From Gemmatimonadales bacterium (GTDB lineage Bacteria; Gemmatimonadota; Gemmatimonadetes; Gemmatimonadales; GWC2-71-9), in NCBI GenBank assembly GCA_036395695.1, contig DASWDA010000075.1, positions 13,441 through 77,440 of the forward strand: 64,000 bases of DNA, in the 5' to 3' direction. Position 1 is the first letter of the stretch. Each line of letters starts with the position of its first letter. The translations under genes were made by a program, and so were the position numbers. This document shows positions 1-64,000 of this stretch, piece by piece. The notes under the pieces are model-generated. The model worked only from the letters and a program-made list of their open reading frames with translations. It did not search any database and was not told the DNA's origin.

Positions 1-810
1 GCGGTCGTGCACGTCATCCGCTGCTTCGAGGACCCCGACGTGGTGCACGTCATGGGGCCGGTCGATCCGGTGCGCGATCACGACGTGATCACGAGCGAGC
101 TGGCGCTCGCCGATCTCGCCGTCGTGGAGCGCCGGCTCGACAAGGCGCGGAAGTCCGCGCGCGCGGGCGACAAGGAGGCCCAGCTCGAGCTCGTCCTCCT
201 CGATCGCGTCGTGGCGGAGCTGAATCGCGGCCGCGGCGCACGCGAAGCCGGCGAAACCGCCGACGCGATCAAGTTCCTGCGCACGTTGGGACTGCTCACC
301 GCGAAGCCGATTCTCTACGCTGCCAACGTCAACGAAGACGACCTCGCAGCGGGCGGGGGCAAATGGCTCGACAAGCTGAAGGCCGCCGTGCAGACACACC
401 ATGAAGAAGCAGAGATCGTGCCCTTCTCCGCGAGGTTCGAGGCGGAGCTCGGCGAGCTGGCGGGCGAGGAGCGGCGAGAGTTCCTGTCGAGCGCCGGCGT
501 CGCGGAGCCGGGGCTCGACCGCCTGATCCACGCCGGCTACCACCTGCTCGGCCTGCAAACATTCTTCACCGTGGGCGAGAACGAGGTGCGGGCCTGGACG
601 ATGCACGCCCGCGGGACCGCCTTCGACGCCGCGGGCGAGATCCACTCCGATTTCCAGCGCGGGTTCATTCGCGCCGAAACGGTGGGCTTTGCGGAGTTTG
701 TGAAAGCGGGCAGCTACAAGGCTGCCCGCGAGCAGGGTCTGATCAGAAGCGAGGGGCGCGACTACGTCGTGAAGGACGGCGACATCCTGTTATTCCGATT
801 CAACGTCTAG
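1..810 (+). CDS. ychF: Ribosome-binding ATPase YchF, C-terminal ~270 aa (5' end lies outside the window)
   Basis: The frame is open from base 1. The translation ...VITSELALADL...LLGLQTFFTVGENEVRAWT...DYVVKDGDILLFRFNV matches the YchF helical insert and the TGS-like C-terminus. Confidence 0.9.
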   Translation, partial: AVVHVIRCFEDPDVVHVMGPVDPVRDHDVITSELALADLAVVERRLDKARKSARAGDKEAQLELVLLDRVVAELNRGRGAREAGETADAIKFLRTLGLLTAKPILYAANVNEDDLAAGGGKWLDKLKAAVQTHHEEAEIVPFSARFEAELGELAGEERREFLSSAGVAEPGLDRLIHAGYHLLGLQTFFTVGENEVRAWTMHARGTAFDAAGEIHSDFQRGFIRAETVGFAEFVKAGSYKAAREQGLIRSEGRDYVVKDGDILLFRFNV

Positions 811-1556
811 CGCGTCCAGATCTCCACCAACCCACAGGACCCGCCGGCTGACCGGCCCGTGCCCATCCACGTGGAAGAGCCGACCACCGGAACCAGCGAG
901 CGGCTCAGGTCTGCCGGCGGCACGCCCCGGTAGACCTCGACACCGGCAACGTCCGAGATCTTGATGCCATCGTAATCGGGTTCGCGCTGCGCAACGCCGT
1001 TGACGCTGACCGGAACCAGGCAGAGCGACCCACGGGTGACCCGCGTCGGGCGGCATTCCACGGAGCAGCGCGTCACGATGCCCTCGAGCGTGAGCAGACT
1101 GCTGAGCTTCGCCGCGTGGAGGTGACTGATCTCCTCGCGCGTAAAGAAGTGCGCGAAGCCGCGATAGGTCTCCCGCCGCTCGTAGAATCCCGCCAGATCA
1201 CGCCACAGATTCGGCGCTTGCGCTTCGACGACCAGCGGATCGAGATCCTCCGCATCCTGGTCGAGCAACACGGCGATCCGTTTCGAGCGCTGGGGCTCGA
1301 GCGAAAACAGGTAATCCTCGGTTACGCGCCCGTCAAAGGAGATCAGGATGGTCCGCCGCCCGCTGCGCAAGCCAGTGAGGGCAAACCGTCCTTGCGCGTC
1401 GGTGAGGGTGAACTTCCCGCCGTCGAGGGCCGCGATCATCACACCGGCGATGGGGCGGCCGTTGAAGGACGACATGACTGCCCCGTGGATCCCTGCGGTG
1501 GTATCGACTTGCAGGGGCATGGCTGAGGCGACGATCGCGGCTGTCACCAGGAGCAT
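807..1556 (-). CDS. Secreted protein with a CarboxypepD_reg-like domain and a TonB-receptor plug-like domain, but no barrel
   Basis: There is an N-terminal signal-like segment MLLVTAAIVASAMP. GVMIAALDGGKFTLTDAQGRFALTGL resembles a carboxypeptidase-regulatory-like domain. VSVNGVAQREPDYDGIKISDVAGVEVYRGVPPAD resembles the end of a plug domain. Third codon positions are strongly G/C. Confidence 0.6.
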   Translation of the reverse strand: MLLVTAAIVASAMPLQVDTTAGIHGAVMSSFNGRPIAGVMIAALDGGKFTLTDAQGRFALTGLRSGRRTILISFDGRVTEDYLFSLEPQRSKRIAVLLDQDAEDLDPLVVEAQAPNLWRDLAGFYERRETYRGFAHFFTREEISHLHAAKLSSLLTLEGIVTRCSVECRPTRVTRGSLCLVPVSVNGVAQREPDYDGIKISDVAGVEVYRGVPPADLSRSLVPVVGSSTWMGTGRSAGGSCGLVEIWTR

Positions 1557-1568
1557 GACCTACAATAG

Positions 1569-1608
1569 CACGCCGTTTCACGCCTTTCCACGCCTCTCCA
1601 CGCCGTTT
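1569..1608. repeat. Four direct CACGCC repeats with exact 10-bp phasing, in the divergent intergenic region upstream of rpsF
   Basis: CACGCC occurs at 1569, 1579, 1589 and 1599. The units are CACGCCGTTT, CACGCCTTTC, CACGCCTCTC and CACGCCGTTT. Confidence 0.8.
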
Positions 1609-1682
1609 ATGTTTCCCCCTCACATATCCCCTACTCGGTGCCTTCCACCGCACCGGGTCACCCACGACCAAAGGGAGGTGGC

Positions 1683-2045
1683 ATGAATCGTCGGTACGAG
1701 ACAGTCTACATTTTTGATAGCGCCCTGGACGAGCCGGCAATCACCGAAAAACTGAATCGCTTTCACGCCTTGCTGACCAAGGACGGGAAAGGCACGCTCA
1801 CGAACGTGGCCCACTGGGGCAAGCGGACGATGACGTACAAGATCAAGAAGAAAGACACCGGCTACTACGTGGTCGCGGAGTTCTCGACGGCGGGCGATCT
1901 GTTGCCCGAGTACGAGCGCGCCGTGAAGCTCGATGAAGGTGTGCTGCGGTACATGTGCGTCGAAGCCGCGCGCGAGCAGCCGAAACCGGTCGTGGCTGCG
2001 ACCGCCGCCCCTGAAGAGGAAGAGCTGGAAGAGGAGGAAGCGTGA
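1683..2045 (+). CDS. rpsF: 30S ribosomal protein S6
   Basis: [13 protein letters not shown]...[20 protein letters not shown] is typical of S6, with an acidic [11 protein letters not shown] tail. AAGGGAGG lies just upstream of ATG 1683. Confidence 0.95.
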
Positions 2046-2263
2046 GACGTCCCGCCAAAACCTGTCCCGTGTGCGAGTCCGGCGCGCGCGTGCTCGACTA
2101 TAAAGATGACCGGACGTTGAGCCGCTTTCTCACGGAACGCGGAAAAATTTTGCCGAGCCGGCTGTCGGGCATGTGCGCGCGGCACCAGCGGCAGCTCGCC
2201 ACGGCGATCAAGCGCGCCCGGCAGCTGGCGCTGCTTCCGTATATCAAGGGGCACACCGCATAG
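2042..2263 (+). CDS. rpsR: 30S ribosomal protein S18
   Basis: [51 protein letters not shown] matches S18. A GTGA overlap joins it to the rpsF stop. Confidence 0.95.
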
Positions 2264-2304
2264 CCGCCCCCGCTCGTCCCGCCCAGGAGTCGTGGTGGCG
2301 TCTG

Positions 2305-3228
2305 GTGCTGGCGCTGCTCGCATTCCTGCTGTGGGCGCACCCGAGCCTCGTGGGATTACCGTGCGCGGCGCTGCTCGTCCTCGGGCCCCCTCTGCCCCGC
2401 GCCAAACCCGGCTGGTCTCAGCCCATCGCCGGGATGATCGGCGCCGTCAGTCTGGCGCTGCTGGTGGTGAGCGGCGGCAATGGGAGCCGGCTCGGCGCCG
2501 CCACGAGCGCCTACATCGTGCTCGCCACCGCGGCGTTCGTGTCCCTGGTGCTGCTCCGGCCGGACACGATCCTGCGCCAGGCGTTCCGGTCGACCGTGGC
2601 GGCCGGAGTCGCGACCGCCCTGCTGATTCAGGTGATGTGGGGACCGGACGCCTGGGGCTCGCTCGGCTGGGAGGCGACGCGCGAAGCGAGTCTGACGATG
2701 CGAACGATGGTGCAGATCGCGCCTGACGCCTTCTCCATTTATGAGCCGATGGTCCGCTTCATCAGCGCCACGTGGCCTGGGATGCTGGCGCTGCAGACGC
2801 TCGCCGGACTGGCACTGGCGTGGCAGCTGCACCGCCGCATCGCCGCGTCCGGGCCGGCCACCAGCGCGCCGCTCATGCGGTTCAAGGACTTCTACATCGG
2901 CGACGGTTGGGTCTGGGGCATCGTCGCCTGGCTCGCCGTGCTGATTCTGCCGGTCTCGAGCGTCCTGCACGTCGCCGGCACCAATGTGGGACTCGTGGCG
3001 AGCACGCTGTATGTGCTGCGCGGCGCGGCGATCGTCGCGACCTTCGCCGAGGCGTTCGGCATTTCGGCGGTGGCGCTGGTGATCGTGGGGGCCGCCGCGG
3101 CGGCGCTGGCCGTGCCGCTGGTGTTCGTGCTCCCGGGCCTGTGCACGCTCGGCATCACCGATACGTGGTACCAATACCGCCGCCGTCTGGCCGAAGCCAG
3201 GCAGCGACAGCGGCCCAACACACCCTGA
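2305..3228 (+). CDS. DUF2232 (YybS-like) polytopic membrane protein
   Basis: It has multiple hydrophobic helices and a C-terminal LGITDTWYQYRRRL resembling the DUF2232 end motif. Its position between rpsR and rplI is conserved, as in the Bacillus yybS region. The start is uncertain: GTG 2305, or ATG 2173 overlapping rpsR. Confidence 0.6.
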   Translation: MLALLAFLLWAHPSLVGLPCAALLVLGPPLPRAKPGWSQPIAGMIGAVSLALLVVSGGNGSRLGAATSAYIVLATAAFVSLVLLRPDTILRQAFRSTVAAGVATALLIQVMWGPDAWGSLGWEATREASLTMRTMVQIAPDAFSIYEPMVRFISATWPGMLALQTLAGLALAWQLHRRIAASGPATSAPLMRFKDFYIGDGWVWGIVAWLAVLILPVSSVLHVAGTNVGLVASTLYVLRGAAIVATFAEAFGISAVALVIVGAAAAALAVPLVFVLPGLCTLGITDTWYQYRRRLAEARQRQRPNTP

Positions 3229-3239
3229 GGATCTACGAG

Positions 3240-3683
3240 ATGGAAATCATTCTGCGGGCAGACGTGCAGCATCTGGGAAAAGTCGGCGAAGTCGTCAAGG
3301 TCAAAGACGGCTACGCCCGCAACTACCTCCTCCCCAAGGGCCTCGCCTATCCGGCGACCGAGGCCAACAAGAAAAAGATCACCTACGAGGGCGAGCGGTT
3401 GGTGAAGCAGCAGGCCGCCGAGAAGACGGCGGCCGAGACGGAAGCCACGCGGCTCGCCGGCGTGCATCTCACCTTCGAGGTGAAAGTGGGGGAGGAACAG
3501 AAACTGTACGGCTCCGTTACGGCAGGCGACATCCAGCGCAAGCTCGAGGAGCTGAACATCCGCGTCGACAAGCGGAAGATCGACCTGGCAGAGCCGATCC
3601 GCGAGCTGGGCGAGTATCAGGTCGGGATCAAGATCCATCCCGAGGTGCGGCCCGAAGTCCGCGTCACCGTCGTGAAGGAATAA
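3240..3683 (+). CDS. rplI: 50S ribosomal protein L9
   Basis: MEIILRADVQHLGKVGEVVKVKDGYARNYLLPKGLA is a canonical L9 N-terminus. Confidence 0.95.
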   Translation: MEIILRADVQHLGKVGEVVKVKDGYARNYLLPKGLAYPATEANKKKITYEGERLVKQQAAEKTAAETEATRLAGVHLTFEVKVGEEQKLYGSVTAGDIQRKLEELNIRVDKRKIDLAEPIRELGEYQVGIKIHPEVRPEVRVTVVKE

Positions 3684-3685
3684 CG

Positions 3686-5491
3686 ATCGTCGCGATCGGT
3701 TACGTCGACGGCCCGCGGTTTCGGCGTTCGCTGCTGGCAGCCGCGGACTGGGTGGCGGCCGGGCGTGACGAGTTGAATCGCATCAACGTTTTTCCCGTCC
3801 CCGACGGCGACACGGGGACCAACATGTGGCTCACGTTGCGCGCCGTCGCGGCCGCGCTGCGCAACCTCGGCGGTGACGACGGCGACACGGCGCTGCCCCT
3901 CCCCTACGTCGCCGAAACGATGGCCCAGGCCAGCGTGCGGGGCGCCCGCGGCAACTCCGGCATGATGCTGTCACAGTTCCTGCTCGGCTTCCGCGAAGGC
4001 ATCGGCCAGCGGTTGCGTGCCGACGCCCGCGGGCTGGCTGCGGCGATCGGTCTCGGCTTCGAGCGGCTGCAGGCATCGCTCGACGACCCCATTGAAGGCA
4101 CCATCCTGACCGTCGTCCGCGAAGCAGCGGAGGAAGCCGGACGCGCGCGCGGCGAGTCCGACCTCCGGGTCTTCATGAGCCGCATCGTGAACCGGGCGGA
4201 GGCCGCGCTCCAGCGCACACCCGAGCTACTGGCTGCCCTGAAGAGCGCCGGGGTGGTCGACGCCGGCGCGAAAGGGTTTGTCCGCCTGCTCGAGGGCGTG
4301 AAGCGGCTTATAGAAGAAGGTCACATCGCCCAGGGTGCGGTCGACCGCATGAGCACCGCAACGAGCGCCGCCGCACAAACCGAGGTCGAAGCCGACCGTG
4401 ACTACCGCTACTGCACCGAGTTGATGGTCCGCTCGCCGAGCCTCCCCGACCCCGCCGTCGTGCGCAAGGCGTTGCGCCCGCACGGCGGCTCGATCGTCGT
4501 GCTTGCCACGGGCGACCTGCTCAAAGCTCACGTGCACACCGACGCGCCCGACGACGTCTTCACGCTCGCCAACAGCTGGGGCACGCTGGAGTCGACCAAA
4601 GCCGACGACATGCGCGCCCAGCATCAGGCGCTGCAAGCCCGCCGACCCATCGCGTTCGTGAGCGATACCGCGTGCGACTTGCCGGACGAGCTGGTGCTGC
4701 AGTACGACATCGGGCTGGTTCCGCTGCAGCTCATCGTCGCCGAACGCTCGTATCGCGACCGCCTCGAGCTGACCGCCGCGGAGTTCTTCCGCCGCATGCG
4801 CGCCGGCCTCGACGCCAGTACGTCGCAACCTGCGCCACAGGCGTTCACGGACGCCTACCAGGACGCCGCACGCGGTGCAGACCGAGTCATCGCCGTCATC
4901 GTGTCCAGCGCGCTCTCAGGCACCCACGGCAACGCCGACGCGGCCGCCCGGCGCTTCGACACCAGTCGCGTGACCGTCGTCGACAGCCGGAGCGCCTCGC
5001 TCGGCGAAGGCCTGCTGGTGATCCGTGGCGTCGAGCTCGCCGCGGCCGGCTGGCAGGCGGACGCCATCGTGCGGGAGCTCGAGCGCGTGCGGAGTCACTC
5101 GGGCGGGTTATTTACGGTGGACAACTTCGAGCGCCTGGTACGCTCAGGCCGGCTGGGGCGGGGTCGGGCGTGGCTCGGCACCAAGCTCAATCTGAAGCCG
5201 GTGATGGCGCTTACTATGGAAGGGAGAATCGAGCCTGTCGGCCGGGTGCGCGGCCGGGATGCCGCGCGCCGCCGCATCCTCGAGCTGCTCGATCACGCGC
5301 TGACACCGCGCCCGCGCGCCCTCCGTCTGGGCGTTGCGCATGGAGACATCCCTGAGTTTGCCGAAGCGTTGCGCGTCGAGCTCGTGGCGCGCTACCGGCC
5401 GATGCAGTGTCTGGTGACGCCAATCACACCGGTAATCGCCGCACACGCCGGAATTGGAGCGTGGGGCGTGTTCTATCAGAATGAAGACTGA
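3686..5491 (+). CDS. DAK2 (DhaL/FakA-like) domain fused to a DegV (FakB-like) fatty-acid-binding domain
   Basis: The N-terminal half has NVFPVPDGDTGTNM and ...YCTELMV...GGSIVVLATGDLLKAHVHTD, as in the YloV/FakA N-terminal and middle domains. The C-terminal half has IAFVSDTACDLP...STSQPAPQAF...IVSSALSGTHGNA...VVDSRSASLGEG, as in DegV. The first canonical start is GTG 3752, but YloV-like sequence (IGYVDGPRFRRSLLAAADWV) continues upstream to about 3686. Confidence 0.8.
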   Translation: MVAIGYVDGPRFRRSLLAAADWVAAGRDELNRINVFPVPDGDTGTNMWLTLRAVAAALRNLGGDDGDTALPLPYVAETMAQASVRGARGNSGMMLSQFLLGFREGIGQRLRADARGLAAAIGLGFERLQASLDDPIEGTILTVVREAAEEAGRARGESDLRVFMSRIVNRAEAALQRTPELLAALKSAGVVDAGAKGFVRLLEGVKRLIEEGHIAQGAVDRMSTATSAAAQTEVEADRDYRYCTELMVRSPSLPDPAVVRKALRPHGGSIVVLATGDLLKAHVHTDAPDDVFTLANSWGTLESTKADDMRAQHQALQARRPIAFVSDTACDLPDELVLQYDIGLVPLQLIVAERSYRDRLELTAAEFFRRMRAGLDASTSQPAPQAFTDAYQDAARGADRVIAVIVSSALSGTHGNADAAARRFDTSRVTVVDSRSASLGEGLLVIRGVELAAAGWQADAIVRELERVRSHSGGLFTVDNFERLVRSGRLGRGRAWLGTKLNLKPVMALTMEGRIEPVGRVRGRDAARRRILELLDHALTPRPRALRLGVAHGDIPEFAEALRVELVARYRPMQCLVTPITPVIAAHAGIGAWGVFYQNED

Positions 5492-5834
5492 TCTCACACA
5501 CGTCCTAGACGCATTGGTGGACCGCAAGGCGGTCGATCCGGTAGTTTTGGACTTACGTGGCCTGTCGGGCGCGACCGATTATTTCGTGATCGTGTCGGGG
5601 ACCTCGGCCGCGCACGTGCGCGGGATGGCGGATCACCTCGTGACGGCACTCGCGCCGCGGGGCTTGAAGCCCCATCATGTGGAAGGGCTGGCGCAGGGCC
5701 GGTGGGTGTTGCTCGACTATGTGGATTTCGTCGTGCACGTCTTTCACCCGGAGCTGCGCGAGTTTTACCAGCTCGAGCGGCTGTGGGGCGACGCTCCTGT
5801 CGTCGCCGCGGGCGATGACGGAGGCTCGAAATGA
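5481..5834 (+). CDS. rsfS: Ribosome silencing factor RsfS (iojap family)
   Basis: ATDYFVIVSGTSAAHVRGMADHL...WVLLDYVDFVVHVFHPELREFYQLERLWGDA matches RsfS. Confidence 0.9.
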   Translation: MKTDLTHVLDALVDRKAVDPVVLDLRGLSGATDYFVIVSGTSAAHVRGMADHLVTALAPRGLKPHHVEGLAQGRWVLLDYVDFVVHVFHPELREFYQLERLWGDAPVVAAGDDGGSK

Positions 5835-8800
5835 CTCGTGTGGCGGTGTTTGCGGCGTTCCTCGTGCTTACGGCACAACCGCTGGCTGCGCAGTACTTCG
5901 GCCAGAACAAGGTGCAGTACAAGAACTTCCACTTCCAATCGATTCAGACCGAACACTTCGACATCTACTATTATCCCGATGAGCGGGGCGGCGCGCTCGA
6001 CGCGGCACGCATGGCGGAGCGCGCGTATGCGCGTCTGTCGCGCATCCTCCATCACCAGTTCCAGAGCCGCAAGCCGATCATCCTGTACGCCTCGCAGTCC
6101 GATTTCCAGCAGACGAACGTCGTCGACGCCACGGGTGAGGGACTGGGCGGTGTCACGGAGTTCTTCAAACACCGTGCGGTGCTGCCGTTCACCGGCTCGT
6201 ACGCCGAGTTCGAGCACGTGCTCCAGCACGAGATGGTCCACCAGTTCCAGTACGACGTCTACAGCCGCGGCCACGCGGGCGCCGGCGTGCAGACGCTGGT
6301 TGCCGTCAATCCGCCGCTCTGGTTTATGGAAGGGATGGCCGAGTACCTGTCGCTCGGGCCGATCAACACGGAGACGGCGATGTGGCTGCGCGACGCGGCC
6401 CTCGAGGGCCACCTCCCCTCGATCGAGGAAATGACGTCCGATCCCTACATCTTCCCCTACCGGTACGGCCACGCGCTGTGGGCGTACATCGGCGAGAAGT
6501 GGGGCGACGAGGTGATCGGCGAGATTCTGCAGAGCTCCGCTACGTCGGGGCTCGATGCGGCATTCAAGCGCGCGCTGGGCCGGTCGCTCGAGGATCTCTC
6601 GAACGACTGGCGCGACGCCATTCAGACGACATTCCTGCCGCAGCTCGGCGATCACTATCGCGCCCGGCGGATCGCGGAGCCGACGCTGACCGAGCGGCGC
6701 TCGCACGGGCGGATTTTCCTCGCCCCCGCGCTCACACCGGACGGGAAGACCCTGGCGTTCTTCGGCGATGAAGGCGGGTTCTTCGTCGATCTGTGGCTCG
6801 CGGATGCCGAGACCGGGCGCGTCCGGCAGCGGCTCGTGAAATCGACGCAAAACAGCAACTACGAGAGCCTGCGCTTCATCAATTCGGCGGGCGCGTTCTC
6901 TCCCGACGGCCGCTCCTTCGCGATCGCCGCCAAGCGGAAAGACCGCGACGATCTCGTCATTCTCGACGTGAAACGGGGCCGCGAAGAGCGGCGCATCCAC
7001 GTGGGCCTGAGCGGGCTGCAGACACCGCAGTGGTCGCCCGACGGGCAGCAGCTCGTCTTCACCGGCTTCCGCAACGGCTTCACGGACCTGTACATCATCA
7101 ACCGCGACGGCACCGGCCTGCGGCGGTTGACCGATGACAAGGACGCCGATCTGCATCCGTCGTGGTCGCCCGACGGCAAGACGATCGCGTTCGTCACCGA
7201 CCGGGGCGGCGAGACCGATTTCGATCTGCTGCGGTTCGGGAATCTGCGAATCGCCCTGCTCCACCTGGACAGCGGCGCCATCGAGGTCCTCGGCAACATG
7301 GGGACCGGCAAGAACATCAACCCGGTGTGGGCGCCCGATGGCCGGTCGCTGGCGTTCGTGTCCGACCGCACCGGCATCAGCAACGTGTTCTTGTACGAAT
7401 TCGACGACGGCCAGATCTATCAGCTCACGAATCTGTTCACCGGCGTGCAGGGCATCACGCCCCTGTCGCCCGTGCTCACCTGGGCGCCGCAGGCAGACCG
7501 CATGGCGTTCGTGTATTACGAGGACGGCCAGTACAGCGTGTACTCGGTGGAGAATCCACGCTCGCTGCGCCGCGCGCCCTATCATGGACCCGCGTCGCAG
7601 CCGGTCGTGACGCTGCTCGAGGCGGAAGGGCGAGACACGTTACTCAAGGCGCCGCCGCCAGTCGCGCTGGGGGGAACGGGCACCGCGACGAGTCTGCCGC
7701 GCCTGCCCGCGCCGGCGTCCATCTATCGGTCGGCAGCGGGATTCCGCCCCTCCGCGCTGCCGCCGCAGGCCGAAGCAGCCGCGACGCCGCCCCCCGTGAC
7801 GGTGCGCGGGCTCCTCGACTCCGCCACGCTCGCGTTGCCCGACACGAACGAGTTCACCTTCAAGCCGTACAAGGTGCGATTCACGGCCGACTACGTGGTG
7901 CGTCCGACAATCGGCTACGAGCGGGACAATTTTGGCCGCGGCGTGTTCGGCGGTACGGCGATCGCGCTGTCCGACATCCTCGGCAATCATTCCGTCGTGA
8001 TCGCCGGGTCGGTGAACGGCCGCATCGGCGAAGCGCAATTCCTCGGGGTGTACGTCAATCAGACCCATCGGCTGAATTGGGCCGGCGGCTTCTCACAGGA
8101 TCCGCTGTATTTCTACGGCGGCAGCGACTGGACACGGACCGCCGATACGCGGCAGCCCGGCGACAGCCTCGACGTCTTCACGACGCGGATCCGGCGCTTT
8201 GTCGTGCGAGACCTGTTCACCGAGTCGTCCTATCCGTTCAGCCGTTTCAATCGCGTCGAGCTGGGCCTGCACGCCGTCAACATTGCCGAAGCGACCCTGG
8301 CTCTCCAGACGTCGTACAACGCGACCACCGGAGGGTTGGTCGGCCAGCAGCTCGTGCAGGGCGGCGGCCCGTCGGCGACGTATGTGCAACCGTCGATCGC
8401 GCACGTGCACGACAACACGCTGTTCGGGTACGTCGGCCCATTCGCCGGCGCGCGCTCGCGGCTGTCCATCGCGCCGGCATTCGGCAGTTGGCGCTTCACG
8501 GCGGGCCTGGTCGACTACCGGCGCTACATCTTTGTCCGGCCGTTCACGCTCGCCGTGCGCAGCGTGATGTTCGGCCGCTTTGGACGCGATGCCGACCACT
8601 TTCCCGTCTTCCTCGGCAGCACCGACCTGATTCGCGGCTACACCTCCGGCTCGTTCCGGAGCCACGAGTGTGCCGCCGCCACACAGCAAACCTCGCAAAC
8701 GGGATGCGCCGAGCTCGATCAGTTGATCGGCTCGAAGATCGCGGTCGGCAACGTGGAATTGAGATTCCCGCTGACACGCAACCTCGTGCTGGGCTTTCTT

Positions 8801-9055
8801 CCGGTGGGCTTCCCGCCGATCGAAGGCGCGATCTTCTACGACATCGGAATGGCGTGGGACGATGCGAGCACCGTCAAATGGAACCGCGCTGCGACCGACG
8901 ACCCTGTACTCGTTCGCCAGCCGCTGCGCAGCTGGGGAACGTCGATCCGCGCCAACGTCTTCGGTCTGCTCATCATGCGGTTCGACTACACCCGGCCACT
9001 CGATCGGCCGCTGAAACGGTCGTATTGGACCATCAGTTTAGGTCCGACGTTCTAA
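5831..9055 (+). CDS. Outer-membrane protein: signal peptide, HExxH peptidase-MA-like domain, PD40/TolB-like beta-propeller and Omp85 (surface antigen D15) barrel
   Basis: The signal peptide is MTRVAVFAAFLVLTAQPLAAQ. The HExxH region reads HVLQHEMVHQFQ ... WFMEGMAEY. Repeated PD40 signatures are FSPDGRSFA, WSPDGQQLVF, WSPDGKTIAF, WAPDGRSLAF. The C-terminus LIRGYTSGSF...VGNVELRFPL...EGAIFYDIGMAW...WTISLGPTF ends in Phe like an OMP. An ATGA overlap joins it to rsfS. Confidence 0.75.
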   Translation: MTRVAVFAAFLVLTAQPLAAQYFGQNKVQYKNFHFQSIQTEHFDIYYYPDERGGALDAARMAERAYARLSRILHHQFQSRKPIILYASQSDFQQTNVVDATGEGLGGVTEFFKHRAVLPFTGSYAEFEHVLQHEMVHQFQYDVYSRGHAGAGVQTLVAVNPPLWFMEGMAEYLSLGPINTETAMWLRDAALEGHLPSIEEMTSDPYIFPYRYGHALWAYIGEKWGDEVIGEILQSSATSGLDAAFKRALGRSLEDLSNDWRDAIQTTFLPQLGDHYRARRIAEPTLTERRSHGRIFLAPALTPDGKTLAFFGDEGGFFVDLWLADAETGRVRQRLVKSTQNSNYESLRFINSAGAFSPDGRSFAIAAKRKDRDDLVILDVKRGREERRIHVGLSGLQTPQWSPDGQQLVFTGFRNGFTDLYIINRDGTGLRRLTDDKDADLHPSWSPDGKTIAFVTDRGGETDFDLLRFGNLRIALLHLDSGAIEVLGNMGTGKNINPVWAPDGRSLAFVSDRTGISNVFLYEFDDGQIYQLTNLFTGVQGITPLSPVLTWAPQADRMAFVYYEDGQYSVYSVENPRSLRRAPYHGPASQPVVTLLEAEGRDTLLKAPPPVALGGTGTATSLPRLPAPASIYRSAAGFRPSALPPQAEAAATPPPVTVRGLLDSATLALPDTNEFTFKPYKVRFTADYVVRPTIGYERDNFGRGVFGGTAIALSDILGNHSVVIAGSVNGRIGEAQFLGVYVNQTHRLNWAGGFSQDPLYFYGGSDWTRTADTRQPGDSLDVFTTRIRRFVVRDLFTESSYPFSRFNRVELGLHAVNIAEATLALQTSYNATTGGLVGQQLVQGGGPSATYVQPSIAHVHDNTLFGYVGPFAGARSRLSIAPAFGSWRFTAGLVDYRRYIFVRPFTLAVRSVMFGRFGRDADHFPVFLGSTDLIRGYTSGSFRSHECAAATQQTSQTGCAELDQLIGSKIAVGNVELRFPLTRNLVLGFLPVGFPPIEGAIFYDIGMAWDDASTVKWNRAATDDPVLVRQPLRSWGTSIRANVFGLLIMRFDYTRPLDRPLKRSYWTISLGPTF

Positions 9056-9078
9056 CTCCGCTTCGCCAAAACAGTTGC

Positions 9079-9119
9079 AATGGCCTCGCCGGTTGTCTAT
9101 TTTGTCCGGCGAGGCCATT
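9079..9119 (+). terminator. Perfect 14-bp GC-rich hairpin 24 nt after the OMP stop codon; either a terminator or a start-site-sequestering structure
   Basis: The structure is AATGGCCTCGCCGG, a 13-nt loop TTGTCTATTTTGT, then CCGGCGAGGCCATT. Only a weak T tract follows. Both candidate starts of the next gene (ATG 9080, TTG 9119) lie inside the arms. Confidence 0.45.
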
Positions 9120-10504
9120 TGCCGAACTCTCGCTTCCTTCTCCTGTCGATGATCACGCTTTGGGGTTGTGGACCCAAAGCGCCGGCGGCTGGATCGTCAC
9201 AACAACAAACACCGCAACGTGTTAGCGAACTCCAGATCCTCGCGCGCTCGCCCGGCGTCGCGATCAGGCTGCCTGCCAAAGGCGGGACGCCGCAGCTCTA
9301 CCGCCTTCCCCGGCTTACGGCCGTCGAGGGGGTGCTGAAGGGCAAACTGCCCCCCGTGGAGCGCGTCATAGGGCTCGATCCGGAATCCGAGTTTCTGTTT
9401 GTCACGACGGCCAAGCATGAGCTGCTCGCGCTCGATCTCGGCAGCGGTCGCGTGGATACCGTCGGCACCACGATCCGGCAGGCCGCCCTCGGCCCGGACG
9501 GCACGCTCTACGCCGTGGATTCGTCCCGGCGCGTCATCTCGCTCTCGCGCCGCACCCGCTTCACCTGGCCCCAGGCGCTGACGGCGCTCCCGCGCGAGCT
9601 GTTTGGCGCGACGGATCAGCATCTCGTCGGCGTGATCCCGCAAGACAAACTGTTGATCGCCGCGGCCGATCAGCCGCCGACCGTGCGGACGATCGCCGCG
9701 GGCGGTGACGTGGCGGCGACACGCTGGGGCGATCTCGTGGCGGTCGCGAGTGATTCGGGCATCACCTTCTATGATCCACTCGGCCGCCGCGACCCGTCGT
9801 TCGTGAAACTGGCCGATGCCCCGCGCGCGCTCGCCTTCTCGCCATCGGGCCATCGCATTTATGTCGCGCGGCGCAATGTGCCCGGTCTCGCGGTCGTCGA
9901 CCGCTACGAGCGCACGGAGCTCGACGGCGTCGCGCTCCCCGGTCCCGTCGCCGCGCTGCGCCTCGACCCGCTCGGCCGCTGGCTGCTCGCTCGTCCGGCC
10001 GTGGGGGACTCGGCGTGGATCGTCGATCTGCCGATCAAGCGCCACACCGGCATCGTGCCCACCCAATGGCAGTCCGACTTGCCGTCGATCTCTCCCGACG
10101 GGATGCTGATCTACCGGCGCGGGAAAGACGTCGTCTCGGCACGACCCGACTCGCTGAACGACCATGGGAAGGTCACAAACGGCGCGGCCGATATCTGGGT
10201 GCTGACGTCGTGGCTGCCGCGCGGTGTACCCGCGAGCACGGTGAGTGCGGCGAGCTCGGACAGTTCGGGCACGGGCGCGGAAGGCCCGCTCTACGTCCAG
10301 GTGTCCACGTCGCAGAACTCCGAGTGGTCGGGACATCTCGCTGACGACCTCACGCGCGCCGGTTTGGCCGCGCGCGTGCTGCCACCGCAGCATCCTGATG
10401 ACGGCTATCGCGTCGTGCTCGGTCCCTACGCAACGCGCGAGCAGGCTGAGGCCACGGGCCGGCGGCTGGGCCGGCCATTCTGGATCTACCAACCGGGACA
10501 GTGA
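9119..10504 (+). CDS. Lipoprotein with a beta-propeller-like central region and a C-terminal SPOR domain
   Basis: From TTG 9119 the N-terminus reads (M)PNSRFLLLSMITLWGC, a lipobox-type signal; ATG 9080 is the alternative start. The C-terminus YVQVSTSQNSEWSGHLADDLTRAGLAARVLPP...YRVVLGPYATREQAEATGRRLG is SPOR-like. Confidence 0.65.
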   Translation: MPNSRFLLLSMITLWGCGPKAPAAGSSQQQTPQRVSELQILARSPGVAIRLPAKGGTPQLYRLPRLTAVEGVLKGKLPPVERVIGLDPESEFLFVTTAKHELLALDLGSGRVDTVGTTIRQAALGPDGTLYAVDSSRRVISLSRRTRFTWPQALTALPRELFGATDQHLVGVIPQDKLLIAAADQPPTVRTIAAGGDVAATRWGDLVAVASDSGITFYDPLGRRDPSFVKLADAPRALAFSPSGHRIYVARRNVPGLAVVDRYERTELDGVALPGPVAALRLDPLGRWLLARPAVGDSAWIVDLPIKRHTGIVPTQWQSDLPSISPDGMLIYRRGKDVVSARPDSLNDHGKVTNGAADIWVLTSWLPRGVPASTVSAASSDSSGTGAEGPLYVQVSTSQNSEWSGHLADDLTRAGLAARVLPPQHPDDGYRVVLGPYATREQAEATGRRLGRPFWIYQPGQ

Positions 10505-11772
10505 CCACCGTCCGGCAGCTGCCGCTCTCGCGGCTCGGGCATCTGGTTCCGCCGCTCCTTGACGGCGCGGCGCTGGTCGGCCTGATGCCCGTCGGCAGCG
10601 ATCCGCAGTGGGCGGCAAAGGCCGCATGGGACATCGCGCGCATCGCCGCGCGCGACGGGCGGCGCGTCGCACTCGTCGACCTGTGCCTCGAGAATCCTGC
10701 ACTCCACGAAACCGTGGGGCTCCAGGCCACCGAAGGCATCGTCGACGCGTTCGAATACGGCGTTTCGCTGAACAAGGCGGCGCATGAAGTGACCGGCGTC
10801 TTCATTATTCCCGCGGGCTCTGAGACTGCGCATCCCGCGGAGGTCTACGCCCATGCGCGGTGGCGGAAGCTGCAAGCCGGATTCCGCTCCGAAGGCGCGC
10901 TCCTGCTGGCGCTCATACCACGCGCCGGACTGGCGCAGCTCTCGGCAGATCCGGACGGCGTGTTCGTCCTCGCCCCGGAAGGTGTGAGTCCCGCGTTTGC
11001 GCTGGGACGGGATGTGCCGCTGCTCGGCGTCGTCCGCGATCGGTGGTTGCCGTCGAATGGGAGCGCACGCGTATCACCGCTGCCCCGAACAATGCCGGTC
11101 GAGGAGACACCGCGGCGTGGGCTGCGGGTCGCGCTGGCCGCGCTGATCGTAGCGGGACTCGCCGTGGGAGGATGGGCACTGCTGGCGCGAGCGCGCGAGG
11201 CGCTCATCGCGCCCCCGCCGGCTAGTCCGCCGACGGCCACTCCTCCGCCTGCTCCCACGGCTCCCCCGTCCTCGACAACATCCACCAACCTCCACCAACC
11301 GCCACCGGCACCCGCAGTTCGCGTCGACACGTTGGGGTGGACCATTCAGCTCGCCGCGTACGCCTCACTCGACAAGGCGCTGGCGCACGCTGACCGGCTC
11401 GCGGCCGACGCGGGCGTGCCGGCCCTCGTCACGCCGGTGCCGCAGAGCGGCAGTGGCCCCGTCTGGTATCGCGTGCTCGCCGGCTCCTACGCCACGCGCG
11501 CGGACGCCGGCACCGCCCGAGCGGGGATGTGGCGCCGCGGTGTCGCCGCCGAGGGCGTAGGCGACATATTGCTGGCCCCCTATTCCTACCACGCGCCGAC
11601 CGGCGCGACGGTCGATATGCTGCGGCGCCGCGGCCTGCCCGCGGTGCGCTGGTCCAATGGGGTGATTTTGCTGGGCGCGTTCGAAGCACCTGAGCAGGCC
11701 GCATTCACGCAGGCCGCACTCAAGCGCGCCGGCGTGCGCGCGAACCTCCTCCCTCGCATGGGGACACCATGA
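10501..11772 (+). CDS. Bitopic membrane protein: degenerate BY-kinase/MinD-like P-loop fold, TM helix, Pro-rich linker and SPOR domain(s)
   Basis: The N-terminal ~175 aa align by eye to the CpsD/MinD fold (RVALVDLCLENPALHETVGL...GIVDAF...VFIIPAGS), but GSDPQW replaces Walker A G-x-GK[ST]. The TM helix is LRVALAALIVAGLAVGGWALLA, followed by a PPPASPPTATPPPAPTAPP linker. The SPOR region is WTIQLAAYASLDKALAHADRL...WYRVLAGSYATRADA. GTGA and ATGA overlaps join it to both neighbours. Confidence 0.6.
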   Translation: MTTVRQLPLSRLGHLVPPLLDGAALVGLMPVGSDPQWAAKAAWDIARIAARDGRRVALVDLCLENPALHETVGLQATEGIVDAFEYGVSLNKAAHEVTGVFIIPAGSETAHPAEVYAHARWRKLQAGFRSEGALLLALIPRAGLAQLSADPDGVFVLAPEGVSPAFALGRDVPLLGVVRDRWLPSNGSARVSPLPRTMPVEETPRRGLRVALAALIVAGLAVGGWALLARAREALIAPPPASPPTATPPPAPTAPPSSTTSTNLHQPPPAPAVRVDTLGWTIQLAAYASLDKALAHADRLAADAGVPALVTPVPQSGSGPVWYRVLAGSYATRADAGTARAGMWRRGVAAEGVGDILLAPYSYHAPTGATVDMLRRRGLPAVRWSNGVILLGAFEAPEQAAFTQAALKRAGVRANLLPRMGTP

Positions 11773-14700
11773 GACTGAGCAGGCTCGAGCTCTCTGGATT
11801 CAAATCATTTGCGGGCGCGGTGGAGCTGCCGTTCGATCAAGGCGTCACCGCGATCGTCGGGCCGAACGGCTGCGGCAAGTCGAACATCTCGGACGCGGTG
11901 CGCTGGGTGCTCGGCGAACAGTCGCCGCGCCTCTTGCGCGGTGGAAAAATGGAAGACGTGATCTTTCAGGGATCCACCGGCCGCCGGCCCGTGAACGTCG
12001 CCGAGGTCTCTCTCGTCTTCGATAACTCCGACGGTAGTCTCCCCGTCGCGTATCAAGAGGTCGTCGTCACCCGGCGGCTGTCGCGCTCGGGACAAAGCGA
12101 CTACCTGCTGAATCGCTCGCCGGTGCGGCTGCGCGACATCCAGGACATGCTGAGTGGCACCGGCCTGGGTGCCGACGCCGCCGTCGTCATGGAAGCGAAG
12201 ATGATCGAAGCGCTATTGTCCGAGAAAGCCGAGGAGCGGCGGGGGCTCTTCGAGGAGGCGGCAGGAATCGGACTGTATCGCAACCGCAAAGAGAGCACCG
12301 AGCGGCGGCTCGAGGAGACGGCCGCCGATCTGGCGCGGCTCGAGGACCTCATCGCCGAGGTGCAGACGCAAGTCCGCAGTCTCGCGCGCCAGCGCGGCCG
12401 CGCCGAGCGCTACGGCAAAATGATCGAAGAGCGCTTTGGCGTCGCGATGACGCTGGTGCGGCGCGAGATCGAGGACTTCGACCTCTCCCTCGGCGCGCTC
12501 GGCGTCCGAGCCCGCGAGCTGGCCGAGCAGCTCCCCGCCGCACGGGCCCGGCTCGAGGATGCGGAGCACCAGCGCGAAGTCCGCGTGCAGGCGAGGCATA
12601 CGGCGGAAGCGCGGCGCACCGAAGTCGAACGCCGGCTGGGTGACGCCCGGCTCGAGGTCGGGCGGCTCGAGAGTGATCTCGCGCTCGCCGCCGAGCGGCT
12701 CGGCAACGCCGGGCAGCGGCGCCAGACCGCGGCGGATGAGCGCGTCCAAGCCGAGCGGCGCGCCGCGCAGGCGGAACGCGAGCATGCGGCGGCCGCCGCC
12801 GAGCGCACGGGCGCCGAGCGCGACCTCGCCGCCGTGCAGCGTGAGCTCGGCGCGCGGACCGGCGACGAAGACAGCGTCCGGGGCCGGCTGACGGCGGAGC
12901 GGCAGGCGGTGCGTGAGCTCGAGGAAGGACTGCAAGGACGCGCGGAGGCGGCGCGCGCGCTCGAGATCGAAAGCGGCGCATTGGACCGCGAGCGCAGCGA
13001 GTTGCGCGAGCAGCTGGCGCTGGCAACCGCCGAGCGCCAGGACCGCGATGCCGCGGCCCATGACGCGGCGCGCGACGCCGAGACTGCCGCACAGCGCGTC
13101 CACCACGGTGCGCAAGGCGCGCTCAGAGCGGTGGAGGCCCTCCAGCACGCGCGGCGGCACGTCGCCACGCTCCACGAACAAGAGATGAGCGCGCGCTCGG
13201 CCCGGCGTCAAGCGGAGGCCGCGCTGGCGCAGCTCGAGGCCCGGCGCGACGCCCTCGGCGAGCTCGACCGCGAGCACGTCGGCCTCGCGCCCGCGGCGCA
13301 GACGTTGCTGAAGGCCAAGAGGCAATTCGGCGACGGGACGGTGCTCGGTCCGCTCGCCGATTTCGTCCGCACGAGCCGGCGCGATGCCGAGCTGGCGGAG
13401 CGGTTGTTGGGCGAATGGCTCCACGCGGTGCTGGTGCGCGACGCGTCGGTGATCGACGCGATCACGGCCTGGCACGCCGAGACACAACCGGGCCCCCTCG
13501 TCCTGCTGCCGTGCGTTCCGGGCCCCCGGCTCGGCGCCGACGGCCATCCGCTCAAGGACGAGCTGCGAGTGGATGGACCTGCCGCCGCGTGGGTCCACGC
13601 GTTGCTCGCGGGACACGAGGTCATCGGTGCAGGGTCGCTGCGGCGCGCCAATGGCGCGGTGTTCCTCGACAGCAGCGCCCGTGCCGCCGGACCGCTACAG
13701 CGCCGTGCCGAGCTGGAAGCGCTCGAGAAAGATGTGCGGGAGGCGACGAAGAATCTCGATCGCGCGCGCGCCGCCGAAGAGTCCACGCTGAAAGAGCTCA
13801 CGGCCGCGGAAACGGCGCTCACGGCCGCCGGGAATGGGGCCGAGCAGGCACGCCGCGTAGAGCTCGAGGCCGGCGCGGAGAAGGGCGAAGCGGACCGCGG
13901 GCTGATTCACGCGCGCCGCCAGGCCGAGGAATCGGCCGCGCAGGTGGAGCGCCTCACCAAGCGGCTCGCCGAGGTCGAGCTGCGGGTTGGCGCGGTCCAC
14001 GTCGAGCTGCAGGAGCGCGAGGTCGAGCGGCTCCGCTCGGCGGAGGAGCTGGGCGCCGAGCGCGCCGGCTTGGCCGATCTCGAGGCGCAGCAGGAGGCCG
14101 CGCGCGAGCAGCGCGTCCGCTGGCAGGTCGAAGCCGCCCAGGTGGAAGCCCGTCTCGCCGCAGCCTCCGAGCGCGCCACGCGCGCCGACACCGACGCCAA
14201 GGCGTCGCGCGAGCAGGCCGGCGCGCGGGCGGAGGAGATCGCGCGCATCGAGCACGAGACCGGGACACTCACCACACAGCGTGCGCAGTGGCAGGACGCG
14301 CTCCAGGAACGCCGCGTTGCATTGACCGAGCTGGAAACGGCCGCCACGGACGCCGAAGCCCAGGTGGGCATGACTGACGCCGACCTCGGCCAGGCGGAAG
14401 GCGCGCTCGATCAGGCGCGCAAGGCGCTCGCCGCTCTGGGCGAGGAGGAGCACCGGCTCCAGCTCCAGCGCACGGAAGCCGAAGGCCGCAAGCGCGGACT
14501 CGTCGAGCGCGTGGAAACCGAGTGGCGCAAGCCGCTCGACCAGCTCCTGGTCGACGCGCCGGAGGTCGCCGGCGACCTCGAGTGGTTACGGCAGGAGAAC
14601 GACCGGCTGCGCGGCGCGATCGACGCCGTCGGCCCCGTGAACGCGCTCGCCGTCGAGGAGCACGCCGAGGAAACGAAGCGGCTCGAGTTCCTGCAAACGC

Positions 14701-15236
14701 AGCGGGACGATCTCGTGACCGCCCGCAACTCGCTGCAGCAGGCCGCGCGGGAGATCGATCAGACCGCGAAGACGCTCTTCTTGGAGTCGTTTGCCAAAGT
14801 ACGAGAACACTTTCGGTCCGTGTTCCAGACGTTGTTCGGCGGCGGCGAATGCGACGTGCGTCTCGCGAATGAGGATGAGCCTCTCGAGAGCGAAATCGAA
14901 ATCCACGCCGCGCCGCGGGGGAAGCGCACGCAGCGAATCCACTTGCTGTCGTCCGGTGAGCGCACCCTGGTCGCCGTGTCGCTGCTGTTCGCGATCTTCC
15001 TCGCCAAGCCGAGCCCATTCTGCCTGCTCGACGAAGTCGACGCGCCGCTCGACGACGCCAATGTCGGGCGCTATGTGCGGCTCCTGGCCGAGTTCAAGGA
15101 CCAGACGCAGTTCATCGTCATCACGCACAACCCACGGACGATGCAGGCGGCTGACGCAGTCTATGGCGTCACCATGCAGGAGCCGGGGGTCTCCACTATC
15201 GTTGGAGTCCGTCTCGGTCAAATGGAACCGGCCTAG
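11769..15236 (+). CDS. smc: Chromosome partition protein Smc
   Basis: MRLSRLELSGFKSFA...IVGPNGCGKSNISDAVRWVLGEQS is the Walker A head. Long coiled coils follow. The C-terminal head has LSSGERTLVAVSLLFAIF...FCLLDEVDAPLDDAN. Confidence 0.95.
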   Translation: MRLSRLELSGFKSFAGAVELPFDQGVTAIVGPNGCGKSNISDAVRWVLGEQSPRLLRGGKMEDVIFQGSTGRRPVNVAEVSLVFDNSDGSLPVAYQEVVVTRRLSRSGQSDYLLNRSPVRLRDIQDMLSGTGLGADAAVVMEAKMIEALLSEKAEERRGLFEEAAGIGLYRNRKESTERRLEETAADLARLEDLIAEVQTQVRSLARQRGRAERYGKMIEERFGVAMTLVRREIEDFDLSLGALGVRARELAEQLPAARARLEDAEHQREVRVQARHTAEARRTEVERRLGDARLEVGRLESDLALAAERLGNAGQRRQTAADERVQAERRAAQAEREHAAAAAERTGAERDLAAVQRELGARTGDEDSVRGRLTAERQAVRELEEGLQGRAEAARALEIESGALDRERSELREQLALATAERQDRDAAAHDAARDAETAAQRVHHGAQGALRAVEALQHARRHVATLHEQEMSARSARRQAEAALAQLEARRDALGELDREHVGLAPAAQTLLKAKRQFGDGTVLGPLADFVRTSRRDAELAERLLGEWLHAVLVRDASVIDAITAWHAETQPGPLVLLPCVPGPRLGADGHPLKDELRVDGPAAAWVHALLAGHEVIGAGSLRRANGAVFLDSSARAAGPLQRRAELEALEKDVREATKNLDRARAAEESTLKELTAAETALTAAGNGAEQARRVELEAGAEKGEADRGLIHARRQAEESAAQVERLTKRLAEVELRVGAVHVELQEREVERLRSAEELGAERAGLADLEAQQEAAREQRVRWQVEAAQVEARLAAASERATRADTDAKASREQAGARAEEIARIEHETGTLTTQRAQWQDALQERRVALTELETAATDAEAQVGMTDADLGQAEGALDQARKALAALGEEEHRLQLQRTEAEGRKRGLVERVETEWRKPLDQLLVDAPEVAGDLEWLRQENDRLRGAIDAVGPVNALAVEEHAEETKRLEFLQTQRDDLVTARNSLQQAAREIDQTAKTLFLESFAKVREHFRSVFQTLFGGGECDVRLANEDEPLESEIEIHAAPRGKRTQRIHLLSSGERTLVAVSLLFAIFLAKPSPFCLLDEVDAPLDDANVGRYVRLLAEFKDQTQFIVITHNPRTMQAADAVYGVTMQEPGVSTIVGVRLGQMEPA

Positions 15237-15239
15237 GTT

Positions 15240-15278
15240 CCCCCCCCGAGGCCCGAACCCCTAACCCCTAGCCCCTAG
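15240..15278. repeat. C-rich/G-rich intergenic element (copy A), G-quadruplex-prone on the minus strand
   Basis: CCCCCCCCGAGGCCCGAACCCCTAACCCCTAGCCCCTAG lies between the smc stop and the S8 peptidase ATG. By hand alignment 29 of 35 positions match copy B at 23161-23195. Confidence 0.7.
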
Positions 15279-15280
15279 TA

Positions 15281-17554
15281 ATGCGGCGGTTCTTCTGGCT
15301 TCTGTTCCTGCCTGCCGGGCTGGCCGCGCAGCGTCCCGCGGTATCCCCGGCGTTGCCCCGGCTGCTCGCCCGCCGCCCGGACACGACGGTTTCCGTCTGG
15401 CTGTTCGCGCGGCCGACCGCCTCGCTCGACTCGGTCAGCGCACGGGTGGCGGTGGCGGGAGGGAACGCCCGTGTACGAGTGGTGAGCCGCTGGCTGCATG
15501 CCGTCAGCGCGGACGTGCCGGCGGCCGCGCTCCGGCAGCTGCTGCAGGACCGCGACCTGCGACGGATCCAGCCGCTGGGACGCTTCAAGGTCCGGCAACA
15601 GAGCCCCGTCCTCCGCAGTATCACCGCACCAACGCAAGGACCGGGCGACACGTGCGGCGTCACGCCCGGCGACGATCCCGTGCTGGGCCCGTCGGCGATG
15701 CCATACCGCCAGCTCCACCTCCGGCCGCTCACCGATCAGGGCATCGACGCGACGGGCGTCCGCATCTTGATCCTCGATGCGGGCTTCGACACCGCGAACC
15801 CCGCGTTCAACGGCGTCACGATCACCGCACAGCACGACTTCGTATTCAATGACGACACCGTGAAGGACCAGCCGGGCAAGGACGTGAGCGGGGCGCAATT
15901 TCACGGTACCGCAACGTGGTCGCTGTTCGCCGGTGAGGTTGCGGGCCGGCTTCACGGCATCGCACGCGGCGCGAGTTTCCTGCTTGCCAAGACCGAAGAC
16001 ATCCGCAGCGAGACACGTGTCGAGGAAGACAACTACGTCGCCGCGCTCGAGTGGGCCGATTCGATCGGCGTGGACATCGCCTCTTCAAGCCTCGGCTACT
16101 ACGCCTTCGACAATGGCTTCAGCTACACGCCGTCGCAGCTGAACGGCGACGTCGCGGTGACGACGGTCGCCGCCGATCTGGCTGCGCAGCGCGGCATTCT
16201 CGTCGTCACCGCCGCCGGCAATGACGGGCCGTCCTCGCGCTCGATCTCCACGCCTGCCGACGGCGATTCCGTGTTGACGGTCGGCGCGGAGGATTCACTC
16301 GGTACGATCGCGGCCTTCTCGTCGCGCGGCCCGACTGCCGATGGGCGCATCAAGCCGGACTTCACGGCCCCAGGGGTCGCCGTCTGTGTCGTCACGGGCG
16401 TCGGCCAGGTGCGGCGCGAGCAGGGCACCTCGTTCGCCACCCCCCTGCTCGCCGCCAGCGCGGCACTCGTGAAGCAGATGCATCCAGCGCTGCTCCCCAT
16501 GGACGTGCGGGCCGCGTTTCGCAGCACGGCGACCAAGCGCGCCGCCCCCGACACGATCTCCGGCTGGGGCCGGCCGGACGTCGCTGCCGCCGCGGTGTTT
16601 CCCGGCGGCGTCGCCGCGACTTCCCCGCTGCCCGCCGCCGGCCCGTTGACGACGATCACCCCGACGTTCTCCTGGACCGTGGGCACGGTGCCCGCTTCCG
16701 CCTCACCGGTGACCTATCGGCTCCGGATCAGCCGCGACAGCACGCTGGCTGCCCCCATCGCCGACACGGCGCTCAGCGCGCAAGCGTTCGCGCTCACCGC
16801 CGCGCTCAAACCGGGCAACGTGTTCTGGCGCGTTGATGCGACGGCGGCGAGCGGCGAGACCGCGACGAGCGGTGTGATTGGACCGGTCGTCCTACCAGCC
16901 TGGGCGACGCTGACGTCGCTCAGCAATCCCGCCGGCATGGTCATCGACACCGCCCAGCCGACGTTCACGTGGAAGCCGGTGCAGGTCTCATCTCCGCCGG
17001 GGCCACTCGTCTTCGACCTGGACGTGCGGCGCGTCGCTACGGGTGTCACGGATTTCAACGTCGCGAATCTGACGGACACAAGCTTCGCGATCACGCAGCC
17101 GCTCGAGCGCAACACCGCGTATCGGTGGTTCCTGACGGTGCACGCCGGGCCCGATACGAGCACCGTCCGAAGCCAGGGATCGTTTCTCGTCGTAGATCTC
17201 GGTATGCCGACGTCGACCCTCCTCTACCAAAACTTTCCGAACCCCTTCCCCACCGCCGGCCGGGACTCGACCTGCCTGTGGTTTGACCTCGCATTGGCGG
17301 GGTCAGTCGACCTCGACATTCTCGATCTGCGCGGCAATCTCGTGCGCCGCTTCATTCCCGGGCCTGACTTCCCCGGCGTTTTGGCCCCTGGCCGCTATGG
17401 CCGCGGGTCGGGCAGCGGCGGGATCTGTGACCCGCGTCTGATGTGGGATGGCCGCGCCGGTAATGGGCACCTGTTGCCAGCGGGCGTGTATCTCGCCAAG
17501 CTCAAGGCGCCCGGCTTGCTGATCTTCAAGCGGATCGTCTTTCGCGGAAAGTGA
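15281..17554 (+). CDS. Secreted S8 (subtilisin-family) serine peptidase with a FlgD-Ig/T9SS-like C-terminal domain
   Basis: The signal peptide is [17 protein letters not shown]. The catalytic triad contexts are [17 protein letters not shown] and [10 protein letters not shown]. The C-terminus is [10 protein letters not shown]...[16 protein letters not shown]...GVYLAKL. Confidence 0.85.
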
Positions 17555-18330
17555 GTATGGAACTCGTTACCGTCGGCACCGGCACGGTTGCACCCTCGGC
17601 CCGCCGCACCTGCCCCTGTCACTGGGTCGCGCGCGGCGATCTGCGCGTGCTGCTCGACTGCGGCTCGGGCGCGCTGCACCGGCTGGCGGAGTTCGGGTTG
17701 CCCTGGCATCAGGTGACGCACGTCATCCTGACGCACTTCCATCCCGATCACTGGAGCGACCTGCCGATGCTCGTGTACGCGCTCAAGTACACGACGGAGC
17801 CGCCGCGCCGCGAGCCGTTCGTGATCCTCGGGCCGCCCGGCGTCGTCCAGCTGCTGCGCACGCTGGCCGAGGGCTACGGCGACTGGCTGCTCGACCCCGG
17901 GTTCCCCATCGGCATTCTCGACGTGCGCGACGCCGAGCCCTTCCCGCTCAACGCGGACGTGAATCTCGAGACGTTCCCCGTTCCCCACACCACCGAGAGC
18001 GTGGCCGTTTCCTTGACGGCACCGGAGGGACGCCTCGTCTACACCGGCGACACCGGGCCGAGCAGCGAGCTGGCGCGGTGGGCAAGCGGGTGCGACGTGC
18101 TGCTCTCGGAATGTTCCTTGCCGGAAGAGCGGGCGATGGATACCCACCTGACGCCCCAACAGGCTGGGGATCTGGCCAAGGAAGCGGGAGCGAAGCGCTT
18201 AGTCTTGACGCACTTCTATCCTCCAGTAGAAACTTCGGACCCGGCGAAAATTGCGGGCACGCGCTTTGGCGGCCCGGTGTCGGCGGCGAAGGATGGCGAT
18301 CGCTTCACTATTGGAGATGGGAGACGCTAG
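17551..18330 (+). CDS. MBL-fold metallo-hydrolase (RNase Z/BN-like)
   Basis: [13 protein letters not shown] is an HxHxDH-type motif, and ...VLTHFYP lies near the C-terminus. The start is GTG 17551 (GTGA overlap) or ATG 17557. Confidence 0.7.
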
Positions 18331-18332
18331 TC

Positions 18333-19373
18333 GTGCTGATCGTAATGCGGCATGGCGCAACGCCTGACGAGGTCCAGAAAGTCATCTCCGTCATCGAGGA
18401 GATGGGCTATCAGGCGCAACCCATGCCTGGGAATCAACGCACCGCGGTGGGTCTCGTCGGCAACGACGGCCGCGTGGACGCTTCACGCCTCGAGGGCCTG
18501 CCCGGCGTTCACGAGGTCATTCACGTCTCCCAACCCTACAAGCAGGTCAGCCGCGAATGGAAGGCCGATCCGACGGTCGTTCGACTCCCCGGCGGAGTGG
18601 CGTTCGGCGGGACGGAAGTCGTGGCAATCGCCGGCCCCTGCTCCGTCGAAACGGAGCGCCAGATCATCGAGGCGGCGCGCCAGGTCAAAGAAGCGGGAGC
18701 GGTCGTGCTCCGGGGCGGCGCGTGGAAGCCCCGCAGCTCGCCGTACTCGTTCCAGGGACTCGGCAAGCCGGGCCTGCGGCTGCTCGGCAAGGCGCGCGAA
18801 GAGACCGGACTCCTGATTTGCACCGAAGCGATGGACGAGACCGGGCTCGGCTGGGTCGCCGAGATGTCCGACATCGTGCAGCTCGGCGCGCGCAACATGC
18901 AGAACTTCTCGCTGCTGAAGATTGCGGGCCGCTGCGGCAAGCCGGTGCTCCTCAAACGCGGTATCAGCGCCACGGTGCAGGAGCTGCTGCTGTCGGCGGA
19001 ATACTTGCTCGCCGAGGGGAATCACGACGTGATTCTGTGCGAGCGCGGCGTGCGGAGCTTCGATACCGCGACGCGCAATCTCTTCGATCTGACCGCCATT
19101 CCGGTCGTGCACAAGCTGTCGCACTTGCCGATCATCGCGGACCCATCGCACGGGACGGGACTGCGCGACAAGGTGATCCCGATGGCACGCGCGGCGGTGG
19201 CCGCCGGAGCCGACGGCATCATGGTCGAGGTGCATCCCAACCCCGAAGAGGCGCTGTCGGACGGCGCGCAGTCGCTCTACCCCGATCAGTTTTCGCAGCT
19301 GATGCGTGAGGTGCGCATTATTGCGGAGGCGATTGGCCGTCGTGTAGCGGAACCCGCCGCCGTAGGCGCATGA
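18333..19373 (+). CDS. aroF: 3-deoxy-7-phosphoheptulonate (DAHP) synthase, type I-beta, with an N-terminal ferredoxin-like regulatory domain
   Basis: [49 protein letters not shown] ... [10 protein letters not shown] matches the AroF/KdsA-type fold. The N-terminal [25 protein letters not shown] is an ACT/FL-like domain. The start is GTG 18333. Confidence 0.85.
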
Positions 19374-20047
19374 AGTCCACGTCGGCACGACTGCACGTCG
19401 GCACGATGACGTTGCTAGCGCTCGTCGCTCTCGTGCCGACGTTCCAACGTGCCGACGTGGACCCATGGCCAACACTCGACCGCGCCTCCGCCTCTTTCGA
19501 CACCGTCCGCACGCTCCAGGCCGACTTCATCCAGATCATCGAAAACCCGATGCTCGGCGATCCCGATACCACACGCGGCAAACTGTTCCAGCGGCGCCCC
19601 AACTACTTCGCGATGCGGTTCAGCGAGCCGAAGAACGACCGCATCGTAGCGGACGGACGGCGCCTCTGGCTCTACACACCCAGTACCACGCCGGGACAAG
19701 TGATTCGGACCACGATCCCCGGCTCCGGTACGACGGGACCGAATCTGATCGGGCAGTTTGTGGAACATCCCCGCGAGCGCTACGAGGCCACGTACCTACG
19801 CGCCGATTCGCTGCCGGATGGACCGGTGGATGTGATCGCGCTGACTCCGCGCGCCAAGGATCTTCCCTACTCGGCGGCGACGGTCTGGATTTCGAGGCGG
19901 GACGGCCTGGTGCGGCGGATCGATCTCGTCGAGACGTCCGGCCAGCGCCGCACGATTACCCTGCAACAGCTCAGCGTGAACCGGGCGATTGCGCCCCGGG
20001 AATTCCGATTTTTCCCGACGTCCGGAGTACGGGTGGTAGATCAGTAG
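19370..20047 (+). CDS. lolA: LolA-family outer-membrane lipoprotein carrier-like protein
   Basis: [62 protein letters not shown] is a LolA-like pattern. An ATGA overlap joins it to aroF. Confidence 0.65.
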
Positions 20048-20909
20048 CTAATGCCTCCGCGACTTTCGCGGCGGTCGCCTCGTCCATTCCCTGCTTTTGT
20101 GCCAGCTCGAGCGCGGCCCGCCCGAGCGCCCGGTACAGCTTCGCGTCGTCGACCGCGAGCGACTCGAGATGTCTGGTGATCGTCGCCGTATCGCCGCGCA
20201 CCACCGGCCCCGTCAGGGCCTCGCGCGGCTCATGCCGGCTCAAGTTATCGAACGTCCCTTCCACCAGCGGCCGGAGTGCCGCCCAGGCGTCGGCGTCCGA
20301 GAGGCCGGCGTGCCGCAGCAGCCGCTGGGCGATCGCCTCCACCACCACGAGATAATTCGACGCGAACACCGCGCCGGCATGATAGATCGCCTTCGACTTG
20401 GTAGCGATGCGGAACGGCCGCATGCCGAGGTCCCGCGCGATCTGCTCGCCGCTCTCGATCGCCCGCGGCATCCCTTCGACCGCCGCCCAGGCGCCTTTGA
20501 GCCGCGCGGGCGTCCGCTCGGGCTCGACGATCGCTTGCAGCGGATGAAACGAGCCGAGCGCCGCCCGGCTGGTGACCAGTGGACCGAGGGCTTCCTGTCC
20601 CTGGACGCCGGAGACATGCAGGACGACGTGGCGCTCGCCGATCGCCCGCGCCTTGGCGAGCGACGTCGCCAGCGGCGTTATCGCGTCGTCCTTGACCGTG
20701 AGGATCACGACGTCGACCTCGCCGATCCAGGGCGGCGGCGTGACGCCGTCGCCGATCGTGAGGGTCAGCGGTGGTGGTGCGATTACGCCTTTTTTATGTC
20801 GCCCGTGAAGGCGGACGGAGTATCCTGCCTGGGCCAGTGCGAGAGCCAGTCCGACTCCCGCGCGACCGGGCCCAATGAGCCCGATCGCGCGGGACGACTG
20901 GTGGGTCAC
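19971..20909 (-). CDS. Rossmann-fold plus DUF2520 domain oxidoreductase-like protein
   Basis: IGLIGPGRAGVGLALALAQAGY is a dinucleotide-binding motif. YHAGAVFASNYLVV...LTGPVVRGDTATITRHL is DUF2520-like. Its 3' end overlaps convergent lolA by 77 nt. Confidence 0.7.
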   Translation of the reverse strand: MTHQSSRAIGLIGPGRAGVGLALALAQAGYSVRLHGRHKKGVIAPPPLTLTIGDGVTPPPWIGEVDVVILTVKDDAITPLATSLAKARAIGERHVVLHVSGVQGQEALGPLVTSRAALGSFHPLQAIVEPERTPARLKGAWAAVEGMPRAIESGEQIARDLGMRPFRIATKSKAIYHAGAVFASNYLVVVEAIAQRLLRHAGLSDADAWAALRPLVEGTFDNLSRHEPREALTGPVVRGDTATITRHLESLAVDDAKLYRALGRAALELAQKQGMDEATAAKVAEALATDLPPVLRTSGKIGIPGAQSPGSR

Positions 20910-22534
20910 CGATTGCGAACCGGGGACGGAGCGGGCTGCGCGGTGGCGAGCGTGAGCAGATCCTGCGGCGAGCGAGCCCGATCGGCCAGTGTGAGCGCGC
21001 GCTTTACCTGCTCGTCATCAGCCATGCGGCGGCGGAATTCCGCGGAACGTCCGAAGACATAGCGCGCCGCCTCATAGCCCAGCTCCTGCGTGATCAGGCT
21101 GCGCCCGCCACCTACAACCGAATCCGGGAGCTCGGCGCCCTTGGCACGGATGCGGCGCACGATCTCGTCCACCATGCCGGCGGTGACGCTGAAATTCGGC
21201 GATGCCAGGCGGTTGCCTTCCTTCAACTCGATCGCGTACGCGGTCAAAGCGTCGCGGAACAGCGGCACCTTGTCGCCCAGCGCCTTGACGAACGCCCGCT
21301 CCGAGGTCGTGAACGTATCGGCCACGACGTAGAGGTCGGGTCGGATCCCACCGCCCCCGTAGATCGTCCGGCCGGCGTCGGTGTGGAACACCGCCGTCGA
21401 ATCGATCTTCGTGTCCTGCCCGCGCTGAGCCGCGATCACCTGCGCTTCCTGCTCCGCTTCGTTCCGCGTCACGCGCTGAATCGTGCGGCCGCTCGGCGTG
21501 AACCAGCGCGCCGTCGTGAGCTTGAGGCCCGTTTCCGGCGTGAGACGCCAGAACGACTGCACCAATCCCTTGCCGAAGGTCGGCGTGCCGACGAGCACCG
21601 CGCGGTCATGATCCTGCAGCGCACCGGCGATGATCTCCGCGGCGCTCGCGGACCCGCCGTTGACGATCACCACGATGGGGAGGCGCGGCCACTGCTGCGG
21701 TTTGGCGTCGCCGAATTCATGCGATGAGCCGGGCGCACGCCCGCGTGTTTCGACAATCGCCTTGCCGGGGTCGAGGAACAAATCCGACACCGCAACGCCC
21801 TGATCGAGCAGCCCGCCCGGGTTTCCGCGCAAGTCGAAGATCAGCGACTTCATCCCCTGCTTGAGCAAGGTGTCGATCGCCTGCGAGACTTCCCGGGCCG
21901 AGCTCTCACTGACCGGTGAGAGCGCGATGTAGCCGACACGGTCGTCGAGCATCATCGTGATCCGGGGATCGACCGAGCGGATATGAATCGTGGCCCGCGT
22001 GAGCTTATACGTGATCGGCTTGTCGACGCCGGTGCGCCGGATCAGCAGCTCGGCCGGCGTTCCTGCCGGGCCGCGCAGCTCCTTCACCGCCTGATCCTGC
22101 TTCCACCCTTCCGTCGAGCGGCCGTCGAGCTGGACAATGCGGTCGCCCGTCATAACGCCCGCGCGCTCGGCTGGGGTGTCCGGCAGCGGCGCCACAACGG
22201 TGATCCACCCGTCGCGCACGTCGATCTGAATGCCGAGCCCCGAGTAGTTGCCGGTCGTCGCTTCCGAGAGCTGCCGGAAGTCGTCGGGTTTCAGGAACAC
22301 GGAATAGGGATCGTTCAGCTGATCGAGCATGCCGTCGATCGCCATCTGGTACAGCTGACGCTCGTCCAGCGAATCGACATAGTAGTCGGCGACGTGCTCC
22401 AGCACGTCGTCGAACAGCCGAGCCTGCTGGTAGACCGACCCGGCGGGCTCCGTTTCCCGCTGCAGGAGCCAACCGCCCGAGACCAACGCCGCTAGCACAA
22501 CGACGGCAACCACGGACCCTTTATGACGAATCAT
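20906..22534 (-). CDS. S41 family C-terminal processing peptidase (Ctp/Prc-like) with a PDZ domain
   Basis: The PDZ region is GVMTGDRIVQLDGRS. LIFDLRGNPGGLL and VVIVNGGSASAAEIIAGALQD are S41 signatures. Confidence 0.85.
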   Translation of the reverse strand: MIRHKGSVVAVVVLAALVSGGWLLQRETEPAGSVYQQARLFDDVLEHVADYYVDSLDERQLYQMAIDGMLDQLNDPYSVFLKPDDFRQLSEATTGNYSGLGIQIDVRDGWITVVAPLPDTPAERAGVMTGDRIVQLDGRSTEGWKQDQAVKELRGPAGTPAELLIRRTGVDKPITYKLTRATIHIRSVDPRITMMLDDRVGYIALSPVSESSAREVSQAIDTLLKQGMKSLIFDLRGNPGGLLDQGVAVSDLFLDPGKAIVETRGRAPGSSHEFGDAKPQQWPRLPIVVIVNGGSASAAEIIAGALQDHDRAVLVGTPTFGKGLVQSFWRLTPETGLKLTTARWFTPSGRTIQRVTRNEAEQEAQVIAAQRGQDTKIDSTAVFHTDAGRTIYGGGGIRPDLYVVADTFTTSERAFVKALGDKVPLFRDALTAYAIELKEGNRLASPNFSVTAGMVDEIVRRIRAKGAELPDSVVGGGRSLITQELGYEAARYVFGRSAEFRRRMADDEQVKRALTLADRARSPQDLLTLATAQPAPSPVRNR

Positions 22535-23181
22535 TCTGCCCCTCTCAGTGATGGGGTCCCCCCCGTTACCGCCGTGACTTCCCGCCAGGCGGCCTCCTGG
22601 ACGGCCCGCTTTGTCTGACTGGCATCAATATGAACAATCCCGGGCCCGGATGCGCTACGGTATGCGTCACGAACCCGTGTGTGAAACCGGTCATCCTCAC
22701 GCTCGATGCGGTCTTTGACCTTGCCGGCGTTCCGCTGGCGCTCGCGCCCCACCGCGACCGGGATATCGAGGATCAGGGTGAGATCAGGCTGGAGCCCTCC
22801 CGTGGCGACCCGCAGGGCGGCTTCGACATCCACCCGCGACAGCCCCCGTCCCGCAACCTGATACGCGATGGTGGACAACCCAAAGCGGTCGGCGACGACG
22901 ATCTGGCCATCTGCGAGCGCGGGCCGGATCACCCGTTCCACCAGATCGGCGCGGGCTGCGAGGAACAGGAACAGCTCGGCACCAAAGGCCCGGTCGTGGC
23001 GCGATTTCAGCGCCAGCTTCCGCGCGGCCTCGGCGATCGGTGTGCCACCCGGTTCTCGAACGGGCACCACGCGCCGCTGCTCCGCCTGGAGGCGCGCGAC
23101 GAGCCACTTTACAAGCGTGGACTTCCCCGCCCCCTCGGGACCTTCGATCACGACGAAGAACCCCGAGTCCCGAACCCCCAA
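22531..23181 (-). CDS. tmk: dTMP (thymidylate) kinase
   Basis: FFVVIEGPEGAGKSTLVKWL is the P-loop, followed by ...VADRFGLSTIAYQ. The likely start is TTG 23181, giving (M)GVRDSGFFVVIEG; ATG 23253 is the alternative. Confidence 0.9.
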   Translation of the reverse strand: MGVRDSGFFVVIEGPEGAGKSTLVKWLVARLQAEQRRVVPVREPGGTPIAEAARKLALKSRHDRAFGAELFLFLAARADLVERVIRPALADGQIVVADRFGLSTIAYQVAGRGLSRVDVEAALRVATGGLQPDLTLILDIPVAVGRERQRNAGKVKDRIEREDDRFHTRVRDAYRSASGPGIVHIDASQTKRAVQEAAWREVTAVTGGTPSLRGAE

Positions 23182-23195
23182 GCCCCAGTCCCTAG
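23161..23195. repeat. C-rich/G-rich element (copy B), G-quadruplex-prone on the minus (coding) strand
   Basis: The plus strand reads CCCCGAGTCCCGAACCCCCAAGCCCCAGTCCCTAG. The minus strand reads CTAGGGACTGGGGCTTGGGGGTTCGGGACTCGGGG. The element spans the ylbF-like stop codon and the tmk start. Confidence 0.7.
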
Positions 23196-23545
23196 CCAAG
23201 CGTAATGATGGGGCTCGCGGAGCCCTTCTTGATGCCCTCGTAAATCCGGGCATTAATCCTGGCCATCAGCTTCTCGAAGTTCGCCTGCGCGGCGACCATT
23301 TGCTGATACACCGCGTTGCCCTGTACGCTCTGCAGCGCTTTGTCGTATTGCTCGACCTGTTCTTTGGTCGGCTCCTTCCCCTGCTGCGCCGCGCGCTCGA
23401 TCTCCTGCGCCAACTGCTCCGCTTCCGCGAGCACCTTCTGCACCGCTTGATCTTCTCGGAGCGCTTCTGTCGCACGACGCAACGCCTTGTATTCGTCGGT
23501 CTGGCCGAGCACGCGCCCCAGATCCTCTGCCTTCTCTTCGAGCAC
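23192..23545 (-). CDS. YlbF/YmcA-family (UPF0342-like) helical protein
   Basis: Translation from GTG 23545 gives (M)LEEKAEDLGRVLGQTDEYKALRRATEALREDQAVQKVLAEAEQLAQ.... AAGGAGG lies upstream. Its start overlaps the prmC TAG stop by 1 nt. The remainder of the 291-aa ORF on the track is out-of-frame overlap with prmC. Confidence 0.6.
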   Translation of the reverse strand: MLEEKAEDLGRVLGQTDEYKALRRATEALREDQAVQKVLAEAEQLAQEIERAAQQGKEPTKEQVEQYDKALQSVQGNAVYQQMVAAQANFEKLMARINARIYEGIKKGSASPIITLG

Positions 23546-24327
23546 TACCCCTCCTTGATAGAGAGCGCGTACCGCGGGCGGCCGAACAGGTCGGGGTGAA
23601 TTGCAACGTTCCAACCATGGCTCTTGCCCAGCGCGCGAACGGCAGCGGCGCGCCGTTCGTCGATCTCGAGGGCGAGCAGACCGCCGGGCTCGAGCAGCGC
23701 CGCCGCGCCCGCGAAGAGTCCGCGGGTCGCGTCGAGACCGTCCGCGCCGCTCACCAGCGCGTCGCGCGGCTCGTGACGGGAGACCGACGGATCCAGCTCT
23801 TCGTATTCCACCAACGACAGGTAGGGCGGGTTCGACACGATGACATGGAATCGGTCTCCCGTGTCCACGAGCGGAGCGAGCAGGTCCCCTTCGCGAATCT
23901 CGATGGGAGTCGTGGGCGCCACGCGTTGCAAATTCTCCCGCGCGAGCGCCGCGGCGGCAGCCGATTGCTCCACCGCGACGATTCTCTCGAATCGGCCTTC
24001 GACGGCGAGCGACAGCGCGATGCAGCCGCAGCCCGTTCCGATGTCCGCGGCCAGTCCGCTCGAGCACCGCGCGAGGACGAGCTCCACGAGACCTTCAGTC
24101 TCCGGCCGCGGGATCAACGCGCGTCGATCGATCTTGAGATCGAGCGTGCGGAATCCTACCGAGCCGACGGCGTACGCGAATGGCACGCCGCGCTCCAGCT
24201 GCGCGACCGCGTCCCGATACCTGGCGAGGAGCTCGGGCGATTTCGGTTCGTCGCGGCGCAGCCAGGCGTCGCCGACCGTCGTTCCGGAGACGGCCGCCCA
24301 GACCTCGGGGGGGGGCGCTTTAAACAC
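23545..24327 (-). CDS. prmC: Release factor glutamine N5-methyltransferase PrmC (HemK)
   Basis: DIGTGCGCIAL is the SAM-binding motif and VIVSNPPYL is the NPPY catalytic motif. It overlaps the prfA stop by 8 nt. Confidence 0.9.
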   Translation of the reverse strand: MFKAPPPEVWAAVSGTTVGDAWLRRDEPKSPELLARYRDAVAQLERGVPFAYAVGSVGFRTLDLKIDRRALIPRPETEGLVELVLARCSSGLAADIGTGCGCIALSLAVEGRFERIVAVEQSAAAAALARENLQRVAPTTPIEIREGDLLAPLVDTGDRFHVIVSNPPYLSLVEYEELDPSVSRHEPRDALVSGADGLDATRGLFAGAAALLEPGGLLALEIDERRAAAVRALGKSHGWNVAIHPDLFGRPRYALSIKEG

Positions 24328-25378
24328 TGAGCTGTTCCTTCTCCTGCGCCTGCTTCACGGCCGCGATCAGATCGTCGAGCTTCCCGTCCAACACTTGATC
24401 CACGCTATGGGTGGAGAAATGGATGCGATGGTCAGTCACCCGGTTCTGCGGAAAGTTGTACGTGCGGACTTTCTGTGAGCGGTCACCGGTGCCCACCTGC
24501 GCGCGCCGCTCGCGCGAGCGGGCCGCCTCTTGCTCCGACACCTTGAGGTCCAGGAGGCGCGAACGCAGGATCTCCATCGCCTTGATCTTGTTTTGCAGCT
24601 GCGACTTTTGGTCCTGACACTTCACCTCGAGACCGGTCGGCAGGTGCGTCACGCGAACCGCGCTGTCGGTGGTATTGACACTCTGGCCACCTGGCCCACC
24701 CGAACGAAACACGTCGATCCGGAGGTCCTTGTCCTCGATCTTGACGTCCACCTCTTCGGCCTCAGGCAAGACCGCGACGGTCGCGGCGGATGTATGGATG
24801 CGGCCCTGCTGCTCGGTGACGGGGACGCGCTGTACGCGGTGCACACCAGACTCGTAGCGCAGCGTCCCATATGCTTTGGGACCGCGGGCGGCGAACACGG
24901 CTTCCTTGAGCCCACCGAGCGTTCCTTCGGAAAGCGAGAGGATGTCCACCTTCCATCCCCGCCGCTCGCAAAAGCGCGTGTACATGCGGAACAGGTCAGC
25001 GGCGAAGAGCGCGGCTTCGTCACCGCCGGTGCCGGCCCGGATCTCGACGATGGCGTCGCGATCATCGAACGGATCGGTGGGGGTGAGCAGCTCGGTCAGC
25101 TCCGCCTCGAGACGTTCGATCTCGGGCTGCAGCCGCTCGACGTCGGCGCGCGCGAGCTGGGAGAGCTCCGGGTCCTTGTCGGCGAGCACCTCGCGCGCCT
25201 GCCCTAGCTCCCCTTCCAGGCGCTCGATGCGCTGGTGGGTGAGCCGGATGGCGTCGAGCTGAGCGTGTTCCCGACCGAGGGCCTTGAGTTTGGCGGGATT
25301 GCGCGCCGTGGCGGGTTCGGCCAGCTCCCGGGCGACCTCCTCCGCCCGCGCGAGCGCCTGGCGGAGTCGGGTCTCCAA
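24320..25378 (-). CDS. prfA: Peptide chain release factor 1
   Basis: RSGGPGGQSVNTTDSAVRVTHLPTG carries the GGQ motif, and VPVTEQQGRIHTSAATVAVLPE is present. Confidence 0.97.
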   Translation of the reverse strand: METRLRQALARAEEVARELAEPATARNPAKLKALGREHAQLDAIRLTHQRIERLEGELGQAREVLADKDPELSQLARADVERLQPEIERLEAELTELLTPTDPFDDRDAIVEIRAGTGGDEAALFAADLFRMYTRFCERRGWKVDILSLSEGTLGGLKEAVFAARGPKAYGTLRYESGVHRVQRVPVTEQQGRIHTSAATVAVLPEAEEVDVKIEDKDLRIDVFRSGGPGGQSVNTTDSAVRVTHLPTGLEVKCQDQKSQLQNKIKAMEILRSRLLDLKVSEQEAARSRERRAQVGTGDRSQKVRTYNFPQNRVTDHRIHFSTHSVDQVLDGKLDDLIAAVKQAQEKEQLSV

Positions 25379-25382
25379 CGGA

Positions 25383-25589
25383 TCAGCTCGCTTTGGTAGC
25401 GTACTTCTGGCGGAACCGCTCCACGCGGCCGGCCGTATCGAGCAGCTTCTGCTTGCCCGTGAAGAAGGGGTGGCAGGCAGCGCAGACTTCGACGTGAATC
25501 ATGGGCGTGGTCGAGCGCGTCACAAACGTGTTACCGCATGCGCACTGGACGGTTGCCCGCTGGTATTTGGGGTGAATTCCGGGTTTCAC
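25383..25589 (-). CDS. rpmE: 50S ribosomal protein L31 (Zn-ribbon C+ form)
   Basis: Translation from GTG 25589 gives (M)[21 protein letters not shown]...[16 protein letters not shown]. Confidence 0.93.
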
Positions 25590-25680
25590 TGACAGATCCT
25601 TGCCTGAATGTCGAACGGAACGAAGTACGGAAATATAGCCGGGACAGCAACTTGGGGGCAAGGCTTGGCCTCCGCTTCGA

Positions 25681-25709
25681 TTGACACCGCTCTAGTCACA
25701 CCGTAAGCT
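25681..25709 (+). promoter_or_regulatory. Sigma-70-type promoter candidate for the Crp/Fnr-family gene; predicts a leaderless mRNA
   Basis: TTGACA (25681-25686), a 17-nt spacer, then TAAGCT (25704-25709). The GTG start at 25716 lies 7 nt after the -10 box. Confidence 0.45.
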
Positions 25710-25715
25710 GTTCGC

Positions 25716-26387
25716 GTGTCTGCGACCGATGTGCTGCAGAAGGTTCCCCTGTTCAGCCAGCTCTCCGCCGCAGACCTGCAGCGGGTGGTGGAAGTCGCCC
25801 GCGACCGTACCTACCCGAAGAACTCCGTCATTCTGTTCGAGGATGATCCCGGCGATGCGCTCTTCGTCGTGGCGAAGGGTCAGGTCAAAGTCGTCCTCAT
25901 CGGCGAGGATGGCCGCGAGGTCATTCTCTCGGTGCTCGGCGAAGGGGAGTTCTTCGGCGAGATGGCGTTGATCGACGACGAGCCACGCTCCGCGCACGTC
26001 ATCGCGATGGAGGACTCGACGCTGTACGTGCTGCGGCGCGAAGACTTCCAGGGCATTCTCGAGCATGCGCCGGGCATCGGCCTCGCCCTGCTCCGCGAAC
26101 TGTCACGCCGCCTCCGCCGCGTCGATGAAAAAGTCGGCAGTCTCGTCCTGCTCGACGTGCACGGCCGTGTCGCCCAACTGCTGCTTGACCTCGCCGACGA
26201 AACGGACGGCCAGCGCATCACGCGCCGTCTCACCCATCACACGATCGCCCAGATGATCGGCTCGTCCCGCGAAACAGTGTCGCGGACCATGCGCGAGCTC
26301 GTTGATAAGGGAATGATTGACGTAAGTCGCAAGGACATTGTGATCAAAGACCGCGGCTCGCTCGAGCAGGCGGCGGGGCGGTCGTGA
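25716..26387 (+). CDS. Crp/Fnr family transcriptional regulator (cNMP-binding domain plus HTH)
   Basis: LFVVAKGQVKVVLIGEDGREVILSVLGEGEFFGEMALID is a cNMP-binding fold. TIAQMIGSSRETVSRTMRELVDKGMI is the HTH. Confidence 0.85.
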   Translation: MSATDVLQKVPLFSQLSAADLQRVVEVARDRTYPKNSVILFEDDPGDALFVVAKGQVKVVLIGEDGREVILSVLGEGEFFGEMALIDDEPRSAHVIAMEDSTLYVLRREDFQGILEHAPGIGLALLRELSRRLRRVDEKVGSLVLLDVHGRVAQLLLDLADETDGQRITRRLTHHTIAQMIGSSRETVSRTMRELVDKGMIDVSRKDIVIKDRGSLEQAAGRS

Positions 26388-26441
26388 CTCGCATCACGGC
26401 TCTACGTCACTAATTACCAGTAACTTAGCCCGAGTATAGGC

Positions 26442-27320
26442 GTGTCCACACGCACGACGTACACGGTGACCTTCTGGGGAACCCGGGGGAGTATTCCTAC
26501 TCCCGGGCTCGCGACGTCGCGGTACGGCGGCAACACGCCGTGCGTCGCCGTGGAAGGCACAGGAGGCCAACTCGTCGTGCTCGACGCCGGTACCGGAATC
26601 CGGGCGCTGGGGCTCGATCTGGTGGCGAAACAAAACGGCGCCGCCCGTGTCGAAATTCTGCTGTCGCACGCGCATTGGGACCACATTCAAGGGCTGCCGC
26701 ACTTCAAGCCGTTCTTCGCGCCGGGCAATTCGGTGCGGATCTGGGGATCGCGTCAGGGGACGACCTCCCTCGAGGCCATCCTGCGGCAGCAGATGGATCC
26801 GGCGGTGTTTCCGGTGCCGCTCGATGCGTTGTCGGCGAAGTTGACGGTGCAACAGGTGGACACGGACGACTTCTCGATCGGCGAGTTTCGGGTCCGGACG
26901 ATGAAGTTGCGGCACCCGGGAACGACGTTGGGATTCCGGCTGACCCCCGTGAAGGGCGGGCCCAGCCTCGCCTATGTGACGGACAACGAGCTCGGCGCAG
27001 GCGGCCAGTACGACGTGTCGAAGACCTGGCGCCGCGATTTCGTGACGTTCTTGAAGGGCGTCGAGCTCTTGATCCACGACGCGATGTACACGCCGAAGGA
27101 GCTGGAGCAGCACCGCGGCTGGGGCCACTCGACCTATGAAGAAGCGGTGACCCTGGCTCAGGATGCCGGCGCGACGAAGCTCGTGTTGTTTCACCACGAG
27201 CCCGAGCACGGCGACGAAGAGATGGATGGCTTGCTGGCGGCGGCGCGCAAGTACGCGAAGGCGCGCGGAGGTTCGCTCGAAGTGGTAGCCGCCCAGGAAG
27301 GCATGAAGGTGACCCTGTGA
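26442..27320 (+). CDS. MBL-fold metallo-hydrolase (Lactamase_B_2-like)
   Basis: TFWGTRGSIPTPG...YGGNTPCVAV...LLSHAHWDHIQGLPHF...LVLFHHEP. Confidence 0.7.
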   Translation: MSTRTTYTVTFWGTRGSIPTPGLATSRYGGNTPCVAVEGTGGQLVVLDAGTGIRALGLDLVAKQNGAARVEILLSHAHWDHIQGLPHFKPFFAPGNSVRIWGSRQGTTSLEAILRQQMDPAVFPVPLDALSAKLTVQQVDTDDFSIGEFRVRTMKLRHPGTTLGFRLTPVKGGPSLAYVTDNELGAGGQYDVSKTWRRDFVTFLKGVELLIHDAMYTPKELEQHRGWGHSTYEEAVTLAQDAGATKLVLFHHEPEHGDEEMDGLLAAARKYAKARGGSLEVVAAQEGMKVTL

Positions 27321-27334
27321 CCGAAGGAGTAGCT

Positions 27335-28030
27335 ATGCGCACGCGTGCAGTCATGACGGTCCTGAGCCTGGTTCCGGTGCTCCTCGCTGCGCAGCAGCGC
27401 AGCCAGGATACCCGCCCCGGTATCGCCGTCCTCCCCTTCAGCAACGGTGGCTCCTACGGTCAGGGCAAAGAAGATTTCGACGCCCTGGAGCGCGGCATCG
27501 CCGGGATGATGATCTCCGAGCTGGAACAGAATCCGGCGGCGCGTCTGGTCGAGCGCCAGGAAATCCAGCACCTGGTCGACGAGCAGAACCTCGGTGCGCA
27601 AGGCCGCGTGGATGCCCAGACCGCCGCCAAGGTCGGGAAGCTCGTCGGCGCCCGCTACGTCGTGCTCGGCACCTTCATTGATTTCTACGGTGACTTCCGC
27701 GTCGACGTCCGCCTCGTGAACACCGAAACGAGCGAAATCGTAAAGACCGAGTCGGAACGGATGCAGCGCGATCACATGTTCGACATCATCCGCAACATCG
27801 CGGCGCGGCTGATGAAGGACGCGAATCTCCCCGCGCTGCAGCGCCAGGCGTCGGACCAACGCATGAGCCGCCAGATTCCGACGGAGGCCCTGACGTACTA
27901 TTCGCGCGGCCTGCTGTACCAGGATCGCGGCGACAAGGCGAAGGCGGCCGACATGTTCACGCACGCCCTCGACATCTTCCCCCAATACGCTGAGGCCCAG
28001 GAAGGCCTGCAGCACGTGAAGTCGTCCTAA
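27335..28030 (+). CDS. CsgG/LpoB-like periplasmic protein with a C-terminal TPR
   Basis: The signal peptide is MRTRAVMTVLSLVPVLLAAQQ. GIAVLPFSNGGS...LVERQEIQHLVDEQNLG...AAKVGKLVGARYVVLGTF is CsgG-like. The TPR-like tail is ALTYYSRGLLYQDRGDKAKAADMF. AAGGAG lies 6 nt upstream of ATG 27335. Confidence 0.55.
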   Translation: MRTRAVMTVLSLVPVLLAAQQRSQDTRPGIAVLPFSNGGSYGQGKEDFDALERGIAGMMISELEQNPAARLVERQEIQHLVDEQNLGAQGRVDAQTAAKVGKLVGARYVVLGTFIDFYGDFRVDVRLVNTETSEIVKTESERMQRDHMFDIIRNIAARLMKDANLPALQRQASDQRMSRQIPTEALTYYSRGLLYQDRGDKAKAADMFTHALDIFPQYAEAQEGLQHVKSS

Positions 28031-28032
28031 CG

Positions 28033-28812
28033 GACCCCTTCACCCGCCTCGGCAAGTCGACTGCGCGCCGGCTCTCCCGATTAGGAGCGCTGGCGCGCTT
28101 CGGCTTTGGCTCCCTCCGCGCCGCCACCCGCCTCACCGCCGCCGGTCGCGCGGTCGCGGCGCGGCTCGCCATCACCCAAGTCCGCTTCACCGCGCTCAAC
28201 GCCGTCGGGCTGGTCACCCTGCTTTCCGGGATTCTGTCGTTTCTCGTGATCTCGCAGCTGACACGTGAGCTGAAGGGCATCGGCGCGACGGACCTGATCG
28301 GCACCGTCATCGTCGTCGCGATCGTGCGCGAGCTGGGACCCCTGCTCACCGCCCTCGTCGTCGTGGGCCGGTCCGGCACCGCCATCGCCGCCGAGCTCGC
28401 GACCAATCAGGTCATGGGCGAAGTCCGCGCGCTCGAGTTCATGGGCATCGATCCCAAGCAATACCTCGTGCTGCCGCGCTTCGTCGGATCGTTGGTGAGC
28501 GTCTTCGCGCTACTCATCGTGTTCGACTTCGTCGCGATCATGGCGGGCTTCGCCGCGGCCCGGTTCAACGGCCTGCCTGGCCCCCGCTATTTCCAGATCG
28601 TGCTCCAGTCGCTCACGAACCGCGATGTGTGGCTCACGATCTTCAAGGCCCTGGCCTTCGGCGCGATCGTCGGCGTGGTGCCGAGCTACTTCGGCCTGGC
28701 GGTGCGCCGGGCCTCGACGGAGATCCCGATCGCGGCAAGCCGGGCGGTCGTGGCGGCGCTCGTCGGCATCTTCCTGTGCTCGGCGTTGTTCGTGGCCCTG
28801 GGCGGATCATGA
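28033..28812 (+). CDS. mlaE: MlaE-family ABC transporter permease
   Basis: VVAIVRELGPLLTALVVVGRSGTAIAAELATNQVMGEVRALEFMGIDP is the MlaE signature region. Homology (RLGKSTARRLSRLGALARFGFGSL...) runs from about 28033, but the first ATG/GTG/TTG in this frame is GTG 28246, so the start codon is unresolved. Confidence 0.8.
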   Translation, partial: DPFTRLGKSTARRLSRLGALARFGFGSLRAATRLTAAGRAVAARLAITQVRFTALNAVGLVTLLSGILSFLVISQLTRELKGIGATDLIGTVIVVAIVRELGPLLTALVVVGRSGTAIAAELATNQVMGEVRALEFMGIDPKQYLVLPRFVGSLVSVFALLIVFDFVAIMAGFAAARFNGLPGPRYFQIVLQSLTNRDVWLTIFKALAFGAIVGVVPSYFGLAVRRASTEIPIAASRAVVAALVGIFLCSALFVALGGS

Positions 28813-29486
28813 CGGCTCCGCTCGTTTTCGATTCGATCCCGATCGCCCGGCAGGCATCCGCCCCCTTCTCGCTGGAGGTCGCAGAGCGGCGGACGGTCGC
28901 GGTGCTGGGAGATGAAGACTCCGGGGTCGGGCTGCTGGGAGGATTGGCGCTGGGGCTGGAGCGGCCGCCGGCGGGTCGCGCGCTGATCTTCGGCACGGTC
29001 ATCGCCACGCTTCCAGAGCCTGCGCGTTTAGCATTCCGCAGGCGCGTGGGCTACCTTCCCGCCGGCGAGGGGCTGCTGCAGAATCTCTCGCTGCGCGACA
29101 ACGTGGCGCTGCCGCTCAGGTTCGGCAGCGGCGCCGCCCCGCGGGAGATCGAAGGTCGCGTCACCGTCATGTTGACTGCGCTGCGGCTCACCGGCGCCGC
29201 GAACCTGCGCCCCGCGCAGGCCAACGAAGAGGAACGGCGCCGTGCGGCCCTGGCACGCGCCATCGCGTTCGATCCGACGTTGCTCATCCTGGAGCAGCCA
29301 TTCGATGGTCTGACGGCGCGCGTGGCGTCGGAGCTGCTGGAAATCGCGCGCGGCGGCGAGTCCGCCGACGGCGCACGGCGCACGATCTTCATCACCGGGC
29401 AGGAGATTCCGCCGATCATTTTGCGGCGCGTGGATCAGGTGTACCGGCTCACGCGCGCCGGCATGCTGGAGCCGGAAACCGTCTAG
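28809..29486 (+). CDS. MlaF-like ABC ATPase-fold protein with all catalytic motifs degenerate (predicted pseudo-ATPase)
   Basis: It is colinear with MlaF. Walker A GPSGIGKTT is replaced by GDEDSGVGL. The signature LSGG is replaced by ANEE. Walker B FDEP is replaced by LEQP. The H-loop SHD is replaced by TGQ. The RRAALARAIAFDPTLLIL scaffold is retained. An ATGA overlap joins it to mlaE. Confidence 0.7.
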   Translation: MTAPLVFDSIPIARQASAPFSLEVAERRTVAVLGDEDSGVGLLGGLALGLERPPAGRALIFGTVIATLPEPARLAFRRRVGYLPAGEGLLQNLSLRDNVALPLRFGSGAAPREIEGRVTVMLTALRLTGAANLRPAQANEEERRRAALARAIAFDPTLLILEQPFDGLTARVASELLEIARGGESADGARRTIFITGQEIPPIILRRVDQVYRLTRAGMLEPETV

Positions 29487-29509
29487 GGGACGAGGGAGAG
29501 GACTGGGGA

Positions 29510-30430
29510 GTGGAAACGCGGCAGGACTTCTACGTCGGCGTGCTGATCGTGGCGACGATCGCGCTCGTGCTGGGCGCGCTGATCGCGACGAGCGGCTGGG
29601 GCGAGCGGCGCTATGAGCTGTACGTGCGCGTGATCAGCGCCGACGGCATCTCGCGCGGGACGCCGGTCGTGATCGAAGGGCTGGACGTGGGACAAGTCAC
29701 CAGCGTCTCCCCGCGCGTGGACTCGGCCACGCGCCGGATCTCGTTCGTCGCCAAGTTGTCGGTTAAGGAGCGGTTCGAGAACGGCTCGAGCCTCCAGCTC
29801 CCGCTGGGCACGCGCGTCGAGCTCGTGCAGACAAGCCAGATCTCGCCGGCGGTCGCGATTCGTCTGGTGCTGCCCGACACGATCCGCGGACGCCGTATCT
29901 ACCTCCATGCCGGCGACACGCTCGACTCCCGGCGCAAAGGCAGTGCGCTCGAAGCCGTGGCGGAAGTCGCGGACGAGCTGTCGCAGCGCGTGCAGGAGAT
30001 GGTCCGCACAGCGACGCAGACGCTCGTCCGCGTGCAGTCCACGCTGCGGGAGGTGACGCCCGACGTCGAGCGGACGCTGACCGGCGTCGCGTCCACGATG
30101 GGCCGGCTCGACTCGATGGTGAACCGGTTCTCACAGCGCGGCCTAGCGGATTCGGTTTCGACCGCGGTCGCGAACACCAACCGCCTGCTGCTGCGCCTCG
30201 ACTCCCTCGCGCATGAAGCGCACTCGCTCGCCACGGAAAACCGCAGCGATCTCCGGCTCACCGTCGCGAACCTGACGGAAGCGTCGCGGCAGCTCAACAA
30301 TTTCGTGGACCAGATGTCGCGGCGACCGTTCCGCGCGCTCACGGGCGTGAAACCCTTGCCGCCACGCGATACGACCCGCGCCGCGGCCGATAGCGCCGCC
30401 GCGCGCGGCGCGGTCGGGGTCAAGCCGTGA
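29510..30430 (+). CDS. mlaD: MlaD/MCE-domain protein (single N-terminal TM helix)
   Basis: FYVGVLIVATIALVLGALIA is the TM helix. YELYVRVISADGISRGTPVVIEGLDVGQVTSVSP is the MCE core. A helical tail follows. Confidence 0.8.
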   Translation: METRQDFYVGVLIVATIALVLGALIATSGWGERRYELYVRVISADGISRGTPVVIEGLDVGQVTSVSPRVDSATRRISFVAKLSVKERFENGSSLQLPLGTRVELVQTSQISPAVAIRLVLPDTIRGRRIYLHAGDTLDSRRKGSALEAVAEVADELSQRVQEMVRTATQTLVRVQSTLREVTPDVERTLTGVASTMGRLDSMVNRFSQRGLADSVSTAVANTNRLLLRLDSLAHEAHSLATENRSDLRLTVANLTEASRQLNNFVDQMSRRPFRALTGVKPLPPRDTTRAAADSAAARGAVGVKP

Positions 30431-32382
30431 GATACCTGCTCCTGCACCCGCCGCGGTGGCAGCCCGACGCCGTCGCGCCGGCGCTGGAGACGTCGCAGGT
30501 CGAGGCGCGGCCTGTGCGCCAGGCGAAGGAGCTGATGGTCGCCGACGACCGGCCGACCGTCTTCCTGCTCGACGCCGAGAGTCGCTCGATCTTCCCGGTC
30601 GACGTCATGCGCTCGTTCGTGGACGCGGGCGGCGCGATCGTCGCGCTGGGACGCGACGGCGAGAACGACGTGCCGGACGGCATGCCGACGGAATTCCTGT
30701 CCGGCTTCCTGACCCAGCCGACCAGTCCGCGCGGCCTGCTCGTCGCCATCCGCGCGGGGTTCCGCGAAGCGGCCGCGCGCGCCGAAACGGCGCGGGCGCG
30801 CGGCGAGGCGGCGCAGCGCGCCCGGGAAATCGGCGAGTTGACGCGCATCGGCGTCGCGCTCGGAACCGAACGAGACATCAAGACGCTGCTCGATCTGATC
30901 CTGACGCAGTCGCGCCGCATCACGCAGTCGGATGCCGGCAGCCTCTACCTCGTCGAAACGAACGACAACGGCGACAAGCGGCTGCGCTTCCGGCTCGCGC
31001 AGACCCTCTCCAAACCGGAAGCCCCGTTCGTCGAGCACACGATTCCCGTCGATCGCGGCAGCCTCGCCGGCTACTGCGCCGTCACGGGCGACCCGCTCGT
31101 CATCGACGATGCCTACTTCCTGCCGCCCGACGTCGAGTACACCATCAACCGCTCGTTCGACGAGCGGTACGGCTACCGCACGAAATCGATGCTCGTGATT
31201 CCGATGAAGGACCACAAGGACGAGATCATCGGCGTGCTGCAGCTCATCAATCGCAAGCGCAACTTCGACGCCATTCTGACGACGTCCGCGGACGTCGACC
31301 GCCAGGTGGTGCCCTTCTCCAAACGCACGGTCGAGCTCGTCACCGCGCTGGCCGGCCAGGCCGCGGTCGCCATCGAGAACAGCCGGCTGTACGACGACAT
31401 CGAGAGGCTGTTCGAGGGATTCGTCCTGGCGGCGGTGCACGCGATCGAGCAGCGCGACCCGACGACCTACGGCCACAGCGGCCGCGTGGCGGGCATGACG
31501 GTGAGCCTGGCCGAGGTGGTCGACCGGGCCGGGGACGGGCCGTATCGGGGCGTGAGGTTCTCGCGCGAGCAGCTGAAGGAGATCCGCTATGCCGCGCTGC
31601 TGCACGACTTCGGCAAAGTCGGCGTCCGTGAGCAGGTGCTCATCAAGGCGAAAAAGCTGTACCCGTCCGACCTCGGCCTCGTGCGTCACCGTCATGCGTT
31701 CATCCGGCGGACGGCGGAGCGCGAATTCTGGCGCAAGCGCGCCGAGTTTCTCGAGGCCCACGGCAAGAACGGCTACGACCGCTTCATCAAGGAGCTCGAA
31801 GCCGCGCACGAGCAGGAGCTGAAGGAGCTGGACCGCTTCCTCGAAATTGTGCTCCAGGCAAACGAGCCGAGCATCCTGCCCGACGGCAGCTTCGACGATC
31901 TCAAGGCGTGGTCGAAGCGCAGCTACCTGGCATTTGACGGCGCGACCGAGCCATTTCTCTCAGACGACGAGATGCGGTACCTGACGATTCGCAAAGGCAG
32001 CCTGGACGACGCCGAGCGGCACGAGATCGAGAGTCACGTCACGCACACGTTCGAGTTTTTGCAGCGCATTCCGTGGACCCGCGAGCTCCAGCAGATCCCG
32101 CTCATCGCCTACGGGCATCATGAAAAGATGGACGGACGCGGGTATCCCCGGCGCATTACCGCCGACGCGATTCCGGTTCAGACGCGGATGATGACGATCA
32201 GTGACATCTACGACGCGTTGACGGCCCAGGACCGGCCGTACAAGCGGGCGGTGTCCGTCGATCGCGCGCTCGACATCCTCACGACTGAAGTAAAAGAGGG
32301 TCAGCTCGACCCGGACCTGTTCAAGCTGTTCATCGACGGCAAGCTATTCCAGCGTCCGGCGGAGGACGCCACCGCGCCTTAG
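30427..32382 (+). CDS. Receiver-like, GAF and HD-GYP domain protein (putative c-di-GMP phosphodiesterase)
   Basis: The GAF domain is SDAGSLYLVETNDNGDKRLRF...MLVIPMKDHKDEIIGVLQLINRK. The HD-GYP domain is GHSGRVAGM...AALLHDFGKVGV...AYGHHEKMDGRGYP...ISDIYDALTAQDRPYK. A GTGA overlap joins it to mlaD. Confidence 0.8.
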   Translation: MRYLLLHPPRWQPDAVAPALETSQVEARPVRQAKELMVADDRPTVFLLDAESRSIFPVDVMRSFVDAGGAIVALGRDGENDVPDGMPTEFLSGFLTQPTSPRGLLVAIRAGFREAAARAETARARGEAAQRAREIGELTRIGVALGTERDIKTLLDLILTQSRRITQSDAGSLYLVETNDNGDKRLRFRLAQTLSKPEAPFVEHTIPVDRGSLAGYCAVTGDPLVIDDAYFLPPDVEYTINRSFDERYGYRTKSMLVIPMKDHKDEIIGVLQLINRKRNFDAILTTSADVDRQVVPFSKRTVELVTALAGQAAVAIENSRLYDDIERLFEGFVLAAVHAIEQRDPTTYGHSGRVAGMTVSLAEVVDRAGDGPYRGVRFSREQLKEIRYAALLHDFGKVGVREQVLIKAKKLYPSDLGLVRHRHAFIRRTAEREFWRKRAEFLEAHGKNGYDRFIKELEAAHEQELKELDRFLEIVLQANEPSILPDGSFDDLKAWSKRSYLAFDGATEPFLSDDEMRYLTIRKGSLDDAERHEIESHVTHTFEFLQRIPWTRELQQIPLIAYGHHEKMDGRGYPRRITADAIPVQTRMMTISDIYDALTAQDRPYKRAVSVDRALDILTTEVKEGQLDPDLFKLFIDGKLFQRPAEDATAP

Positions 32383-32735
32383 GACAGCAGCAGCTTCACC
32401 GACATCAGCAGCAGGAACCCGCCAAACAGCTTCCGCAGCATCACATCCGAAATCGAGCCCGCCAGCCGGGCCCCAAAGTAGGCACCGATGAGCAGGCCGA
32501 CCGCAACGACGCCGGCGTAGGCCCAGTGCACCTGGTCACGCTTGGAATACTCGAGCACCCCGAGCAACCCGACCGGCAGGAGCAGCGCCGCGAGCGACGT
32601 GCCGTGTGCCGTGTGCTGCGGCAACTTGGCGATCAGCACGAGGCCCGGAATGATGACGACCGCGCCGCCCACGCCGAACAGCCCCGAGACGACGCCCGCG
32701 AGAAGCCCAAGCAGCGAGACGAGAACCCACGTCAT
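32379..32735 (-). CDS. Half-size TauE/SafE (DUF81) family membrane transporter subunit
   Basis: It is 118 aa with about 4 TM helices. GLFGVGGAVVIIPGLVL and HTAHGTSLAALLLPVGLLG are TauE-type motifs. Confidence 0.7.
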   Translation of the reverse strand: MTWVLVSLLGLLAGVVSGLFGVGGAVVIIPGLVLIAKLPQHTAHGTSLAALLLPVGLLGVLEYSKRDQVHWAYAGVVAVGLLIGAYFGARLAGSISDVMLRKLFGGFLLLMSVKLLLS

Positions 32736-34252
32736 GTCTGTTGTCCTTTCCCCCAGCCGCCACCACCCGGGGTCTCAATGCGGAGGATATCCCCCGCGTT
32801 CAGTCGCATAGTGGTCTTCGACGCCAGCTCTTGACCGTTGAGCAGATTCGCTCCCGGCGCGCCGTCCCGCCCGCCCGCTCCACCGGCAGGCCCGTGCCGC
32901 CGCCGTTCCGTCAACAAGGTCGTCTCCATCGGGGCGAGCGCTTCGAACTCGCGGACGACGCCTTCGCCACCCGTCCACTGCCCCACGCCGCCGCTGCCGT
33001 GGCGGAGCGCGTACGTGCGCACGCGCAGCGGGTGCTCCATCTCCAGGACTTCAATCGGCGTGTTCAACGTGTTCGACATCCCGACATGCACGCCGGACGG
33101 TCCGTTGGCACCCTGACTCGCGCCTTGGCCTCCGCCAATCGTCTCGTAGTATGTCCAGCCTTCCCCCCCGAATGTCACATTGTTCATCGTGCCCTGCCCC
33201 TGTGCCGGTACCACGCAGCCACCGGCCGCCAGCGCGCGAAACACGGTGTCCGCGATGCGCTGAGACGTCTCGACGTTGCCGGCGGCGACGGCGCTCGGCG
33301 GGCGCGCGTTCACGAGACAGCCCGGCGGCGCCGTCACCTCGATCGCGCGCGGCACTCCCCCGTTCATCGGCACGTCGTCGGGCAGGAGCGTCCGCACGAC
33401 GAACAGCACCGCCGAGCGCGTCACGGCGATCGGGCAATTCACGTTGCCGGGCGCCGCAGCACGCGTTCCGGTGAAATCGGCGTGAAACATCCCGTCGCGA
33501 ATCGTCACCTCGACCCGGATCTCCAGATCCTCGTCGATGACGCCGTCACCCTCCAGATAGTCCGCGGCCGTCATTGGCGTTGCTGACGGCAGACGGCTGA
33601 TGGCTGTCTTTGTGCGTCGCTCGGCGTAGTCGAGGAGCTCGCGCGCGGCATCGCGCAACGCCGCCCACCCGTGCCGCCGCGCGAGCGCCACGAGACCGCT
33701 CGCCCCACGCTCCACCGCGGCGCGCTGCGCCGCGAGATCGCCCCGCCGCATCGCCGGCGTCCGCACATTCGCGAGCAGCATCCGCTCGAGGTCCGGCGTG
33801 AACCGGGTGGGCGGGATGATGAGACCCTCCTGATACAACTCGCGAGCGCCCGCGGGCATGCTGCCCGCCGTCATTCCCCCGATGTCGGAGTGGTGGGCGC
33901 GCACGACGCTGTATCCACCGACGTGCCCCTCGATGTCGATGGCGCCGATCAGCGTGAGATCGGGCAGATGGCTGCCGCCCGCGTACGGATCGTTGAGGAG
34001 AAACAGCTCGCCGGGCAGTGGCTCGAGCGCGCGCACCGCCGCCACCGCGTCGGCCAGTGCGCCCAGGTGCACGGGAATGTGCGCCGCCTGCGCGATCATC
34101 TCGCCACCTGCGTCGAACAGCGCCGCCGACGCGTCCCGCCGCTCCCGGATGTTCGGCGACAGGGCACTGTGCACCAGCACCAACCCCATCTCCTCCGCGA
34201 CCCCGGCGAAGGCGTGCGCCATGACCTCGAGACCGACGGCATCGAGTCTCAC
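32732..34252 (-). CDS. Hydantoinase B/oxoprolinase family protein (HyuB-like)
   Basis: DAVGLEVMAHAFAGVAEEMGLVLVHSALSPNIRERRDASAALFD...NDPYAGGSHLPD. Confidence 0.85.
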   Translation of the reverse strand: MRLDAVGLEVMAHAFAGVAEEMGLVLVHSALSPNIRERRDASAALFDAGGEMIAQAAHIPVHLGALADAVAAVRALEPLPGELFLLNDPYAGGSHLPDLTLIGAIDIEGHVGGYSVVRAHHSDIGGMTAGSMPAGARELYQEGLIIPPTRFTPDLERMLLANVRTPAMRRGDLAAQRAAVERGASGLVALARRHGWAALRDAARELLDYAERRTKTAISRLPSATPMTAADYLEGDGVIDEDLEIRVEVTIRDGMFHADFTGTRAAAPGNVNCPIAVTRSAVLFVVRTLLPDDVPMNGGVPRAIEVTAPPGCLVNARPPSAVAAGNVETSQRIADTVFRALAAGGCVVPAQGQGTMNNVTFGGEGWTYYETIGGGQGASQGANGPSGVHVGMSNTLNTPIEVLEMEHPLRVRTYALRHGSGGVGQWTGGEGVVREFEALAPMETTLLTERRRHGPAGGAGGRDGAPGANLLNGQELASKTTMRLNAGDILRIETPGGGGWGKGQQT

Positions 34253-36228
34253 ACGCGCTCCACAATGACGGCGCCCGACTCGTGCACGAGGCCCCGCCAG
34301 CCAGGCTCGATGAGACCGGTGGCATCGGGGCCCGCCAGAATCGCCGGCGCGTTGAGCACGCGCCCTGCCTGTATGTCACCGAGGGGCCACACATCGGCGC
34401 GCACCCGTTTGCCATCGCGAGTGACGATCATCCGCCGCGAGCTCGCCGCCCCTTCGCCGCCCTCCGCCGCCCTTCGCCGCCCCGCACCGCATGCAGGCAA
34501 GGGCACCGACCGCTCTGCCACAACGCGCAGGTTGATCAGCTCCACCGGTTGATCGGGTTCGCCGTGCCCGTGACGGGCGCGATGTGCGGCGCGGAACCCC
34601 GCCGCGAGTGTCGCCGGATCGTCGTTCGGCGCCGGAACCGTGACCTCATATCCCTGCCCTTTGAACCGGCAGTCGACAAACCGCGACACCGCGGCGTGCG
34701 GGAGCGCGGCCGCTGCCGCCCGCGCGAGCGGCTCGAAGGCCCGGGTGAGCTCGCCATCGGACAGATCGGCCAACGAGCGGTGCAGCGAGGCGAGCAGGTC
34801 GATGCGCTCCGGCGCCGCGGCCAGCCCGAGCGCACTCAGTACACCGGGATGCGGCGGCACCACGACGCGCGACATGCCCAGCGCGTCCGCCAGCGCACAA
34901 CCAAACAGCGGGCCGGCGCCGCCGAACGGCAACAGCACCATCCCGCGCGGATCGATGCCGCGCGCCACACTGACGCGCTTGAGCGCCCGCGCCATCACCG
35001 CGGTGGCGACCTGGACGATCCCGGCGGCGATCTCGCAGACGTCGTGGGACAATGGCAGTGTCGACAGCGCACGCTCCGCGGCCGCCCGGTCGAGACGGAC
35101 CGAATCCGCGAGCGGGTACAGGGGATCGAGCCAGCCCAGCACGAGGCAGGCGTCGGTCACGGTCGGTGCGATGCCGCCGCGTCCGTAGCACGCCGGACCC
35201 GGCTCCGCCCCGGCGCTGCGCGGGCCGACCCGCAAGGCGCCACCTTCGTCCACCGCCGCAATGCTCCCGCCGCCTGCGCTTACCGTCTCGATCAGGATCG
35301 ACGGCAGGGCGATCGGCACACCGGCGACCGACTCGGCACCCTCGCTGAGCGCGACGCCGCCGCTGATCAGGCTCGCGTCGGCGCTCGTGCCGCCCATGTC
35401 GAGCGTGAGGAGATCGGCTGCGCCCACCGCCGCACCGACGAGGCGCGCGCCCACGACGCCGCCGGCGGGACCGGAAAGCGCGAGACTCGCCGCGCGCCGC
35501 TCCGCTTGCGCGGCGCTGAGCGTTCCCCCGCTCGACGTCATGATGAGAAGTGAGCGCACGCCGCGCTGGCTGCTCACCGCCGCCGTTTTCGCGACGTACG
35601 ACGCCACCTTCGGTCTGAGATAGGACTCCGCGGTGGTCGTACTGGTCCGCTCGTATTCCCGGAAGACCGGCAGGATTTCATGACTCGCCGTCACCGGAAC
35701 GTGCGGCAGCGCCGCGCGCAGCGCGGCCGCGAGACGGCGCTCGTGCTCGGCGTGCCGAAACGCAAACAGCAGAGAGATGGCAATCGACTCGGGCGCGAGC
35801 ACCCGCAGCGCGGCCGTGACCCGCGAGACCTCGCGGTCCGAGAGCGCCTCGACAACGCCGTTCGGTCCCATGCGCTCGCGCGCCCCGATCACGTCAGGAC
35901 GGGCGACGAGCGGCGCCGGGTGGCTACGCGCGAGATCGTACAACGCCGCCCGGTCCTGGCGCCGCAGCCAGAGCAAATCTTCGAAGCCGGCGGTCGTGAC
36001 CAGCACGATACGGGCCCCCCGGCGCTCGAGCAGGGCGTTCGTTGCCACCGTCGTGCCGTGCACGAGCACATCGATGGCGTCGCCGCCGAGCTCGTCGAGC
36101 GACCGGAACAGACCGAGCGAGGGGTCCTGCGGTGTGCTCGCCACCTTCCGGATTTCGAGTGTGCCGTCGGGTGTGACCGCGACGAGATCGGTGAACGTCC
36201 CGCCGACGTCGACGCCGACACGCGTCAT
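34249..36228 (-). CDS. Hydantoinase A/oxoprolinase family protein (HyuA-like)
   Basis: MTRVGVDVGGTFTDLVAV...VHGTTVATNALLERRGA...LTLDMGGTSADASL. Confidence 0.85.
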   Translation of the reverse strand: MTRVGVDVGGTFTDLVAVTPDGTLEIRKVASTPQDPSLGLFRSLDELGGDAIDVLVHGTTVATNALLERRGARIVLVTTAGFEDLLWLRRQDRAALYDLARSHPAPLVARPDVIGARERMGPNGVVEALSDREVSRVTAALRVLAPESIAISLLFAFRHAEHERRLAAALRAALPHVPVTASHEILPVFREYERTSTTTAESYLRPKVASYVAKTAAVSSQRGVRSLLIMTSSGGTLSAAQAERRAASLALSGPAGGVVGARLVGAAVGAADLLTLDMGGTSADASLISGGVALSEGAESVAGVPIALPSILIETVSAGGGSIAAVDEGGALRVGPRSAGAEPGPACYGRGGIAPTVTDACLVLGWLDPLYPLADSVRLDRAAAERALSTLPLSHDVCEIAAGIVQVATAVMARALKRVSVARGIDPRGMVLLPFGGAGPLFGCALADALGMSRVVVPPHPGVLSALGLAAAPERIDLLASLHRSLADLSDGELTRAFEPLARAAAAALPHAAVSRFVDCRFKGQGYEVTVPAPNDDPATLAAGFRAAHRARHGHGEPDQPVELINLRVVAERSVPLPACGAGRRRAAEGGEGAASSRRMIVTRDGKRVRADVWPLGDIQAGRVLNAPAILAGPDATGLIEPGWRGLVHESGAVIVERV

Positions 36229-37790
36229 GGACGGAAACGGCGTTTGAGCAAGAATCCCGCACCGCCGAGGGTGAGCACGACGACGAGCACGCCGACCCAG
36301 TCGCCCAACCGAACGTAGAGCGGGACGACGTCACTCGTGCGCAGCATGCCGGCGACCGCCCCTGCTTCGTTGCGCTGGATCGCGGCGTAGGTTCTGCCCA
36401 GAGGGTCCAGGAATTCGGTGATGCCCGAATTCGCGGCGCGGGCGACGCCCATGCGCGTCTCGATCGTGCGCAGGACCAGATGCGATGCGTGCTGCGCCGG
36501 CGCGCTTGTGTTTCCGAACCACGCGTCGTTGGTCACGTTGATGAAGAACTCGGCGCCCCGCGCCCGATAGATCCGCGTGGCATCCTCGAAGGCGGACTCG
36601 TAACAGATCACCACGCCGAACTTGCCCACCGGAGATGCGTAGATCGGCCAATCCGTTCCGGGGCGAAAGCCACCGGACCATCGCGCGAGTCCGGGAATCG
36701 CGCGGAACAGACGCACCGGCACGAACGGCACGCGTTCGGTCACGGGGACGAGATAATGCTTCGCATAGATCGGATAGCGCGTCCGATCTCCCGCCGTGTC
36801 GTAAAAGAACGCCGCGTTGAAAATGCGATAGGCGCGAGGGAGAAAGCTCTCCGGTTCCGCGTTGAGGCCGCCGGTGAGCAGCGGGACGCGATTCTCGCGC
36901 ACGAACGCGGCAATCCGCGCGTCCCACTGCGGGTGATCGAGGAAGAATCCGGGAATCGCTGCCTCGGGCCATACCAGGAGGTCGGGCTTGGTCGCCTGCG
37001 CCATCAACCCGCCTGACAGCTCCAGCAACGTGTTCATCGCGCTGTCGGCATGCGCGGGGTTCCACTTCTCGCTGAAGGCTTCGTTGGGTTGCACCATCCC
37101 GATCACGCCCACGTCGCGGATCGGCAGCGTCTTCATGCGCCACAGGCCGTATGCGAGTGCCATCAGTACGGTGCCAAGCACCGGAGCAAGTCGACGCACG
37201 ACGTACGACGCACGACGTACGTCCAAGTCGATGGCGGCCTCGACGATCGCAACGTTGCACCACGCGACCCACAGGGTCACGCCGCGTGCCCCGGCGATGT
37301 CGGCCCACTGCACCAGCACGGGGGCATCGGCGAGCGACGTGCCGAGGCCGAGCCACGGGAAGCTCACGTCGCCCAGATGGCCAATCAGCCATTCGAGCGC
37401 CGTCCAGACGACGGGCAGCGCGACCCACAGCGGCACCCGGGGAGCGGCCAGGCGGATACGCACGACGAACCAGAACATCGCGCCCGTGAACAGCCCAATG
37501 ATCGCGATCGTGGCGAAGTACCCGAGCGCCGAGAACGGTGTGAAGTGCCACAGCGCGACGACCATCCAGTACAGCACCAGGGCGTTCGTCATCAGACCGT
37601 ACCACCAACCGCAGCGAAATGCGCTGCGGGGATTGCCGTCCTGCACCGCCTGGCGGACCAGGAGCACGGCGGGCGTGATGGCAAAGAAGCTGAGGAATGG
37701 CAGGGGAAACGGTGGGTAGCTGGCGGTGAGCGCGATGGCGCCCACCACGACGAGTACAACCAAACGACGTCGGGCGGGGGTGGGGGTCAC
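36225..37790 (-). CDS. lnt: Apolipoprotein N-acyltransferase
   Basis: The N-terminus is polytopic. The CN-hydrolase domain has DLLVWPEAAIP...FGVVICYESAF...INVTNDAWFG. Confidence 0.85.
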   Translation of the reverse strand: MTPTPARRRLVVLVVVGAIALTASYPPFPLPFLSFFAITPAVLLVRQAVQDGNPRSAFRCGWWYGLMTNALVLYWMVVALWHFTPFSALGYFATIAIIGLFTGAMFWFVVRIRLAAPRVPLWVALPVVWTALEWLIGHLGDVSFPWLGLGTSLADAPVLVQWADIAGARGVTLWVAWCNVAIVEAAIDLDVRRASYVVRRLAPVLGTVLMALAYGLWRMKTLPIRDVGVIGMVQPNEAFSEKWNPAHADSAMNTLLELSGGLMAQATKPDLLVWPEAAIPGFFLDHPQWDARIAAFVRENRVPLLTGGLNAEPESFLPRAYRIFNAAFFYDTAGDRTRYPIYAKHYLVPVTERVPFVPVRLFRAIPGLARWSGGFRPGTDWPIYASPVGKFGVVICYESAFEDATRIYRARGAEFFINVTNDAWFGNTSAPAQHASHLVLRTIETRMGVARAANSGITEFLDPLGRTYAAIQRNEAGAVAGMLRTSDVVPLYVRLGDWVGVLVVVLTLGGAGFLLKRRFRP

Positions 37791-38794
37791 AACAATACGT
37801 CGCGCCCTTCCTCGGACGACCGGTAGATCGCGTCGAGCACGCGCTGCAACGCCAGCTGATCGCGCGGCGGCGGCGCACTCACATCACCCTTGATGACCGC
37901 CAGGAAGTACATCCACTCGGCGCGATACGACTGAGTGAACTGGGTCTCACGCCCGATGGCGCCGGTCGGCGTGACGTCGACAGCCTGGCCGTGCTGCTCC
38001 TTGAAAATGCGCAGCGGCTGGATCATCGCCGAGCCCTTCGCGCCGACGACGTCGAACCAGAAGCGCTCACCTTCGCCGAGGTGCCGCCAGCTGACGTCGA
38101 CCGTGAGGGACACGCCGTTTTCACACACGATCAGCGCCGATCCCATGTCCTCGAGGGCGTCCTTGTTCGGCCGGGTCAGATGGGCAGAGATCCGTTTCGG
38201 GGCGGGCCAGCCCGCGAGCCAGAGCCCCAAGTCGATGAGTGGCAGCCCCAAATCGAGCAGCGCGCCACCGCCCGCTTGCTCCCGCCGCAGCCGCCACCCG
38301 AGCATCTGGCGGCTCGGCTGGAAGGTGTACCAGCCGCCGCGCACCGCCTGCAATCCGCCCAGATCGCCGCCCGCGAGAAACCCCCGCACCGCCTGCACGT
38401 CGGAGCGGAAGCGATGGTTCATGCCCACCATCACGCGCTTGCCGGACTTCTCGCTCGCCGCGAGGGCACGCTCGACACCTGCCACGGTCAGGGCCAGCGG
38501 CCGCTCGCACAGTACGTGGACCCCGGCGCTCAGTGCGGAGGTGACGTGGATCTCGTGCAGATGGTTGGGTGTGCAGAGCACGACGACGTCGACGTTGGCG
38601 TAGCGCAGCACCTCTTCGATGTCGTCGTAGGTGTCTTCCACCTCAAAGCGCGCGGCGAGCGCCTGCGCCTTGCCGACATCGTTGTCGCAAATCGCCGCCA
38701 CTTCGACACCGGGCAAGCGCCGCAGCACCGGCAGGTGCGCGACCTGCGCTATCGCGCCCGCGCCGAGGACTCCAACCCGGATGGGGTCGTTCAC
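37787..38794 (-). CDS. Gfo/Idh/MocA family oxidoreductase
   Basis: IRVGVLGAGAIAQVAHLPVLRRLPGVEVAAICD...VLCERPLA. Confidence 0.8.
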   Translation of the reverse strand: MNDPIRVGVLGAGAIAQVAHLPVLRRLPGVEVAAICDNDVGKAQALAARFEVEDTYDDIEEVLRYANVDVVVLCTPNHLHEIHVTSALSAGVHVLCERPLALTVAGVERALAASEKSGKRVMVGMNHRFRSDVQAVRGFLAGGDLGGLQAVRGGWYTFQPSRQMLGWRLRREQAGGGALLDLGLPLIDLGLWLAGWPAPKRISAHLTRPNKDALEDMGSALIVCENGVSLTVDVSWRHLGEGERFWFDVVGAKGSAMIQPLRIFKEQHGQAVDVTPTGAIGRETQFTQSYRAEWMYFLAVIKGDVSAPPPRDQLALQRVLDAIYRSSEEGRDVLL

Positions 38795-39480
38795 TTCGTA
38801 GGCGCTCTGCTGCCTTTGAGCCGGTACATGATCCCGGTGCGGAGGCTCGCCGCCTTGAGTCCGCTCGACAGCGTGCCGCGCCCGTCCAGCGTGAACTGCC
38901 AGGCATGGGACAGGTTGAACTCGAACGCAATTGTCCCGTTGAGCCCTGCGGTGATGACGTCGAGGGCATCCTCCACGAAGGTGCCGTTGATCGCTGCCCC
39001 GCCGCCATTGCGCACGTGCACGCTGATCCCCGTGCCGATATACGCGGTGACACCGTGCGCCTGGGGGAAGACGTACTGGAAGTCGATGTCGCCGATGATG
39101 TCGCTGATCGTAATGCGCCCGAGGTTGATCGTATCGGGTGTCGATGGATTCACGATGCTGTCGAGGCGCCGTTCAAACCGGTCGCGCGCCTGATTATCGA
39201 ATTGGGAGTGGAAGTAGGAAACGCCGAGCAGCAGCCGCACCTTGGGAGCGATGCGGCCGTAATCAACGCGGATCCCTCCCACGGTGGCGCCCCTCAGCTC
39301 CGTCGCCCCGAGCACGCCGAGATCGAATTGGATTCCTGAGACACGGAGATTGTCGTAGGAGAACTGGCTCAGGACACCCTGTGCGGAAAGTTGGACGGTT
39401 GGAATGTTGGAAAGAAGAAACAACACCAAACATTCCAACTTTCCAACCTTCCAACGCCTCGTTTCAGTAGATCTTCTCAA
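38791..39480 (-). CDS. Putative outer-membrane beta-barrel protein
   Basis: The signal-like N-terminus is RRWKVGKLECLVLFLLSNIPTVQLSAQG. Alternating beta-strand patterns follow, and the C-terminus is aromatic-rich (LRTGIMYRL). The start is TTG 39480. Family assignment is uncertain. Confidence 0.45.
   Translation of the reverse strand: MRRSTETRRWKVGKLECLVLFLLSNIPTVQLSAQGVLSQFSYDNLRVSGIQFDLGVLGATELRGATVGGIRVDYGRIAPKVRLLLGVSYFHSQFDNQARDRFERRLDSIVNPSTPDTINLGRITISDIIGDIDFQYVFPQAHGVTAYIGTGISVHVRNGGGAAINGTFVEDALDVITAGLNGTIAFEFNLSHAWQFTLDGRGTLSSGLKAASLRTGIMYRLKGSRAPTK
39390..39455. repeat. AT-rich 25-bp imperfect inverted repeat built from three GTTGGAA and three TTCCAAC units
   Basis: The left arm is GTTGGACGGTTGGAATGTTGGAAAG (39390-39414). 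A 16-nt loop follows. The right arm is CATTCCAACTTTCCAACCTTCCAAC (39431-39455). 22 of 25 positions are complementary. Confidence 0.8.
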
Positions 39481-40729
39481 TCTTCGTCCCCGGAAAGTAG
39501 GTTGTGAGTATCGCTCGATAGTCCTGGCCCGCGCGCGCCCGGCCGATCGCGCCCCACTGACACATCCCGACCGCGTGCCCGGATCCGGCGCCCGCCGCGA
39601 CCAGTCGCGTCACCGCGCCGTTCGCCTTCGTCACCGTCAGCTGAAACGCGGTGCTCGCGAGCATGCGATCCGCCTCTGGGCGAAGCACCGAGCGGACGTC
39701 GGGTCCCGGAATCCGCACGTCGCCGCGCTCGAACACGATCCGCAGCTCACCGACGCGTCCCGATCGCGTCGTGCGGCTCACCGTCACGTCGGTAATGCGC
39801 TGCAGTCCGTCGCCCGACAACGGTGTTACGGTGGGCAGCGTTCGCGACAATATAGCGCGCAGCTTGGACGCATCCCATTCTTCGCGCCAGCGGAATCGGG
39901 GTGAAATATCACAGTAGTAATGTCCGCCACCCCGGTCGTCCGACACCGGTCGCAGATAGGGACGCGTACGCGCGGCCGCGAACGCTTCTTCGATACCGGC
40001 CGTGCTGAAGCCGCACGTCGAGTGGAAATACGCGTCGATCACGTCACCGTCATACTCCAGCACCTGTCCCGCGGTCCGGCGCACCGCGTCCCACGCCTGA
40101 TCGGTTTCCACGGCGACACCGAGATAGACCTGATCGCGGGTATCGGCGTAGGCATCGAACCCAAACGCCTCCCACCGGCCCCGGTTCTTGATGGCAAAGG
40201 AGCGGGAGACGACGGCCTGGGCGAGGACGGCGGCGACCTCGTCGGGCCGGCGCGCGCCGATCTCCGGCCCGAGCACACCCGCGAGGTAGCTCTCGACGTT
40301 GACGCGATTCACGACGGTGAGGCCGCCCCGGCCGGACGTGATGTTGATGCGCCCCCGATACCGCCGGCCGTTCGCCACCACGAACCGGTTCTCCGTGACG
40401 TTCACGACGGCAATCCCGCGCAATGGCTCGGTCCGCGTGGTATCGGGCTTGACGAGTCGGAGTCGCGAGGGATCAGCCGAATCCGGGACGACGACCCAGC
40501 GGACCCCGGGCGGAACCGACCCCACGGGCGTGCCGCTCGCCGCGTCACTGACGAACAACTCGCCGCTTTCGGGTCCGCCGATCGACGTATTGGCGAGTCC
40601 CGTCGCGAGGCCGATCCGCAGCTCCAGCTCGCCGGCCAGCGGCTGCGGTCCGCCGCCCGGCGCCCGCGGGCAACCTGCCGTCGCCAGGAGGGCGACGCTA
40701 GCGACCGCGTGCTTCGCCCAACGCCGCAT
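39464..40729 (-). CDS. SpoIID/LytB domain lipoprotein
   Basis: MRRWAKHAVASVALLATAGC is a lipobox signal from ATG 40729. VESYLAGVLGPEIG...AQAVVSRSFA...YFHSTCGFSTAG are SpoIID motifs. Confidence 0.8.
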   Translation of the reverse strand: MRRWAKHAVASVALLATAGCPRAPGGGPQPLAGELELRIGLATGLANTSIGGPESGELFVSDAASGTPVGSVPPGVRWVVVPDSADPSRLRLVKPDTTRTEPLRGIAVVNVTENRFVVANGRRYRGRINITSGRGGLTVVNRVNVESYLAGVLGPEIGARRPDEVAAVLAQAVVSRSFAIKNRGRWEAFGFDAYADTRDQVYLGVAVETDQAWDAVRRTAGQVLEYDGDVIDAYFHSTCGFSTAGIEEAFAAARTRPYLRPVSDDRGGGHYYCDISPRFRWREEWDASKLRAILSRTLPTVTPLSGDGLQRITDVTVSRTTRSGRVGELRIVFERGDVRIPGPDVRSVLRPEADRMLASTAFQLTVTKANGAVTRLVAAGAGSGHAVGMCQWGAIGRARAGQDYRAILTTYFPGTKIEKIY

Positions 40730-41984
40730 CGAGCTGCTCGATGGTGAAATCGATATCGGCGTCCGCATGCGCCGCCGAGACGAAGCCTGCTTCGAAGGCA
40801 GACGGGGCGAGGAACACGCCGCGCGCGAGCGCCGCCTTGTGCCAGCGCGCGAACAGCGCCGTGTCGGCTTGCTTGGCGTCGGCGTAGTTGCGGACCGGCC
40901 CGGGTGTGAAGTACAAGCTCCACATCGATCCCGCGTGACCCACGGAGACGGCGACGCCGTGCCGCTGCGCGAGCGCGCGCAGGCCCGCTACGAGGCGCGC
41001 CGTCTTCTGTTCCAGATCCTCATAGAAGCCGGCGCGACTCGTCTCCCGCAGGGTCGCGAGTCCCGCGGCCATCGCGACCGGATTCCCCGAAAGCGTGCCC
41101 GCCTGGTAGACCGGCCCTTCGGGGGCGATCCGTTTCATCAAGTCCGCGCGGCCGCCGTAGGCGCCCACCGGAAACCCGCCGCCCACGACTTTGCCCAGGG
41201 TGGTAAGGTCAGGCCGCACCCCAAGGCGCTCCTGGGCGCCCCCGCTGGCCACGCGGAATCCCGTCATCACCTCATCAAAGATCAGGAGCGCACCGTACTG
41301 GTCACACACGGCGCGCAGCGCCGGATGAAAGTCGGAATCGGGACTGATGAACCCGGCATTCCCGACGTACGGCTCGACGATGATCGCCGCGATCCGGCCC
41401 TCGTGCGCCCGAAATAGATCGGCGACGGCCCGCGCGTCGTTGAACGGCGCGGTCAAGGTTAGCTCGGCCAACGCCGCCGGGACGCCCGGACTGTCCGGCA
41501 GTCCGAGCGTCGCCACACCCGACCCCGCCTTCACGAGGAAGCCGTCGGCGTGGCCGTGATAGCAGCCCTCGAATTTCACGATGAGCTCGTGCCCCGTGAC
41601 CGCGCGGGCCAGCCGCACCGCGGCCATCGTCGCCTCGGTCCCGCTGTTCACGAACCGCATCATCTCGAGACTGGGCATGCGGCGCCGGACCTCTTCTGCC
41701 AGCTCGACCTCCGCCTCGCACGGGGTGCCGTACGTCCAGCCGCGGGCGGCGGCCTGCTGGACGGCCTCCAGCACGGCCGGATGCGCGTGGCCGAGGATCA
41801 GCGCTCCCCAGGAGCAGACGTAATCGAGGTACTCGCGGCCGTCGACGTCGGCGAGGCTCGCGCCATGCCCATGCGCGACAAAAAAGGGCGATCCGCCGAC
41901 AGCCCGGAACGCCCGTACGGGTGAGTTGACGCCCCCGGGCAACACCCGTTTCGCCCGGTCGAAGAGCTCGCTCGACCGTGTCAC
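40698..41984 (-). CDS. hemL: Glutamate-1-semialdehyde 2,1-aminomutase
   Basis: LPGGVNSPVRAFRAVGG...FDEVMTGFRV...LGKVVGGGFPVGAYGG. Confidence 0.95.
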   Translation of the reverse strand: MTRSSELFDRAKRVLPGGVNSPVRAFRAVGGSPFFVAHGHGASLADVDGREYLDYVCSWGALILGHAHPAVLEAVQQAAARGWTYGTPCEAEVELAEEVRRRMPSLEMMRFVNSGTEATMAAVRLARAVTGHELIVKFEGCYHGHADGFLVKAGSGVATLGLPDSPGVPAALAELTLTAPFNDARAVADLFRAHEGRIAAIIVEPYVGNAGFISPDSDFHPALRAVCDQYGALLIFDEVMTGFRVASGGAQERLGVRPDLTTLGKVVGGGFPVGAYGGRADLMKRIAPEGPVYQAGTLSGNPVAMAAGLATLRETSRAGFYEDLEQKTARLVAGLRALAQRHGVAVSVGHAGSMWSLYFTPGPVRNYADAKQADTALFARWHKAALARGVFLAPSAFEAGFVSAAHADADIDFTIEQLDAALGEARGR

Positions 41985-43288
41985 GTCAGCGCGGCCGCCT
42001 GGAAGTCGTAGTCCTCACTCGCCGTGATGCGCGCACGCACGAAGCCGCCGGGCTGGGCCCAGCCGCCCTGCTCCAGATACGTGACGCCGTCGACGTCATC
42101 CGCCTGCCACTGGACTCGCCCGACCTTGATGCCCTCTTCTTCTTCCAGCCGATCCACGAGCACGTCGACCTCACGCCCGACGAACCGCGTCAATCGCTCG
42201 GCGGAGATCGCACGCTGTACCTCGACGATTTCTTCTAGACGATCTCGCTTGACGCCGTCGTCTACGTCGTCCTCGTATTGCATCGCCCGCGTCCCCTCCT
42301 GCGGCGAGTATGAAAACGCGCCCATGCGGTCGAATTGCGCTTCTTCCAGAAACCCGAGCAATGCCTGGAAGTCCTCAGCGGTCTCACCGGGGAACCCCAC
42401 CAGGCACGTCGTCCGAATCGCGAGATCGGGGATAGCGCCACGGAGCCAGGCGAGCTTTTCGCGCAGCGTGCGCAGGCGCTCGGGGCGCCGCATCCGCTCC
42501 AGCATCCGATCGGTCGCGTGCTGGATCGGCATGTCGATGTACGGGACGATCCGCGGGTTCCGCGCGATCAGCTCCACCAACCGCTCGTTGATCCCCGCCG
42601 AGTAGACGTACAGCAAGCGGAACCACGGGACCGTGGTCTCCCGCAGCAGCGCCTCGAGCAAGTCGGGCAACTTGGGCCCACCGAGCCCCAAATCCCTTCC
42701 CCAATGCCCCAGATCCTGCGCAACCAGGTTGATCTCCTTCGCGCCTTGCGCCTCGAGCTGCTGCGCCTCGCGCACCAGCCGTGTCAGCGGCTCGGAACGG
42801 TGCTTGCCGCGCATCAGGGGAATGGCGCAGAACGCGCAGGTGTGGTCGCAGCCTTCCGAGATCTTGAGATAGCGAACGTGTGACTGAAGGCCGAGGAACT
42901 GCCGGACGCCGGGATGCGCGGCGACGGGGTCGGTAATCAGCCCTCGCTGGGCGAGCTCGGGAACGAGGTGGTGCAGCTCCGAGAACCCGAGGAATAGATC
43001 GACTTCGGGAATCTCAGTCTGCAGCTCATGCTTGTAGCGCTGCACGAGACACCCGACCGCGACGACCGCCTTGACCGCCCCGGTTGTTTTGAGCTTTGCG
43101 GCTTCGAGCATCGCGTCGATCGATTCCTGCTTCGCCGCGTCGATGAAGCCGCAAGTATTGATGAGGATGACGTCGGCCGCCTCGAGCTCGGGCGTGACGA
43201 CGGCGCCGTGCCCGACCAGCTCGCCCACGAGCCGCTCCGAGTCCACCGTCGCTTTGTCACAGCCGAGGGAGATGACGCCCAGCTTCAT
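41981..43288 (-). CDS. rimO: Ribosomal protein S12 methylthiotransferase RimO (radical SAM plus TRAM)
   Basis: MKLGVISLGCDKATVDSE is a RimO-type N-terminus. CDHTCAFCAIP is the radical-SAM CxxxCxxC motif. A C-terminal TRAM domain is present. Confidence 0.9.
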   Translation of the reverse strand: MKLGVISLGCDKATVDSERLVGELVGHGAVVTPELEAADVILINTCGFIDAAKQESIDAMLEAAKLKTTGAVKAVVAVGCLVQRYKHELQTEIPEVDLFLGFSELHHLVPELAQRGLITDPVAAHPGVRQFLGLQSHVRYLKISEGCDHTCAFCAIPLMRGKHRSEPLTRLVREAQQLEAQGAKEINLVAQDLGHWGRDLGLGGPKLPDLLEALLRETTVPWFRLLYVYSAGINERLVELIARNPRIVPYIDMPIQHATDRMLERMRRPERLRTLREKLAWLRGAIPDLAIRTTCLVGFPGETAEDFQALLGFLEEAQFDRMGAFSYSPQEGTRAMQYEDDVDDGVKRDRLEEIVEVQRAISAERLTRFVGREVDVLVDRLEEEEGIKVGRVQWQADDVDGVTYLEQGGWAQPGGFVRARITASEDYDFQAAALT

Positions 43289-43788
43289 CCGCGGTAGTTC
43301 CCGAAGCGGAGCTCGATGCCGAAGTCCTGCGCGCGCAGGAACGCGATGACTTCCTGGAGCTCGTCCTTCGACGGCGCCTGCACGCGGATCTCTTCGCCCT
43401 GAATCGAGCTTTGCGCCTTCTTGAATTTTTTGTCCTTGATTGCCTTCACGATCGCCTTGGCTTTTTCCTGGGGGATGCCCTGGGTGAGCTTGATCTCACG
43501 CCGCACCGTGTCGTTCGCCGCCGGCGTGATCACGCCGAGCTCCATGTTTTTCACCGGGACGCCGCGCTTGATCATCTTCGACTGCAGCACGTCGAACAGC
43601 GCTTTCATCTTGAAGTCGTCGTCGGCGATCAGCGTGAGCGTCGCTTTGGGACGATCGAACGCGATCGACGCCTTCGAGCCTTTGAAGTCGTAGCGCTGGA
43701 TGATTTCTTTCTGGGCCTGATTGACGGCGTTGTCGACCTCTTGGAGGTCGGCGCCGGTGGACACGTCGAACGATGCAGTGGAGGCCAT
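43285..43788 (-). CDS. yajQ: YajQ family (UPF0234) nucleotide/c-di-GMP-binding protein
   Basis: SFDVSTGADLQEVDNAVNQAQKEIIQRYDFKGS...IQGEEIRVQAPSKDELQ. Confidence 0.9.
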   Translation of the reverse strand: MASTASFDVSTGADLQEVDNAVNQAQKEIIQRYDFKGSKASIAFDRPKATLTLIADDDFKMKALFDVLQSKMIKRGVPVKNMELGVITPAANDTVRREIKLTQGIPQEKAKAIVKAIKDKKFKKAQSSIQGEEIRVQAPSKDELQEVIAFLRAQDFGIELRFGNYRG

Positions 43789-43789
43789 A

Positions 43790-43810
43790 GGGCGGGTAAT
43801 CTACCCGCCC
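43790..43810 (-). promoter_or_regulatory. Perfect 9-bp stem and 3-nt loop hairpin filling the rpoD-yajQ intergenic gap
   Basis: GGGCGGGTA-ATC-TACCCGCCC. On the minus-strand mRNA it ends 1 nt before the yajQ ATG (43788). Confidence 0.5.
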
Positions 43811-43815
43811 CGACC

Positions 43816-44673
43816 CTAGGACAGGAAGCTTTCCAGTGCGCGAGCTCTGGAGACGTGACGGAGCCTCGCCAGCGCCTTTTCCTTCAATTGGCGGACGCGT
43901 TCCCGCGTGATGCCCAGCTGCGAGCCGATCTCCTCCAGCGTCATCGGCTCCTGGCCCTCCAGCCCAAAATAAAGGCGCAGGATGCGGGCCTCACGCTCTT
44001 TCAACGTCGCGAGCACCGACTCGATCGACTCGGTGAGGGCGTGCTCGAAGATCTCGTCGTCGGGACCCGGATTGGTCGTGTCGGGCAAATAGTCGAGCAA
44101 TTTGTTGTCTTCGCCCGGCGTGAGCGGCGCGTCGAGCGAGAGATGCGCCTGCGAGATCGACAGCGTCTTGGCGACTTCCTCCTCGGAGATGTCCATCCCC
44201 TCGGCGATCTCTTCGACGGTGGGCTCGCGGCCCAGCTCCTGCAGCAGCGAGGCGGAGCGCTTGCCGATGCGATGCAGCGTGCCGGCGCGGTTCAGCGGAA
44301 CGCGCACGATGCGCGATTGCTCCGCGAGCGCCTGGAGGATCGCCTGGCGAATCCACCAGACCGCGTACGAGATGAACTTGATGCCTTTCGTCTCGTCGAA
44401 CTTGTGCGCGGCGCGGATCAAGCCGAGGTTGCCCTCGTTGATCAGATCGGAGAGCGAGACGCCCTGATTCTGATATTTCTTGGCGACGGACACGACAAAG
44501 CGCAGGTTGGAGCGCACCAGCTTATCCAGTGCCTCCCGATCGTTCTGCTTGATCCGCTGCGCGAGCGTGACCTCTTCTTCTCGCGTAATCAGCGGATACT
44601 GACTGATTTCCCGCAGATACTGATCCAGAGATCCCTCGTCATATGACGCGCGCCTCGCCGTATTCAGCTGCAT
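43816..44673 (-). CDS. rpoD: RNA polymerase sigma-70 family factor, RpoD/SigA-like (short form without region 1.1)
   Basis: YLREISQYPLITREEEVTLAQRI and NLRFVVSVAKKYQNQGVSLSDLINEGNLGLIRAAHKFD cover region 2. Regions 3 and 4 follow, including TLEEIGSQLGITRERVRQLKEKAL. Confidence 0.8.
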   Translation of the reverse strand: MQLNTARRASYDEGSLDQYLREISQYPLITREEEVTLAQRIKQNDREALDKLVRSNLRFVVSVAKKYQNQGVSLSDLINEGNLGLIRAAHKFDETKGIKFISYAVWWIRQAILQALAEQSRIVRVPLNRAGTLHRIGKRSASLLQELGREPTVEEIAEGMDISEEEVAKTLSISQAHLSLDAPLTPGEDNKLLDYLPDTTNPGPDDEIFEHALTESIESVLATLKEREARILRLYFGLEGQEPMTLEEIGSQLGITRERVRQLKEKALARLRHVSRARALESFLS

Positions 44674-44704
44674 GGGGTGGCCACTCCTTTCGGGGAAGCT
44701 ACCT

Positions 44705-45475
44705 CTAGTGAATCAGCGAACCGAGCCGACTCCAACGAATGTCCGTCAACCAGGGGAGCGCGTCATGCGTTCCCCGCTCATAACTGAAATAGACGACGAG
44801 CGGGCGACCCTTCACCGCGCTCACATCGACAAATCCCCAATAGCGCGAATCCTCGGAATTGTCCCGGTTGTCGCCCAGCACGAAATACTTGTCCATCGGG
44901 ACGCGAAGCGGGCCCCAGGTATCACGCGTCGGATGATAGCCGCGGCGCTGCTCGACGCTGGGCGGCACGAGATACTCGCGCTGCCAGTTGAACTTGGGAT
45001 CGAATCCGTCGTGCAGTGGATCCTGGCGCTGCACGTACGGCTCCTCCAACGCGCGGCCGTTGACGTACACCTGCCCGATCCGCATTTCGACGATGTCACC
45101 CGGCGCGCCGACGACCCGCTTCACATAGCTGAGCGACGGGTCCTTCGGATACGCGAACACGATCACGTCGCCGCGGTGTGGCGTATTGAAACCGGGCAGT
45201 CGTGCGCTGGTCCCGGGGATCTGCGCGCCGTACACCGCCTTGTTGACGAACAGAAAATCCCCGACCAGCAGCGTGCGTTCCATGCTGCCGGAGGGGATTT
45301 GAAAGGCTTCGAGCAGGAAGGTGCGAATGATGATGAACAGCACGAGCGCCATACCAAGGGATCGCATCCAACTGTCGAACCAGCGGGCGAGTACAGACCG
45401 CCGCGATGACGGGGTCGGCGGGAGCCGTGGCGTATCTGCGCCATGTCCAGCCACGGAGGGCCCCAAGTCATGCAT
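44705..45475 (-). CDS. lepB: Signal peptidase I
   Basis: IPSGSMERTLLVGDFLFVNK (catalytic Ser), VKRVVGAPGD and GDNRDNSEDSRYWG. The start is ATG 45475 or ATG 45511. Confidence 0.9.
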   Translation of the reverse strand: MHDLGPSVAGHGADTPRLPPTPSSRRSVLARWFDSWMRSLGMALVLFIIIRTFLLEAFQIPSGSMERTLLVGDFLFVNKAVYGAQIPGTSARLPGFNTPHRGDVIVFAYPKDPSLSYVKRVVGAPGDIVEMRIGQVYVNGRALEEPYVQRQDPLHDGFDPKFNWQREYLVPPSVEQRRGYHPTRDTWGPLRVPMDKYFVLGDNRDNSEDSRYWGFVDVSAVKGRPLVVYFSYERGTHDALPWLTDIRWSRLGSLIH

Positions 45476-45485
45476 GTGATTTATC

Positions 45486-45731
45486 TTAGCAAGCCGGCCC
45501 GCACGGCGCAACGGTTACGCCCCATCCGCGGGGCTCGGCCCATTGCCTGACTCTGACTCGGAATTCAGAAACCGGGTCCCGATGACGAACGCGGGCGGCG
45601 AGACAGGCGAGCGGACCTTCGCGCTCGATGCGACACCATGTGACGGCGGTCTCCGGTAACGCGTCGAGCGCGTCACGTTCGAGGCGCGCGCCCTGGGTCG
45701 CGAGGACGACCACCACGGACTCGTACGGCAT
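45486..45731 (-). CDS. Hypothetical small protein (weak call)
   Basis: This is the only ORF filling the 278-nt gap between the MoeZ-like gene and lepB. The first half has G/C-rich third positions and the second half does not. I recognise no motif. Confidence 0.25.
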   Translation of the reverse strand: MPYESVVVVLATQGARLERDALDALPETAVTWCRIEREGPLACLAARVRHRDPVSEFRVRVRQWAEPRGWGVTVAPCGPAC

Positions 45732-45789
45732 GTCCCGACGCTAGCCGTCCGCCGGTGATCATCGTCACCATTCGGTCGCCGGGTGGTTC

Positions 45790-46944
45790 TTAATAACGCG
45801 GCAGCGTCGGATCCACCTCCTCCTGCCACCGCAGGATCCCGCCCGTCAGGTTCGTGACGCGCGGGAATCCTGCCTCGGCGAGATGCGACGCGGCCGCCCG
45901 GCTGCGACTGCCGCCCTTACAGTAGACGACTACTTCCCTCTCGCGATCGAGTGTGTCGACGACATCGGGGAGGGTCGCCAGCGGGACGAGCCGCGCGCCC
46001 GGAATCCGCGCGATGTCCCACTCGAACTGCTCGCGCACGTCGAGCAGCTGCAGCGCCTCGCCCCGTGATAGCCGGCTCTGGAGTTCCCGGGGCGTGACCT
46101 CGACGAACCCACCCACCGCGCGTGGCTCCGCTTCGGCGGCGCGAACCCCGCAGAACTGCTCGTAATCGATGAGCGCTTGGATCTCGTGGGTGCCGCACGC
46201 GGGGCACGTGGGATCCTTGCGCACGTTGACGGTGCGGAACGTCATCCCGAGGGTGTCGATGAGGAGCAACCGTCCCCGCAGCGGCTCGCCGGCGCCGACG
46301 ATCAGCTTGATCGCCTCCGTGGCCTGAATCGTCCCCACCAGCCCGGGCAGGACCCCCAACACGCCACCCTCCGCGCAGCTGGGCACCAGGCCGGGCGGTG
46401 GCGGCTCTGGAAACAGACAGCGATAGCATGGTCCATCCGGCAGTGCGAACACCGACGCCTGCCCCTCGAACCGGAAGATGCTGCCGTACACGTTTGGCTT
46501 GCCCAGCAGCACACAGGCGTCGTTGACGAGATAGCGCGTCGCGAAGTTGTCGGTGCCGTCGACGACAATGTCGTACCCGCTGAGAATGTCGAGCGCGTTC
46601 TTCGAGGTCAGGGCCGTCTCGTAGGTCTCGAGCCGGACGTGCGGGTTCACATCGGCGATGCGCTCCCGCGCCGAGACCAGCTTGGGCCGACCAACGTCCT
46701 TCGTGCCGTGCAGGATCTGTCGCTGCAGGTTCGTGACGTCGACGTTGTCGAAGTCCACGAGGCCAAGGGTGCCGACGCCGGCCGCGGCGAGATAGAGCGC
46801 CGCGGGCGATCCGAGCCCGCCCGCGCCGATGAGCAGGACCCGAGCGGCCTTGAGCTTTTCCTGGCCCGGGACGCCGACATCGGGAAGGATGAGATGCCGG
46901 CTGTAGCGCACCAGCTCGGCCTGGACGAGCGTCGTCACGGTCAA
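45790..46944 (-). CDS. MoeB/ThiF-type adenylyltransferase fused to a rhodanese domain (MoeZ-like sulfur-carrier activating enzyme)
   Basis: VLLIGAGGLGSPAALYLAAAGVGTLGLVDFDNVDVTNLQRQ matches the adenylyltransferase core. CYRCLFPEPP...PSCAEGGVLG is present. The rhodanese tail has VVVYCKGGSRS. Confidence 0.85.
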   Translation of the reverse strand: MTVTTLVQAELVRYSRHLILPDVGVPGQEKLKAARVLLIGAGGLGSPAALYLAAAGVGTLGLVDFDNVDVTNLQRQILHGTKDVGRPKLVSARERIADVNPHVRLETYETALTSKNALDILSGYDIVVDGTDNFATRYLVNDACVLLGKPNVYGSIFRFEGQASVFALPDGPCYRCLFPEPPPPGLVPSCAEGGVLGVLPGLVGTIQATEAIKLIVGAGEPLRGRLLLIDTLGMTFRTVNVRKDPTCPACGTHEIQALIDYEQFCGVRAAEAEPRAVGGFVEVTPRELQSRLSRGEALQLLDVREQFEWDIARIPGARLVPLATLPDVVDTLDREREVVVYCKGGSRSRAAASHLAEAGFPRVTNLTGGILRWQEEVDPTLPRY

Positions 46945-47216
46945 CCTCCTGCGATCGCCGGGACGACGATGATCTCATCGCCGTCGCGCACGCTCGCCGC
47001 AAATCCGCCCTGGAGTCTGGCGTCGTCGTCGTTCACGTAAAAGGTCACGAAGGGATAGGGCTGACCGGCGGCGTCACGCAGCCGCGGGGCCAACCCCGGG
47101 AATCGGGCGGCGACGTCGGCGACGACGTCGCCCAGCGTCGATCCGTGTGCTTGGAGCGAACGCTGGCCGTCGGCCAACTTTGCGAGCACCGTGGGAAGTT
47201 GCAGCGTGATGCTCAT
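46941..47216 (-). CDS. CysO/MoaD/ThiS-family ubiquitin-like sulfur carrier protein (C-terminal GG)
   Basis: MSITLQLPTVLAKLADGQRSLQAHGSTLGDVV...FYVNDDDARLQGGFAASVRDGDEIIVVPAIAGG closely parallels my recollection of mycobacterial CysO. AGGAGA lies upstream of ATG 47216. ATGA overlaps occur on both sides. Confidence 0.8.
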   Translation of the reverse strand: MSITLQLPTVLAKLADGQRSLQAHGSTLGDVVADVAARFPGLAPRLRDAAGQPYPFVTFYVNDDDARLQGGFAASVRDGDEIIVVPAIAGG

Positions 47217-48187
47217 GATATCTCCTGACTGGTGACTGGCACGTGGTGCGTGGTGACTGCAGACACCGATGCACCCGGGACGGCACTCGAACATGTGATC
47301 AGCTCGGCCGCAATGCCGACGTCGCGCCACGCGGCGAGCATCGCCGTACCGACCGCAGCCGATCGCTCGCGCGGGGCGATCGCCACGATCGCGGAGCCGG
47401 CACCCGACAACGTCGCCCCGAACGCTCCGGCGCGCTGCCCGGCGGCGACAACGGCATCGTAACCGGGAATGCGCGCGCGTCGGAACGGCACGTGCAGCAG
47501 ATCGTCGAGCGCGGCGCCCAGGAGGGCGCCATCACCCGTCGCCAGACCCTGCACCAGTGCCGCGGCCCGGCTGGCCGCGACCACTGCATCGCTGTGGGGC
47601 AACGTGTGTGGCAGCGCGGCGCGCGCCGCTTTCGTGTCATTCGGAAATGGCGGCACCGCAATCAGCAGCTCGATCGCGGGCGAGACCCGCAGCGACGAAG
47701 AGACAAATCCGGCCTGCGTGTGGACGCTCAACACCGCACCCCCGTAAATCGCCGCCGCCACGTTATCGGGATGACCTTCGATCGTTGTAGCGATCTCGAG
47801 GATTTTGGCGCGAGACAGACCCAGCTCGAGCGCCGCGTCCGCCAGCATTGCGCCGGCCACGATCGCCGCCGCCGATGATCCGAGCCCACAGCCGACGGGA
47901 ATGTCCGAGGCAGCGTCGATTGTCACGCCCCCCCCGCCCCCCCCGCCCCCCCCCGTCCCCGTGGGCGATGCACCGCCCGCGGCGCAGGCGGCGCGAAAGC
48001 CGCGCGTGATGAGATCCTGGTCCGCCCGTACGCGGACGGTGCTCAACGTCCCGCGGCGACGGATCGAGATCCCGCTTCCCCCCAGCGTGACGGACGCGAC
48101 GAGCCAGCGGTCGACCGCGATGCCGATACAATCAAAGCCCGCGCCGAGATTGCTCGAGCTCGCCGGCACACGCACGCGCGCGGTCAT
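47213..48187 (-). CDS. thrB: Homoserine kinase (GHMP family) with an internal poly-Gly insertion
   Basis: VPASSSNLGAGFDCIG, and PVGCGLGSSAAAIVAG (GHMP motif II), and GATLSGAGSAIVA. It contains TGTGGGGGGGGGV. Confidence 0.85.
   Translation of the reverse strand: MTARVRVPASSSNLGAGFDCIGIAVDRWLVASVTLGGSGISIRRRGTLSTVRVRADQDLITRGFRAACAAGGASPTGTGGGGGGGGGVTIDAASDIPVGCGLGSSAAAIVAGAMLADAALELGLSRAKILEIATTIEGHPDNVAAAIYGGAVLSVHTQAGFVSSSLRVSPAIELLIAVPPFPNDTKAARAALPHTLPHSDAVVAASRAAALVQGLATGDGALLGAALDDLLHVPFRRARIPGYDAVVAAGQRAGAFGATLSGAGSAIVAIAPRERSAAVGTAMLAAWRDVGIAAELITCSSAVPGASVSAVTTHHVPVTSQEIS
47927..47953 (-). repeat. Perfect tandem repeat (GGGGGGGGC)x3 on the thrB coding strand
   Basis: The plus strand reads GCCCCCCCC three times and encodes nine consecutive Gly. 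The adjacent GGGG gives four or more G-runs. Confidence 0.9.
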
Positions 48188-49437
48188 GAGGCGTCCTTCA
48201 CGAGCGCGCGCACCTCGGCCACGCGCGCCGCGATGATGGGGGCCGCGGGCAACACCGGGGCCACGACGTCGACAGTCTTGAGTCCGTTTCCCGTGATGCA
48301 CAACACGACTTCGTCATCGGGTGAGAACCGGCCTTCGGCCGCCAACGCCAGCGCCGCGGCGACGGTGACACCGCCCGCGGTCTCGGTGAAGATCCCCGCC
48401 TCCTCCGCGAGCAGCCGAATCCCGGCGACGAGCTCCGCGTCCGACACCGCTGCGGCCCAGCCGCCCGATTCAAGAATCGCACGCTTGGCGAACAGGCCAT
48501 CGGCGGGATTCCCGATCGCAATCGAGCGGGCGATGGTGTGCGGCACGACCGGCTCGATGGCGTCGGCGTTGTCGCGCACGAGTCGCACGATCGGCGCGCA
48601 CCCCGCCGCTTGCGCGCCGAAGATCCGGGGGGCGCCTCCGCTGACCAGTCCGGCGGCGCTGAACTCCCGGAAACCCTTCCGAAGCTTGGTCACGAGTGAG
48701 CCGCCCGCCATCGGAGCAACCACCGCGGTCGGCAGCCGCCACCCCAGTTGCTCGGCGATCTCGAACGCCATCGTCTTCGACCCTTCGCCGTAGTAGCCGC
48801 GCAGGTTGACGTTCACGATGCCCCAGCTGAACAGGTCTGCCACCTGCGCGCACAGCCGATTCACGTCGTCGTAGTGGCCACGCACCCGCACCAGTCGTGC
48901 GCCAAACACCGCGGTCCCGACGATCTTGGCGACCTCGAGATCCTCCGGAATGAAGATCCAGGCCTTGAGCCCGGCGCGCGCCGCCTGCGCGGCGACGGCG
49001 TTTGCCAGATTGCCCGTCGAGGCACAGCCGATCGTGTCGAGCCCGAACGCGGCGGCCGCGTTGATCGCCGTCGCGACGACCCGGTCCTTGAACGACAGGG
49101 ATGGATGCGAGACCGCGTCGTTCTTGACCCAGACGCGCGCCACGCCGAGCCGCGCGGCGAGCCGCGGCGCCTCGACGAGCGGAGTGCCGCCGGTATCGAG
49201 CGACAGGACGGGCTCGCCGTCGAACGGCAGCCACTCGCGGTACCGCCAGAGCGACCAGGGACGCGCCGCGATCGCATCGCGCGTAGGGAGCACCCGTGCC
49301 GCATCGACAACCGGATCGAGGGGGCCGAGGCATTGCTCGCAGATCGCCACGGGAGCTGGCTGATGTAGCGTGCCGCACGCTCGGCACACCTGCGGCCGGG
49401 GCCGTAACGCCGCGGGCGGCGCCACGGTGGTCGTCAT
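48184..49437 (-). CDS. thrC: Threonine synthase-family PLP enzyme with an N-terminal Zn-ribbon
   Basis: CRACGTLHQPAPVAICEQCLG is a CxxC...CxxC ribbon. HPSLSFKDRV carries the PLP lysine. CASTGNLANAVAAQAA and ...LCITGNGLK are present. Confidence 0.8.
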   Translation of the reverse strand: MTTTVAPPAALRPRPQVCRACGTLHQPAPVAICEQCLGPLDPVVDAARVLPTRDAIAARPWSLWRYREWLPFDGEPVLSLDTGGTPLVEAPRLAARLGVARVWVKNDAVSHPSLSFKDRVVATAINAAAAFGLDTIGCASTGNLANAVAAQAARAGLKAWIFIPEDLEVAKIVGTAVFGARLVRVRGHYDDVNRLCAQVADLFSWGIVNVNLRGYYGEGSKTMAFEIAEQLGWRLPTAVVAPMAGGSLVTKLRKGFREFSAAGLVSGGAPRIFGAQAAGCAPIVRLVRDNADAIEPVVPHTIARSIAIGNPADGLFAKRAILESGGWAAAVSDAELVAGIRLLAEEAGIFTETAGGVTVAAALALAAEGRFSPDDEVVLCITGNGLKTVDVVAPVLPAAPIIAARVAEVRALVKDAS

Positions 49438-50324
49438 GGCGTCGCCCCCACTGCCGGTGCCGGCGTTTGCCGGGCCGCACGAATCAGCGCCTCATCGGCC
49501 GCGTCGATTTGATAGCAATGTTCCGGACCCGGGAAGACGCTGGCCCGGACGTCGCGCGCGTACTCGCTGAACGCACGCTCCACCTGCGCGCCCACCTCCG
49601 CGTACCGCCTCACAAACCGCGGCGCGATGTCGCCCACGAAGTTGCCGAGCATGTCGTGCGAGATGACGAGCTGCCCGTCCACGTGCGGACCGGCCCCGAT
49701 CCCATAGAGAAGCACTCCAACACGCTCGCGCACAAAGGCCGCGGTCTCGGCGGGAACCGCTTCCAGCAGAATCGAGAAGGCGCCGGCGCGCTCCAGCGCT
49801 TCGGCATCGCGCAGCAAGCGTTCGGCAGCGGCGAGGCATTTGCCCTGCACCCGGTAGCCACCGAGCTGCCCAATGCTTTGCGGCGTGAGGCCCAGGTGTC
49901 CCATCACCGCGATGCCGGCGTCCACCATGGCGCGGACGCGGCGTGCGACGCGGGTTCCCCCTTCACACTTCACCGCGTCGCAGCCGGCCGCTATGAAGGC
50001 ACCCGCACTGCGAATCGCCGTCTCGTCCGACGGCTGGTACGACAGGAACGGCAAATCGCCCACCACGAAGGCGTGCTTCGCGGCGCGCGTGACCGCTTTA
50101 ATGAAGACCAGCATTTCGTCGAGTCCGATTTGCAGCGTGCTCGGCAGGCCCAGCATCGTCATCGCCGCGGAATCGCCCACGAGAATCATGTCGACGCCCG
50201 CCCGGTCCGCGAATGTGGCCGTGGGGTAGTCGTAGGCCGTGACGAAGACGGCCTTCTCGTTGCGTGCCTTCAACCCGGCCAGGGTGGCGACGGTGACCTT
50301 ACGAACCGACATGGACGCCTCCAT
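49434..50324 (-). CDS. panB: 3-methyl-2-oxobutanoate hydroxymethyltransferase
   Basis: VFVTAYDYPTATFADRAGVDMILVGDSAAMTMLG...VVGDLPFLSYQ...VKCEGG. The alternative start is ATG 50312. Confidence 0.93.
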   Translation of the reverse strand: MEASMSVRKVTVATLAGLKARNEKAVFVTAYDYPTATFADRAGVDMILVGDSAAMTMLGLPSTLQIGLDEMLVFIKAVTRAAKHAFVVGDLPFLSYQPSDETAIRSAGAFIAAGCDAVKCEGGTRVARRVRAMVDAGIAVMGHLGLTPQSIGQLGGYRVQGKCLAAAERLLRDAEALERAGAFSILLEAVPAETAAFVRERVGVLLYGIGAGPHVDGQLVISHDMLGNFVGDIAPRFVRRYAEVGAQVERAFSEYARDVRASVFPGPEHCYQIDAADEALIRAARQTPAPAVGATP

Positions 50325-51516
50325 CGGTCAGAGAAGCGACCGCGAGGTCGCTGACAAATTCGCGGATCCGCTCGAGCGCGAGATCGAGATCGGCGGGCGA
50401 CACGGCGCACGACAGACGCAGATGGCCGGCGCCACCCGGTCCGAAGTCGGTGCCGGGCAGCACCGCCACACCGTAGTCGTCGAGCAGGCGGGCGGCGAGC
50501 TTGCGGGTCGAGAGCCCCGATCGCTCTTCGACCAGCCGCACGTCCGGGAACGCGTAGAACGCTCCCGCAGGCCGCGCGCAGCGGACGCCCGGAAGGCCGT
50601 TCAAGCCGTCGACCAGCCAATCCCTCCGGCGCTCGAACCGCGCCACCGCTGCGGTCACGGCATCCTGCGGCCCGGTGAGCGCGGCGACCCCCGCCAGCTG
50701 CACGAACGGCGGCGTACAAGACGTGCCGTTGACCACCAGCGTCGTCACGCGCTCGACCAGCGCCGCGGGCAGCACGCCGAAGCCCAGCCGCCAGCCGGTC
50801 ATGTTATAGGACTTCGAGAAGCTGTCCACGATGATGGTGCGCTCGAGCAGGTCCGGCAGGGCCGCGATGCTGTCCGAACGCCCATCGTACCGGATCCGGC
50901 CGTACACCTCGTCCGAGACCACGACGAGGTCGTGCCGCAACGCGAGCTGAGCGATCGCGTGCAGGGCATCCGTGGTCGCGACGCCGCCGGTGGGATTCCC
51001 AGGAAGATTCACGACCAGCGCGCGAGTGCGCGGGCCGATCAAAGGGGCGATGCGCTCAGCATCCAGCCCCCCCACTTCATCGAGCGGGTAGCGGACCGGG
51101 ACCGCCCCGGCGAACCGCACAACCGACGGATAGATCGGGAAACCGGGGTCCGGCACGAGCACCTCATCGCCCGCCTCGACCACGGCGAGGAGGGCGTAGA
51201 ACACCATCGGCTTGGCCCCCGGAACGACGACGACGTTCTCTGCCGACGCCCCCCGGACACCACGCCAGGGGAGCGATGCGGCAATCGCATCGCGCAAGGC
51301 GGGCAAGCCGGCCGGGTTCACATAACGCGTGTGGCCATCGTGCAGCGCGCGGACGCCTGCCTCGACCACGTGGGGCGGCGTTGCCCCGTCAGGCTCGCCG
51401 ATCTGGAGGTGAATCACGTGGCGACCGGCGGCCTCGAGGCGGCGTGCGGCCACCAACACGTCGAACGCGCCTTCGCCCGAGAGTGCATTGACTCGACTAG
51501 CAGGAACGACGGGCAT
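50299..51516 (-). CDS. Class I/II pyridoxal-phosphate aminotransferase (aspartate aminotransferase-like)
   Basis: Translation from ATG 51516 gives MPVVPASRVNALSGEGAFDVLVAARRLEAAGRHVIHLQIGEPDG...VVNLPGNPTG...DSFSKSYNMTGWRLG (PLP lysine context). Confidence 0.85.
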   Translation of the reverse strand: MPVVPASRVNALSGEGAFDVLVAARRLEAAGRHVIHLQIGEPDGATPPHVVEAGVRALHDGHTRYVNPAGLPALRDAIAASLPWRGVRGASAENVVVVPGAKPMVFYALLAVVEAGDEVLVPDPGFPIYPSVVRFAGAVPVRYPLDEVGGLDAERIAPLIGPRTRALVVNLPGNPTGGVATTDALHAIAQLALRHDLVVVSDEVYGRIRYDGRSDSIAALPDLLERTIIVDSFSKSYNMTGWRLGFGVLPAALVERVTTLVVNGTSCTPPFVQLAGVAALTGPQDAVTAAVARFERRRDWLVDGLNGLPGVRCARPAGAFYAFPDVRLVEERSGLSTRKLAARLLDDYGVAVLPGTDFGPGGAGHLRLSCAVSPADLDLALERIREFVSDLAVASLTDGGVHVGS

Positions 51517-51537
51517 GATCCCCCCACGGCCGGAACG

Positions 51538-51563
51538 AAAACGGCCGCTCAGCTGAGCGGCCG
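51538..51563 (-). terminator. Terminator-like or attenuator hairpin: perfect 22-nt palindrome followed by UUUU on the minus strand
   Basis: CGGCCGCTCAGCTGAGCGGCCG (51542-51563) is followed on the minus strand by TTTTCG. It lies about 25 nt upstream of the aminotransferase ATG. Confidence 0.5.
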
Positions 51564-51689
51564 CGGGAAGCGATTCCCTGAAACAATCATCGCCCGGACC
51601 AATAAAGCCGCGGGCGAGTCGCTTTTTAGCACCTTGTTTAACGTGGCGGCAATACGCGGCAAATGACCACGGGTCGACAGTTGTAAGGT

Positions 51690-51719
51690 ACTCTAGCCCC
51701 GCTGCACCGGCGCCGTCAA
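51690..51719 (-). promoter_or_regulatory. Sigma-70-type promoter candidate (minus strand) just after the ALDH stop
   Basis: The minus strand reads TTGACG, an 18-nt spacer, then TAGAGT. This predicts a leader of about 165 nt for the aminotransferase gene. Confidence 0.35.
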
Positions 51720-51722
51720 GGG

Positions 51723-53219
51723 CTACTCCGTGTCGATCTGCGCCCGCTGCAAGTGCCCCGAGAAATCGACGTAGATGGTCTTGGTCTCGGAGTAGAAGTC
51801 GTACACCTCCCACCCGCCCTCACGATGCCCGTTGCCGGTTTGCTTCACCCCCCCAAAGGGGAGATGGGCTTCGGCCCCGATCGTCGGCGCGTTCACATAG
51901 GTGATGCCCGTATCCAGATCGGTCATCGCCTGGAACGCGCCGTTGATGTCCCGCGTGTAGAGGGAGCTCGACAGTCCGTACTTCACGCCATTGTTGATCC
52001 GGATCGCGTCGGGCAGGTCCTTCGCCTTGATAACGGCCAGGACCGGTCCGAAGATCTCTTCCTGCTCGACCCGCATCCCCGGCTTCACGCCGGCGAGCAC
52101 GGTGGGCTCGTAGAACCAGCCGCACTCGAGACGCGTGTCGCCCTGGGGAATCCGGCCACCCAGTGCGACGCTGGCGCCTTCTTTCTTGGCGATATCGACG
52201 TACTCGGCGACCTTCTGGCGGGCCTCTTCGTGAATCAGCGGGCCGACCTCGGTTTTCGCGTCGAGCCCCGGCCCCAGCCGCAGCTTGGCGGCGCGATCAC
52301 TGACCATCTGCACGAACTTGTCGTGGATCTTCTCGTGCAGGATCAGCCGGCTCGTCGCGGTGCAGCGCTGCCCGGTGGTGCCGAACGCCCCCCACAGCAC
52401 GCCGTCGAGCGCAAGATCCAGATCGGCATCATCCATCACGATCATCGCGTTCTTCCCGCCCATTTCGAGCGAGAGACGCTTGTGCATCTTGCCGCAGGTC
52501 GCGCCAATGGCTGAGCCCGTCTCCGTCGATCCCGTAAACGAGATCACCGGGACGTCGGGGTGTTCGACGAGCGCGCGGCCGACGACCGAGCCTTGCCCGT
52601 GCACCAGCTGCACCACCTCGGGCGGCAATCCCGCTTCGAGCAGCACCTCGACCAGCAGATGCGCCGTGTGCGGCACATCTTCGGCGGGTTTGAAGATCAC
52701 GGCGTTTCCGCACAGCAGCGCCGGAAACATTTTCCAGGTGGGAATCGCGAGCGGGAAGTTGAACGGCGTGATCAGCCCCGCGATCCCGATCGGCCGGCGA
52801 TAGCTCATCGCCCACTTGTTGCGCAGCTCCGACGGCACGACTCGGCCGAACAGGCGCCGGCCCTCGGTGGCGGCGTAGAATGCCGTGTCGATCCCCTCCT
52901 GCACGTCGCCGCCCGTCTCCGCGACGACCTTCCCCATCTCGCGCGTCATCGCGCGCGCGATGTCGTCCTTGCGCTCGACTAAGAGCTGTCCGACCCGCTG
53001 CAGCACCTGCCCGCGTATCGGCGCCGGTGTTTTGGACCACTGCGCGAAGCCGCGCTTGGCGGACGCCACGGCGCGCTTCAAGTCGTCCGCGCCTGAACGC
53101 GGGAAGCGGCCGATGACGTCGTTCCAGTCCGCGGGGTTGCGGTTCTCGAAATACTCGCCTGTCGACGGAACGACCCAATCGCCGGCAATGAAATTCTTGA
53201 ATTCAGGAGGCTGAGCCAT
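51723..53219 (-). CDS. NAD(P)-dependent aldehyde dehydrogenase family protein
   Basis: FKNFIAGDW...FNFPLAIPTWKMFPALLCGNAVIFKPAE...LEMGGKNA...GQRCTA (catalytic Cys)...EEIFGPV. The start is ATG 53219; TTG 53240 is the alternative. Confidence 0.9.
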   Translation of the reverse strand: MAQPPEFKNFIAGDWVVPSTGEYFENRNPADWNDVIGRFPRSGADDLKRAVASAKRGFAQWSKTPAPIRGQVLQRVGQLLVERKDDIARAMTREMGKVVAETGGDVQEGIDTAFYAATEGRRLFGRVVPSELRNKWAMSYRRPIGIAGLITPFNFPLAIPTWKMFPALLCGNAVIFKPAEDVPHTAHLLVEVLLEAGLPPEVVQLVHGQGSVVGRALVEHPDVPVISFTGSTETGSAIGATCGKMHKRLSLEMGGKNAMIVMDDADLDLALDGVLWGAFGTTGQRCTATSRLILHEKIHDKFVQMVSDRAAKLRLGPGLDAKTEVGPLIHEEARQKVAEYVDIAKKEGASVALGGRIPQGDTRLECGWFYEPTVLAGVKPGMRVEQEEIFGPVLAVIKAKDLPDAIRINNGVKYGLSSSLYTRDINGAFQAMTDLDTGITYVNAPTIGAEAHLPFGGVKQTGNGHREGGWEVYDFYSETKTIYVDFSGHLQRAQIDTE

Positions 53220-53224
53220 GGCTT

Positions 53225-53713
53225 TCACGGTTCGGGACAAAAGAAAGGAACGGGAGTCTTACCGTACACACGCGGCAGCAGTTGACGGCCGGCCAGGGCG
53301 AGACCCCAAACGATCAGGATGATCGACAGCGTATGCGCGACGCCCAGCCGGCGTTTCCAGGAGGTCAGGGCGCTCCAGACTCCGGCGACCGTCACGGTCG
53401 CCGCGCCAATAAGATAGAAGACGAGTTTGAGCCCGCAGGCGTGCGTGTACGGCCAGACGAGCATACCGACGCCCAGACCGACCGCGAGCCCGACACGGAG
53501 CCAGGTGGTGAGCCACGCGCGTCCCCGTGCTGGACCAGCCGGCTGCACCGCGCTCGCGCCAGCGACACCGCCCAGCCCGGGACGCGGCGAGACCGGTACC
53601 GTCGGCACGCCACGGCCCAGCGCGGGGTCCGCTTCCGGCAGTTTCGCGAGCAGCTTGTCCACCTCGCGCATCTCGCGATCCCAGTCGCGCTCTTTCGGAT
53701 CCTTCTCTTTCAC
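53225..53713 (-). CDS. Hypothetical membrane protein (charged N-terminus, about 3-4 TM helices)
   Basis: Third codon positions are strongly G/C. A GTGA overlap joins it to the upstream sigma-54 activator. The hydrophobic segments are [34 protein letters not shown] and [14 protein letters not shown]. Confidence 0.55.
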
Positions 53714-55110
53714 GGAGCTCCCTCTCCACCGCGGGCCAATCCGTAACGCTCGATCTTTTTGTAGAGATTGCTGCGCGGCATCTGCAATGTGCGCGCGGTC
53801 TCCGAGACGTTCCAGTCGTGCTCCCGCAGCTTACGGAGCAGAAACGCGCGCTCCGCCGATTGCTTGAACTCTTCAAACGTTGCGGCGCGGAGCCAGGCGG
53901 CATCGCCTCCAGTGGCTGCAGCTGCTGCGCTCTTGCCGCGTCCTGCGTCCGCCCCAGCCCCTCCCCTCCCCACAAGCCGCTCAACGTCGCTTGCGGTCAC
54001 GGTGGGGCCGCTCGCGAGAATGAGCAGCCGCTCGACGGCATTCTTCAACTCCCGAATGTTTCCCTGCCAGTCGTGCGCGGTCAGCCGCTCGACCGCGGCC
54101 GTGTCGAACTCCTTCGCCGGCAATCCCCCGCCCTTGGTCAACTCCGCGCAGAAATGGGTGACAAGCTGCGGGACATCGGTGCGGCGTTCGCGCAAGGATG
54201 GCACGTGAATCGGCACCACATTGAGCCGGTAGAGCAAGTCTTCCCGGAAGTGCCCCTCTGCGATTTCCGCGCTCAGATCCTTGTTGGTGGCAGCGATGAC
54301 GCGCACATCCACCGGCAGCGCCTTCCCCGAGCCCACGCGCGAGATCACGCCTTCCTGCAGTGCGCGCAGCACCTTGGCCTGCGCCGACAGGCTCATGTCG
54401 CCGATTTCGTCCAGAAACAGCGTGCCGCCGTCGGCGAGCTCGAACTTCCCGGCGCGATCGGCGAACGCGCCCGTAAAGCTGCCCTTCATATGGCCAAACA
54501 GCTCGCTTTCGATGAGCTCGGTCGGGATCGCGGCGCAGTTGACTTCGATGAAGGGACCGGCGGCACGGGGGCTCAAGGCGTGAATGGCCCGCGCCACGAG
54601 CTCCTTGCCGGTGCCGTTCTCGCCGGTGATCAGCACGCGCGCCGGCGTAGGCGCGACCTTCTCGATCAGTCCAATCACCTGGCGCACGGCCTTGCTCGAC
54701 CCCACGATCTCGTACTGGGCGCGGACTTCCTGCTTCAACCGGACGTTTTCGGTGACGAGCACGACATGCTGCAGCGCGTTCCGGAGCGTCAGCAGGATGC
54801 GATCGGTGTCGAGGGGCTTCTCGAGGAAATCGTAGGCGCCGAGCTGGGTCGCTTCGACCGCGGTCTGAATGGTGCCGTGGCCGGAAATCATCACCACCTG
54901 CGCCTGGGCATCGAGCGCGCGGATGCGCTTGAGTGTGTCCAGACCGTCCATCCCTTCCATCTTTACGTCCAGGAACACGAGGTGCGGCTTGAAGTCGGGA
55001 TAGGCGCGGATTGCCTCGTGCCCCGACGCGCAGACCTGCACCTCGATTTCTTCGTATTCCAGAACCTGCTTCAGCGCTTCGCGAATCCCCTTTTCATCAT
55101 CGACGATCAT
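53710..55110 (-). CDS. Sigma-54-dependent response regulator (REC, AAA+ and Fis-type HTH; NtrC family)
   Basis: [13 protein letters not shown]...[13 protein letters not shown] is the REC domain. [17 protein letters not shown] is Walker A. GSFTGA is a GAFTGA variant. [10 protein letters not shown] is present. The C-terminal HTH is [22 protein letters not shown]. Confidence 0.9.
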
Positions 55111-55124
55111 GGCGCGGCGCGGGC

Positions 55125-55790
55125 TCACGAGCCGCTCCGCCGCCGCTTGTAGAGCACGACGCCGGTGGGGTGCACCTTCACCGCGGTCACCGCGGGATCC
55201 ACCTTCACGGGCACCGCGCCGTTGCTCGAGGCACCCGCCATCTGTTTCGTGATCTGAGTGACAAAGGGCCCGGGAATCTCGATGCCTCGCAGGCTGATCG
55301 CGGTGATCGCGTACAGCGCCGTGCCCGGCTTCCCAATTGAGACCGTGCCGGCCATCCGCAGCGGCTCGTGCGTCCCGAACATGCCGGCGAACGGTCCCAG
55401 TGTACCGGGCGGCAGCGCGCGGGTGTCGAGCCGGGCGTGGAGCACGAGCGTGTCTTCTTGCAGCTCGACGCGCAGCGAGTCGTACATCTTGCGCACGTTC
55501 CAGTCGATGCCCCCACCGATCAGCGACGCCATCTCGTTCGGCGTGAGGACCACGGAGTCGGGCCCGGCAGAGGTCCGCAGATTGCCGACTTTGGCTTTCC
55601 CCGAGGCCACAGCCTTGGGTGTGGGGGCGCCGACCGCCGTGTCGGCGACCGGCGGCAGGGCCGTCGAGCGGCCGAACCAGCGCGCGCCGGTTTGCATGAT
55701 CGGCTCGCGAAACCACCACACAAGCGCGAGCGCGCCGATCACGAGGATCGCGCACCCGAGCTTGAAGACACCCTTAAGACAGCCGTCCAT
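55125..55790 (-). CDS. Hypothetical N-terminally membrane-anchored protein
   Basis: Third-position bias is coding-like throughout. The TM helix is [20 protein letters not shown] recognise no domain. The start is ATG 55790 or ATG 55817. Confidence 0.55.
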
Positions 55791-56454
55791 GCGATCTGAC
55801 CTGATACACCGGGCCATGGGGTTGGAGCGTACTCTGCATCAGGTCGACCTCCGTCACGGTGACCGTTGCATCGAAAGCGGTGCCGGTGAGTATCTCTTCG
55901 AGTCCTTTGAAGTCGCGCGATCGCGCATCGCGCGTGGCGCGCCCCAGTGTCACATGCGGCCGAAACGCCCGCGCTTCCGTGAGAAAGCCAAGCGGCGCGA
56001 ACGCCTGCTCGACGCCATGCTGCAGCAGCTCAAGGCCGGGATCGGGCGTCACGCCCGCCCACAGCACATGCGGGCGGTGGTAGTCGGGAAAGACGCCGAA
56101 GCCGCCGATCTGCAGCGTCAGCGGGCGCGGCTCAGGGCGCGAACCGGCGGCACGCTGCAGCGCCGCGACGAGGTCCGGCTCCCGTGTTTCCTCTACGTCG
56201 CCCAAAAACTTGAGACTCAAATGAATGTTCTCGGGACGCACCCACTTCACCGGAAGCTTTTCGCGTCGCTCGCGCAGGGGCGCGAGCGCGTCCCAGAGCT
56301 CCTGGCGCACGGCCGCAGGAAAGTTCAGGGCGACGAACGCTCTAACAGGCTCCCCCGGCGGTAGCCCTTCGGGTCGATCTCGACCTGCGCAAATCCCAAT
56401 GTCGTCAGATGCGCCGTGATGGCTGCCTGTCGCGCCTCGATCCACGAAACCCAT
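55774..56454 (-). CDS. thpR: RNA 2',3'-cyclic phosphodiesterase ThpR (2H/LigT family)
   Basis: There are two H-x-T/S-x motifs: IHLSLKFLG and PHVTLGRA. RAFVALNF is a typical N-terminal strand. The only canonical starts (ATG 56454, GTG 56445) create an overlap of about 130 nt with the upstream gene. Confidence 0.75.
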   Translation of the reverse strand: MGFVDRGATGSHHGASDDIGICAGRDRPEGLPPGEPVRAFVALNFPAAVRQELWDALAPLRERREKLPVKWVRPENIHLSLKFLGDVEETREPDLVAALQRAAGSRPEPRPLTLQIGGFGVFPDYHRPHVLWAGVTPDPGLELLQHGVEQAFAPLGFLTEARAFRPHVTLGRATRDARSRDFKGLEEILTGTAFDATVTVTEVDLMQSTLQPHGPVYQVRSHGRLS

Positions 56455-57116
56455 TGCGGCTCGACCTCGAGGCGCGCGCGGTCACCGAGGTGGCGGACTC
56501 GCAGATCGCCGGTCACGCCCAGCTCCCGCAAATACGCTTCTCCCGCCTCGACCTGTTTCAAGCGCGACGGCGTGATCGTGAGCCCGTACTGCACGCGGCT
56601 CGAGAGACACGGTGCCGCCGGCGCGTCCCAGGTCGGCAAACCCAGCTCCCGCGACCGAGCGCGGATCTGCGCCTTGGTGAGTCCCGCCTCGGCGAGGGGC
56701 GAGCGCACGCCCGCAGCAACGCCCGCCGCCTTCCCCGGCCGATGTTCGTGCAGATCGTCGGCGTTCGTGCCGTCGCAGACGACCGCAAGTCCGCGCTCGG
56801 CGGCGAGCGGCACGAGCCGGTGCCACAGCTCGGTCTTGCAGTAGAAGCAGCGGTTTGAGGGGTTCGCGAGATAGCTCGCGTCGTCGAGCTCGTGGGTCGC
56901 GATTTCCGTGAGCGGGATATCGAACTGTATCGCGACCTGACGGGCGACCTGCCACTGTGCGTCGGGATAGGAGGCGCTGCGACCGATCACCGCCAACATG
57001 CGGTCCCCGCCGAGCTCCTGCCGCATGATCACCGCGAGAAACGCCGAATCCACGCCGCCCGAATACCCAAGCAGGGCCGAAGGAAACTCGCGAACGAGGG
57101 CGCGGAGAGCCTGCAT
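56325..57116 (-). CDS. PP-loop ATP pyrophosphatase, LarE-like (TIGR00268-type)
   Basis: LLGYSGGVDSAFLA is the PP-loop (SGGxDS). CFYCKTELW and ...APCLSSRV are present, the latter being the Cys-containing loop seen in LarE-type proteins. Confidence 0.75.
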   Translation of the reverse strand: MQALRALVREFPSALLGYSGGVDSAFLAVIMRQELGGDRMLAVIGRSASYPDAQWQVARQVAIQFDIPLTEIATHELDDASYLANPSNRCFYCKTELWHRLVPLAAERGLAVVCDGTNADDLHEHRPGKAAGVAAGVRSPLAEAGLTKAQIRARSRELGLPTWDAPAAPCLSSRVQYGLTITPSRLKQVEAGEAYLRELGVTGDLRVRHLGDRARLEVEPQWVSWIEARQAAITAHLTTLGFAQVEIDPKGYRRGSLLERSSP

Positions 57117-57243
57117 CGCTGGAATAGTACGCCCGCCCTTGTCCTAATCAAAGGACAGTTTGAAAGTAAGAAACGGATATTCCGTAGGAGAGAAACCTAG
57201 TAGACTTACGAAGCGTTCACAAACAAACTCGAGAGCCTCCCAA

Positions 57244-57723
57244 ATGACCGCGAAAACTGAGCTCGACGCCATCGACCGACGGATTCTTCGCATTCTCGCC
57301 CAAGACGGGCGGGCCAGCTATCAGGCCGTCGCCGATGAAATCGGCCTCTCCCGGCCGGCGATCATGGAGCGCGTGAAGCGGCTCGAAGAGTCAGGCTACA
57401 TCCAAGGCTATCGCGTCCAGCTCGATCGCGCCAAGGTCGGGCTGCCCGTGACGGCGTTCGTGACGGTGCGCTATGGCTCGAGCGACTACGTCGGTGATGA
57501 GCCACGCATGCGTGAGATGGAAAAACATCCCGGCGTGCTCGAGTGCCATCATATCGCCGGCGACGACTGCTACATCCTGAAGGTCGTCGCCCACGATCTC
57601 GAAGGGGTGCAGGCAATCTTGCGCGATTTACGCGGCCCGAATTCCCAGATGAACACGCGCACCACGATCGTGCTCTCCACGTTGTTCGAGAAACCTGGCT
57701 TCATTCCGGCGGAGCCCGACTGA
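57244..57723 (+). CDS. Lrp/AsnC family transcriptional regulator
   Basis: LDAIDRRILRILAQDGRASYQAVADEIGLSRPAIMERVKRLEESGYIQGY, followed by a RAM domain. Confidence 0.85.
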   Translation: MTAKTELDAIDRRILRILAQDGRASYQAVADEIGLSRPAIMERVKRLEESGYIQGYRVQLDRAKVGLPVTAFVTVRYGSSDYVGDEPRMREMEKHPGVLECHHIAGDDCYILKVVAHDLEGVQAILRDLRGPNSQMNTRTTIVLSTLFEKPGFIPAEPD

Positions 57724-58709
57724 TGGGAGCAGCGCTCAAGGGCAAGGCGCTCATCGCCTATCTGGTCGTCTGCGTCTTCTGGGGCTCGACCTATCTCGCC
57801 ATCAAGGTCGGGGTTACGGAGCTGCCGCCGTTCTTGTTCGCCGGCTTGCGGTTTCTTGTGGCCGGTCTGGTCCTGCTGGCACTCGCCCGCGCCCTCGGTG
57901 ATCCGTTACCTCGGCGCAGTGATTGGCGCACGCTGGCGATCGTCGGCCTGCTGCTGCTCGCCGGCGGCAACGCGTTCGTCGTCTGGTCGGAACAGTACAT
58001 CGGGTCCGGCATCGCGAGCATCTTCGTCGTCACCGTCGCGATGTGGACGGCCTTGTTCGATGCCGTCATCCCCGGCGGTTCGAGCGAGCTGAACTGGCGC
58101 ATCATCGCCGGGCTCCTGCTCGGCTTCGCCGGCACGCTCCTCCTGGTCGGCGCCTCGCCGGCCGAGATCCTTGCGGCCGATAAGCGCGGCCCGATCGCCT
58201 TGTCGCTGGCGAGCGCGTCGTGGGCACTGGGCAGCGTGTACGCCAAGCGCCATCCCACACAGGCCAGTCCGTACATGGGGGCGGCATTCCAGATGATCGT
58301 CGGCGGCAGCGCGGTCGCGCTCGTGGGAACGCTGCTCGGCGAATGGCCGGCATGGCACCTGAGCTCACGGGGCATCGGCGCGATCGCCTATCTGGTCGTA
58401 TTTGGATCGGTGCTCGGCTACAGCGCGTACTCCTATGCATTGCGGCACGCGTCGGCGACGATTGTCGGCACGTATGCCTACGTCAACCCGGTGATCGCCG
58501 TGCTGCTCGGGTGGCTGCTGCTGCATGAACCGGTGGGGGCGCGCACATTTGTCGCGATGGGGATGATACTCGGAGCGGTGATCTGGATTCAGTTCTCGTA
58601 TAAGCTGCGCCGGGCTGATGGGCGGATGGGCGGACCGGCGGAGACACCACAGCCCATCAGCCCATCCGCCCGACCGCCCGTCGGTCCGGAGCCCGAGGCG
58701 ACGACATGA
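57723..58709 (+). CDS. EamA/DMT family transporter
   Basis: It has ten predicted TM helices and VCVFWGSTYLAIKVGV. A TGATG overlap joins it to the lrp-like gene. Confidence 0.85.
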   Translation: MGAALKGKALIAYLVVCVFWGSTYLAIKVGVTELPPFLFAGLRFLVAGLVLLALARALGDPLPRRSDWRTLAIVGLLLLAGGNAFVVWSEQYIGSGIASIFVVTVAMWTALFDAVIPGGSSELNWRIIAGLLLGFAGTLLLVGASPAEILAADKRGPIALSLASASWALGSVYAKRHPTQASPYMGAAFQMIVGGSAVALVGTLLGEWPAWHLSSRGIGAIAYLVVFGSVLGYSAYSYALRHASATIVGTYAYVNPVIAVLLGWLLLHEPVGARTFVAMGMILGAVIWIQFSYKLRRADGRMGGPAETPQPISPSARPPVGPEPEATT

Positions 58710-59275
58710 GTCCGAAGCTCCCTCAGGATGCGGTGCTCTTGGTCGTCGACGTCCAGAAGGGCATGGATGTCTACGCCGAGCGCTACAATCGGAACAATCC
58801 CGATCTCGAAAAGAACATCGCGCGATTGCAGGCCGCCTGGCGCAAGACGGGACGTCCGATCATTCACGTCCAGCATCTCTCCACCGAGCCCAAGTCCCCG
58901 CTCCGGCCGGGGCAGCCCGGCGTGGAAATCAAGGACGAGGTGCGGCCCCTGGCGGGTGAGCCCGTCGTGCAGAAATCGGTCAGCAGCGCATTCATTGGCA
59001 CGACGCTCGAAAATGATCTACGCCGCCGGGGCCTCACGACGCTGGTGGTCGTCGGCATGCAGACGAACATGTGCGTCTCGACGACGGCGCGGATGGCGGG
59101 CAACCTCGGCTTTACCACGTACGTCGTGTCCGACGCAACCGCGACATTCGACAACATCGGGCCGAACGGCACACGCTACTCCTCGGAGCTGGTGCATGAC
59201 ATCGCCCTCGCGGATCTGAACGGCGAGTTCTCCGCCGTCGTCGATACCGACACGCTCCTGGAGCGCGCGTCATGA
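58706..59275 (+). CDS. Isochorismatase-family cysteine hydrolase
   Basis: AVLLVVDVQKG...TLVVVGMQTNMCVSTTAR (catalytic Cys context). Confidence 0.8.
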   Translation: MSPKLPQDAVLLVVDVQKGMDVYAERYNRNNPDLEKNIARLQAAWRKTGRPIIHVQHLSTEPKSPLRPGQPGVEIKDEVRPLAGEPVVQKSVSSAFIGTTLENDLRRRGLTTLVVVGMQTNMCVSTTARMAGNLGFTTYVVSDATATFDNIGPNGTRYSSELVHDIALADLNGEFSAVVDTDTLLERAS

Positions 59276-59643
59276 GCCCCCCCGTCCGCAAGGTCAATCT
59301 CACCGAAATGTTCGGCCGGTTTCAGGATCAGTGGAGTCCCAAGATCGTCGGCGCCGTGAACGACAACCTCGTGAAGCTCACAAAGCTCAAGGGCGAGTTC
59401 GTGTGGCACCATCACGAGCACGAGGACGAGCTGTTTCTGGTCGTGAAGGGCCGTCTGCGGATGAAGCTGAGAGACTCCGACCTCGTGATCGAGCCGGGCG
59501 AGTTCGTCATTATCCCGCACGGCGTTGAGCATCTGCCGGTCGCCGAGGAAGAGACCCACGTCCTCTTGTTCGAACCGAATTCCACCCTGAACACGGGAAA
59601 CGTCCGCAATGAACGCACCGTCGCCGAGCTCGATCGGCTCTAG
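59272..59643 (+). CDS. Cupin domain protein
   Basis: GEFVWHHHEHEDELFLVVKG...GEFVIIPHGVEH carries the two cupin motifs. Confidence 0.75.
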   Translation: MSPPVRKVNLTEMFGRFQDQWSPKIVGAVNDNLVKLTKLKGEFVWHHHEHEDELFLVVKGRLRMKLRDSDLVIEPGEFVIIPHGVEHLPVAEEETHVLLFEPNSTLNTGNVRNERTVAELDRL

Positions 59644-59644
59644 G

Positions 59645-59950
59645 TTGATCGCCCGCATCTGGCATGGCGTGACCGATGCCGCGCGGGCCGATGAGTACGC
59701 CGACTATCTCGAGCGCACCGGGGCCAAGGAGTGCCGAGCGACGCCCGGCAATCGTGGCGTCTACGTATTGCGGCGCATCAAGCAAGATCGCGCCGAGTTC
59801 ACGTTCATTTCGTTGTGGGAATCAATCGATGCAATCCGGCGGTTCGCCGGAGAGGACTATGAGAAAGCCCACTACTACCCGGAAGACCGCGACTTCCTCG
59901 TCGAGCTCGAACCCTTCGTCGACCATTACGACGTCATCGCCGGAGATTAG
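59645..59950 (+). CDS. ABM/Dabb-like (ferredoxin-like alpha+beta barrel) small protein
   Basis: Translation from TTG 59645 gives (M)IARIWHGVTDAARADEYADYL...FTFISLWESIDAIRRFAGEDYEKAHYYPEDRDFL. Family assignment is from memory only. Confidence 0.5.
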   Translation: MIARIWHGVTDAARADEYADYLERTGAKECRATPGNRGVYVLRRIKQDRAEFTFISLWESIDAIRRFAGEDYEKAHYYPEDRDFLVELEPFVDHYDVIAGD

Positions 59951-61448
59951 CCTCGACCCCCAGGGCGCAAAGGAGTGGGAGGAGCTGCGCCAGCTCGGCC
60001 ATCGCATGGTGGACGAGATGCTCGAGTATCTGCGGACCGCGCGGGAACGCCCCGTCTGGCGGCCGGTCCCTGCTGCTGTGCGCGCGCGGCTGTCCGGCCC
60101 GGCGCCGCGCCAGCCGGCGGCGGCGGCGGACGTCTACGAGGAATTCAAGCGCGACGTGCTCCCCTACCCCACCGGCAACATCCATCCGCGCTTCTGGGGC
60201 TGGGTGATCGGGACGGGGACGCCGGTGGGCATGCTGGCCGACATGCTGGCGTCCGGGATGAATCCCCAGGTCGCCGAGTTCGACGACTCGTCGGCCGTGG
60301 TGGAGAACCAGGTGATCGGATGGCTCGTCGAGCTGCTCGGACTTCCCGCGGGCACGCACGGCCTGCTCGTCTCCGGCGGGTCGATGGCGAACTTCGTGGG
60401 TCTCGCGGTCGCCCGAAACGCCCGCGCGGGGTTCGATGTCCGCGAGCGCGGCCTCCAGAACGGCGCCGGCCCGCGGCTGAGCGTCTATGCGTCCACTGAG
60501 ACGCATTCCTCGGTACGCAAAGCCGTCGAGCTGCTTGGACTCGGCCACGACGCATTGCGCGCGATTCCCGTCACTGCCGACTACGCGATTGACCTGCAGG
60601 CCCTGCGGGGGAAGCTCGCCGCCGACCGAGCCGCCGGATGGCGTCCGATCTGCATCGTGGGCAACGCCGGCACGGTGAATACGGGCGCGACCGATGACCT
60701 GCGCGCGCTCGCGGCGCTCAGCCGGGACGAGCAGACCTGGTTCCACGTCGACGGCGCGTTCGGCGCGCTGGCCGCACTGGTCCCCGAGCTGCGGCCGCTC
60801 GTCGCAGGACTCGAGGACGCCGATTCCGTCGCGTTCGATTTGCACAAATGGCTGTACATGCCCTACGAGGTCGGCTGCACCCTCGTCCGCGATCAGCAGG
60901 CGCACCGGGCCACGTTCAACGTGACGCCGGCGTATCTCGCGTCCTTCGACCGGGGCATCGCGGCCGGCGGCTTTCCCTTCGCCGAGCGCGGCGTGCAGCT
61001 CTCGCGCGGCTTCCGCGCCCTCAAGGTCTGGATGTCGTTCAAGACACACGGCGTGGACGCCTACGCGCGGCTGATTCATCAGAACGTGCGCCAGGCCCAT
61101 TACCTCGCCGGGCTCGTGACCAAGCATCCCCGGCTTGAATTGCTCGCGCCGGCGCCCCTGAACGTCGTGTGCTTCCGATTCGTCGGGCCGAGCGCGGATG
61201 AGGCGCAGTTGAACGCGCTGAACACCGAGATCCTGCTGCGGATTCAGGAGAGTGGGCTCGCGATCCCGTCGCAGACGATGCTCAACGGCAAATTCGCGAT
61301 CCGGGTCGCCGTGACGAATCACCGCAGCCGTCGCGAGGACTTCGATCTCTTGGTGAAGGCCGTCGTCGAGACTGGGACGGCGCTCTACTCCTCGGGGGTG
61401 CCTACGATCTTGCCTTCGATCGGATTGCTGAACGACCGCACGGTGTGA
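59946..61448 (+). CDS. Group II PLP-dependent decarboxylase (aromatic-L-amino-acid/DDC-like)
   Basis: WEELRQLGHRMVDEMLEYLRTARERPVW...LLVSGGSMANFVGLAVARN...FDLHKWLYMPYEVGC (PLP lysine). The conserved N-terminus begins about 59946-59970. The nearest in-frame canonical starts are ATG 59676 (a 90-aa junk extension overlapping the ABM gene) and ATG 60006 (truncating). Confidence 0.85.
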   Translation: MSLDPQGAKEWEELRQLGHRMVDEMLEYLRTARERPVWRPVPAAVRARLSGPAPRQPAAAADVYEEFKRDVLPYPTGNIHPRFWGWVIGTGTPVGMLADMLASGMNPQVAEFDDSSAVVENQVIGWLVELLGLPAGTHGLLVSGGSMANFVGLAVARNARAGFDVRERGLQNGAGPRLSVYASTETHSSVRKAVELLGLGHDALRAIPVTADYAIDLQALRGKLAADRAAGWRPICIVGNAGTVNTGATDDLRALAALSRDEQTWFHVDGAFGALAALVPELRPLVAGLEDADSVAFDLHKWLYMPYEVGCTLVRDQQAHRATFNVTPAYLASFDRGIAAGGFPFAERGVQLSRGFRALKVWMSFKTHGVDAYARLIHQNVRQAHYLAGLVTKHPRLELLAPAPLNVVCFRFVGPSADEAQLNALNTEILLRIQESGLAIPSQTMLNGKFAIRVAVTNHRSRREDFDLLVKAVVETGTALYSSGVPTILPSIGLLNDRTV

Positions 61449-62305
61449 TACGCAAGCTCGATATCCGGCGCCTTCCCGAACTCAGTCAGAATATCGTCCC
61501 AGATCGCCGAGACGGTGCCGCGGCGGCGGCGCGGCTCGATGAGATAGCGAACGGTGAGCAGAATGCCGGACGCCGATGTGCCGGTGTAGACGATCGGGGT
61601 CAGCTTCTTGTAGTTGATCAGAAACTGCTGGGAGGCCGCCAGCAGATCGCGCTCCGCCTCCGCCGTCAGATGCTCGGCGTGCTTGAACGCGATGGCGGTG
61701 AGAATCTCCTTCGCCTTTCTCCAGTTGCTCTCGTAGGTCACCAGCACCGGTACTTCGTTCCAGATGTACTTGAAGCCCTTGTCATAGTTCGCGACCGGCT
61801 CGGTGAACACCATCTGGTTCGGGATGTGGACGATGCGACCGGTGCTTTGATCCGCGTCCACCCAGACGCCGATCTCGTTCAGCGTGAACTGGAAGAGATG
61901 CACGTCGATGACGTCGCCGCGGTGCTTGGCGATTTCGACGCGATCGCCGACGTCGAAGGGCCGTCGCCAGACGATGAACGCCCATGCCGCCAGGTTGGAG
62001 AGCGGGTCCTTCAACGAAATCGCGATCCCCGCCGAGACGATGCCGAGGAATGTCGCGAGGGATTTGAAGCCTTCGAGCCACTCCCGCCCGATCACCATCA
62101 CGGCGATCGCGAGCGTGATGTAGGTGATCGTCTTGCGCCAGCGGTAGCGTGACCAGGGATCGGTGACGCGGCGGTAGACCAGCGCGAGGACGAGCCGCTC
62201 GAGGATCCACAGCCCCGCGATCACGATGACCGTGACCAGCAGGTGCATCTGCACTTCGGGACTCAGCCCAATACGGGTTTGCAGCCAATCGCGCACGGTG
62301 GCCAA
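61385..62305 (-). CDS. Mechanosensitive ion channel family protein (MscS-like)
   Basis: AGIAISLKDPLSNLAAWAFIVWRRPFDVGDRVEIAKHRGDVIDVHLFQFTLNE. The start is TTG. Its 3' end overlaps the convergent decarboxylase gene by 64 nt. Confidence 0.85.
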   Translation of the reverse strand: MATVRDWLQTRIGLSPEVQMHLLVTVIVIAGLWILERLVLALVYRRVTDPWSRYRWRKTITYITLAIAVMVIGREWLEGFKSLATFLGIVSAGIAISLKDPLSNLAAWAFIVWRRPFDVGDRVEIAKHRGDVIDVHLFQFTLNEIGVWVDADQSTGRIVHIPNQMVFTEPVANYDKGFKYIWNEVPVLVTYESNWRKAKEILTAIAFKHAEHLTAEAERDLLAASQQFLINYKKLTPIVYTGTSASGILLTVRYLIEPRRRRGTVSAIWDDILTEFGKAPDIELAYHTVRSFSNPIEGKIVGTPEE

Positions 62306-62335
62306 AGCTACGAGGCCTCCTAGTTTTAGGCCACC

Positions 62336-64000
62336 GTGGAACAGCTACACATCCTTCGCGACCTCGCCGTCATCTTCGCCGGCTCACTGCTGGTCATTCT
62401 GGTTTTCCATCGGTTCAAGCTCCCCGCCCTGCCTGGCTTCATCGTCGCCGGGATTCTGCTGGGCCCCAATGCGCTCGGGCTCGTGTCCGATCCGAAGGAT
62501 GTCGAGAGCCTCGCCGAGGTCGGCGTGATCATGCTGCTGTTCACGATCGGCATCGAGTTCTCGCTCAGCCGCCTGCGGGAAATGGGGCGCCAGATTCTGG
62601 TGGGCGGGTTTTCGCAGATGGCGTTCACGGTGCTGGCGACGTTGGCGGTGGGTCTCGCGTTGCTGGGAGACTGGCGGGTATCGCTGTTCCTCGGATTCCT
62701 GATTGCACTGTCCAGCACCGCGATCGTGCTGAAGGTCTTGACGGACACCGGAGAGATCGACGCGCCGCACGGCCGTCTCGCGACCGGTGTCCTCATTTTC
62801 CAGGACCTCTGCGTGGTGCCGATCATGCTGGTGCTGCCGTTCCTCGCCGGGAAGGCGGCCGGCGGTCCGGTGGGGCTGCTCCTGGCGCTCGGCAAGGCGG
62901 CGCTCGTCGTGGTCGGCGTCGTCCTCGCGGCCCGCACGATCGTCCCGCGCGCGCTCGCGGCGATCCTGAAGACGCGCAGCCGCGAGCTCTTCCTGATCGC
63001 GGTCATCCTCATCGGCACCCTCACCGCGCTCGGCACCGCCGCCGCCGGGGCATCCCTCGCCCTGGGCGCGTTCCTCGCGGGTCTGATCATTTCGGAATCG
63101 GATTACGGCCACCAGGCGCTCGCCGAGCTCATGCCGTTCCGCGACATCTTCATTTCGCTCTTCTTCGTCGCCGTCGGGATGCTGGTACAGCTCGACACCA
63201 TCACGGCCCATATCGGCGTCACGGTGCTGGCGGTGGCCGTGATCATGGGCGGCAAGACGCTGTCCGCGGCGGTAGGCCCGGCGCTGATGGGCTACTCGGG
63301 GCGCGTCGCCCTGCTCGCGGGCGTTGCGGTCTCGCAGATCGGCGAGTTCTCGTTCGTGCTCGCAAAGGAAGGCCGCGTCGCGGGGCTGTTGCCGGATCTG
63401 TTGTACCAGCAGTTCCTGGGCGTTGCGGTGATCACGATGCTGGTGACGCCGTTCCTGCTGCATGGCGGACCGGCGATCCTCGACGCACTCGAGACAGTCG
63501 TCCCACTCGACAGGCTCTTGCCGGGGTTCCGGCCGCGCGAGCTCGCGCCTGTCCACGAGCAGGTCAAGAATCACGTCATCATTGCCGGGTACGGCCTCAA
63601 TGGCCGGAACCTCGCGGCGGCGCTGCGCTCGATCAACGCGCCCTATCTCATCGTCGAGCTGAACGCGCAGACCGTGCGGAAGGCGCGCGCCGAGGGCGAG
63701 CCCGCATTCTATGGCGACGCCACACGCGACGAGATTCTGCACGCCCTCGGCATCGACCGCGCCCGCCTCTTCGTCATCGCGATCTCCGATCCGGCGGCGA
63801 CGCGGCGGATGGTGCGGGTGGCCCGGGAGCTCAATCCCAAGCTCTACATCATCGCCCGCACGCGGTACGTGATCGAAATCCCCGAGCTCACCCGGCTCGG
63901 CGCCAACGTCGTCATCCCCGAAGAATTCGAAACGTCGATCGAGATCTTCTCCCGCGTGCTGGCGCACTACAGCGTGCCGCGCGACGAGATCGAACGGCTC
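62336..64000 (+). CDS. CPA2 family cation:proton antiporter (Kef-type) with an RCK/TrkA-N domain; 3' end lies outside the window
   Basis: My own translation from GTG 62336 gives (M)EQLHILRDLAVIFAGSLLVILVFHRFKLPALPGFIVAGILLGP...EVGVIMLLFTIGIEFS...VIIAGYGLNGRNLA (Rossmann GxGxxG). The frame stays open to base 64000, and the ORF is absent from the ORF track because no stop is reached. Confidence 0.85.
   Translation, partial: MEQLHILRDLAVIFAGSLLVILVFHRFKLPALPGFIVAGILLGPNALGLVSDPKDVESLAEVGVIMLLFTIGIEFSLSRLREMGRQILVGGFSQMAFTVLATLAVGLALLGDWRVSLFLGFLIALSSTAIVLKVLTDTGEIDAPHGRLATGVLIFQDLCVVPIMLVLPFLAGKAAGGPVGLLLALGKAALVVVGVVLAARTIVPRALAAILKTRSRELFLIAVILIGTLTALGTAAAGASLALGAFLAGLIISESDYGHQALAELMPFRDIFISLFFVAVGMLVQLDTITAHIGVTVLAVAVIMGGKTLSAAVGPALMGYSGRVALLAGVAVSQIGEFSFVLAKEGRVAGLLPDLLYQQFLGVAVITMLVTPFLLHGGPAILDALETVVPLDRLLPGFRPRELAPVHEQVKNHVIIAGYGLNGRNLAAALRSINAPYLIVELNAQTVRKARAEGEPAFYGDATRDEILHALGIDRARLFVIAISDPAATRRMVRVARELNPKLYIIARTRYVIEIPELTRLGANVVIPEEFETSIEIFSRVLAHYSVPRDEIERL

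Follow-up and report, generated by a model that had tools for sequence, protein, structure and literature searches.

The window analysed here, a stretch of 64,000 nucleotides, carried a gene on the forward strand at 5831..9055 (ATG start, 1074 aa) that combined a gluzincin-like domain, a PD40 propeller and an Omp85 barrel. The reading frame had been proposed in an earlier note on this DNA; it was present, and every motif quoted for it was located: HEMVH at aa 133–137, MEGMAEY at 166–172, LIRGYTSGSF at 933, VGNVELRFPL at 972, AIFYDIGMAW at 1000 and the terminal ...GPTF. This was a real gene and not a chance reading frame, because its homologs numbered in the thousands, one of them, from a JGI soil metagenome, being 100% identical. 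An antisense reading frame at 5765..7585 (606 aa) was rejected as a gene, being the usual high-GC artefact.

The gene was preceded by rsfS (ribosome silencing factor; 5481..5834, forward strand; Pfam RsfS, E = 2e-31), the start of which was uncertain: ATG at 5481, TTG at 5454, or TTG at 5514, the last being the JGI gene call (106 aa). The ATGA overlap between the two genes, also claimed previously, was evident in the sequence, with the TGA stop codon of rsfS at 5832–5834 and the ATG of the barrel-protein gene at 5831–5833, and the Pfam match confirmed that the upstream gene was rsfS. Downstream, and likewise on the forward strand, a 474-aa SPOR-domain protein (9080..10504; Pfam SPOR; synteny) began 24 nt past the stop codon and was a neighbour kept in Gemmatimonadota; a second SPOR-domain protein of 423 aa (10501..11772; Pfam SPOR, E = 7e-11; synteny) had a 4-nt overlap with each adjoining gene; and smc (11769..15236; Pfam SMC_N) closed an rsfS-X-SPOR-SPOR-smc block, where X is the barrel-protein gene. 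This block, which holds ribosomal genes too, was kept in Gemmatimonadota (~60 species genomes), while the SPOR/smc synteny was absent from paralogous loci and from the other phyla sampled. The association with rsfS therefore stood as a conserved gene order within Gemmatimonadota and was absent elsewhere; since it was confined to that phylum, it is probably without functional meaning. When gene neighbours were compared across phyla, none was conserved, and so the protease or proteostasis genes that adjoin X in a number of unrelated lineages (Calditrichota, with HSP20 x3 - X - DegP; others with M50, M28/M14 or PmbA/TldD) were treated as anecdotal. In Rhodothermales, X adjoined divergent PBP2-RodA. 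None of the contexts sampled linked X to bam, surA, skp or lpt genes.

The protein began with a predicted Sec signal peptide (aa 1–20, MTRVAVFAAFLVLTAQPLAA; 5831..5890, forward strand), read from the sequence, with a putative cleavage site before QYFG. The predicted mature N-terminus, QYFGxNKVQY, was near-invariant in the family (F23, G24 and N26 at least 95%, Q21 at least 90%). There followed a clan-MA gluzincin-like metallopeptidase domain (aa ~21–285; 5891..6685), identified by AF2, Foldseek and Pfam; the AF2 model of aa 21–285 had a pLDDT of 79 and a pTM of 0.79. Gluzincin peptidases made up 49 of the best 50 PDB matches to this domain by Foldseek, the exception being a TFIID chain (7edx_B). 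These included ColG/H/T and the Vibrio and Grimontia collagenases (M9), IRAP, ERAP, F3, PepN and other M1 aminopeptidases, and M61, with TMq up to 0.56, although the E-values were weak (1e-3 to 0.1). Pfam gave weak clan-MA peptidase matches at aa 125–265 of the whole protein, and the Peptidase_MA_2 scores of the N-domain were below cutoff; across 19 diverse N-domains, BSP and Peptidase_M9 were matched in 19/19 and Peptidase_MA_2 in 15/19. No solved peptidase was found with sequence profiles of the domain.

The HEMVH motif (aa 133–137; 6227..6241) lay on a helix at 124–145 (DSSP) and contained two predicted zinc ligands and the predicted catalytic Glu. On the consecutive helix (163–175), WFMEGMAEY (aa 164–172; 6320..6346) contained E167, the predicted third ligand, giving HExxH-x29-E; thus, both the HExxH and the downstream Glu of a gluzincin were found. 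H133, E134, H137, E167 and G168 were kept in 115/115 full-length diverse relatives of 31–55% identity, and W164 and E171 in 111/116 and 114/116 sequences, respectively. By contrast, the top-residue frequency averaged ~54% over the domain as a whole, and this difference in sequence conservation indicates selection on catalysis rather than a decayed binding module. The previous reading of the HExxH segment as a gluzincin was therefore upheld, the AF2 fold matching gluzincins almost exclusively, as was its proposal of E167 as third ligand, given the retention of that residue in every diverse relative. Between 23 and 27 residues upstream of HExxH was a GGVTE motif (aa 106–110; 6146..6160) with strong conservation in and around it (G107 114/116, T109 111/116, E110 109/116, R115 115/116). 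This is a candidate substrate-binding edge-strand motif, a role suggested by its position only, pLDDT being below 50 there; the same was true in the models of the putative substrate-binding loop (aa 92–107) and of the mature N-terminus.

In common with M9 and M1 gluzincins, the domain had a mixed beta-sheet and, after it, a helical sub-domain, and its HExxH and Glu ligand were on successive helices. The M1 motif WLNEGFA resembles the WxxEGxAxY of the N-domain; M1 peptidases have the spacing HExxH-x18-E and the exopeptidase motif GxMEN. Assignment to M1 was rejected on account of GGVTE in place of GxMEN, the x29 spacing, and the absence of both the M1 N-terminal beta-domain and the C-terminal ERAP domain. 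The best fold matches were the M9 enzymes ColG and ColH (TM 0.55–0.56), and the x29 spacing was close to, if different from, those of the M9 zinc residues, that is, x27 in ColG (H523/H527/E555) and x23 in Ghcol (H492/H496/E520) (PMC9304777). Nevertheless, membership of M9 was rejected although it is the nearest fold, since Pfam Peptidase_M9 scored 16.3–19.9 bits against 26.

The second module was a six-repeat PD40 (TolB/tricorn-type) beta-propeller (aa ~290–580; 6698..7570, forward strand), recognized by Pfam, TIGRFAM, PDB and Foldseek comparisons. Four SPDG/APDG repeats occurred at aa 357, 402, 446 and 501, with two degenerate repeats near 303 and 551. Pfam matched PD40 (PF07676) five times (E = 2e-31) as well as DPPIV_N, and newer Pfam classes the region as Tricorn_N plus Tricorn_2nd. 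TolB was the best PDB match both by sequence and by fold (Foldseek E = 7e-12), and so the prior claim of a PD40/TolB-like propeller with at least four repeats held, the number being six. TolB proper was rejected, because the TolB model TIGR02800 (E = 6e-41) scored 140.6 against a cutoff of 343.15, covering profile positions 193–361 of 418, and because the N-terminal alpha/beta domain of TolB was absent; only the propeller part matched. Both proteins have a six-bladed PD40 propeller, but here it was fused to a peptidase-like domain and a predicted outer membrane (OM) barrel. Fusion of a Tricorn/DPPIV_N-type propeller to a peptidase-type domain is also seen in tricorn protease, prolyl oligopeptidase, DPP-IV and S9 peptidases, which have a C-terminal serine alpha/beta-hydrolase or S41 domain, whereas the zinc gluzincin-type domain was N-terminal here. 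For this reason, the RefSeq name 'peptidase S9' on relatives was not supported; there was no Peptidase_S9 match, only the DPPIV_N match of the propeller, and the C-terminus was a beta-barrel in place of the Ser-Asp-His catalytic domain of S9. Beyond the propeller lay a Pro/Ala-rich disordered linker (aa ~588–675; 7592..7855; 16% Pro, 17% Ala), with pLDDT below 50 at aa 588–628 and 641–650; AF2 and DSSP gave disorder or two short helices across aa 588–682, and linker length varied from 36 to 164 aa in the family.

The C-terminal module was a predicted 16-strand, BamA-like Omp85 barrel ending in Phe (aa ~683–1074; 7877..9055, forward strand), supported by DSSP, profile, Foldseek and Pfam evidence. 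Pfam Omp85 (PF01103) covered aa 927–1062 with 40.1 bits, well above its gathering score of 24. Eleven strands preceded loop 6 and five followed it in the AF2 model, with 836–844 and 848–861 taken as one bulged strand. BamA was the sole PDB family matched by the barrel profile (E = 2e-5), and Foldseek aligned the predicted barrel to BamA barrels with E = 3e-9, TM 0.56–0.60 and ~14% identity. The Omp85 hallmark (V/I)RG(F/Y) was present in loop 6 as R935-G936-Y937 (8633..8641; R 108/116, G 112/116, Y 95/116), preceded by I934, and (F/G)xDxG was present as F1002-x-D1004-x-G1006 (8834..8848; F 114/116, D 115/116, G 104/116) on predicted strand 13 (residues 997–1009). A loop-6 cysteine pair, C947 and C959 (8669..8707), was invariant in A3 and aligned with both loop-6 cysteines of E. 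coli BamA (4n75, residue-level alignment). The barrel ExR was also kept, and a C-terminal F or W occurred in 114/116.

These features are shared with BamA, but BamA has five POTRA domains, and no PF07244 match was found anywhere in the 1074-aa protein. The earlier description of an Omp85 barrel lacking POTRA domains was accordingly correct. Members of the Omp85 superfamily usually have at least one N-terminal POTRA, which this protein lacks, although its score, strand count and motifs are those of the superfamily. BamA proper was rejected for want of POTRA and by the NCBIfam Omp85_fam score (17.1 against a cutoff of 200), and the NCBI name 'BamA/TamA family' fits at the level of the barrel only. 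Rather than the essential insertase, the protein is presumably an accessory paralog. A barrel that keeps all the BamA hallmarks suggests that its role may go beyond that of an anchor.

A 'WD40-like' Omp85 subfamily was defined by Heinz & Lithgow in 2014 (Front Microbiol 5:370, PMC4104836), with architectures of PF01103 plus PF07676 x n (their Table S2); later papers term it uncharacterised. Table S3 of that study lists structural templates comprising the BamA/TamA barrel, the TolB propeller and an 'aminopeptidase' column: 1z5h (F3), 4kxd, 3qnf (ERAP1), 4fgm and 4ar1 (ColH). The text discusses the propeller alone, as a BamA-BamB-like fusion, and the peptidase module is confined to that supplementary column (PMC4104836). 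The 1074-aa protein has the same PF07676 repeats and PF01103 without POTRA; the fold matches to its N-domain again included 4ar1 and 3qnf, with F3 in an engineered form (3q7j); and the Rhodothermus, Caldithrix and Bacteroidetes of that study correspond to Rhodothermales, Calditrichota and Kapabacteria here. On the basis of shared architecture, templates and phyla, the protein was placed in this subfamily. The caveat in the earlier note that the architecture might be a known annotated family thus applied in part, the architecture being catalogued but with no function attached to it (PMC4104836). Gemmatimonadota were not mentioned in the text or four supplementary files of PMC4104836. The family was present here in at least 585 species genomes from Gemmatimonadota, Acidobacteriota, Rhodothermota, Calditrichota and Bacteroidota. 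Given that the architecture was catalogued in 2014, the gene is a Gemmatimonadota addition to a known subfamily and not a new type of protein.

On balance, the protein is probably, though by no means certainly, an OM-anchored, periplasm-facing and propeller-gated zinc peptidase in envelope proteolysis. After Sec export and removal of the signal peptide, the C-terminal 16-strand barrel would insert in the outer membrane, and the flexible Pro/Ala linker would tether to it, in the periplasm, an enzyme unit of two domains. This unit would comprise the gluzincin (zinc ligands H133, H137 and E167; catalytic base E134) and the six-bladed TolB/tricorn-type propeller, which may select or gate unfolded polypeptide or oligopeptide substrates, by analogy with tricorn, prolyl oligopeptidase, DPP-IV and S9. 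Its likeliest job would be proteolysis at the OM inner face, as protein quality control or peptide processing, with which the protease and proteostasis neighbours noted above, anecdotal as they are, would be in keeping. An even-stranded Omp85 barrel places its N-terminus in the periplasm, which would give the orientation proposed here. There is a parallel in PlpD, a patatin-like Omp85 once assigned to 'type Vd secretion' and so far the only enzyme-Omp85 fusion to have been studied; in it an Omp85 scaffold is reused for a new function, and the enzyme domain was shown by experiment to be periplasmic (PMC11116518). In both proteins an enzyme domain is fused N-terminally to the barrel; that of PlpD is a patatin lipase, accompanied by a single POTRA, whereas the protein here has a zinc-peptidase-like domain, a propeller and a long disordered linker, and no POTRA.

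If the linker were instead to thread the barrel in the manner of an autotransporter, the peptidase and propeller would lie at the cell surface, digesting environmental proteins for nutrition. Such display would suit a long Pro-rich linker (36–164 aa) between passenger-like domains and barrel, the presence of members in soil and sediment FCB-group bacteria, some adjoining M28/M14 peptidases, and the secreted M9 collagenases among the closest folds. It was judged improbable, as the conserved loop-6 RGY/FxDxG lock implies that loop 6 fills the barrel lumen, export of a folded six-blade propeller would be hard without an energy source, and Omp85 N-terminal domains have been found only in the periplasm so far, even that of PlpD, which had been taken for a type Vd passenger (PMC11116518). 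A Tol-Pal-like division tether was thought very unlikely; here the propeller would bind a partner that is Pal-like or associated with peptidoglycan, and septal lipoprotein tethers or peptides linked to peptidoglycan would be trimmed by the peptidase. TolB being the best propeller match, the tight block with smc and two SPOR-domain (septal peptidoglycan-binding) proteins in the ~60 Gemmatimonadota genomes, and the adjoining PBP2-RodA of Rhodothermales would all favour it. However, the TolB N-terminal domain is missing and TIGR02800 falls short of its cutoff (140.6 against 343), the SPOR/smc synteny is missing from paralogous loci and other phyla, and the block, containing ribosomal genes, looks like inherited housekeeping order. 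No M1/M9-type gluzincin is known as a peptidoglycan peptidase.

A further alternative, unlikely but deserving some weight, is a self-contained device for the quality control or assembly of outer membrane proteins (OMPs), comparable to a BamA-BepA fusion, in which the barrel would engage nascent or stalled beta-barrels at its lateral seam, the propeller would act as a BamB-like scaffold and the zinc protease would degrade failures. BepA, a BAM-docking protease of family M48, has an HExxH motif and a TPR domain. Consistent with this are the barrel profile matching BamA only, the retention of loop-6 RGY, FxDxG and the Cys pair beyond the needs of a passive anchor, the HSP20 x3 - X - DegP context in Calditrichota, and the published idea of a BamA-BamB fusion (Heinz & Lithgow, PMC4104836). 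Against it, the protein lacks POTRA, the substrate- and partner-handling domains of BamA and TamA, and showed no bam, surA, skp or lpt linkage in the contexts sampled. Omp85 members with no part in OMP assembly also keep the loop-6 and strand-13 motifs, which are therefore not diagnostic. The more specific proposal, that the barrel seam catches stalled or misfolded beta-barrels by strand pairing and the propeller passes them to the tethered zinc protease, all within a single polypeptide, is a speculative one with a rather low probability. If true, it would mean that the functions of the separate BamA, BamB and BepA/DegP of E. coli are hard-wired in one chain, and that degradation, rather than assembly or translocation, is for the first time the function of an Omp85 protein.

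The 1074-aa open reading frame claimed in the earlier note for 5831..9055 (+) was present with an ATG start, and all the motifs quoted from it were in place: HEMVH (aa 133–137), MEGMAEY (166–172), LIRGYTSGSF (933), VGNVELRFPL (972), AIFYDIGMAW (1000) and a terminal Phe. Four clear SPDG/APDG repeats were also seen. This is a real gene, since a 100% identical protein with the same neighbours occurred on a JGI soil-metagenome contig, and homologs numbered in the thousands. A 606-aa antisense ORF listed as wholly within the gene (5765..7585, minus strand) was rejected as a typical shadow ORF of high-GC (66%) sequence, with no support as a gene. A scan for promoters and terminators around the operon gave nothing beyond shuffle expectation, and tblastn of the window found neither a paralog nor a canonical BamA elsewhere in it.

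The N-terminus reads as a putative Sec signal peptide ending LAA|QYFG. The predicted mature N-terminus, QYFGxNKVQY (aa 21–30, 5891..5920), was almost invariant across phyla (Q21 conserved in at least 90%, and F23, G24 and N26 in at least 95%, of sequences in the family alignments), and these residues were modelled with pLDDT below 50. The segment could serve in docking or regulation, by analogy with the TolA box of TolB, which is likewise N-terminal and disordered. In Bacteroidetes-related bacteria pyroglutamate N-termini arise under the Q-rule, which the leading Gln of the mature protein may follow; a glutaminyl cyclase gene lay three genes away from one relative.

Profile searches with Pfam identified five PD40 repeats (E = 2e-31), Omp85 PF01103 at aa 927–1062 (40.1 bits against a gathering score of 24) and weak matches to clan-MA peptidases at aa 125–265 (BSP, Peptidase_M9 and Peptidase_MA_2), and there was no Pfam match to POTRA. 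The NCBIfam TolB propeller model matched over profile positions 193–361 only (E = 6e-41; 140.6 bits, cutoff 343), and the HExxH region gave a weak NCBIfam match to flagellinolysin; newer precomputed Pfam assignments classed the propeller as Tricorn_N plus Tricorn_2nd. When diverse N-domains of the family were scanned singly, BSP and Peptidase_M9 were matched by 19 of 19, DUF6055 by 16 and Peptidase_MA_2 by 15 (best E = 1e-8), all of these being zincin-type families. Searching the PDB by sequence returned only TolB and other PD40/WD40 propellers, while a profile of the barrel region returned BamA only (E = 2e-5), in an alignment that extended to both C-termini. The family's conserved cysteine pair, C947 and C959 (8669..8707), matched both loop-6 cysteines of E. 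coli BamA position by position, which hints that a disulfide of the BamA type may be retained in this loop. A profile of the N-domain found no solved structure in the PDB; its fold assignment therefore rests on AF2 and Foldseek.

The full-length protein was modelled with AF2 from 66 aligned sequences, comprising close homologs and others with 35–42% identity, and the model had a mean pLDDT of 79.2 and a pTM of 0.75. Its N-domain was laid out like a zincin, with a small sheet, a helix (124–145) bearing HExxH, a second helix (163–175) bearing E167, and a helical sub-domain. Residues ~283–574 were all-beta and contained repeat motifs near 303, 357, 402, 446, 501 and 551, which gives a predicted propeller of six blades, as in TolB; residues 588–650 were disordered. 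From residue 685 the model showed 11 strands, then a long loop 6 (918–968, including RGY), then five more strands, for a predicted barrel of 16; FxDxG fell on the second of the last five, and the motifs were placed as in BamA. Foldseek comparison of this model with the PDB returned TolB (E = 7e-12), then BamA barrels (E = 3e-9; TM 0.56–0.60 when normalised to barrel-only entries), and otherwise WD40 alone; the N-domain was masked, so that a separate model of aa 21–285 was needed (pLDDT 79, pTM 0.79). Gluzincins made up 49 of its top 50 PDB matches, the exception being TFIID chain 7edx_B. The peptidase domains of the M9 collagenases G, H and T reached a TM of 0.56 over the whole N-domain query, and other matches included the Vibrio and Grimontia collagenases, the M1 aminopeptidases IRAP, ERAP1/2, PSA, F3 and PepN, and M61, with modest E-values of 1e-3 to 0.1. 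The predicted ligand spacing was HExxH-x29-E, whereas that of M1 enzymes is HExxH-x18-E. It was close to the spacing in M9 enzymes, where the zinc ligands are H523/H527/E555 in ColG and H492/H496/E520 in Ghcol (PMC9304777). Therefore, the three modules proposed in the earlier note, a gluzincin N-domain, a TolB-type propeller and an Omp85 barrel, were all supported by profile search, structure prediction and Foldseek; its two reservations, that the barrel might lack 16 strands or the HExxH site a third ligand and peptidase fold, were answered by the modelled strands with their BamA matches, and by E167 as the predicted third ligand within a predicted gluzincin fold.

An exhaustive search of 50%-identity representatives recovered 6221 clusters at E ≤ 1e-30; of the best-scoring 150, over 100 were full-length proteins of ~950–1130 aa with 31–55% identity to the query. 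In a family alignment of 115 full-length representatives plus the query (116 sequences), H133, E134, H137, E167 and G168 were found in 115/115 representatives, and G107, T109, E110, R115, W164, E171, Y210 and R211 close by were near-invariant. The strictness of the catalytic quartet, against a mean per-column conservation of ~54%, argues for the N-domain being a working metallopeptidase; protease function has very likely been retained in the family, because the gluzincin catalytic residues do not vary between phyla. Within the barrel, R935-G936-Y937 (loop 6), E976-x-R978 and F1002-x-D1004-x-G1006 were conserved, and the C-terminal residue was F, W or Y in 114 of the 116 sequences. The segment between propeller and barrel varied from 36 to 164 aa across the family (16% Pro and 17% Ala in the query). 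Among four representative relatives (P0205, P0212, P0230 and P0243), some carried N-terminal extensions of ~190–280 aa (1194–1284 aa in total) and others were giant proteins of ~2400 aa with 18–22 matched propeller stretches.

A search of GTDB species representatives with two active-site peptide patterns, confirmed by tblastn, located a family member in at least 585 loci or species genomes. The best 80 of these were mostly from Gemmatimonadota, with others from Vicinamibacterales/Acidobacteriota, Longimicrobiales and Aminicenantes; profile searches and cluster look-ups added Rhodothermales, Rhodocaloribacter (RefSeq 'peptidase S9'), Calditrichota and Kapabacteria/Bacteroidota. In the window, the gene belongs to a closely spaced co-directional block, rsfS, the gene itself, two SPOR genes and smc (5481..15236, +), with 4-nt overlaps at 5831–5834, 10501–10504 and 11769–11772 and a 24-nt gap at 9056–9079. 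The ATGA coupling to rsfS that had been claimed was borne out, the rsfS TGA stop overlapping the ATG, and the upstream gene matched Pfam RsfS (E = 2e-31). The order rsfS, family member, SPOR, (second SPOR), smc was kept in ~60 Gemmatimonadota species loci, down to ~40% identity; the gap after rsfS was at most 30 nt, or a 4-nt overlap possible, in 50 of 60 loci, the exact overlap being possible in only 21. These neighbours were missing at loci with 37–40% identity from Gemmatimonadota, Acidobacteriota and Aminicenantes, and also in sampled Rhodothermales, Kapabacteria, Calditrichota and other phyla, and upstream the block runs on into rpsF-rpsR-rplI. Therefore, the coupling was ruled out as a functional clue and is read as inherited gene order.

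Two SPOR-domain proteins, the SPOR domain being one that binds septal peptidoglycan, are encoded directly upstream of smc. The first (9080..10504, +) starts ...LLLSMITLWGCGPK, a possible lipoprotein signal with Cys at aa 30, followed by a long uncharacterised middle region and a C-terminal SPOR domain. Elsewhere in the window, a single 579-aa ORF (3752..5491, +) fuses Dak2 and FakA-like_M to a DegV domain, thereby joining two components of fatty acid kinase, its kinase subunit and its fatty-acid-binding subunit, that are usually separate proteins. A full-length SAM_alpha (SAM-II, RF00521) riboswitch at 51604..51680 (-) was the sole Rfam match at gathering level (40.5 bits against 36, E = 1e-5); the window appears to come from Gemmatimonadota, beyond the alphaproteobacterial range implied by the family name.

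Non-syntenic contexts were taken from annotated records; ORF calling in five loci was too noisy at this GC. No neighbour was common to the contexts sampled outside Gemmatimonadota, and protease or proteostasis genes recurred beside the gene. In Calditrichota it follows three HSP20 genes and precedes one for a DegP-type protease; in one context the gene immediately upstream encodes an M50 protease; another has M28 and M14 peptidases with glutaminyl cyclase; and Rhodothermales have PmbA/TldD with a divergent PBP2-RodA.

Given the family membership and conserved motifs established for the protein, and its folds as modelled, the favoured reading, held with slightly better than even confidence, is of a zinc peptidase that is anchored in the outer membrane, faces the periplasm and uses its propeller to select or gate substrates. 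The barrel would anchor the protein in the outer membrane. That the N-terminal domains would face the periplasm is suggested by the even number of strands and by the Omp85 proteins studied so far, all of which are arranged in this way, the enzyme fusion PlpD among them (PMC11116518). Because the predicted zinc ligands and the catalytic base do not vary, the peptidase would be active; the propeller would select or gate substrates as in tricorn, POP and DPP-IV enzymes; and the scattered gene contexts point to envelope proteolysis as the probable process. A surface-displayed protease is improbable. The SPOR/smc synteny, bound to Gemmatimonadota, suggested a Tol-Pal-like, division-linked tether or peptidase, and this is marginally less probable still. 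An OMP quality-control or assembly device resembling BamA/BamB/BepA is the least unlikely of these alternatives, and is still doubtful. To our knowledge, the Omp85 proteins characterised so far assemble or translocate proteins, PlpD excepted. PlpD demonstrates that an Omp85 scaffold can carry a periplasmic enzyme (PMC11116518).

The architecture itself has already been catalogued. The Omp85/TpsB superfamily was divided into ten subfamilies, one of them 'WD40-like' (Heinz & Lithgow 2014, PMC4104836), in which a TolB-like propeller replaces POTRA and which was likened to a BamA-BamB fusion; Table S2 of that study lists PF01103 + PF07676 x n architectures, and Table S3 gives members from Caldithrix, Rhodothermus, Sorangium, Anaeromyxobacter, Cloacimonas and others with three Phyre2 columns: barrel (4k3b or 4c00, score 100), WD40 (TolB 2w8b or 2ivz, score 100) and 'best aminopeptidase hit' (1z5h, 4kxd, 4fgm, 3qnf or 4ar1, score ~99). 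Templates 4ar1 and 3qnf, and also engineered F3, recurred in the fold search with the N-domain. A 2024 paper ascribes to the subfamily 'divergent WD40 and peptidase domains' (PMC11358297), and another says that it has 'not been well characterized' and names it an 'intriguing target' (PMC11116518); no functional study was found in the literature searched. The caveat that this might be a known annotated family with an assigned function thus held in part: it has been catalogued since 2014, but the literature found assigns it no function. The protein is a Gemmatimonadota member of that subfamily, not a new kind of system, and a specialist would find it unsurprising.

RefSeq/GenBank names for relatives (P0305, P0319, P0382 and locus L087, 4023–7157) were 'peptidase S9', 'DPP IV N-terminal domain-containing protein' and 'Tol biopolymer transport system component', which capture neither the zinc-peptidase domain nor the barrel; the S9 catalytic domain is absent. 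Of the names now given to the family, 'peptidase S9', 'Tol biopolymer transport system component' and 'BamA/TamA family', each is incomplete or incorrect, and identity as a peptidase S9, a TolB ortholog or a BamA ortholog was rejected, each failing a defining feature. Notable features of the family are its large size, its lack of characterisation, its inconsistent annotation and its invariant catalytic site; the new, testable points are the invariant gluzincin site, the BamA hallmarks kept in the barrel, the very large size of the family and its faulty names.

Follow-up and report, generated by a model that had tools for sequence, protein, structure and literature searches.

A predicted BY-pseudokinase with SPOR domains encoded next to smc in Gemmatimonadota: a candidate septal scaffold

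Directly upstream of smc, the window (the whole 64,000-nucleotide stretch of Gemmatimonadales DNA analysed here) carries a gene, henceforth X, whose product joins a catalytically degenerate BY-kinase fold through a transmembrane (TM) helix to two SPOR-type domains. We hold it an evenly balanced proposition that X, co-translated with SMC and directed to septal peptidoglycan, serves as a BY-pseudokinase scaffold coordinating septum closure with the chromosome. X and its parts are as follows.

10501..11772, + strand: gene X, a 423-residue protein predicted to be bitopic, with BY-pseudokinase domain, TM helix, linker, SPOR1 and SPOR2 (open reading frame, relatives, AF2 model)
10501..11055, + strand: BY-kinase-fold domain (N-domain), residues 1-185, catalytically degenerate (AF2, Foldseek, family profile)
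11125..11193, + strand: single TM helix, residues 209-231 (hydrophobicity in relatives, model)
11203..11328, + strand: disordered linker rich in Pro, Thr and Ala, predicted periplasmic, residues 235-276 (composition, model)
11335..11544, + strand: SPOR1, canonical, residues 279-348 (Pfam, ligand residues)
11563..11754, + strand: SPOR2, a degenerate SPOR-like repeat, residues 355-418 (hhalign, model)

The open reading frame starts with GTG at 10501 and stops at 11772, and its GC3 of 0.795 matches that of the neighbouring genes. X is a real, conserved gene, since at least 717 clusters (90% identity level) among the 8000 candidates scored match it at E <= 1e-3; identity to X was 76-100% for 120/120 among the matches listed, and the N-domain alone as query retrieved at least 1130 clusters at 50% identity. 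All named family members belong to Gemmatimonadota, with Gemmatirosa, Longimicrobium and Gemmatimonadaceae among the labels of metagenome-assembled genomes; the metagenome scan took Longimicrobiaceae-type sequences only as query. When the relatives are scanned with local HMMs of the N-domain and of each SPOR domain, their commonest layout is N-domain, TM helix and SPOR domain(s), a class that databases label merely as 'SPOR domain-containing' or 'DedD' (in the JGI annotation, 'cell division septation protein DedD'). Conservation counts given below refer to an alignment of 112 divergent relatives. This alignment also yielded the AF2 model that we used (mean pLDDT 87.7), a shallower one of 61 sequences at 79-96% identity having given an unusable model (pLDDT 40.2). 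Short relatives of 165-260 residues with the N-domain only, found on long contigs, were not accepted as evidence for a split-gene form of X. At one such locus (L072) assembly frameshifts are the likely cause, because the adjoining genes are fragmented as well, and at another (L071) the adjoining genes appear intact.

A degenerate BY-kinase fold

The first-pass annotation had read the N-terminal region as a P-loop fold of CpsD/MinD type. The P-loop fold is upheld by structure and sequence alike, and it is the BY-kinase half of that description that stands. Residues 1-185 are modelled at pLDDT 94-98, and a Foldseek search of the PDB placed BY-kinases (Wzc, VpsO, BceF, CapAB and Etk) at every one of ranks 1-43, with E = 2e-9 to 1e-6 and target-normalised TM-scores of 0.5-0.69; the best match was Wzc (3la6, E = 2.1e-9). 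The first protein of another kind, Soj/ParA (1wcv), came at rank 44 (E = 3e-6, 24% identity over 144 columns). The family profile matched Wzc at E = 5.3e-6, together with Etk, BceF and VpsO, a single-sequence search of the PDB matched BceF, VpsO and Wzc, and a profile search reached a true 'non-specific protein-tyrosine kinase' at E = 1e-4. NCBIfam models of BY-kinases scored below their cut-offs: TIGR03018 reached 26.4 bits against 230.65 (E = 3.7e-6), TIGR01007 11.3 against 108.05, and the Wzc model PRK11519 12.9 against 1068 bits. Pfam has no family covering the N-domain, and a Pfam scan of 18 N-domains of the family returned nothing significant (CbiA in 1/18, at E = 0.14). The deviant Walker A motif KGGxGK[ST] with its signature Lys is absent from X, and the KGGVGR-variant model gave 21.1 bits against a cut-off of 90. 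Given that the 43 top structural matches are BY-kinases and Soj follows only at rank 44, the N-domain derives from a BY-kinase and not from MinD or ParA; descent from the latter is ruled out by the greater closeness of BY-kinases in both sequence and structure.

The catalytic motifs map to three short segments.

10591..10617, + strand: degenerate Walker A, V31-GSDPQWAA-A39 (HMM alignment to Wzc)
10672..10698, + strand: degenerate Walker A', L58-VDLCLENP-P66 (alignment to Wzc, 112 relatives)
10897..10920, + strand: Walker B-equivalent strand without Asp, A133-LLLALI-P140 (family alignment, model)

Each had already been called degenerate from the single sequence (as GSDPQW, VDLCLEN and LLLALIP), and alignment to Wzc and to the 112 relatives bears this out. 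The Wzc triplet G-K540-T aligns with W37-A38-A39; W37 and A38 are each kept in 87/112 relatives, Lys occurs there in none, and GK[ST] is found at the P-loop in 0/112. In Walker A' the first Asp alone is retained (D60, 112/112), with S, H, F or C at position 62 and, where BY-kinases have Arg, E or D at position 64 in 97/112. The Walker B equivalent, modelled as β-strand 134-138, has no acidic residue and is hydrophobic at every position throughout the family. In 97/112 relatives, the query included, the stretch from the last strand to the TM helix contains no Tyr, and the EX2RX2R oligomerisation motif upstream of Walker A occurs in 0/112. EcpK of Myxococcus xanthus and HfsB of Caulobacter crescentus are BY pseudokinases proposed to act as phosphorylation-independent membrane scaffolds (PMC12004946), and by the criteria of that study the N-domain of X classes as a pseudokinase of the same type.

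The N-domain is nonetheless the best-conserved portion of X. Because D60, G79, G106 and W121 are invariant and R120 (111/112) and D82 (107/112) nearly so, the apparently dead domain is under constraint. With the Walker A, A' and B residues, the Tyr-rich tail and EX2RX2R all missing and a Trp at the P-loop Gly, residues 1-185 are very probably a pseudokinase. Judged by sequence and the predicted structure, nucleotide is most likely neither bound nor hydrolysed by this domain, which would serve as a protein-binding scaffold; the bulky conserved Trp would occupy the P-loop Gly site. That three charged residues in or beside the old active site (D60, D82 and R120) are so strictly kept would fit a domain that is still an enzyme or a nucleotide sensor, in which non-canonical residues near D60, D82, R120 and W121 take up ATP, GTP or some different ligand. 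We regard this as very improbable, given a P-loop with neither Lys nor Ser/Thr, the Trp in place of the anion-hole Gly, the missing Walker B acid and the family-wide loss of GK[ST]. Moreover, R120, the P112/E114 loop and G79-x-x-D82 have BY-kinase counterparts outside the catalytic centre (such as Wzc SERF/HPRF and GLSEIL), so these residues may be fold determinants rather than ligand contacts.

Membrane anchor and SPOR domains

A hydrophobic 19-mer stands at the TM-equivalent position in nearly all relatives, and the model extends the helix over residues 209-234. X has no signal peptide, and we infer a bitopic protein with a cytoplasmic N-terminus. The linker that follows, with Pro at 15 of its 42 residues, is the least conserved stretch of X and is modelled at pLDDT 53-61; it would be flexible, with the SPOR domains beyond it. 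The single helix, the Pro/Thr-rich linker and the one clear and one probable SPOR domain that the first-pass annotation had described are all recovered here.

SPOR1 passes the Pfam cut-off for PF05036 (residues 279-340, E = 6.8e-11, 42.8 bits, cut-off 21). Its ligand positions are Q283 (89/112), W/Y322 (97/112) and R/K324 (103/112), and Q283, W322 and R324 correspond to Q251, W283 and R285 of FtsN (PMC6895207). In SPOR domains the denuded glycan is contacted by a Gln of β1 and a basic residue of the sheet, Q270/R309 in RlpA and Q251/R285 in FtsN (PMC6895207). With the Gln, Trp and Arg of denuded-glycan contact all present in SPOR1, what is known of the family makes it rather likely that this domain concentrates X where the septum constricts.

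Pfam does not pick up SPOR2; profile-profile comparison with hhalign aligns it to SPOR1 at 95% probability (E = 2.6e-8), and it is modelled at pLDDT 93-98 with the same beta-alpha-beta-beta-alpha-beta topology. At the glycan-contact positions it has Leu and Leu/Tyr instead of Gln and a basic residue. Binding of peptidoglycan by SPOR2 as well is therefore improbable, and its part is probably structural or protein-binding.

Linkage to smc and the upstream genes

X lies between two upstream genes and smc.

5831..9055, + strand: UP2, 1074 residues, with peptidase-like region, PD40 repeats and Omp85-type C-terminus (Pfam)
9080..10504, + strand: UP1, a putative lipoprotein with C-terminal SPOR domain (Pfam SPOR E = 1.8e-5, 25.4 bits, cut-off 21)
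11769..11772, + strand: ATGA overlap of the X stop and the smc start (sequence)
11769..15236, + strand: smc, 1155 residues (Pfam SMC_N E = 9.7e-70, plus SMC_hinge)

The ATGA coupling to smc pointed out by the first-pass annotation is a family trait, and so is the synteny that it had asked to see checked in relatives. The smc gene lies directly 3' of X in 76/76 informative related loci, all of which come from one phylum, Gemmatimonadota, and share ancestry, so that they overcount independent observations. The 4-nt overlap of X stop and smc start is found in 70/76 of them; in two (L069 and L070) a gap of 214 nt separates the genes. In Longimicrobiaceae-type loci X-smc is retained behind wholly different upstream genes (rpsF-rpsR-DUF2232-rplI-rsfS). 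Because the overlap survives where the upstream genes differ completely, the linkage goes beyond local collinearity, and its explanation as mere collinearity of close relatives is ruled out. Across the same loci X diverges far more quickly than SMC, with identities of 35-92% as compared with 54-98%.

Conserved adjacency and overlap of this kind show co-expression and not interaction, and the overlap suggests a link between division and chromosome handling. A serious contender, to which we give a substantial minority share of our belief, is that X is an ordinary divisome or peptidoglycan-synthesis accessory of DedD/DamX/FtsN type whose pseudokinase binds the divisome only, the smc linkage being a mere operon. 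Operons can be conserved in this way: rnc-smc-ftsY is widely conserved in Firmicutes, and we know of no physical link between its products. The DedD labels of relatives point in the same direction, as does a match to the FtsN equivalog TIGR02223, although this scores 17.7 bits against a cut-off of 107.65 and covers the SPOR region 280-348 alone. DamX and DedD of E. coli are reported to stimulate PBP1A/1B (PMC7642682). The persistence of the X-smc junction through replacement of all upstream neighbours argues against a mere operon, as does an overlap held down to 35% X identity. Literature searches returned no SPOR protein with a P-loop or BY-kinase-fold cytoplasmic domain, and nothing relevant on division or SMC in Gemmatimonadota.

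The upstream genes bring in a further reading. All four genes, UP2, UP1, X and smc, are on the same strand. A gap of 25 nt separates UP2 from UP1, and each of the next two junctions is a 4-nt overlap, the first being the GTGA at 10501-10504 in which the UP1 stop overlaps the X start. Every Gemmatimonadales locus of sufficient length shows this synteny. UP2 has Pfam matches to PD40 (E = 2.2e-31, 5 stretches), Omp85 (E = 4.2e-10) and BSP (E = 8.7e-5). Given the TolB-like PD40 repeats and Omp85-type C-terminus of UP2 and the SPOR domain of UP1, these two and X could form a septal complex that spans the envelope, with X in the inner membrane, Tol-Pal-like in outer-membrane constriction. We think this improbable, though compatible with the scaffold reading: in Longimicrobiaceae-type loci rsfS directly precedes X and neither UP1 nor UP2 lies beside it, and in 16 further loci UP1 is upstream of X in 0/16 and a UP2-like gene in 1 (L087). 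The conserved core is X-smc and not UP1-X.

Proposed role and known systems

On the scaffold reading, we tentatively propose from genomic context that a septum-anchored X platform brings the closing of the septum into step with the organisation or segregation of the chromosome, with SMC-ScpAB, ParB or a divisome component as possible partners. A stricter form, in which X is a dedicated septum-chromosome tether with SPOR1 on denuded glycan of the closing septum and a nucleotide-independent pseudokinase platform directly binding SMC-ScpAB or ParB, strikes us as rather unlikely; the platform might then be a ring, like the octamers of Wzc or CapB. What points to the physical connection of chromosome and septum put forward in the first-pass annotation is gene adjacency and translational coupling. 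Were the tether real, it would tie condensin activity or chromosome clearance physically to the processing of septal peptidoglycan, giving a Gemmatimonadota-specific counterpart of MatP-ZapB, Noc/SlmA or RocS-CpsD. Were the broader role right, a BY-kinase fold stripped of catalysis would have found new use on the cytoplasmic side of a division protein targeted by SPOR, and X would be a testable candidate for phylum-wide coupling of condensin to septum closure. Polysaccharide export is the one setting in which BY pseudokinases are known until now, and X would then extend the concept to cell-cycle control. In any case the N-domain defines a domain family missing from Pfam. Experiments are feasible, as the Gemmatirosa, Longimicrobium and Gemmatimonadaceae lineages have cultured members.

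The idea of a pseudo-ATPase scaffold has a precedent, because EcpK and HfsB have been described as scaffolds of a dead BY-kinase fold (PMC12004946); that precedent does not extend to the architecture and context of X. Like EcpK and HfsB, X has a BY-kinase P-loop fold without the catalytic residues of Walker A, A' and B and without the Tyr-rich tail. By contrast, those proteins are stand-alone and cytoplasmic, or fused C-terminal to a two-TM PCP-2, and serve Wzx/Wzy polysaccharide export, whereas X has an N-terminal pseudokinase, one TM helix and periplasmic SPOR domains, is coupled to smc and keeps the first Walker A' Asp invariant. The shared type of dead fold could make X a PCP-associated pseudokinase of polysaccharide export, but we find this scarcely credible: genes for PCP, Wzx, Wzy, Wza and glycosyltransferases are absent near X in the window and in related loci, the topology is reversed, with the pseudokinase N-terminal to a single TM helix, and the periplasmic part is SPOR rather than Wzz/PCP.

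Canonical BY-kinases (Wzc, Etk, CapB, VpsO, BceF and CpsD) give the best structural and sequence matches to X and share its non-catalytic motifs G-x-x-D/E-x-L/F, (I/L)P-x-G...P-x-E and (S/H)-x-R-(F/W). Walker A, Walker B, the Tyr cluster and EX2RX2R are all missing from X, and of Walker A' it has D60 only. X further differs from them in having neither a PCP partner nor a PCP domain and in the order of membrane and kinase domains. ParA, MinD and Soj have a related P-loop fold, but X is without their deviant Walker A, signature Lys and Walker B Asp. With FtsN, DedD and DamX it appears to share a bitopic layout with C-terminal SPOR, while their cytoplasmic regions are short or unrelated, without a P-loop fold, and their SPOR domain is single; to our knowledge none of the three is linked to a condensin gene. 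SPOR1 resembles the SPOR domains of E. coli DedD, DamX and FtsN in having the Gln, Trp and Arg through which denuded glycan is bound and the septum reached (PMC6895207). Finally, CpsD of Streptococcus pneumoniae is a septal BY-kinase that binds ParB (PMC4574921). It is thus an earlier case of a BY-kinase-fold protein in touch with chromosome segregation, which a contact of X with the chromosome machinery would parallel.

Gene X and its junction with smc

Gene X lies directly upstream of smc, which encodes an SMC protein of 1155 aa. At its start codon X overlaps the stop codon of the preceding ORF (GTGA), and at its stop codon it overlaps the ATG of smc (ATGA). Its GC content at the third codon position (0.795) is close to that of its neighbours (0.80-0.86). 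In a search of 5.8 billion proteins, 717 clusters matched X at E <= 1e-3 among 8000 candidates scored; all 120 matches listed have 76-100% identity to X, and those with names are 'SPOR domain-containing protein [Gemmatimonadales bacterium]' or 'cell division septation protein DedD'. X is a conserved gene, and the ORF reported in the first-pass annotation holds on the strength of its GTG start, both overlaps and its homologues.

Genes of the window discussed here
5831-9055, + strand: UP2, the second gene upstream of X; 1074 aa, peptidase-like N-terminus, five PD40 repeats, Omp85-type C-terminus
9080-10504, + strand: UP1, the upstream neighbour of X; 474 aa, putative lipoprotein with a C-terminal SPOR domain (Pfam, 25.4 bits against a cut-off of 21)
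10501-11772, + strand: X, 423-codon ORF with a GTG start
15281-17554, + strand: S8 subtilase downstream of smc; 757 aa, long C-terminal extension past the Peptidase_S8 domain
27317-28030, + strand: CsgG/LpoB-like lipoprotein with a TPR repeat; 237 aa, envelope-related
39464-40768, - strand: SpoIID-domain protein; 434 aa, envelope-related

A locus scan sampling one genome per GTDB species gave 66 loci with X, all from Gemmatimonadota MAGs, and the named matches of a distant-profile search belong to Longimicrobiaceae, Longimicrobium, Gemmatimonadaceae, Gemmatirosa and Gemmatimonadota. The Gemmatimonadales gene order UP2, UP1, X, smc is kept in every sufficiently long locus. The decisive synteny test used divergent relatives that were recovered independently. 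Two of these, P0211 (L067) and P0254 (L069/L070), have rpsF-rpsR-DUF2232-rplI-rsfS rather than UP1 and UP2 before X, and smc directly after it; smc likewise follows X in P0251 (L068). One long Gemmatimonadota contig reads rplI-rsfS-PD40-PD40-SPOR-X-smc, and among 16 more Longimicrobiaceae-type metagenomic loci smc adjoins X in all 10 that reach beyond X. Since smc adjoins X in divergent relatives, even where the upstream genes differ, the refutation proposed at the outset, that X is not syntenic with smc in relatives, clearly fails.

The ATGA coupling initially read from this single sequence recurs in 70 of the 76 informative loci, where a 4-nt overlap places the smc start within the X stop codon. 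Three loci have an overlap or gap of -1 or 0 nt, and one, in a visibly frameshifted assembly, a gap of 566 nt. Two near-identical loci have a 214-nt spacer (L069, 7907-8122; L070, 4309-4524) and are the sole well-assembled loci with X and smc apart. Across the GTDB loci, identity falls to 35% for X (35-92%) and is at least 54% for SMC (54-98%). The 76 junctions cannot be counted as independent events, since every locus is from a single phylum; that the junction has survived rearrangement of the genes upstream is nevertheless an argument for selection.

In a comparison of L001-L066 with window 5831-18330, X evolves faster than any other gene of the cluster, its identities being generally below those of UP1 and UP2. 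The wider context (window 7-810 and 2173-3228; L067, L069 and L071) suggests the ancestral order rpsF-rpsR-DUF2232-rplI-rsfS-X-smc; the window's lineage has a DegV/Dak2 (FakA-like) gene, UP2 and UP1 between DUF2232 and X, and ychF is found further upstream in the window and in L067. UP2, conserved upstream of UP1-X-smc in Gemmatimonadales, combines BSP/Peptidase_MA-type matches in its N-terminal region with TolB-like PD40 repeats, an unusual arrangement, and may be located in the outer membrane with a propeller in the periplasm. UP1 begins with a lipoprotein-like signal (…LLLSMITLWGC) and has a faint PD40 match mid-protein; it is syntenic in Gemmatimonadales and missing beside X in Longimicrobiaceae-type loci. 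On the other side, a metallo-beta-lactamase-fold gene (window 17551-18330) comes straight after smc in many relatives, the subtilase being variably present (L031, L034, L036, L038, L039, L041, L043, L044, L049 and L056). No link of the SpoIID-domain protein or the CsgG/LpoB-like lipoprotein to X is evident in the window. On two very long contigs, L071 (7001-8286) and L072 (7001-7777), X is split into short ORF calls: the N-domain stands alone in both, and in L071 a 149-aa SPOR piece comes after it. The neighbours of X look intact in L071; in L072 they are fragmented too, which makes assembly frameshifts the probable reason for the broken X there.

Fold and motif loss of the N-terminal domain

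Pfam has no match in residues 1-270 of X and nothing significant in 18 divergent N-domains, so the N-domain is not a Pfam family. The sequence signals that do exist are weak but concordant and point to bacterial tyrosine kinases (BY-kinases): NCBIfam TIGR03018 matches X at E = 3.7e-6, far under its cut-off, the KGGVGR-AAA, Wzc and eps_fam models also match weakly, all far under theirs, and phmmer against the PDB aligns residues 42-131 with BceF, VpsO and Wzc. An exhaustive search with residues 1-190 returned 1130 clusters at 50% identity, 473 of them at E <= 1e-10. AF2 reached only pLDDT 40 on a shallow alignment; the usable model, built from 112 divergent relatives, has a mean pLDDT of 87.7, with 94-98 for residues 10-180. 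In Foldseek against the PDB, ranks 1-43 are BY-kinase domains, led by Wzc (3la6, E = 2.1e-9) and followed by VpsO (6u1q), BceF (6z0p), CapAB (4jlv/2ved/3bfv) and Etk (3cio); ParA-type proteins begin only at rank 44, with Soj (1wcv). A profile of 18 distant N-domains matches Wzc at E = 5.3e-6 across 114 positions and, in a big protein database, picks up a protein annotated as 'non-specific protein-tyrosine kinase' (E = 1e-4). Together the model, the Foldseek ranks and these profile matches support the predicted P-loop NTPase fold and identify BY-kinases as the parent family. Of the 'BY-kinase/MinD-like' origin first suggested, the BY-kinase part thus stands and the MinD part does not; a ParA/MinD identity for X is rejected.

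The loss of all three Walker motifs, also claimed in the first-pass annotation, is borne out by HMM alignment to Wzc and by residue counts over the 112 relatives. The Wzc P-loop P-S-I-G-K540-T aligns with D34-P35-Q36-W37-A38-A39 of X; W37 and A38 are each found in 87 of 112 relatives, and none has Lys there. Walker A' (I-D-C-D-M-R in Wzc) aligns with V59-D60-L61-C62-L63-E64, where D60 is invariant, position 62 is S, H, F or C, and position 64 is E or D in 97 of 112, where BY-kinases have an Arg of opposite charge. Across the relatives the Walker B strand (A133-LLLALI-P140) consists of hydrophobic residues only. In 97 of 112 relatives the stretch from the last strand to the membrane is free of Tyr, and the ring-contact motif of BY-kinases, EX2RX2R, occurs in none.

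Other positions are firmly held: D60, G79, G106 and W121 are invariant, R120 occurs in 111 of 112, and D82, F84, G127 and F128 are nearly invariant. In the Wzc alignment several conserved motifs (G-I-V-D-x-F vs G-L-S-E-I-L; IPAG...P-x-E; H-P-R-W vs S-E-R-F / H-P-R-F) have counterparts among BY-kinase structural motifs that lie away from the catalytic centre. Mean identity to the query is 42% for the N-domain and 31-32% for the SPOR domains, among relatives chosen by N-domain similarity. Judged from these alignments, the catalytically dead N-domain is under strong constraint despite motif loss; no other part of X is as well conserved or evolves as slowly. It fits the BY pseudokinase definition applied to EcpK and HfsB (PMC12004946).

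Membrane helix and SPOR domains

The remainder of X contains the TM helix, Pro-rich linker and one clear plus one probable SPOR domain that had been anticipated:

Residues 209-231: TM helix, a single hydrophobic helix (209-234 in the model)
Residues 235-276: linker, low-confidence in the model and Pro-rich (15 Pro in 42 residues)
Residues 279-348: SPOR1, above the Pfam cut-off (42.8 bits against 21)
Residues 355-418: SPOR2, undetected by Pfam; profile-profile comparison links it to SPOR1 (95%, E = 2.6e-8)

Nearly all relatives have a hydrophobic helix at the equivalent place, and N-domain, TM helix and SPOR domain(s) form the dominant architecture among full-length representatives. SPOR1 retains Q283 (89/112), W/Y322 and R/K324 (103/112), which correspond to FtsN Q251/W283/R285 and RlpA Q270/R309, residues that contact denuded glycan and are required for septal localisation (PMC6895207). 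SPOR2 is modelled with the same beta-alpha-beta-beta-alpha-beta topology as SPOR1 (pLDDT 93-98), and in several relatives the SPOR1 HMM matches it directly. The glycan-contact Gln and basic residue are absent from SPOR2, which we therefore regard as a degenerate SPOR domain, unlikely to bind glycan in the canonical manner. As UP1 also ends in a SPOR domain, three successive SPOR modules are encoded immediately upstream of smc.

Proposed role and relation to known families

X is a bitopic protein with a dead BY-kinase fold in the cytoplasm and a canonical plus a degenerate SPOR domain in the periplasm, translationally coupled to smc across one phylum. From what is known of these families, SPOR1 would direct X to the denuded glycan of the constricting septum, and the N-domain would serve as an interaction platform, predicted to be nucleotide-independent because the P-loop Lys and Thr are missing and a Trp occupies the anion hole. 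EcpK and HfsB are proposed to act as such platforms for their PCP partners (PMC12004946). From its context, X would partner either a chromosome-organising protein (SMC-ScpAB or ParB) or a component of the divisome. Pneumococcal CpsD, a septal BY-kinase with a ParA-like structure, is a relevant precedent: it binds ParB and affects how the nucleoid segregates (PMC4574921). The main caution is that a conserved X-smc operon does not prove that the two proteins interact: rnc-smc-ftsY linkage is conserved in Firmicutes with no known physical link.

X is not itself a BY-kinase, since none of the five defining motifs tested was found. The structural definition of the BY pseudokinases EcpK and HfsB also fits X, but X lacks the PCP-2/polysaccharide context common to all those described and has the reverse domain order. 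FtsN, DedD and DamX resemble X in their SPOR domain and topology; identity with the FtsN equivalog is ruled out (17.7 bits against a cut-off of 107.65). Literature searches found neither the architecture of X nor its linkage to smc described. We rate X as a new domain family and a new architecture that combines two known modules, and its genomic coupling to smc as unusually rigid.

Follow-up and report, generated by a model that had tools for sequence, protein, structure and literature searches.

MlaFEDB complexes of E. coli and A. baumannii (PDB 6XBD, 7D06) combine an MlaE-family permease, an MCE subunit, and an ABC nucleotide-binding domain (NBD), and the three genes are adjacent and partly overlapping. 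The locus described here, from a soil bacterium of the order Gemmatimonadales, has the same arrangement in an operon that encodes an envelope lipid transporter of the Mla/MCE type, and its NBD has the same fold (TM 0.83-0.86). However, this NBD (the "dead NBD", or F*) has no Walker A, Q-loop, signature, Walker B, or H-loop, and it lacks the C-terminal extension. The MlaD protein is long (306 aa compared to 183 aa), and the genes called up to ~10 kb away in both directions include no MlaB (STAS), MlaC, or MlaA domain.

Minimal MlaEFD systems in Veillonella parvula and other non-proteobacterial diderms share further features with this locus. They have an E-F-D core of overlapping genes without MlaA, MlaB, or MlaC, and an envelope-bridging role has been proposed for their long MlaD (Grasekamp et al., 2023, PMC10665443). 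In contrast to the dead NBD, MlaF of V. parvula is described as closely resembling canonical MlaF (PMC10665443). Grasekamp et al. (2023) did not analyze the motif state of MlaF, and they noted the "uncertainty of MlaF annotations" (PMC10665443).

Mycobacterial Mce1 and Mce4 consist of YrbE permeases, MCE proteins, and the ATPase MceG (PDB 8FED). MlaE of the present locus is closest in sequence to YrbE1A (by sequence, YrbE1A and MlaE are the top entries for it in the PDB), and the MCE protein fits the Mtu_fam_mce model and also has a long C-terminal region. In mycobacteria, however, the MCE ring is heterohexameric and MceG is encoded apart from the operons. MceG also has a transporter-stabilizing role. 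It differs from the dead NBD in being an active enzyme that depends on its Walker B residues (PMC9947336).

Degenerate-site heterodimeric ABC proteins (TM287/288, TmrAB, CFTR, PatAB) have also lost catalytic residues while keeping the fold and a regulatory role. In a composite ATP site, one NBD contributes Walker A, Walker B, and the H-loop, and its partner contributes the signature. The known degenerate-site heterodimers retain Walker A and one intact signature; their one degenerate site still binds ATP, and the other site hydrolyzes it. In contrast, the single NBD gene at this locus has lost both contributions, so a dead-NBD homodimer would be without any functional site. PqiAB(C) and LetAB (YebST) are MCE-based trans-envelope conduits without an ABC ATPase. 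PqiA and LetA are unrelated to MlaE, whereas here the ABC-type architecture is kept and the motor is dead.

Gene order and coding status

The window (the whole 64-kb stretch of DNA that was analyzed) contains an invariant block of seven genes encoding Crp-like, MBL-fold, CsgG-like/TPR, MlaE, dead NBD, long MlaD, and GAF-HD-GYP proteins (Table 1). The dead-NBD gene is flanked by mlaE and the MCE gene. An earlier inspection of the letters alone (the sequence-only reading) had placed it in a canonical mlaE-mlaF-mlaD context with an ATGA overlap. Domain searches bear this out: the neighbors match PF02405 and PF02470 (the latter with 32.4 bits, cut-off 25.1), and the ATG that starts the dead-NBD gene and the TGA that ends mlaE, upstream of it, share a 4-nt overlap (GATCATGACG). 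Both the E-F*-D gene order and the ATGA overlap with mlaE are conserved across loci. The MCE gene lies 24 nt downstream of the NBD gene.

Table 1. Genes of the conserved block and positions of the former catalytic motifs, in window coordinates.
Feature	Coordinates	Strand	Description
Crp/Fnr-family regulator	25716..26387	+	cNMP-binding domain and HTH_Crp_2; first gene of block
MBL-fold hydrolase	26442..27320	+	Lactamase_B_2, Apyc1-like matches; co-directional with block
Secreted protein with CsgG-like domain and TPR	27317..28030	+	Pfam CsgG E 3.5e-18, TPR_1
MlaE-type permease	28018..28812	+	~264 aa; Pfam MlaE PF02405 E 1e-49; ORF from canonical start 28246-28812
MlaF-position pseudo-ATPase gene (dead NBD)	28809..29486	+	225-aa ABC NBD fold; all catalytic motifs substituted
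Former Walker A/P-loop	28908..28934	+	Residues 34-42, G-D-E-D-S-G-V-G-L; LolD GSSGSGKST
Former Q-loop	29049..29066	+	Residues 81-86, G-Y-L-P-A-G; Gln replaced by Ala85
Former signature motif	29220..29234	+	Residues 138-142, A-N-E-E-E replaces LSGG[QE]
Former Walker B	29280..29297	+	Residues 158-163, L-L-I-L-E-Q; E162-Q163 replaces D-E
Former H-loop/switch	29394..29402	+	Residues 196-198, T-G-Q replaces T-H-D
Long MlaD-type MCE protein	29510..30430	+	306 aa; Pfam MlaD E 1e-7, TIGR00996 Mtu_fam_mce
GAF-HD-GYP protein	30427..32382	+	Pfam GAF, HD_5; predicted c-di-GMP phosphodiesterase

The CsgG-like/TPR gene is syntenic in all loci, and its stop overlaps the beginning of mlaE. MlaE keeps an EAA-like coupling helix (EVRALEFMGIDP). 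In the long MlaD, a TM segment and a single MCE domain are followed by ~150 C-terminal residues that have only weak coiled-coil-type matches and that we take to be helical. It matches the MCE domains of LetB/YebT weakly.

Profile searches assign the 225-aa protein to Pfam ABC_tran (38.4 bits, E 2.3e-9), above the gathering score of 25. The NCBIfam MlaF equivalog (NF008809) is not met (64.6 bits compared to a cut-off of 441), and the LolD, FtsE, and CysA models give scores similar to that of NF008809. A longer ORF of 285 aa from a GTG at 28629 was rejected; orthologues begin at the ATG, and the extension falls within mlaE. GC content by codon position in the dead-NBD gene is 0.74/0.52/0.84, which resembles the adjoining genes, so the strong third-position bias reported in the sequence-only reading is real.

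Motif loss, retained fold, and purifying selection

Motif positions were set by phmmer alignment of the dead NBD to solved LolD and MlaF chains, and a second placement was made by MAFFT alignment with 75 ABC NBD representatives. All five motifs are substituted where the sequence-only reading had located them. The P-loop has Val at the position of the Lys and Gly at that of the Ser/Thr, and it has gained three acidic residues by insertion. The D-loop is replaced by P-F-D-G-L-T, directly after L-L-I-L-E-Q. The protein contains no Lys and no His, a count that does not depend on alignment, so neither the P-loop Lys nor the switch His can be recovered by any alignment shift. The pattern GxxxxGK[ST] is absent in all 167 family members. 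That reading had named an intact P-loop in a proper alignment as grounds for its refutation; the two alignments revealed none.

ATP binding and hydrolysis by the dead NBD are thus predicted to be absent, with no biochemical evidence available. It can be argued that nucleotides are still used in a non-canonical way through other residues, such as conserved Arg and Glu. The strand-loop-helix geometry of the P-loop is confidently predicted (pLDDT 93-94 at residues 31-50), S38 and G39 are kept in the remodeled loop, and several Arg are invariant. Against this, conservation is lacking in the A-loop region (mean entropy 1.78), the whole protein is devoid of Lys, and the Q-loop Gln, catalytic Glu, and switch His are all missing. 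Phosphates would be repelled by acidic side chains, of which the P-loop and the former signature have three each. We consider such residual use very improbable. Two other interpretations of the remodeled P-loop were rejected. A PilZ-like [DN]xSxxG, judged by eye, does not match and is unconserved, and G-D-E-D-S-G cannot be taken for a GDS(L)/serine-hydrolase motif, since a protein without His cannot build the catalytic triad.

Despite these substitutions, the NBD fold is retained; the sequence-only reading had noted a retained helical scaffold. The AlphaFold2 model has a pLDDT of 92.8 and a pTM of 0.90, and its best Foldseek matches are LolD, the MacB NBD, MlaF, FtsE, and MetN (TM 0.83-0.87). 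AlphaFold2, Foldseek, and Pfam agree on a RecA-like plus helical-subdomain NBD fold. The good model needed an alignment that included canonical NBDs (diverse NBD representatives were added); a family-only alignment (44 sequences, at least 73% identity) gave a pLDDT of 48.7, which is unusable. The lowest-entropy stretch of the protein is residues 73-107, comprising the Q-loop and helical subdomain. This stretch corresponds to the coupling-helix groove. From its conservation and from the EAA-like helix kept in MlaE we infer that the dead NBD docks on MlaE with E2F2D6-type stoichiometry; no model of the complex was made.

About 165 orthologues with 56-100% identity all carry the same substituted residues. 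Among them are those of 80 GTDB species genomes, out of 138 with a match, and these are all Gemmatimonadales MAGs. The replacement residues are nearly invariant both in these ~165 orthologous loci and in 120 database homologues. The family consensus is G-D-E-x-S-G-[VIL]-[GD] for Walker A (nearly invariant in the ~165 orthologues), PAG for the Q-loop, [AVT][NTS][EDA]E[ED] for the signature, L-E-Q-P for Walker B, and T-G-Q for the H-loop. NG86 omega for the dead NBD is about 0.04-0.17 overall (median 0.16, close pairs 0.04-0.10). This is on par with mlaE (median 0.18) and below mlaD (median 0.27).

The weak profile scores of the dead NBD could be taken as signs of a decaying pseudogene or of an annotation or assembly artifact, as could the first 76 codons of the adjoining mlaE, which are without a canonical start codon. 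However, the ORF is unbroken in more than 165 independent assemblies, GC3 is 0.84, and the N-terminal region of mlaE is also under purifying selection (omega 0.11). The omega values of the dead NBD and its invariant substituted residues refute the pseudogene explanation, and an artifact has practically no support left. The gene is maintained, in agreement with the sequence-only reading, and no relative with intact motifs was found among the orthologues, which would have counted against it.

Energy supply of the MlaE-MCE conduit

Our main interpretation, held with moderate confidence, is that the protein is a conserved MlaF-derived pseudo-ATPase that caps the MlaE-MCE conduit in a structural or regulatory, non-catalytic capacity, with no need for ATP hydrolysis by the conduit's own NBD. 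The ABC NBD has kept its fold and the groove for the MlaE coupling helix, and ATP binding and hydrolysis would be gone. Most likely, two dead NBDs sit under an MlaE dimer carrying a long-MlaD hexamer (an E2F*2D6-type complex), and the conserved acidic residues now found in place of the P-loop and signature would form a new interface. The capped conduit could be a passive or gated conduit for lipids, or a tether joining the two membranes, and the tightly coupled HD-GYP enzyme points to cyclic-nucleotide control. Both the ATP independence and the physiological role are inferred.

ATP-independent MCE tunnels exist, as in PqiAB and LetAB. To our knowledge, no MlaE-type transporter works without ATP, which is a point against the main interpretation. 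Long-MlaD "bridge" systems without MlaA and MlaC have been described (PMC10665443). In Mycobacterium tuberculosis, MceG Walker B mutants supported neither transport nor stabilization of Mce1/Mce4 (PMC9947336), and this result also counts against a non-catalytic cap. No fully dead MlaF turned up in the literature searches.

Energy could instead be supplied by a heteromeric motor, in which the dead NBD pairs with, or is swapped for, a canonical MlaF- or MceG-like ATPase encoded elsewhere. Orphan ATPases shared between MCE systems are known, for example mycobacterial MceG (PMC9947336). A supplementary table of Grasekamp et al. lists Gemmatimonadetes genomes with several MlaE/MlaD loci; MlaF is syntenic in part of these genomes, and others, Gemmatimonas aurantiaca among them, lack a syntenic MlaF (PMC10665443). 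This makes ATPase sharing in Gemmatimonadetes conceivable. The window protein itself matches the PRK11831 model (E 8.5e-18), so an "MlaF" entry in that table could be a dead NBD, and the table therefore leaves the question unsettled. Comparison of the NCBI accessions of the dead-NBD family with the table found no genome in common.

Other features of the locus argue against a heteromeric motor. The Walker A/B/H half and the signature/D-loop half of the site are both lost, so pairing with a canonical NBD would still leave no consensus ATP site. Only one mlaE gene is present, which implies two equivalent docking sites. Neither the 64-kb window nor any of 171 related loci yielded a canonical NBD in a pattern search (Walker A plus LSGG). 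A heterodimer with an ATPase encoded elsewhere, one of three functions suggested in the sequence-only reading, is weakened by these observations. The mlaE/F* overlap also suggests 1:1 co-production. We regard a heteromeric motor as unlikely; pairing with a real ATPase is disfavored and not excluded, and such an ATPase may lie elsewhere in the genome, as in mycobacteria.

Cyclic-di-GMP genes and related loci

MlaE, the dead NBD, and MlaD may also serve mainly in signaling, as a sensor across the envelope or a regulated gate with a connection to cyclic-di-GMP (c-di-GMP); we put this forward only tentatively. The dead NBD would bind a second messenger or other ligand at its acidic site, or dock the co-translated GAF-HD-GYP phosphodiesterase, so that envelope or lipid status and c-di-GMP turnover would control each other. 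In 125 of ~139 loci, the stop of mlaD and the start of the GAF-HD-GYP gene share 4 nt, and every orthologue of the enzyme (117 of 117) has an intact HHExxDGxGYP. This conserved overlap lends support to a regulatory use of the NBD fold, another of the functions suggested in the sequence-only reading. The third was an energy-independent lipid shuttle; the three can now be ranked, and the choice among them remains unresolved. The block also encodes the Crp-like cNMP-binding regulator and the MBL-fold Apyc1-like hydrolase, and the conservation of the substituted motif residues implies that the former ATP site has acquired a new function.

Similar degenerate MlaF-like NBDs were found in mlaE-F-mlaD operons of other lineages, so the phenomenon may exceed one order. 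Eight lineages were inspected for adjacent c-di-GMP genes, and four of the eight, including the window family, were positive. In the three others, the gene adjoining mlaE-F*-mlaD encodes GAF-GAF-GGDEF (L089), PilZ (L090), or GGDEF-EAL (P0274 locus). However, there is no c-di-GMP neighbor at degenerate-NBD loci L173, L174, and L175 or at the P0252 locus. The sample is small and was picked post hoc, and c-di-GMP genes are common in environmental genomes; the pattern is suggestive and is not a statistical test. Within Gemmatimonadales, gene adjacency is weak evidence because the whole region is syntenic across the order. In addition, the dead NBD has no recognizable c-di-GMP-binding motif, and literature searches found no paper linking MCE systems to c-di-GMP.

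A crude NJ tree clusters the MlaF-like NBDs without Walker A, and the cluster persists when the motif columns are masked. The distances (0.75-0.78) approach saturation and long-branch attraction is likely, so the tree gives no more than hints of one ancient origin of dead NBDs. It is conceivable, though doubtful, that dead-NBD MlaE-MCE operons are an unrecognized and widespread class in which the motor has become a hydrolysis-independent adaptor or sensor coupled to c-di-GMP signaling. The link would be the translationally coupled GAF-HD-GYP protein in Gemmatimonadales and adjacent GGDEF, GGDEF-EAL, or PilZ genes elsewhere. Such a class would yield a transporter-derived trans-envelope signaling device or a messenger-gated lipid conduit.

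Annotation of these proteins is a practical problem. Databases label such dead NBDs "ATP-binding" or "MlaF ATPase subunit", and homology-based phylogenomic censuses of MlaF would count them as working motors. The direction of Mla/MCE transport (retrograde or anterograde) and what ATP hydrolysis pays for are still debated. An MlaE-MCE system that is conserved across an order, and whose sole dedicated NBD is predicted to be unable to bind ATP, is a natural experiment on these questions. Lipid movement by the complex would mean that MlaE-MCE conduits can act passively or on another energy source. A complex that moves no lipid would mean that an ABC scaffold has been recruited for structural or signaling duty.

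Motif state and fold of the MlaF-position protein

The 225-aa protein at the MlaF position (hereafter the dead NBD) matches the Pfam ABC_tran profile only weakly (38.4 bits). It scores 64.6 bits against the NCBIfam MlaF model, for which the equivalog cut-off is 441; the LolD, FtsE, and CysA models score about the same, and the dead NBD reaches none of the NCBIfam equivalog cut-offs, missing all by far. Motif positions were set by phmmer against solved LolD and MlaF chains and by MAFFT alignment with 75 NBD representatives. Walker A (GSSGSGKST) is replaced by G34-D-E-D-S-G-V-G-L42, the Q-loop Gln by Ala85, the signature (LSGGE) by A138-N-E-E-E, the Walker B D-E by E162-Q163, and the H-loop T-H-D by T196-G-Q. 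The D-loop has become D-G-L-T, and the region where the A-loop aromatic is expected is the least conserved portion of the protein. These alignments place the substitutions as the sequence-only reading had claimed for Walker A, Q-loop, signature, Walker B, and H-loop. Independently of alignment, the protein contains no lysine and no histidine, and GxxxxGK[ST] occurs in 0 of 167 family members; therefore a shifted alignment, which would have refuted that claim, cannot reveal an intact P-loop. Judged by sequence, the dead NBD satisfies none of the criteria for a catalytic ABC ATPase, and it fails the MlaF equivalog threshold. Some residual, non-canonical use of nucleotide is very unlikely.

Features of the operon and of comparable operons in other lineages
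Feature	Coordinates	Strand	Remarks
Seven co-directional genes	25716-32382		Crp-like regulator, MBL-fold hydrolase (Apyc1-like hits), CsgG-like/TPR, MlaE, dead NBD, MlaD, GAF-HD-GYP
CsgG-like/TPR gene	27317-28030		stop codon 28028-28030
First 76 codons of mlaE	28018-28245		omega 0.11
MlaE-family permease			upstream of dead NBD; PF02405, E 1e-49
Dead NBD ORF, 225 aa	28809-29486	+	ATG overlaps TGA of upstream mlaE (GATCATGACG)
MCE protein (mlaD), 306 aa			starts 24 nt downstream of dead NBD; PF02470; TIGR00996
mlaD stop/GAF-HD-GYP start	30427-30430		4-nt overlap (GTGA)
GAF-HD-GYP N-terminal region	30427-30860		~145 aa
L089 locus	2852-7566		mlaE-NBD-mlaD order, GAF-GAF-GGDEF gene adjoining
L090 locus	2-3310		mlaE-NBD-mlaD order, PilZ gene adjoining
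P0274 locus			mlaE-NBD-mlaD order, GGDEF-EAL gene adjoining

AlphaFold2 with a diverse alignment gave a model with pLDDT 92.8, pTM 0.90, and normal NBD strand/helix order; the prediction was alignment-dependent, and family-only input gave pLDDT 48.7. A Foldseek search of the PDB with the model returned LolD, the MacB NBD, MlaF, FtsE, and MetN at TM 0.83-0.87. The modeled protein retains the ABC NBD fold, which bears out the MlaF-like scaffold proposed earlier. Proteins of this family are named ATPases in databases, and a large phylogenomic survey called MlaF by homology and synteny only (PMC10665443). No account of a fully dead MlaF turned up in our full-text literature searches.

Orthologues and selection

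At least 120 homologues with ≥73% identity are present in the protein database, from Gemmatimonadales soil MAGs and metagenomes. The family is narrow: only about 12 of the 50%-identity representatives fall below E 1e-30, and beyond it this library drops abruptly to generic NBDs at ~35% identity. The full-length representatives P0121 (58% identity) and P0123 (52%) are likewise degenerate. Loci were sampled from metagenomes (80) and GTDB species representatives (80). GTDB genome stretches matched in 138 cases; the best 80 of these were all Gemmatimonadales or Gemmatimonadaceae MAGs, with no cultured isolate among them. The same set of substitutions recurs in all orthologues at 56-100% identity (consensus G-D-E-x-S-G-[VIL]-[GD], P-A-G, [AVT][NTS][EDA]-E-[ED], L-E-[QED]-P, T-G-Q).

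Nei-Gojobori dN/dS was calculated for each orthologue against the window, with mlaE and mlaD from the same loci for comparison. Omega for the dead NBD was 0.04-0.10 in close pairs, with a median over all pairs of 0.16; the medians for mlaE and mlaD were 0.18 and 0.27. Codon-position GC was 0.74/0.52/0.84, similar to neighboring genes, in agreement with the strong third-position bias first noticed. A decaying pseudogene is practically ruled out by the low omega and the conserved substitutions. The relatives are equally substituted and omega is low, so the other route to refutation, intact relatives with relaxed selection in this copy, also fails. By these sequence measures the gene is maintained, as had been argued.

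Conserved surfaces and a proposed non-catalytic role

The groove that receives the permease coupling helix in ABC NBDs is built from a strand, the Q-loop, and the initial helices of the helical subdomain. The corresponding residues 73-107 (LAFRRRVGYLPAGxGLLQNLSLRDNVALPLRFG) are the lowest-entropy segment of the dead NBD, and MlaE retains an EAA-like coupling helix (EVRALEFMGIDP) that aligns with YrbE1A (EIDALEVLGIDP). Because groove and helix are both kept, we infer, without a complex model, that the dead NBD still docks on MlaE. The replacements at the old ATP site are acidic and nearly invariant (D35, E36, D37, N139, E140, E141, E142, and E162), which implies a putative new constraint at the former NBD-NBD/ATP interface. 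Speculatively, this surface could bind a cation or a partner, or it could lock the dimer in a single state.

All data fit a model in which the dead NBD would cap an MlaE2-MlaD6 conduit in a structural or regulatory, non-catalytic capacity, and the conduit would work with no ATP hydrolyzed by its own NBD. In the absence of biochemistry and of a complex model, we hold this to be only somewhat probable. PqiAB and LetAB, which are MCE tunnels without an ATPase, are partial precedents. Long-MlaD bridge systems are another (PMC10665443).

Alternatively, the dead NBD could pair with a real ATPase. Orphan ATPases such as MceG serve MCE systems (PMC9947336), and Gemmatimonadetes genomes can carry several MlaE/MlaD loci with or without syntenic MlaF (PMC10665443 supplementary table). 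However, mlaE is present as a single gene, and its translation is coupled to that of the dead NBD. ABC ATP sites are composite, with Walker A/B and H-loop in a "host" half and signature and D-loop in a "guest" half. Both halves are lost here; therefore even a mixed dimer would lack a consensus ATP site, and we know of no degenerate-site heterodimer like this. The 64-kb window and 171 loci contained no canonical ABC NBD, scored as Walker A plus LSGG; whole genomes were not searched. Such pairing seems improbable.

Operon context and a possible tie to c-di-GMP signaling

The system descends from, and works like, an Mla/MCE-type ABC transporter, although there is no biochemistry; the closest types are minimal MlaEFD with long MlaD (PMC10665443) and YrbE/Mce systems. 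The neighboring domains and the start/stop overlap match the mlaE-mlaF-mlaD context first described. Genes for STAS (MlaB), MlaC, and MlaA were absent within ~10 kb on either side. Opposite-strand genes bound the block on either side, and its order and spacing are invariant in all loci with sufficient flank (80/80 species genomes). The CsgG-like/TPR protein is secreted, with a signal-peptide-like N-terminus and no Cys for a lipobox, unlike CsgG/LpoB lipoproteins; the degenerate-NBD operons at the L090 and P0252 loci likewise have a TPR protein encoded 3' of mlaD.

Over its first 76 codons, mlaE is conserved as coding sequence. Gene callers shorten MlaE to 188 aa because these codons include no ATG, GTG, or TTG. 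Where distant relatives start mlaE with GTG, the window's clade has CTA or GTA, and this site overlaps the stop codon (TAA/TAG) of the CsgG-like gene. This points to putative non-canonical initiation (near-cognate ACG, ATC, and CTG are nearby) or termination-reinitiation coupling.

The mlaD/GAF-HD-GYP overlap occurs in 125 of ~139 loci (within L009-L171), and HHExxDGxGYP is intact in 117/117 full-length HD-GYP orthologues. The MCE protein is very stably coupled to this predicted c-di-GMP phosphodiesterase. Three of the seven block proteins are related to cyclic-nucleotide signaling. The N-terminal region of GAF-HD-GYP has no Pfam match and may, by eye (VFLLD... pattern), be a degenerate receiver-like domain.

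The signature is degenerate in many of the closest single-domain NBD representatives; in ~12 of them the Lys or Ser/Thr of Walker A is missing as well. All degenerate-NBD representatives looked up are in mlaE-NBD-mlaD operons; the L089, L090, and P0274 loci belong to unrelated lineages. The mlaD/HD-GYP coupling and the c-di-GMP genes adjoining the operons of these three lineages would suit a signaling specialization tied to c-di-GMP, which overlaps the cap explanation. However, the loci are few and were picked after the fact, and four other lineages (L173, L174, L175, and the P0252 locus) have no c-di-GMP gene next to the operon, so the tie remains a lead, possible but rather unlikely. Full-text literature searches found no description of a link between MCE systems and c-di-GMP.

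In a crude NJ tree, Walker-A-less NBDs cluster with the Gemmatimonadales family even with motif columns masked, but distances are saturated, so the grouping cannot decide between one origin and several. Gemmatimonas aurantiaca and G. phototrophica are listed with two MlaE, two MlaD, and no syntenic MlaF (PMC10665443 supplementary dataset, file 3 part 19). In two further Gemmatimonadetes genomes, the middle gene of an additional E-x-D locus went unrecognized as MlaF (PMC10665443 supplementary dataset). MCE systems without a recognizable motor may be common in the Gemmatimonadetes phylum.
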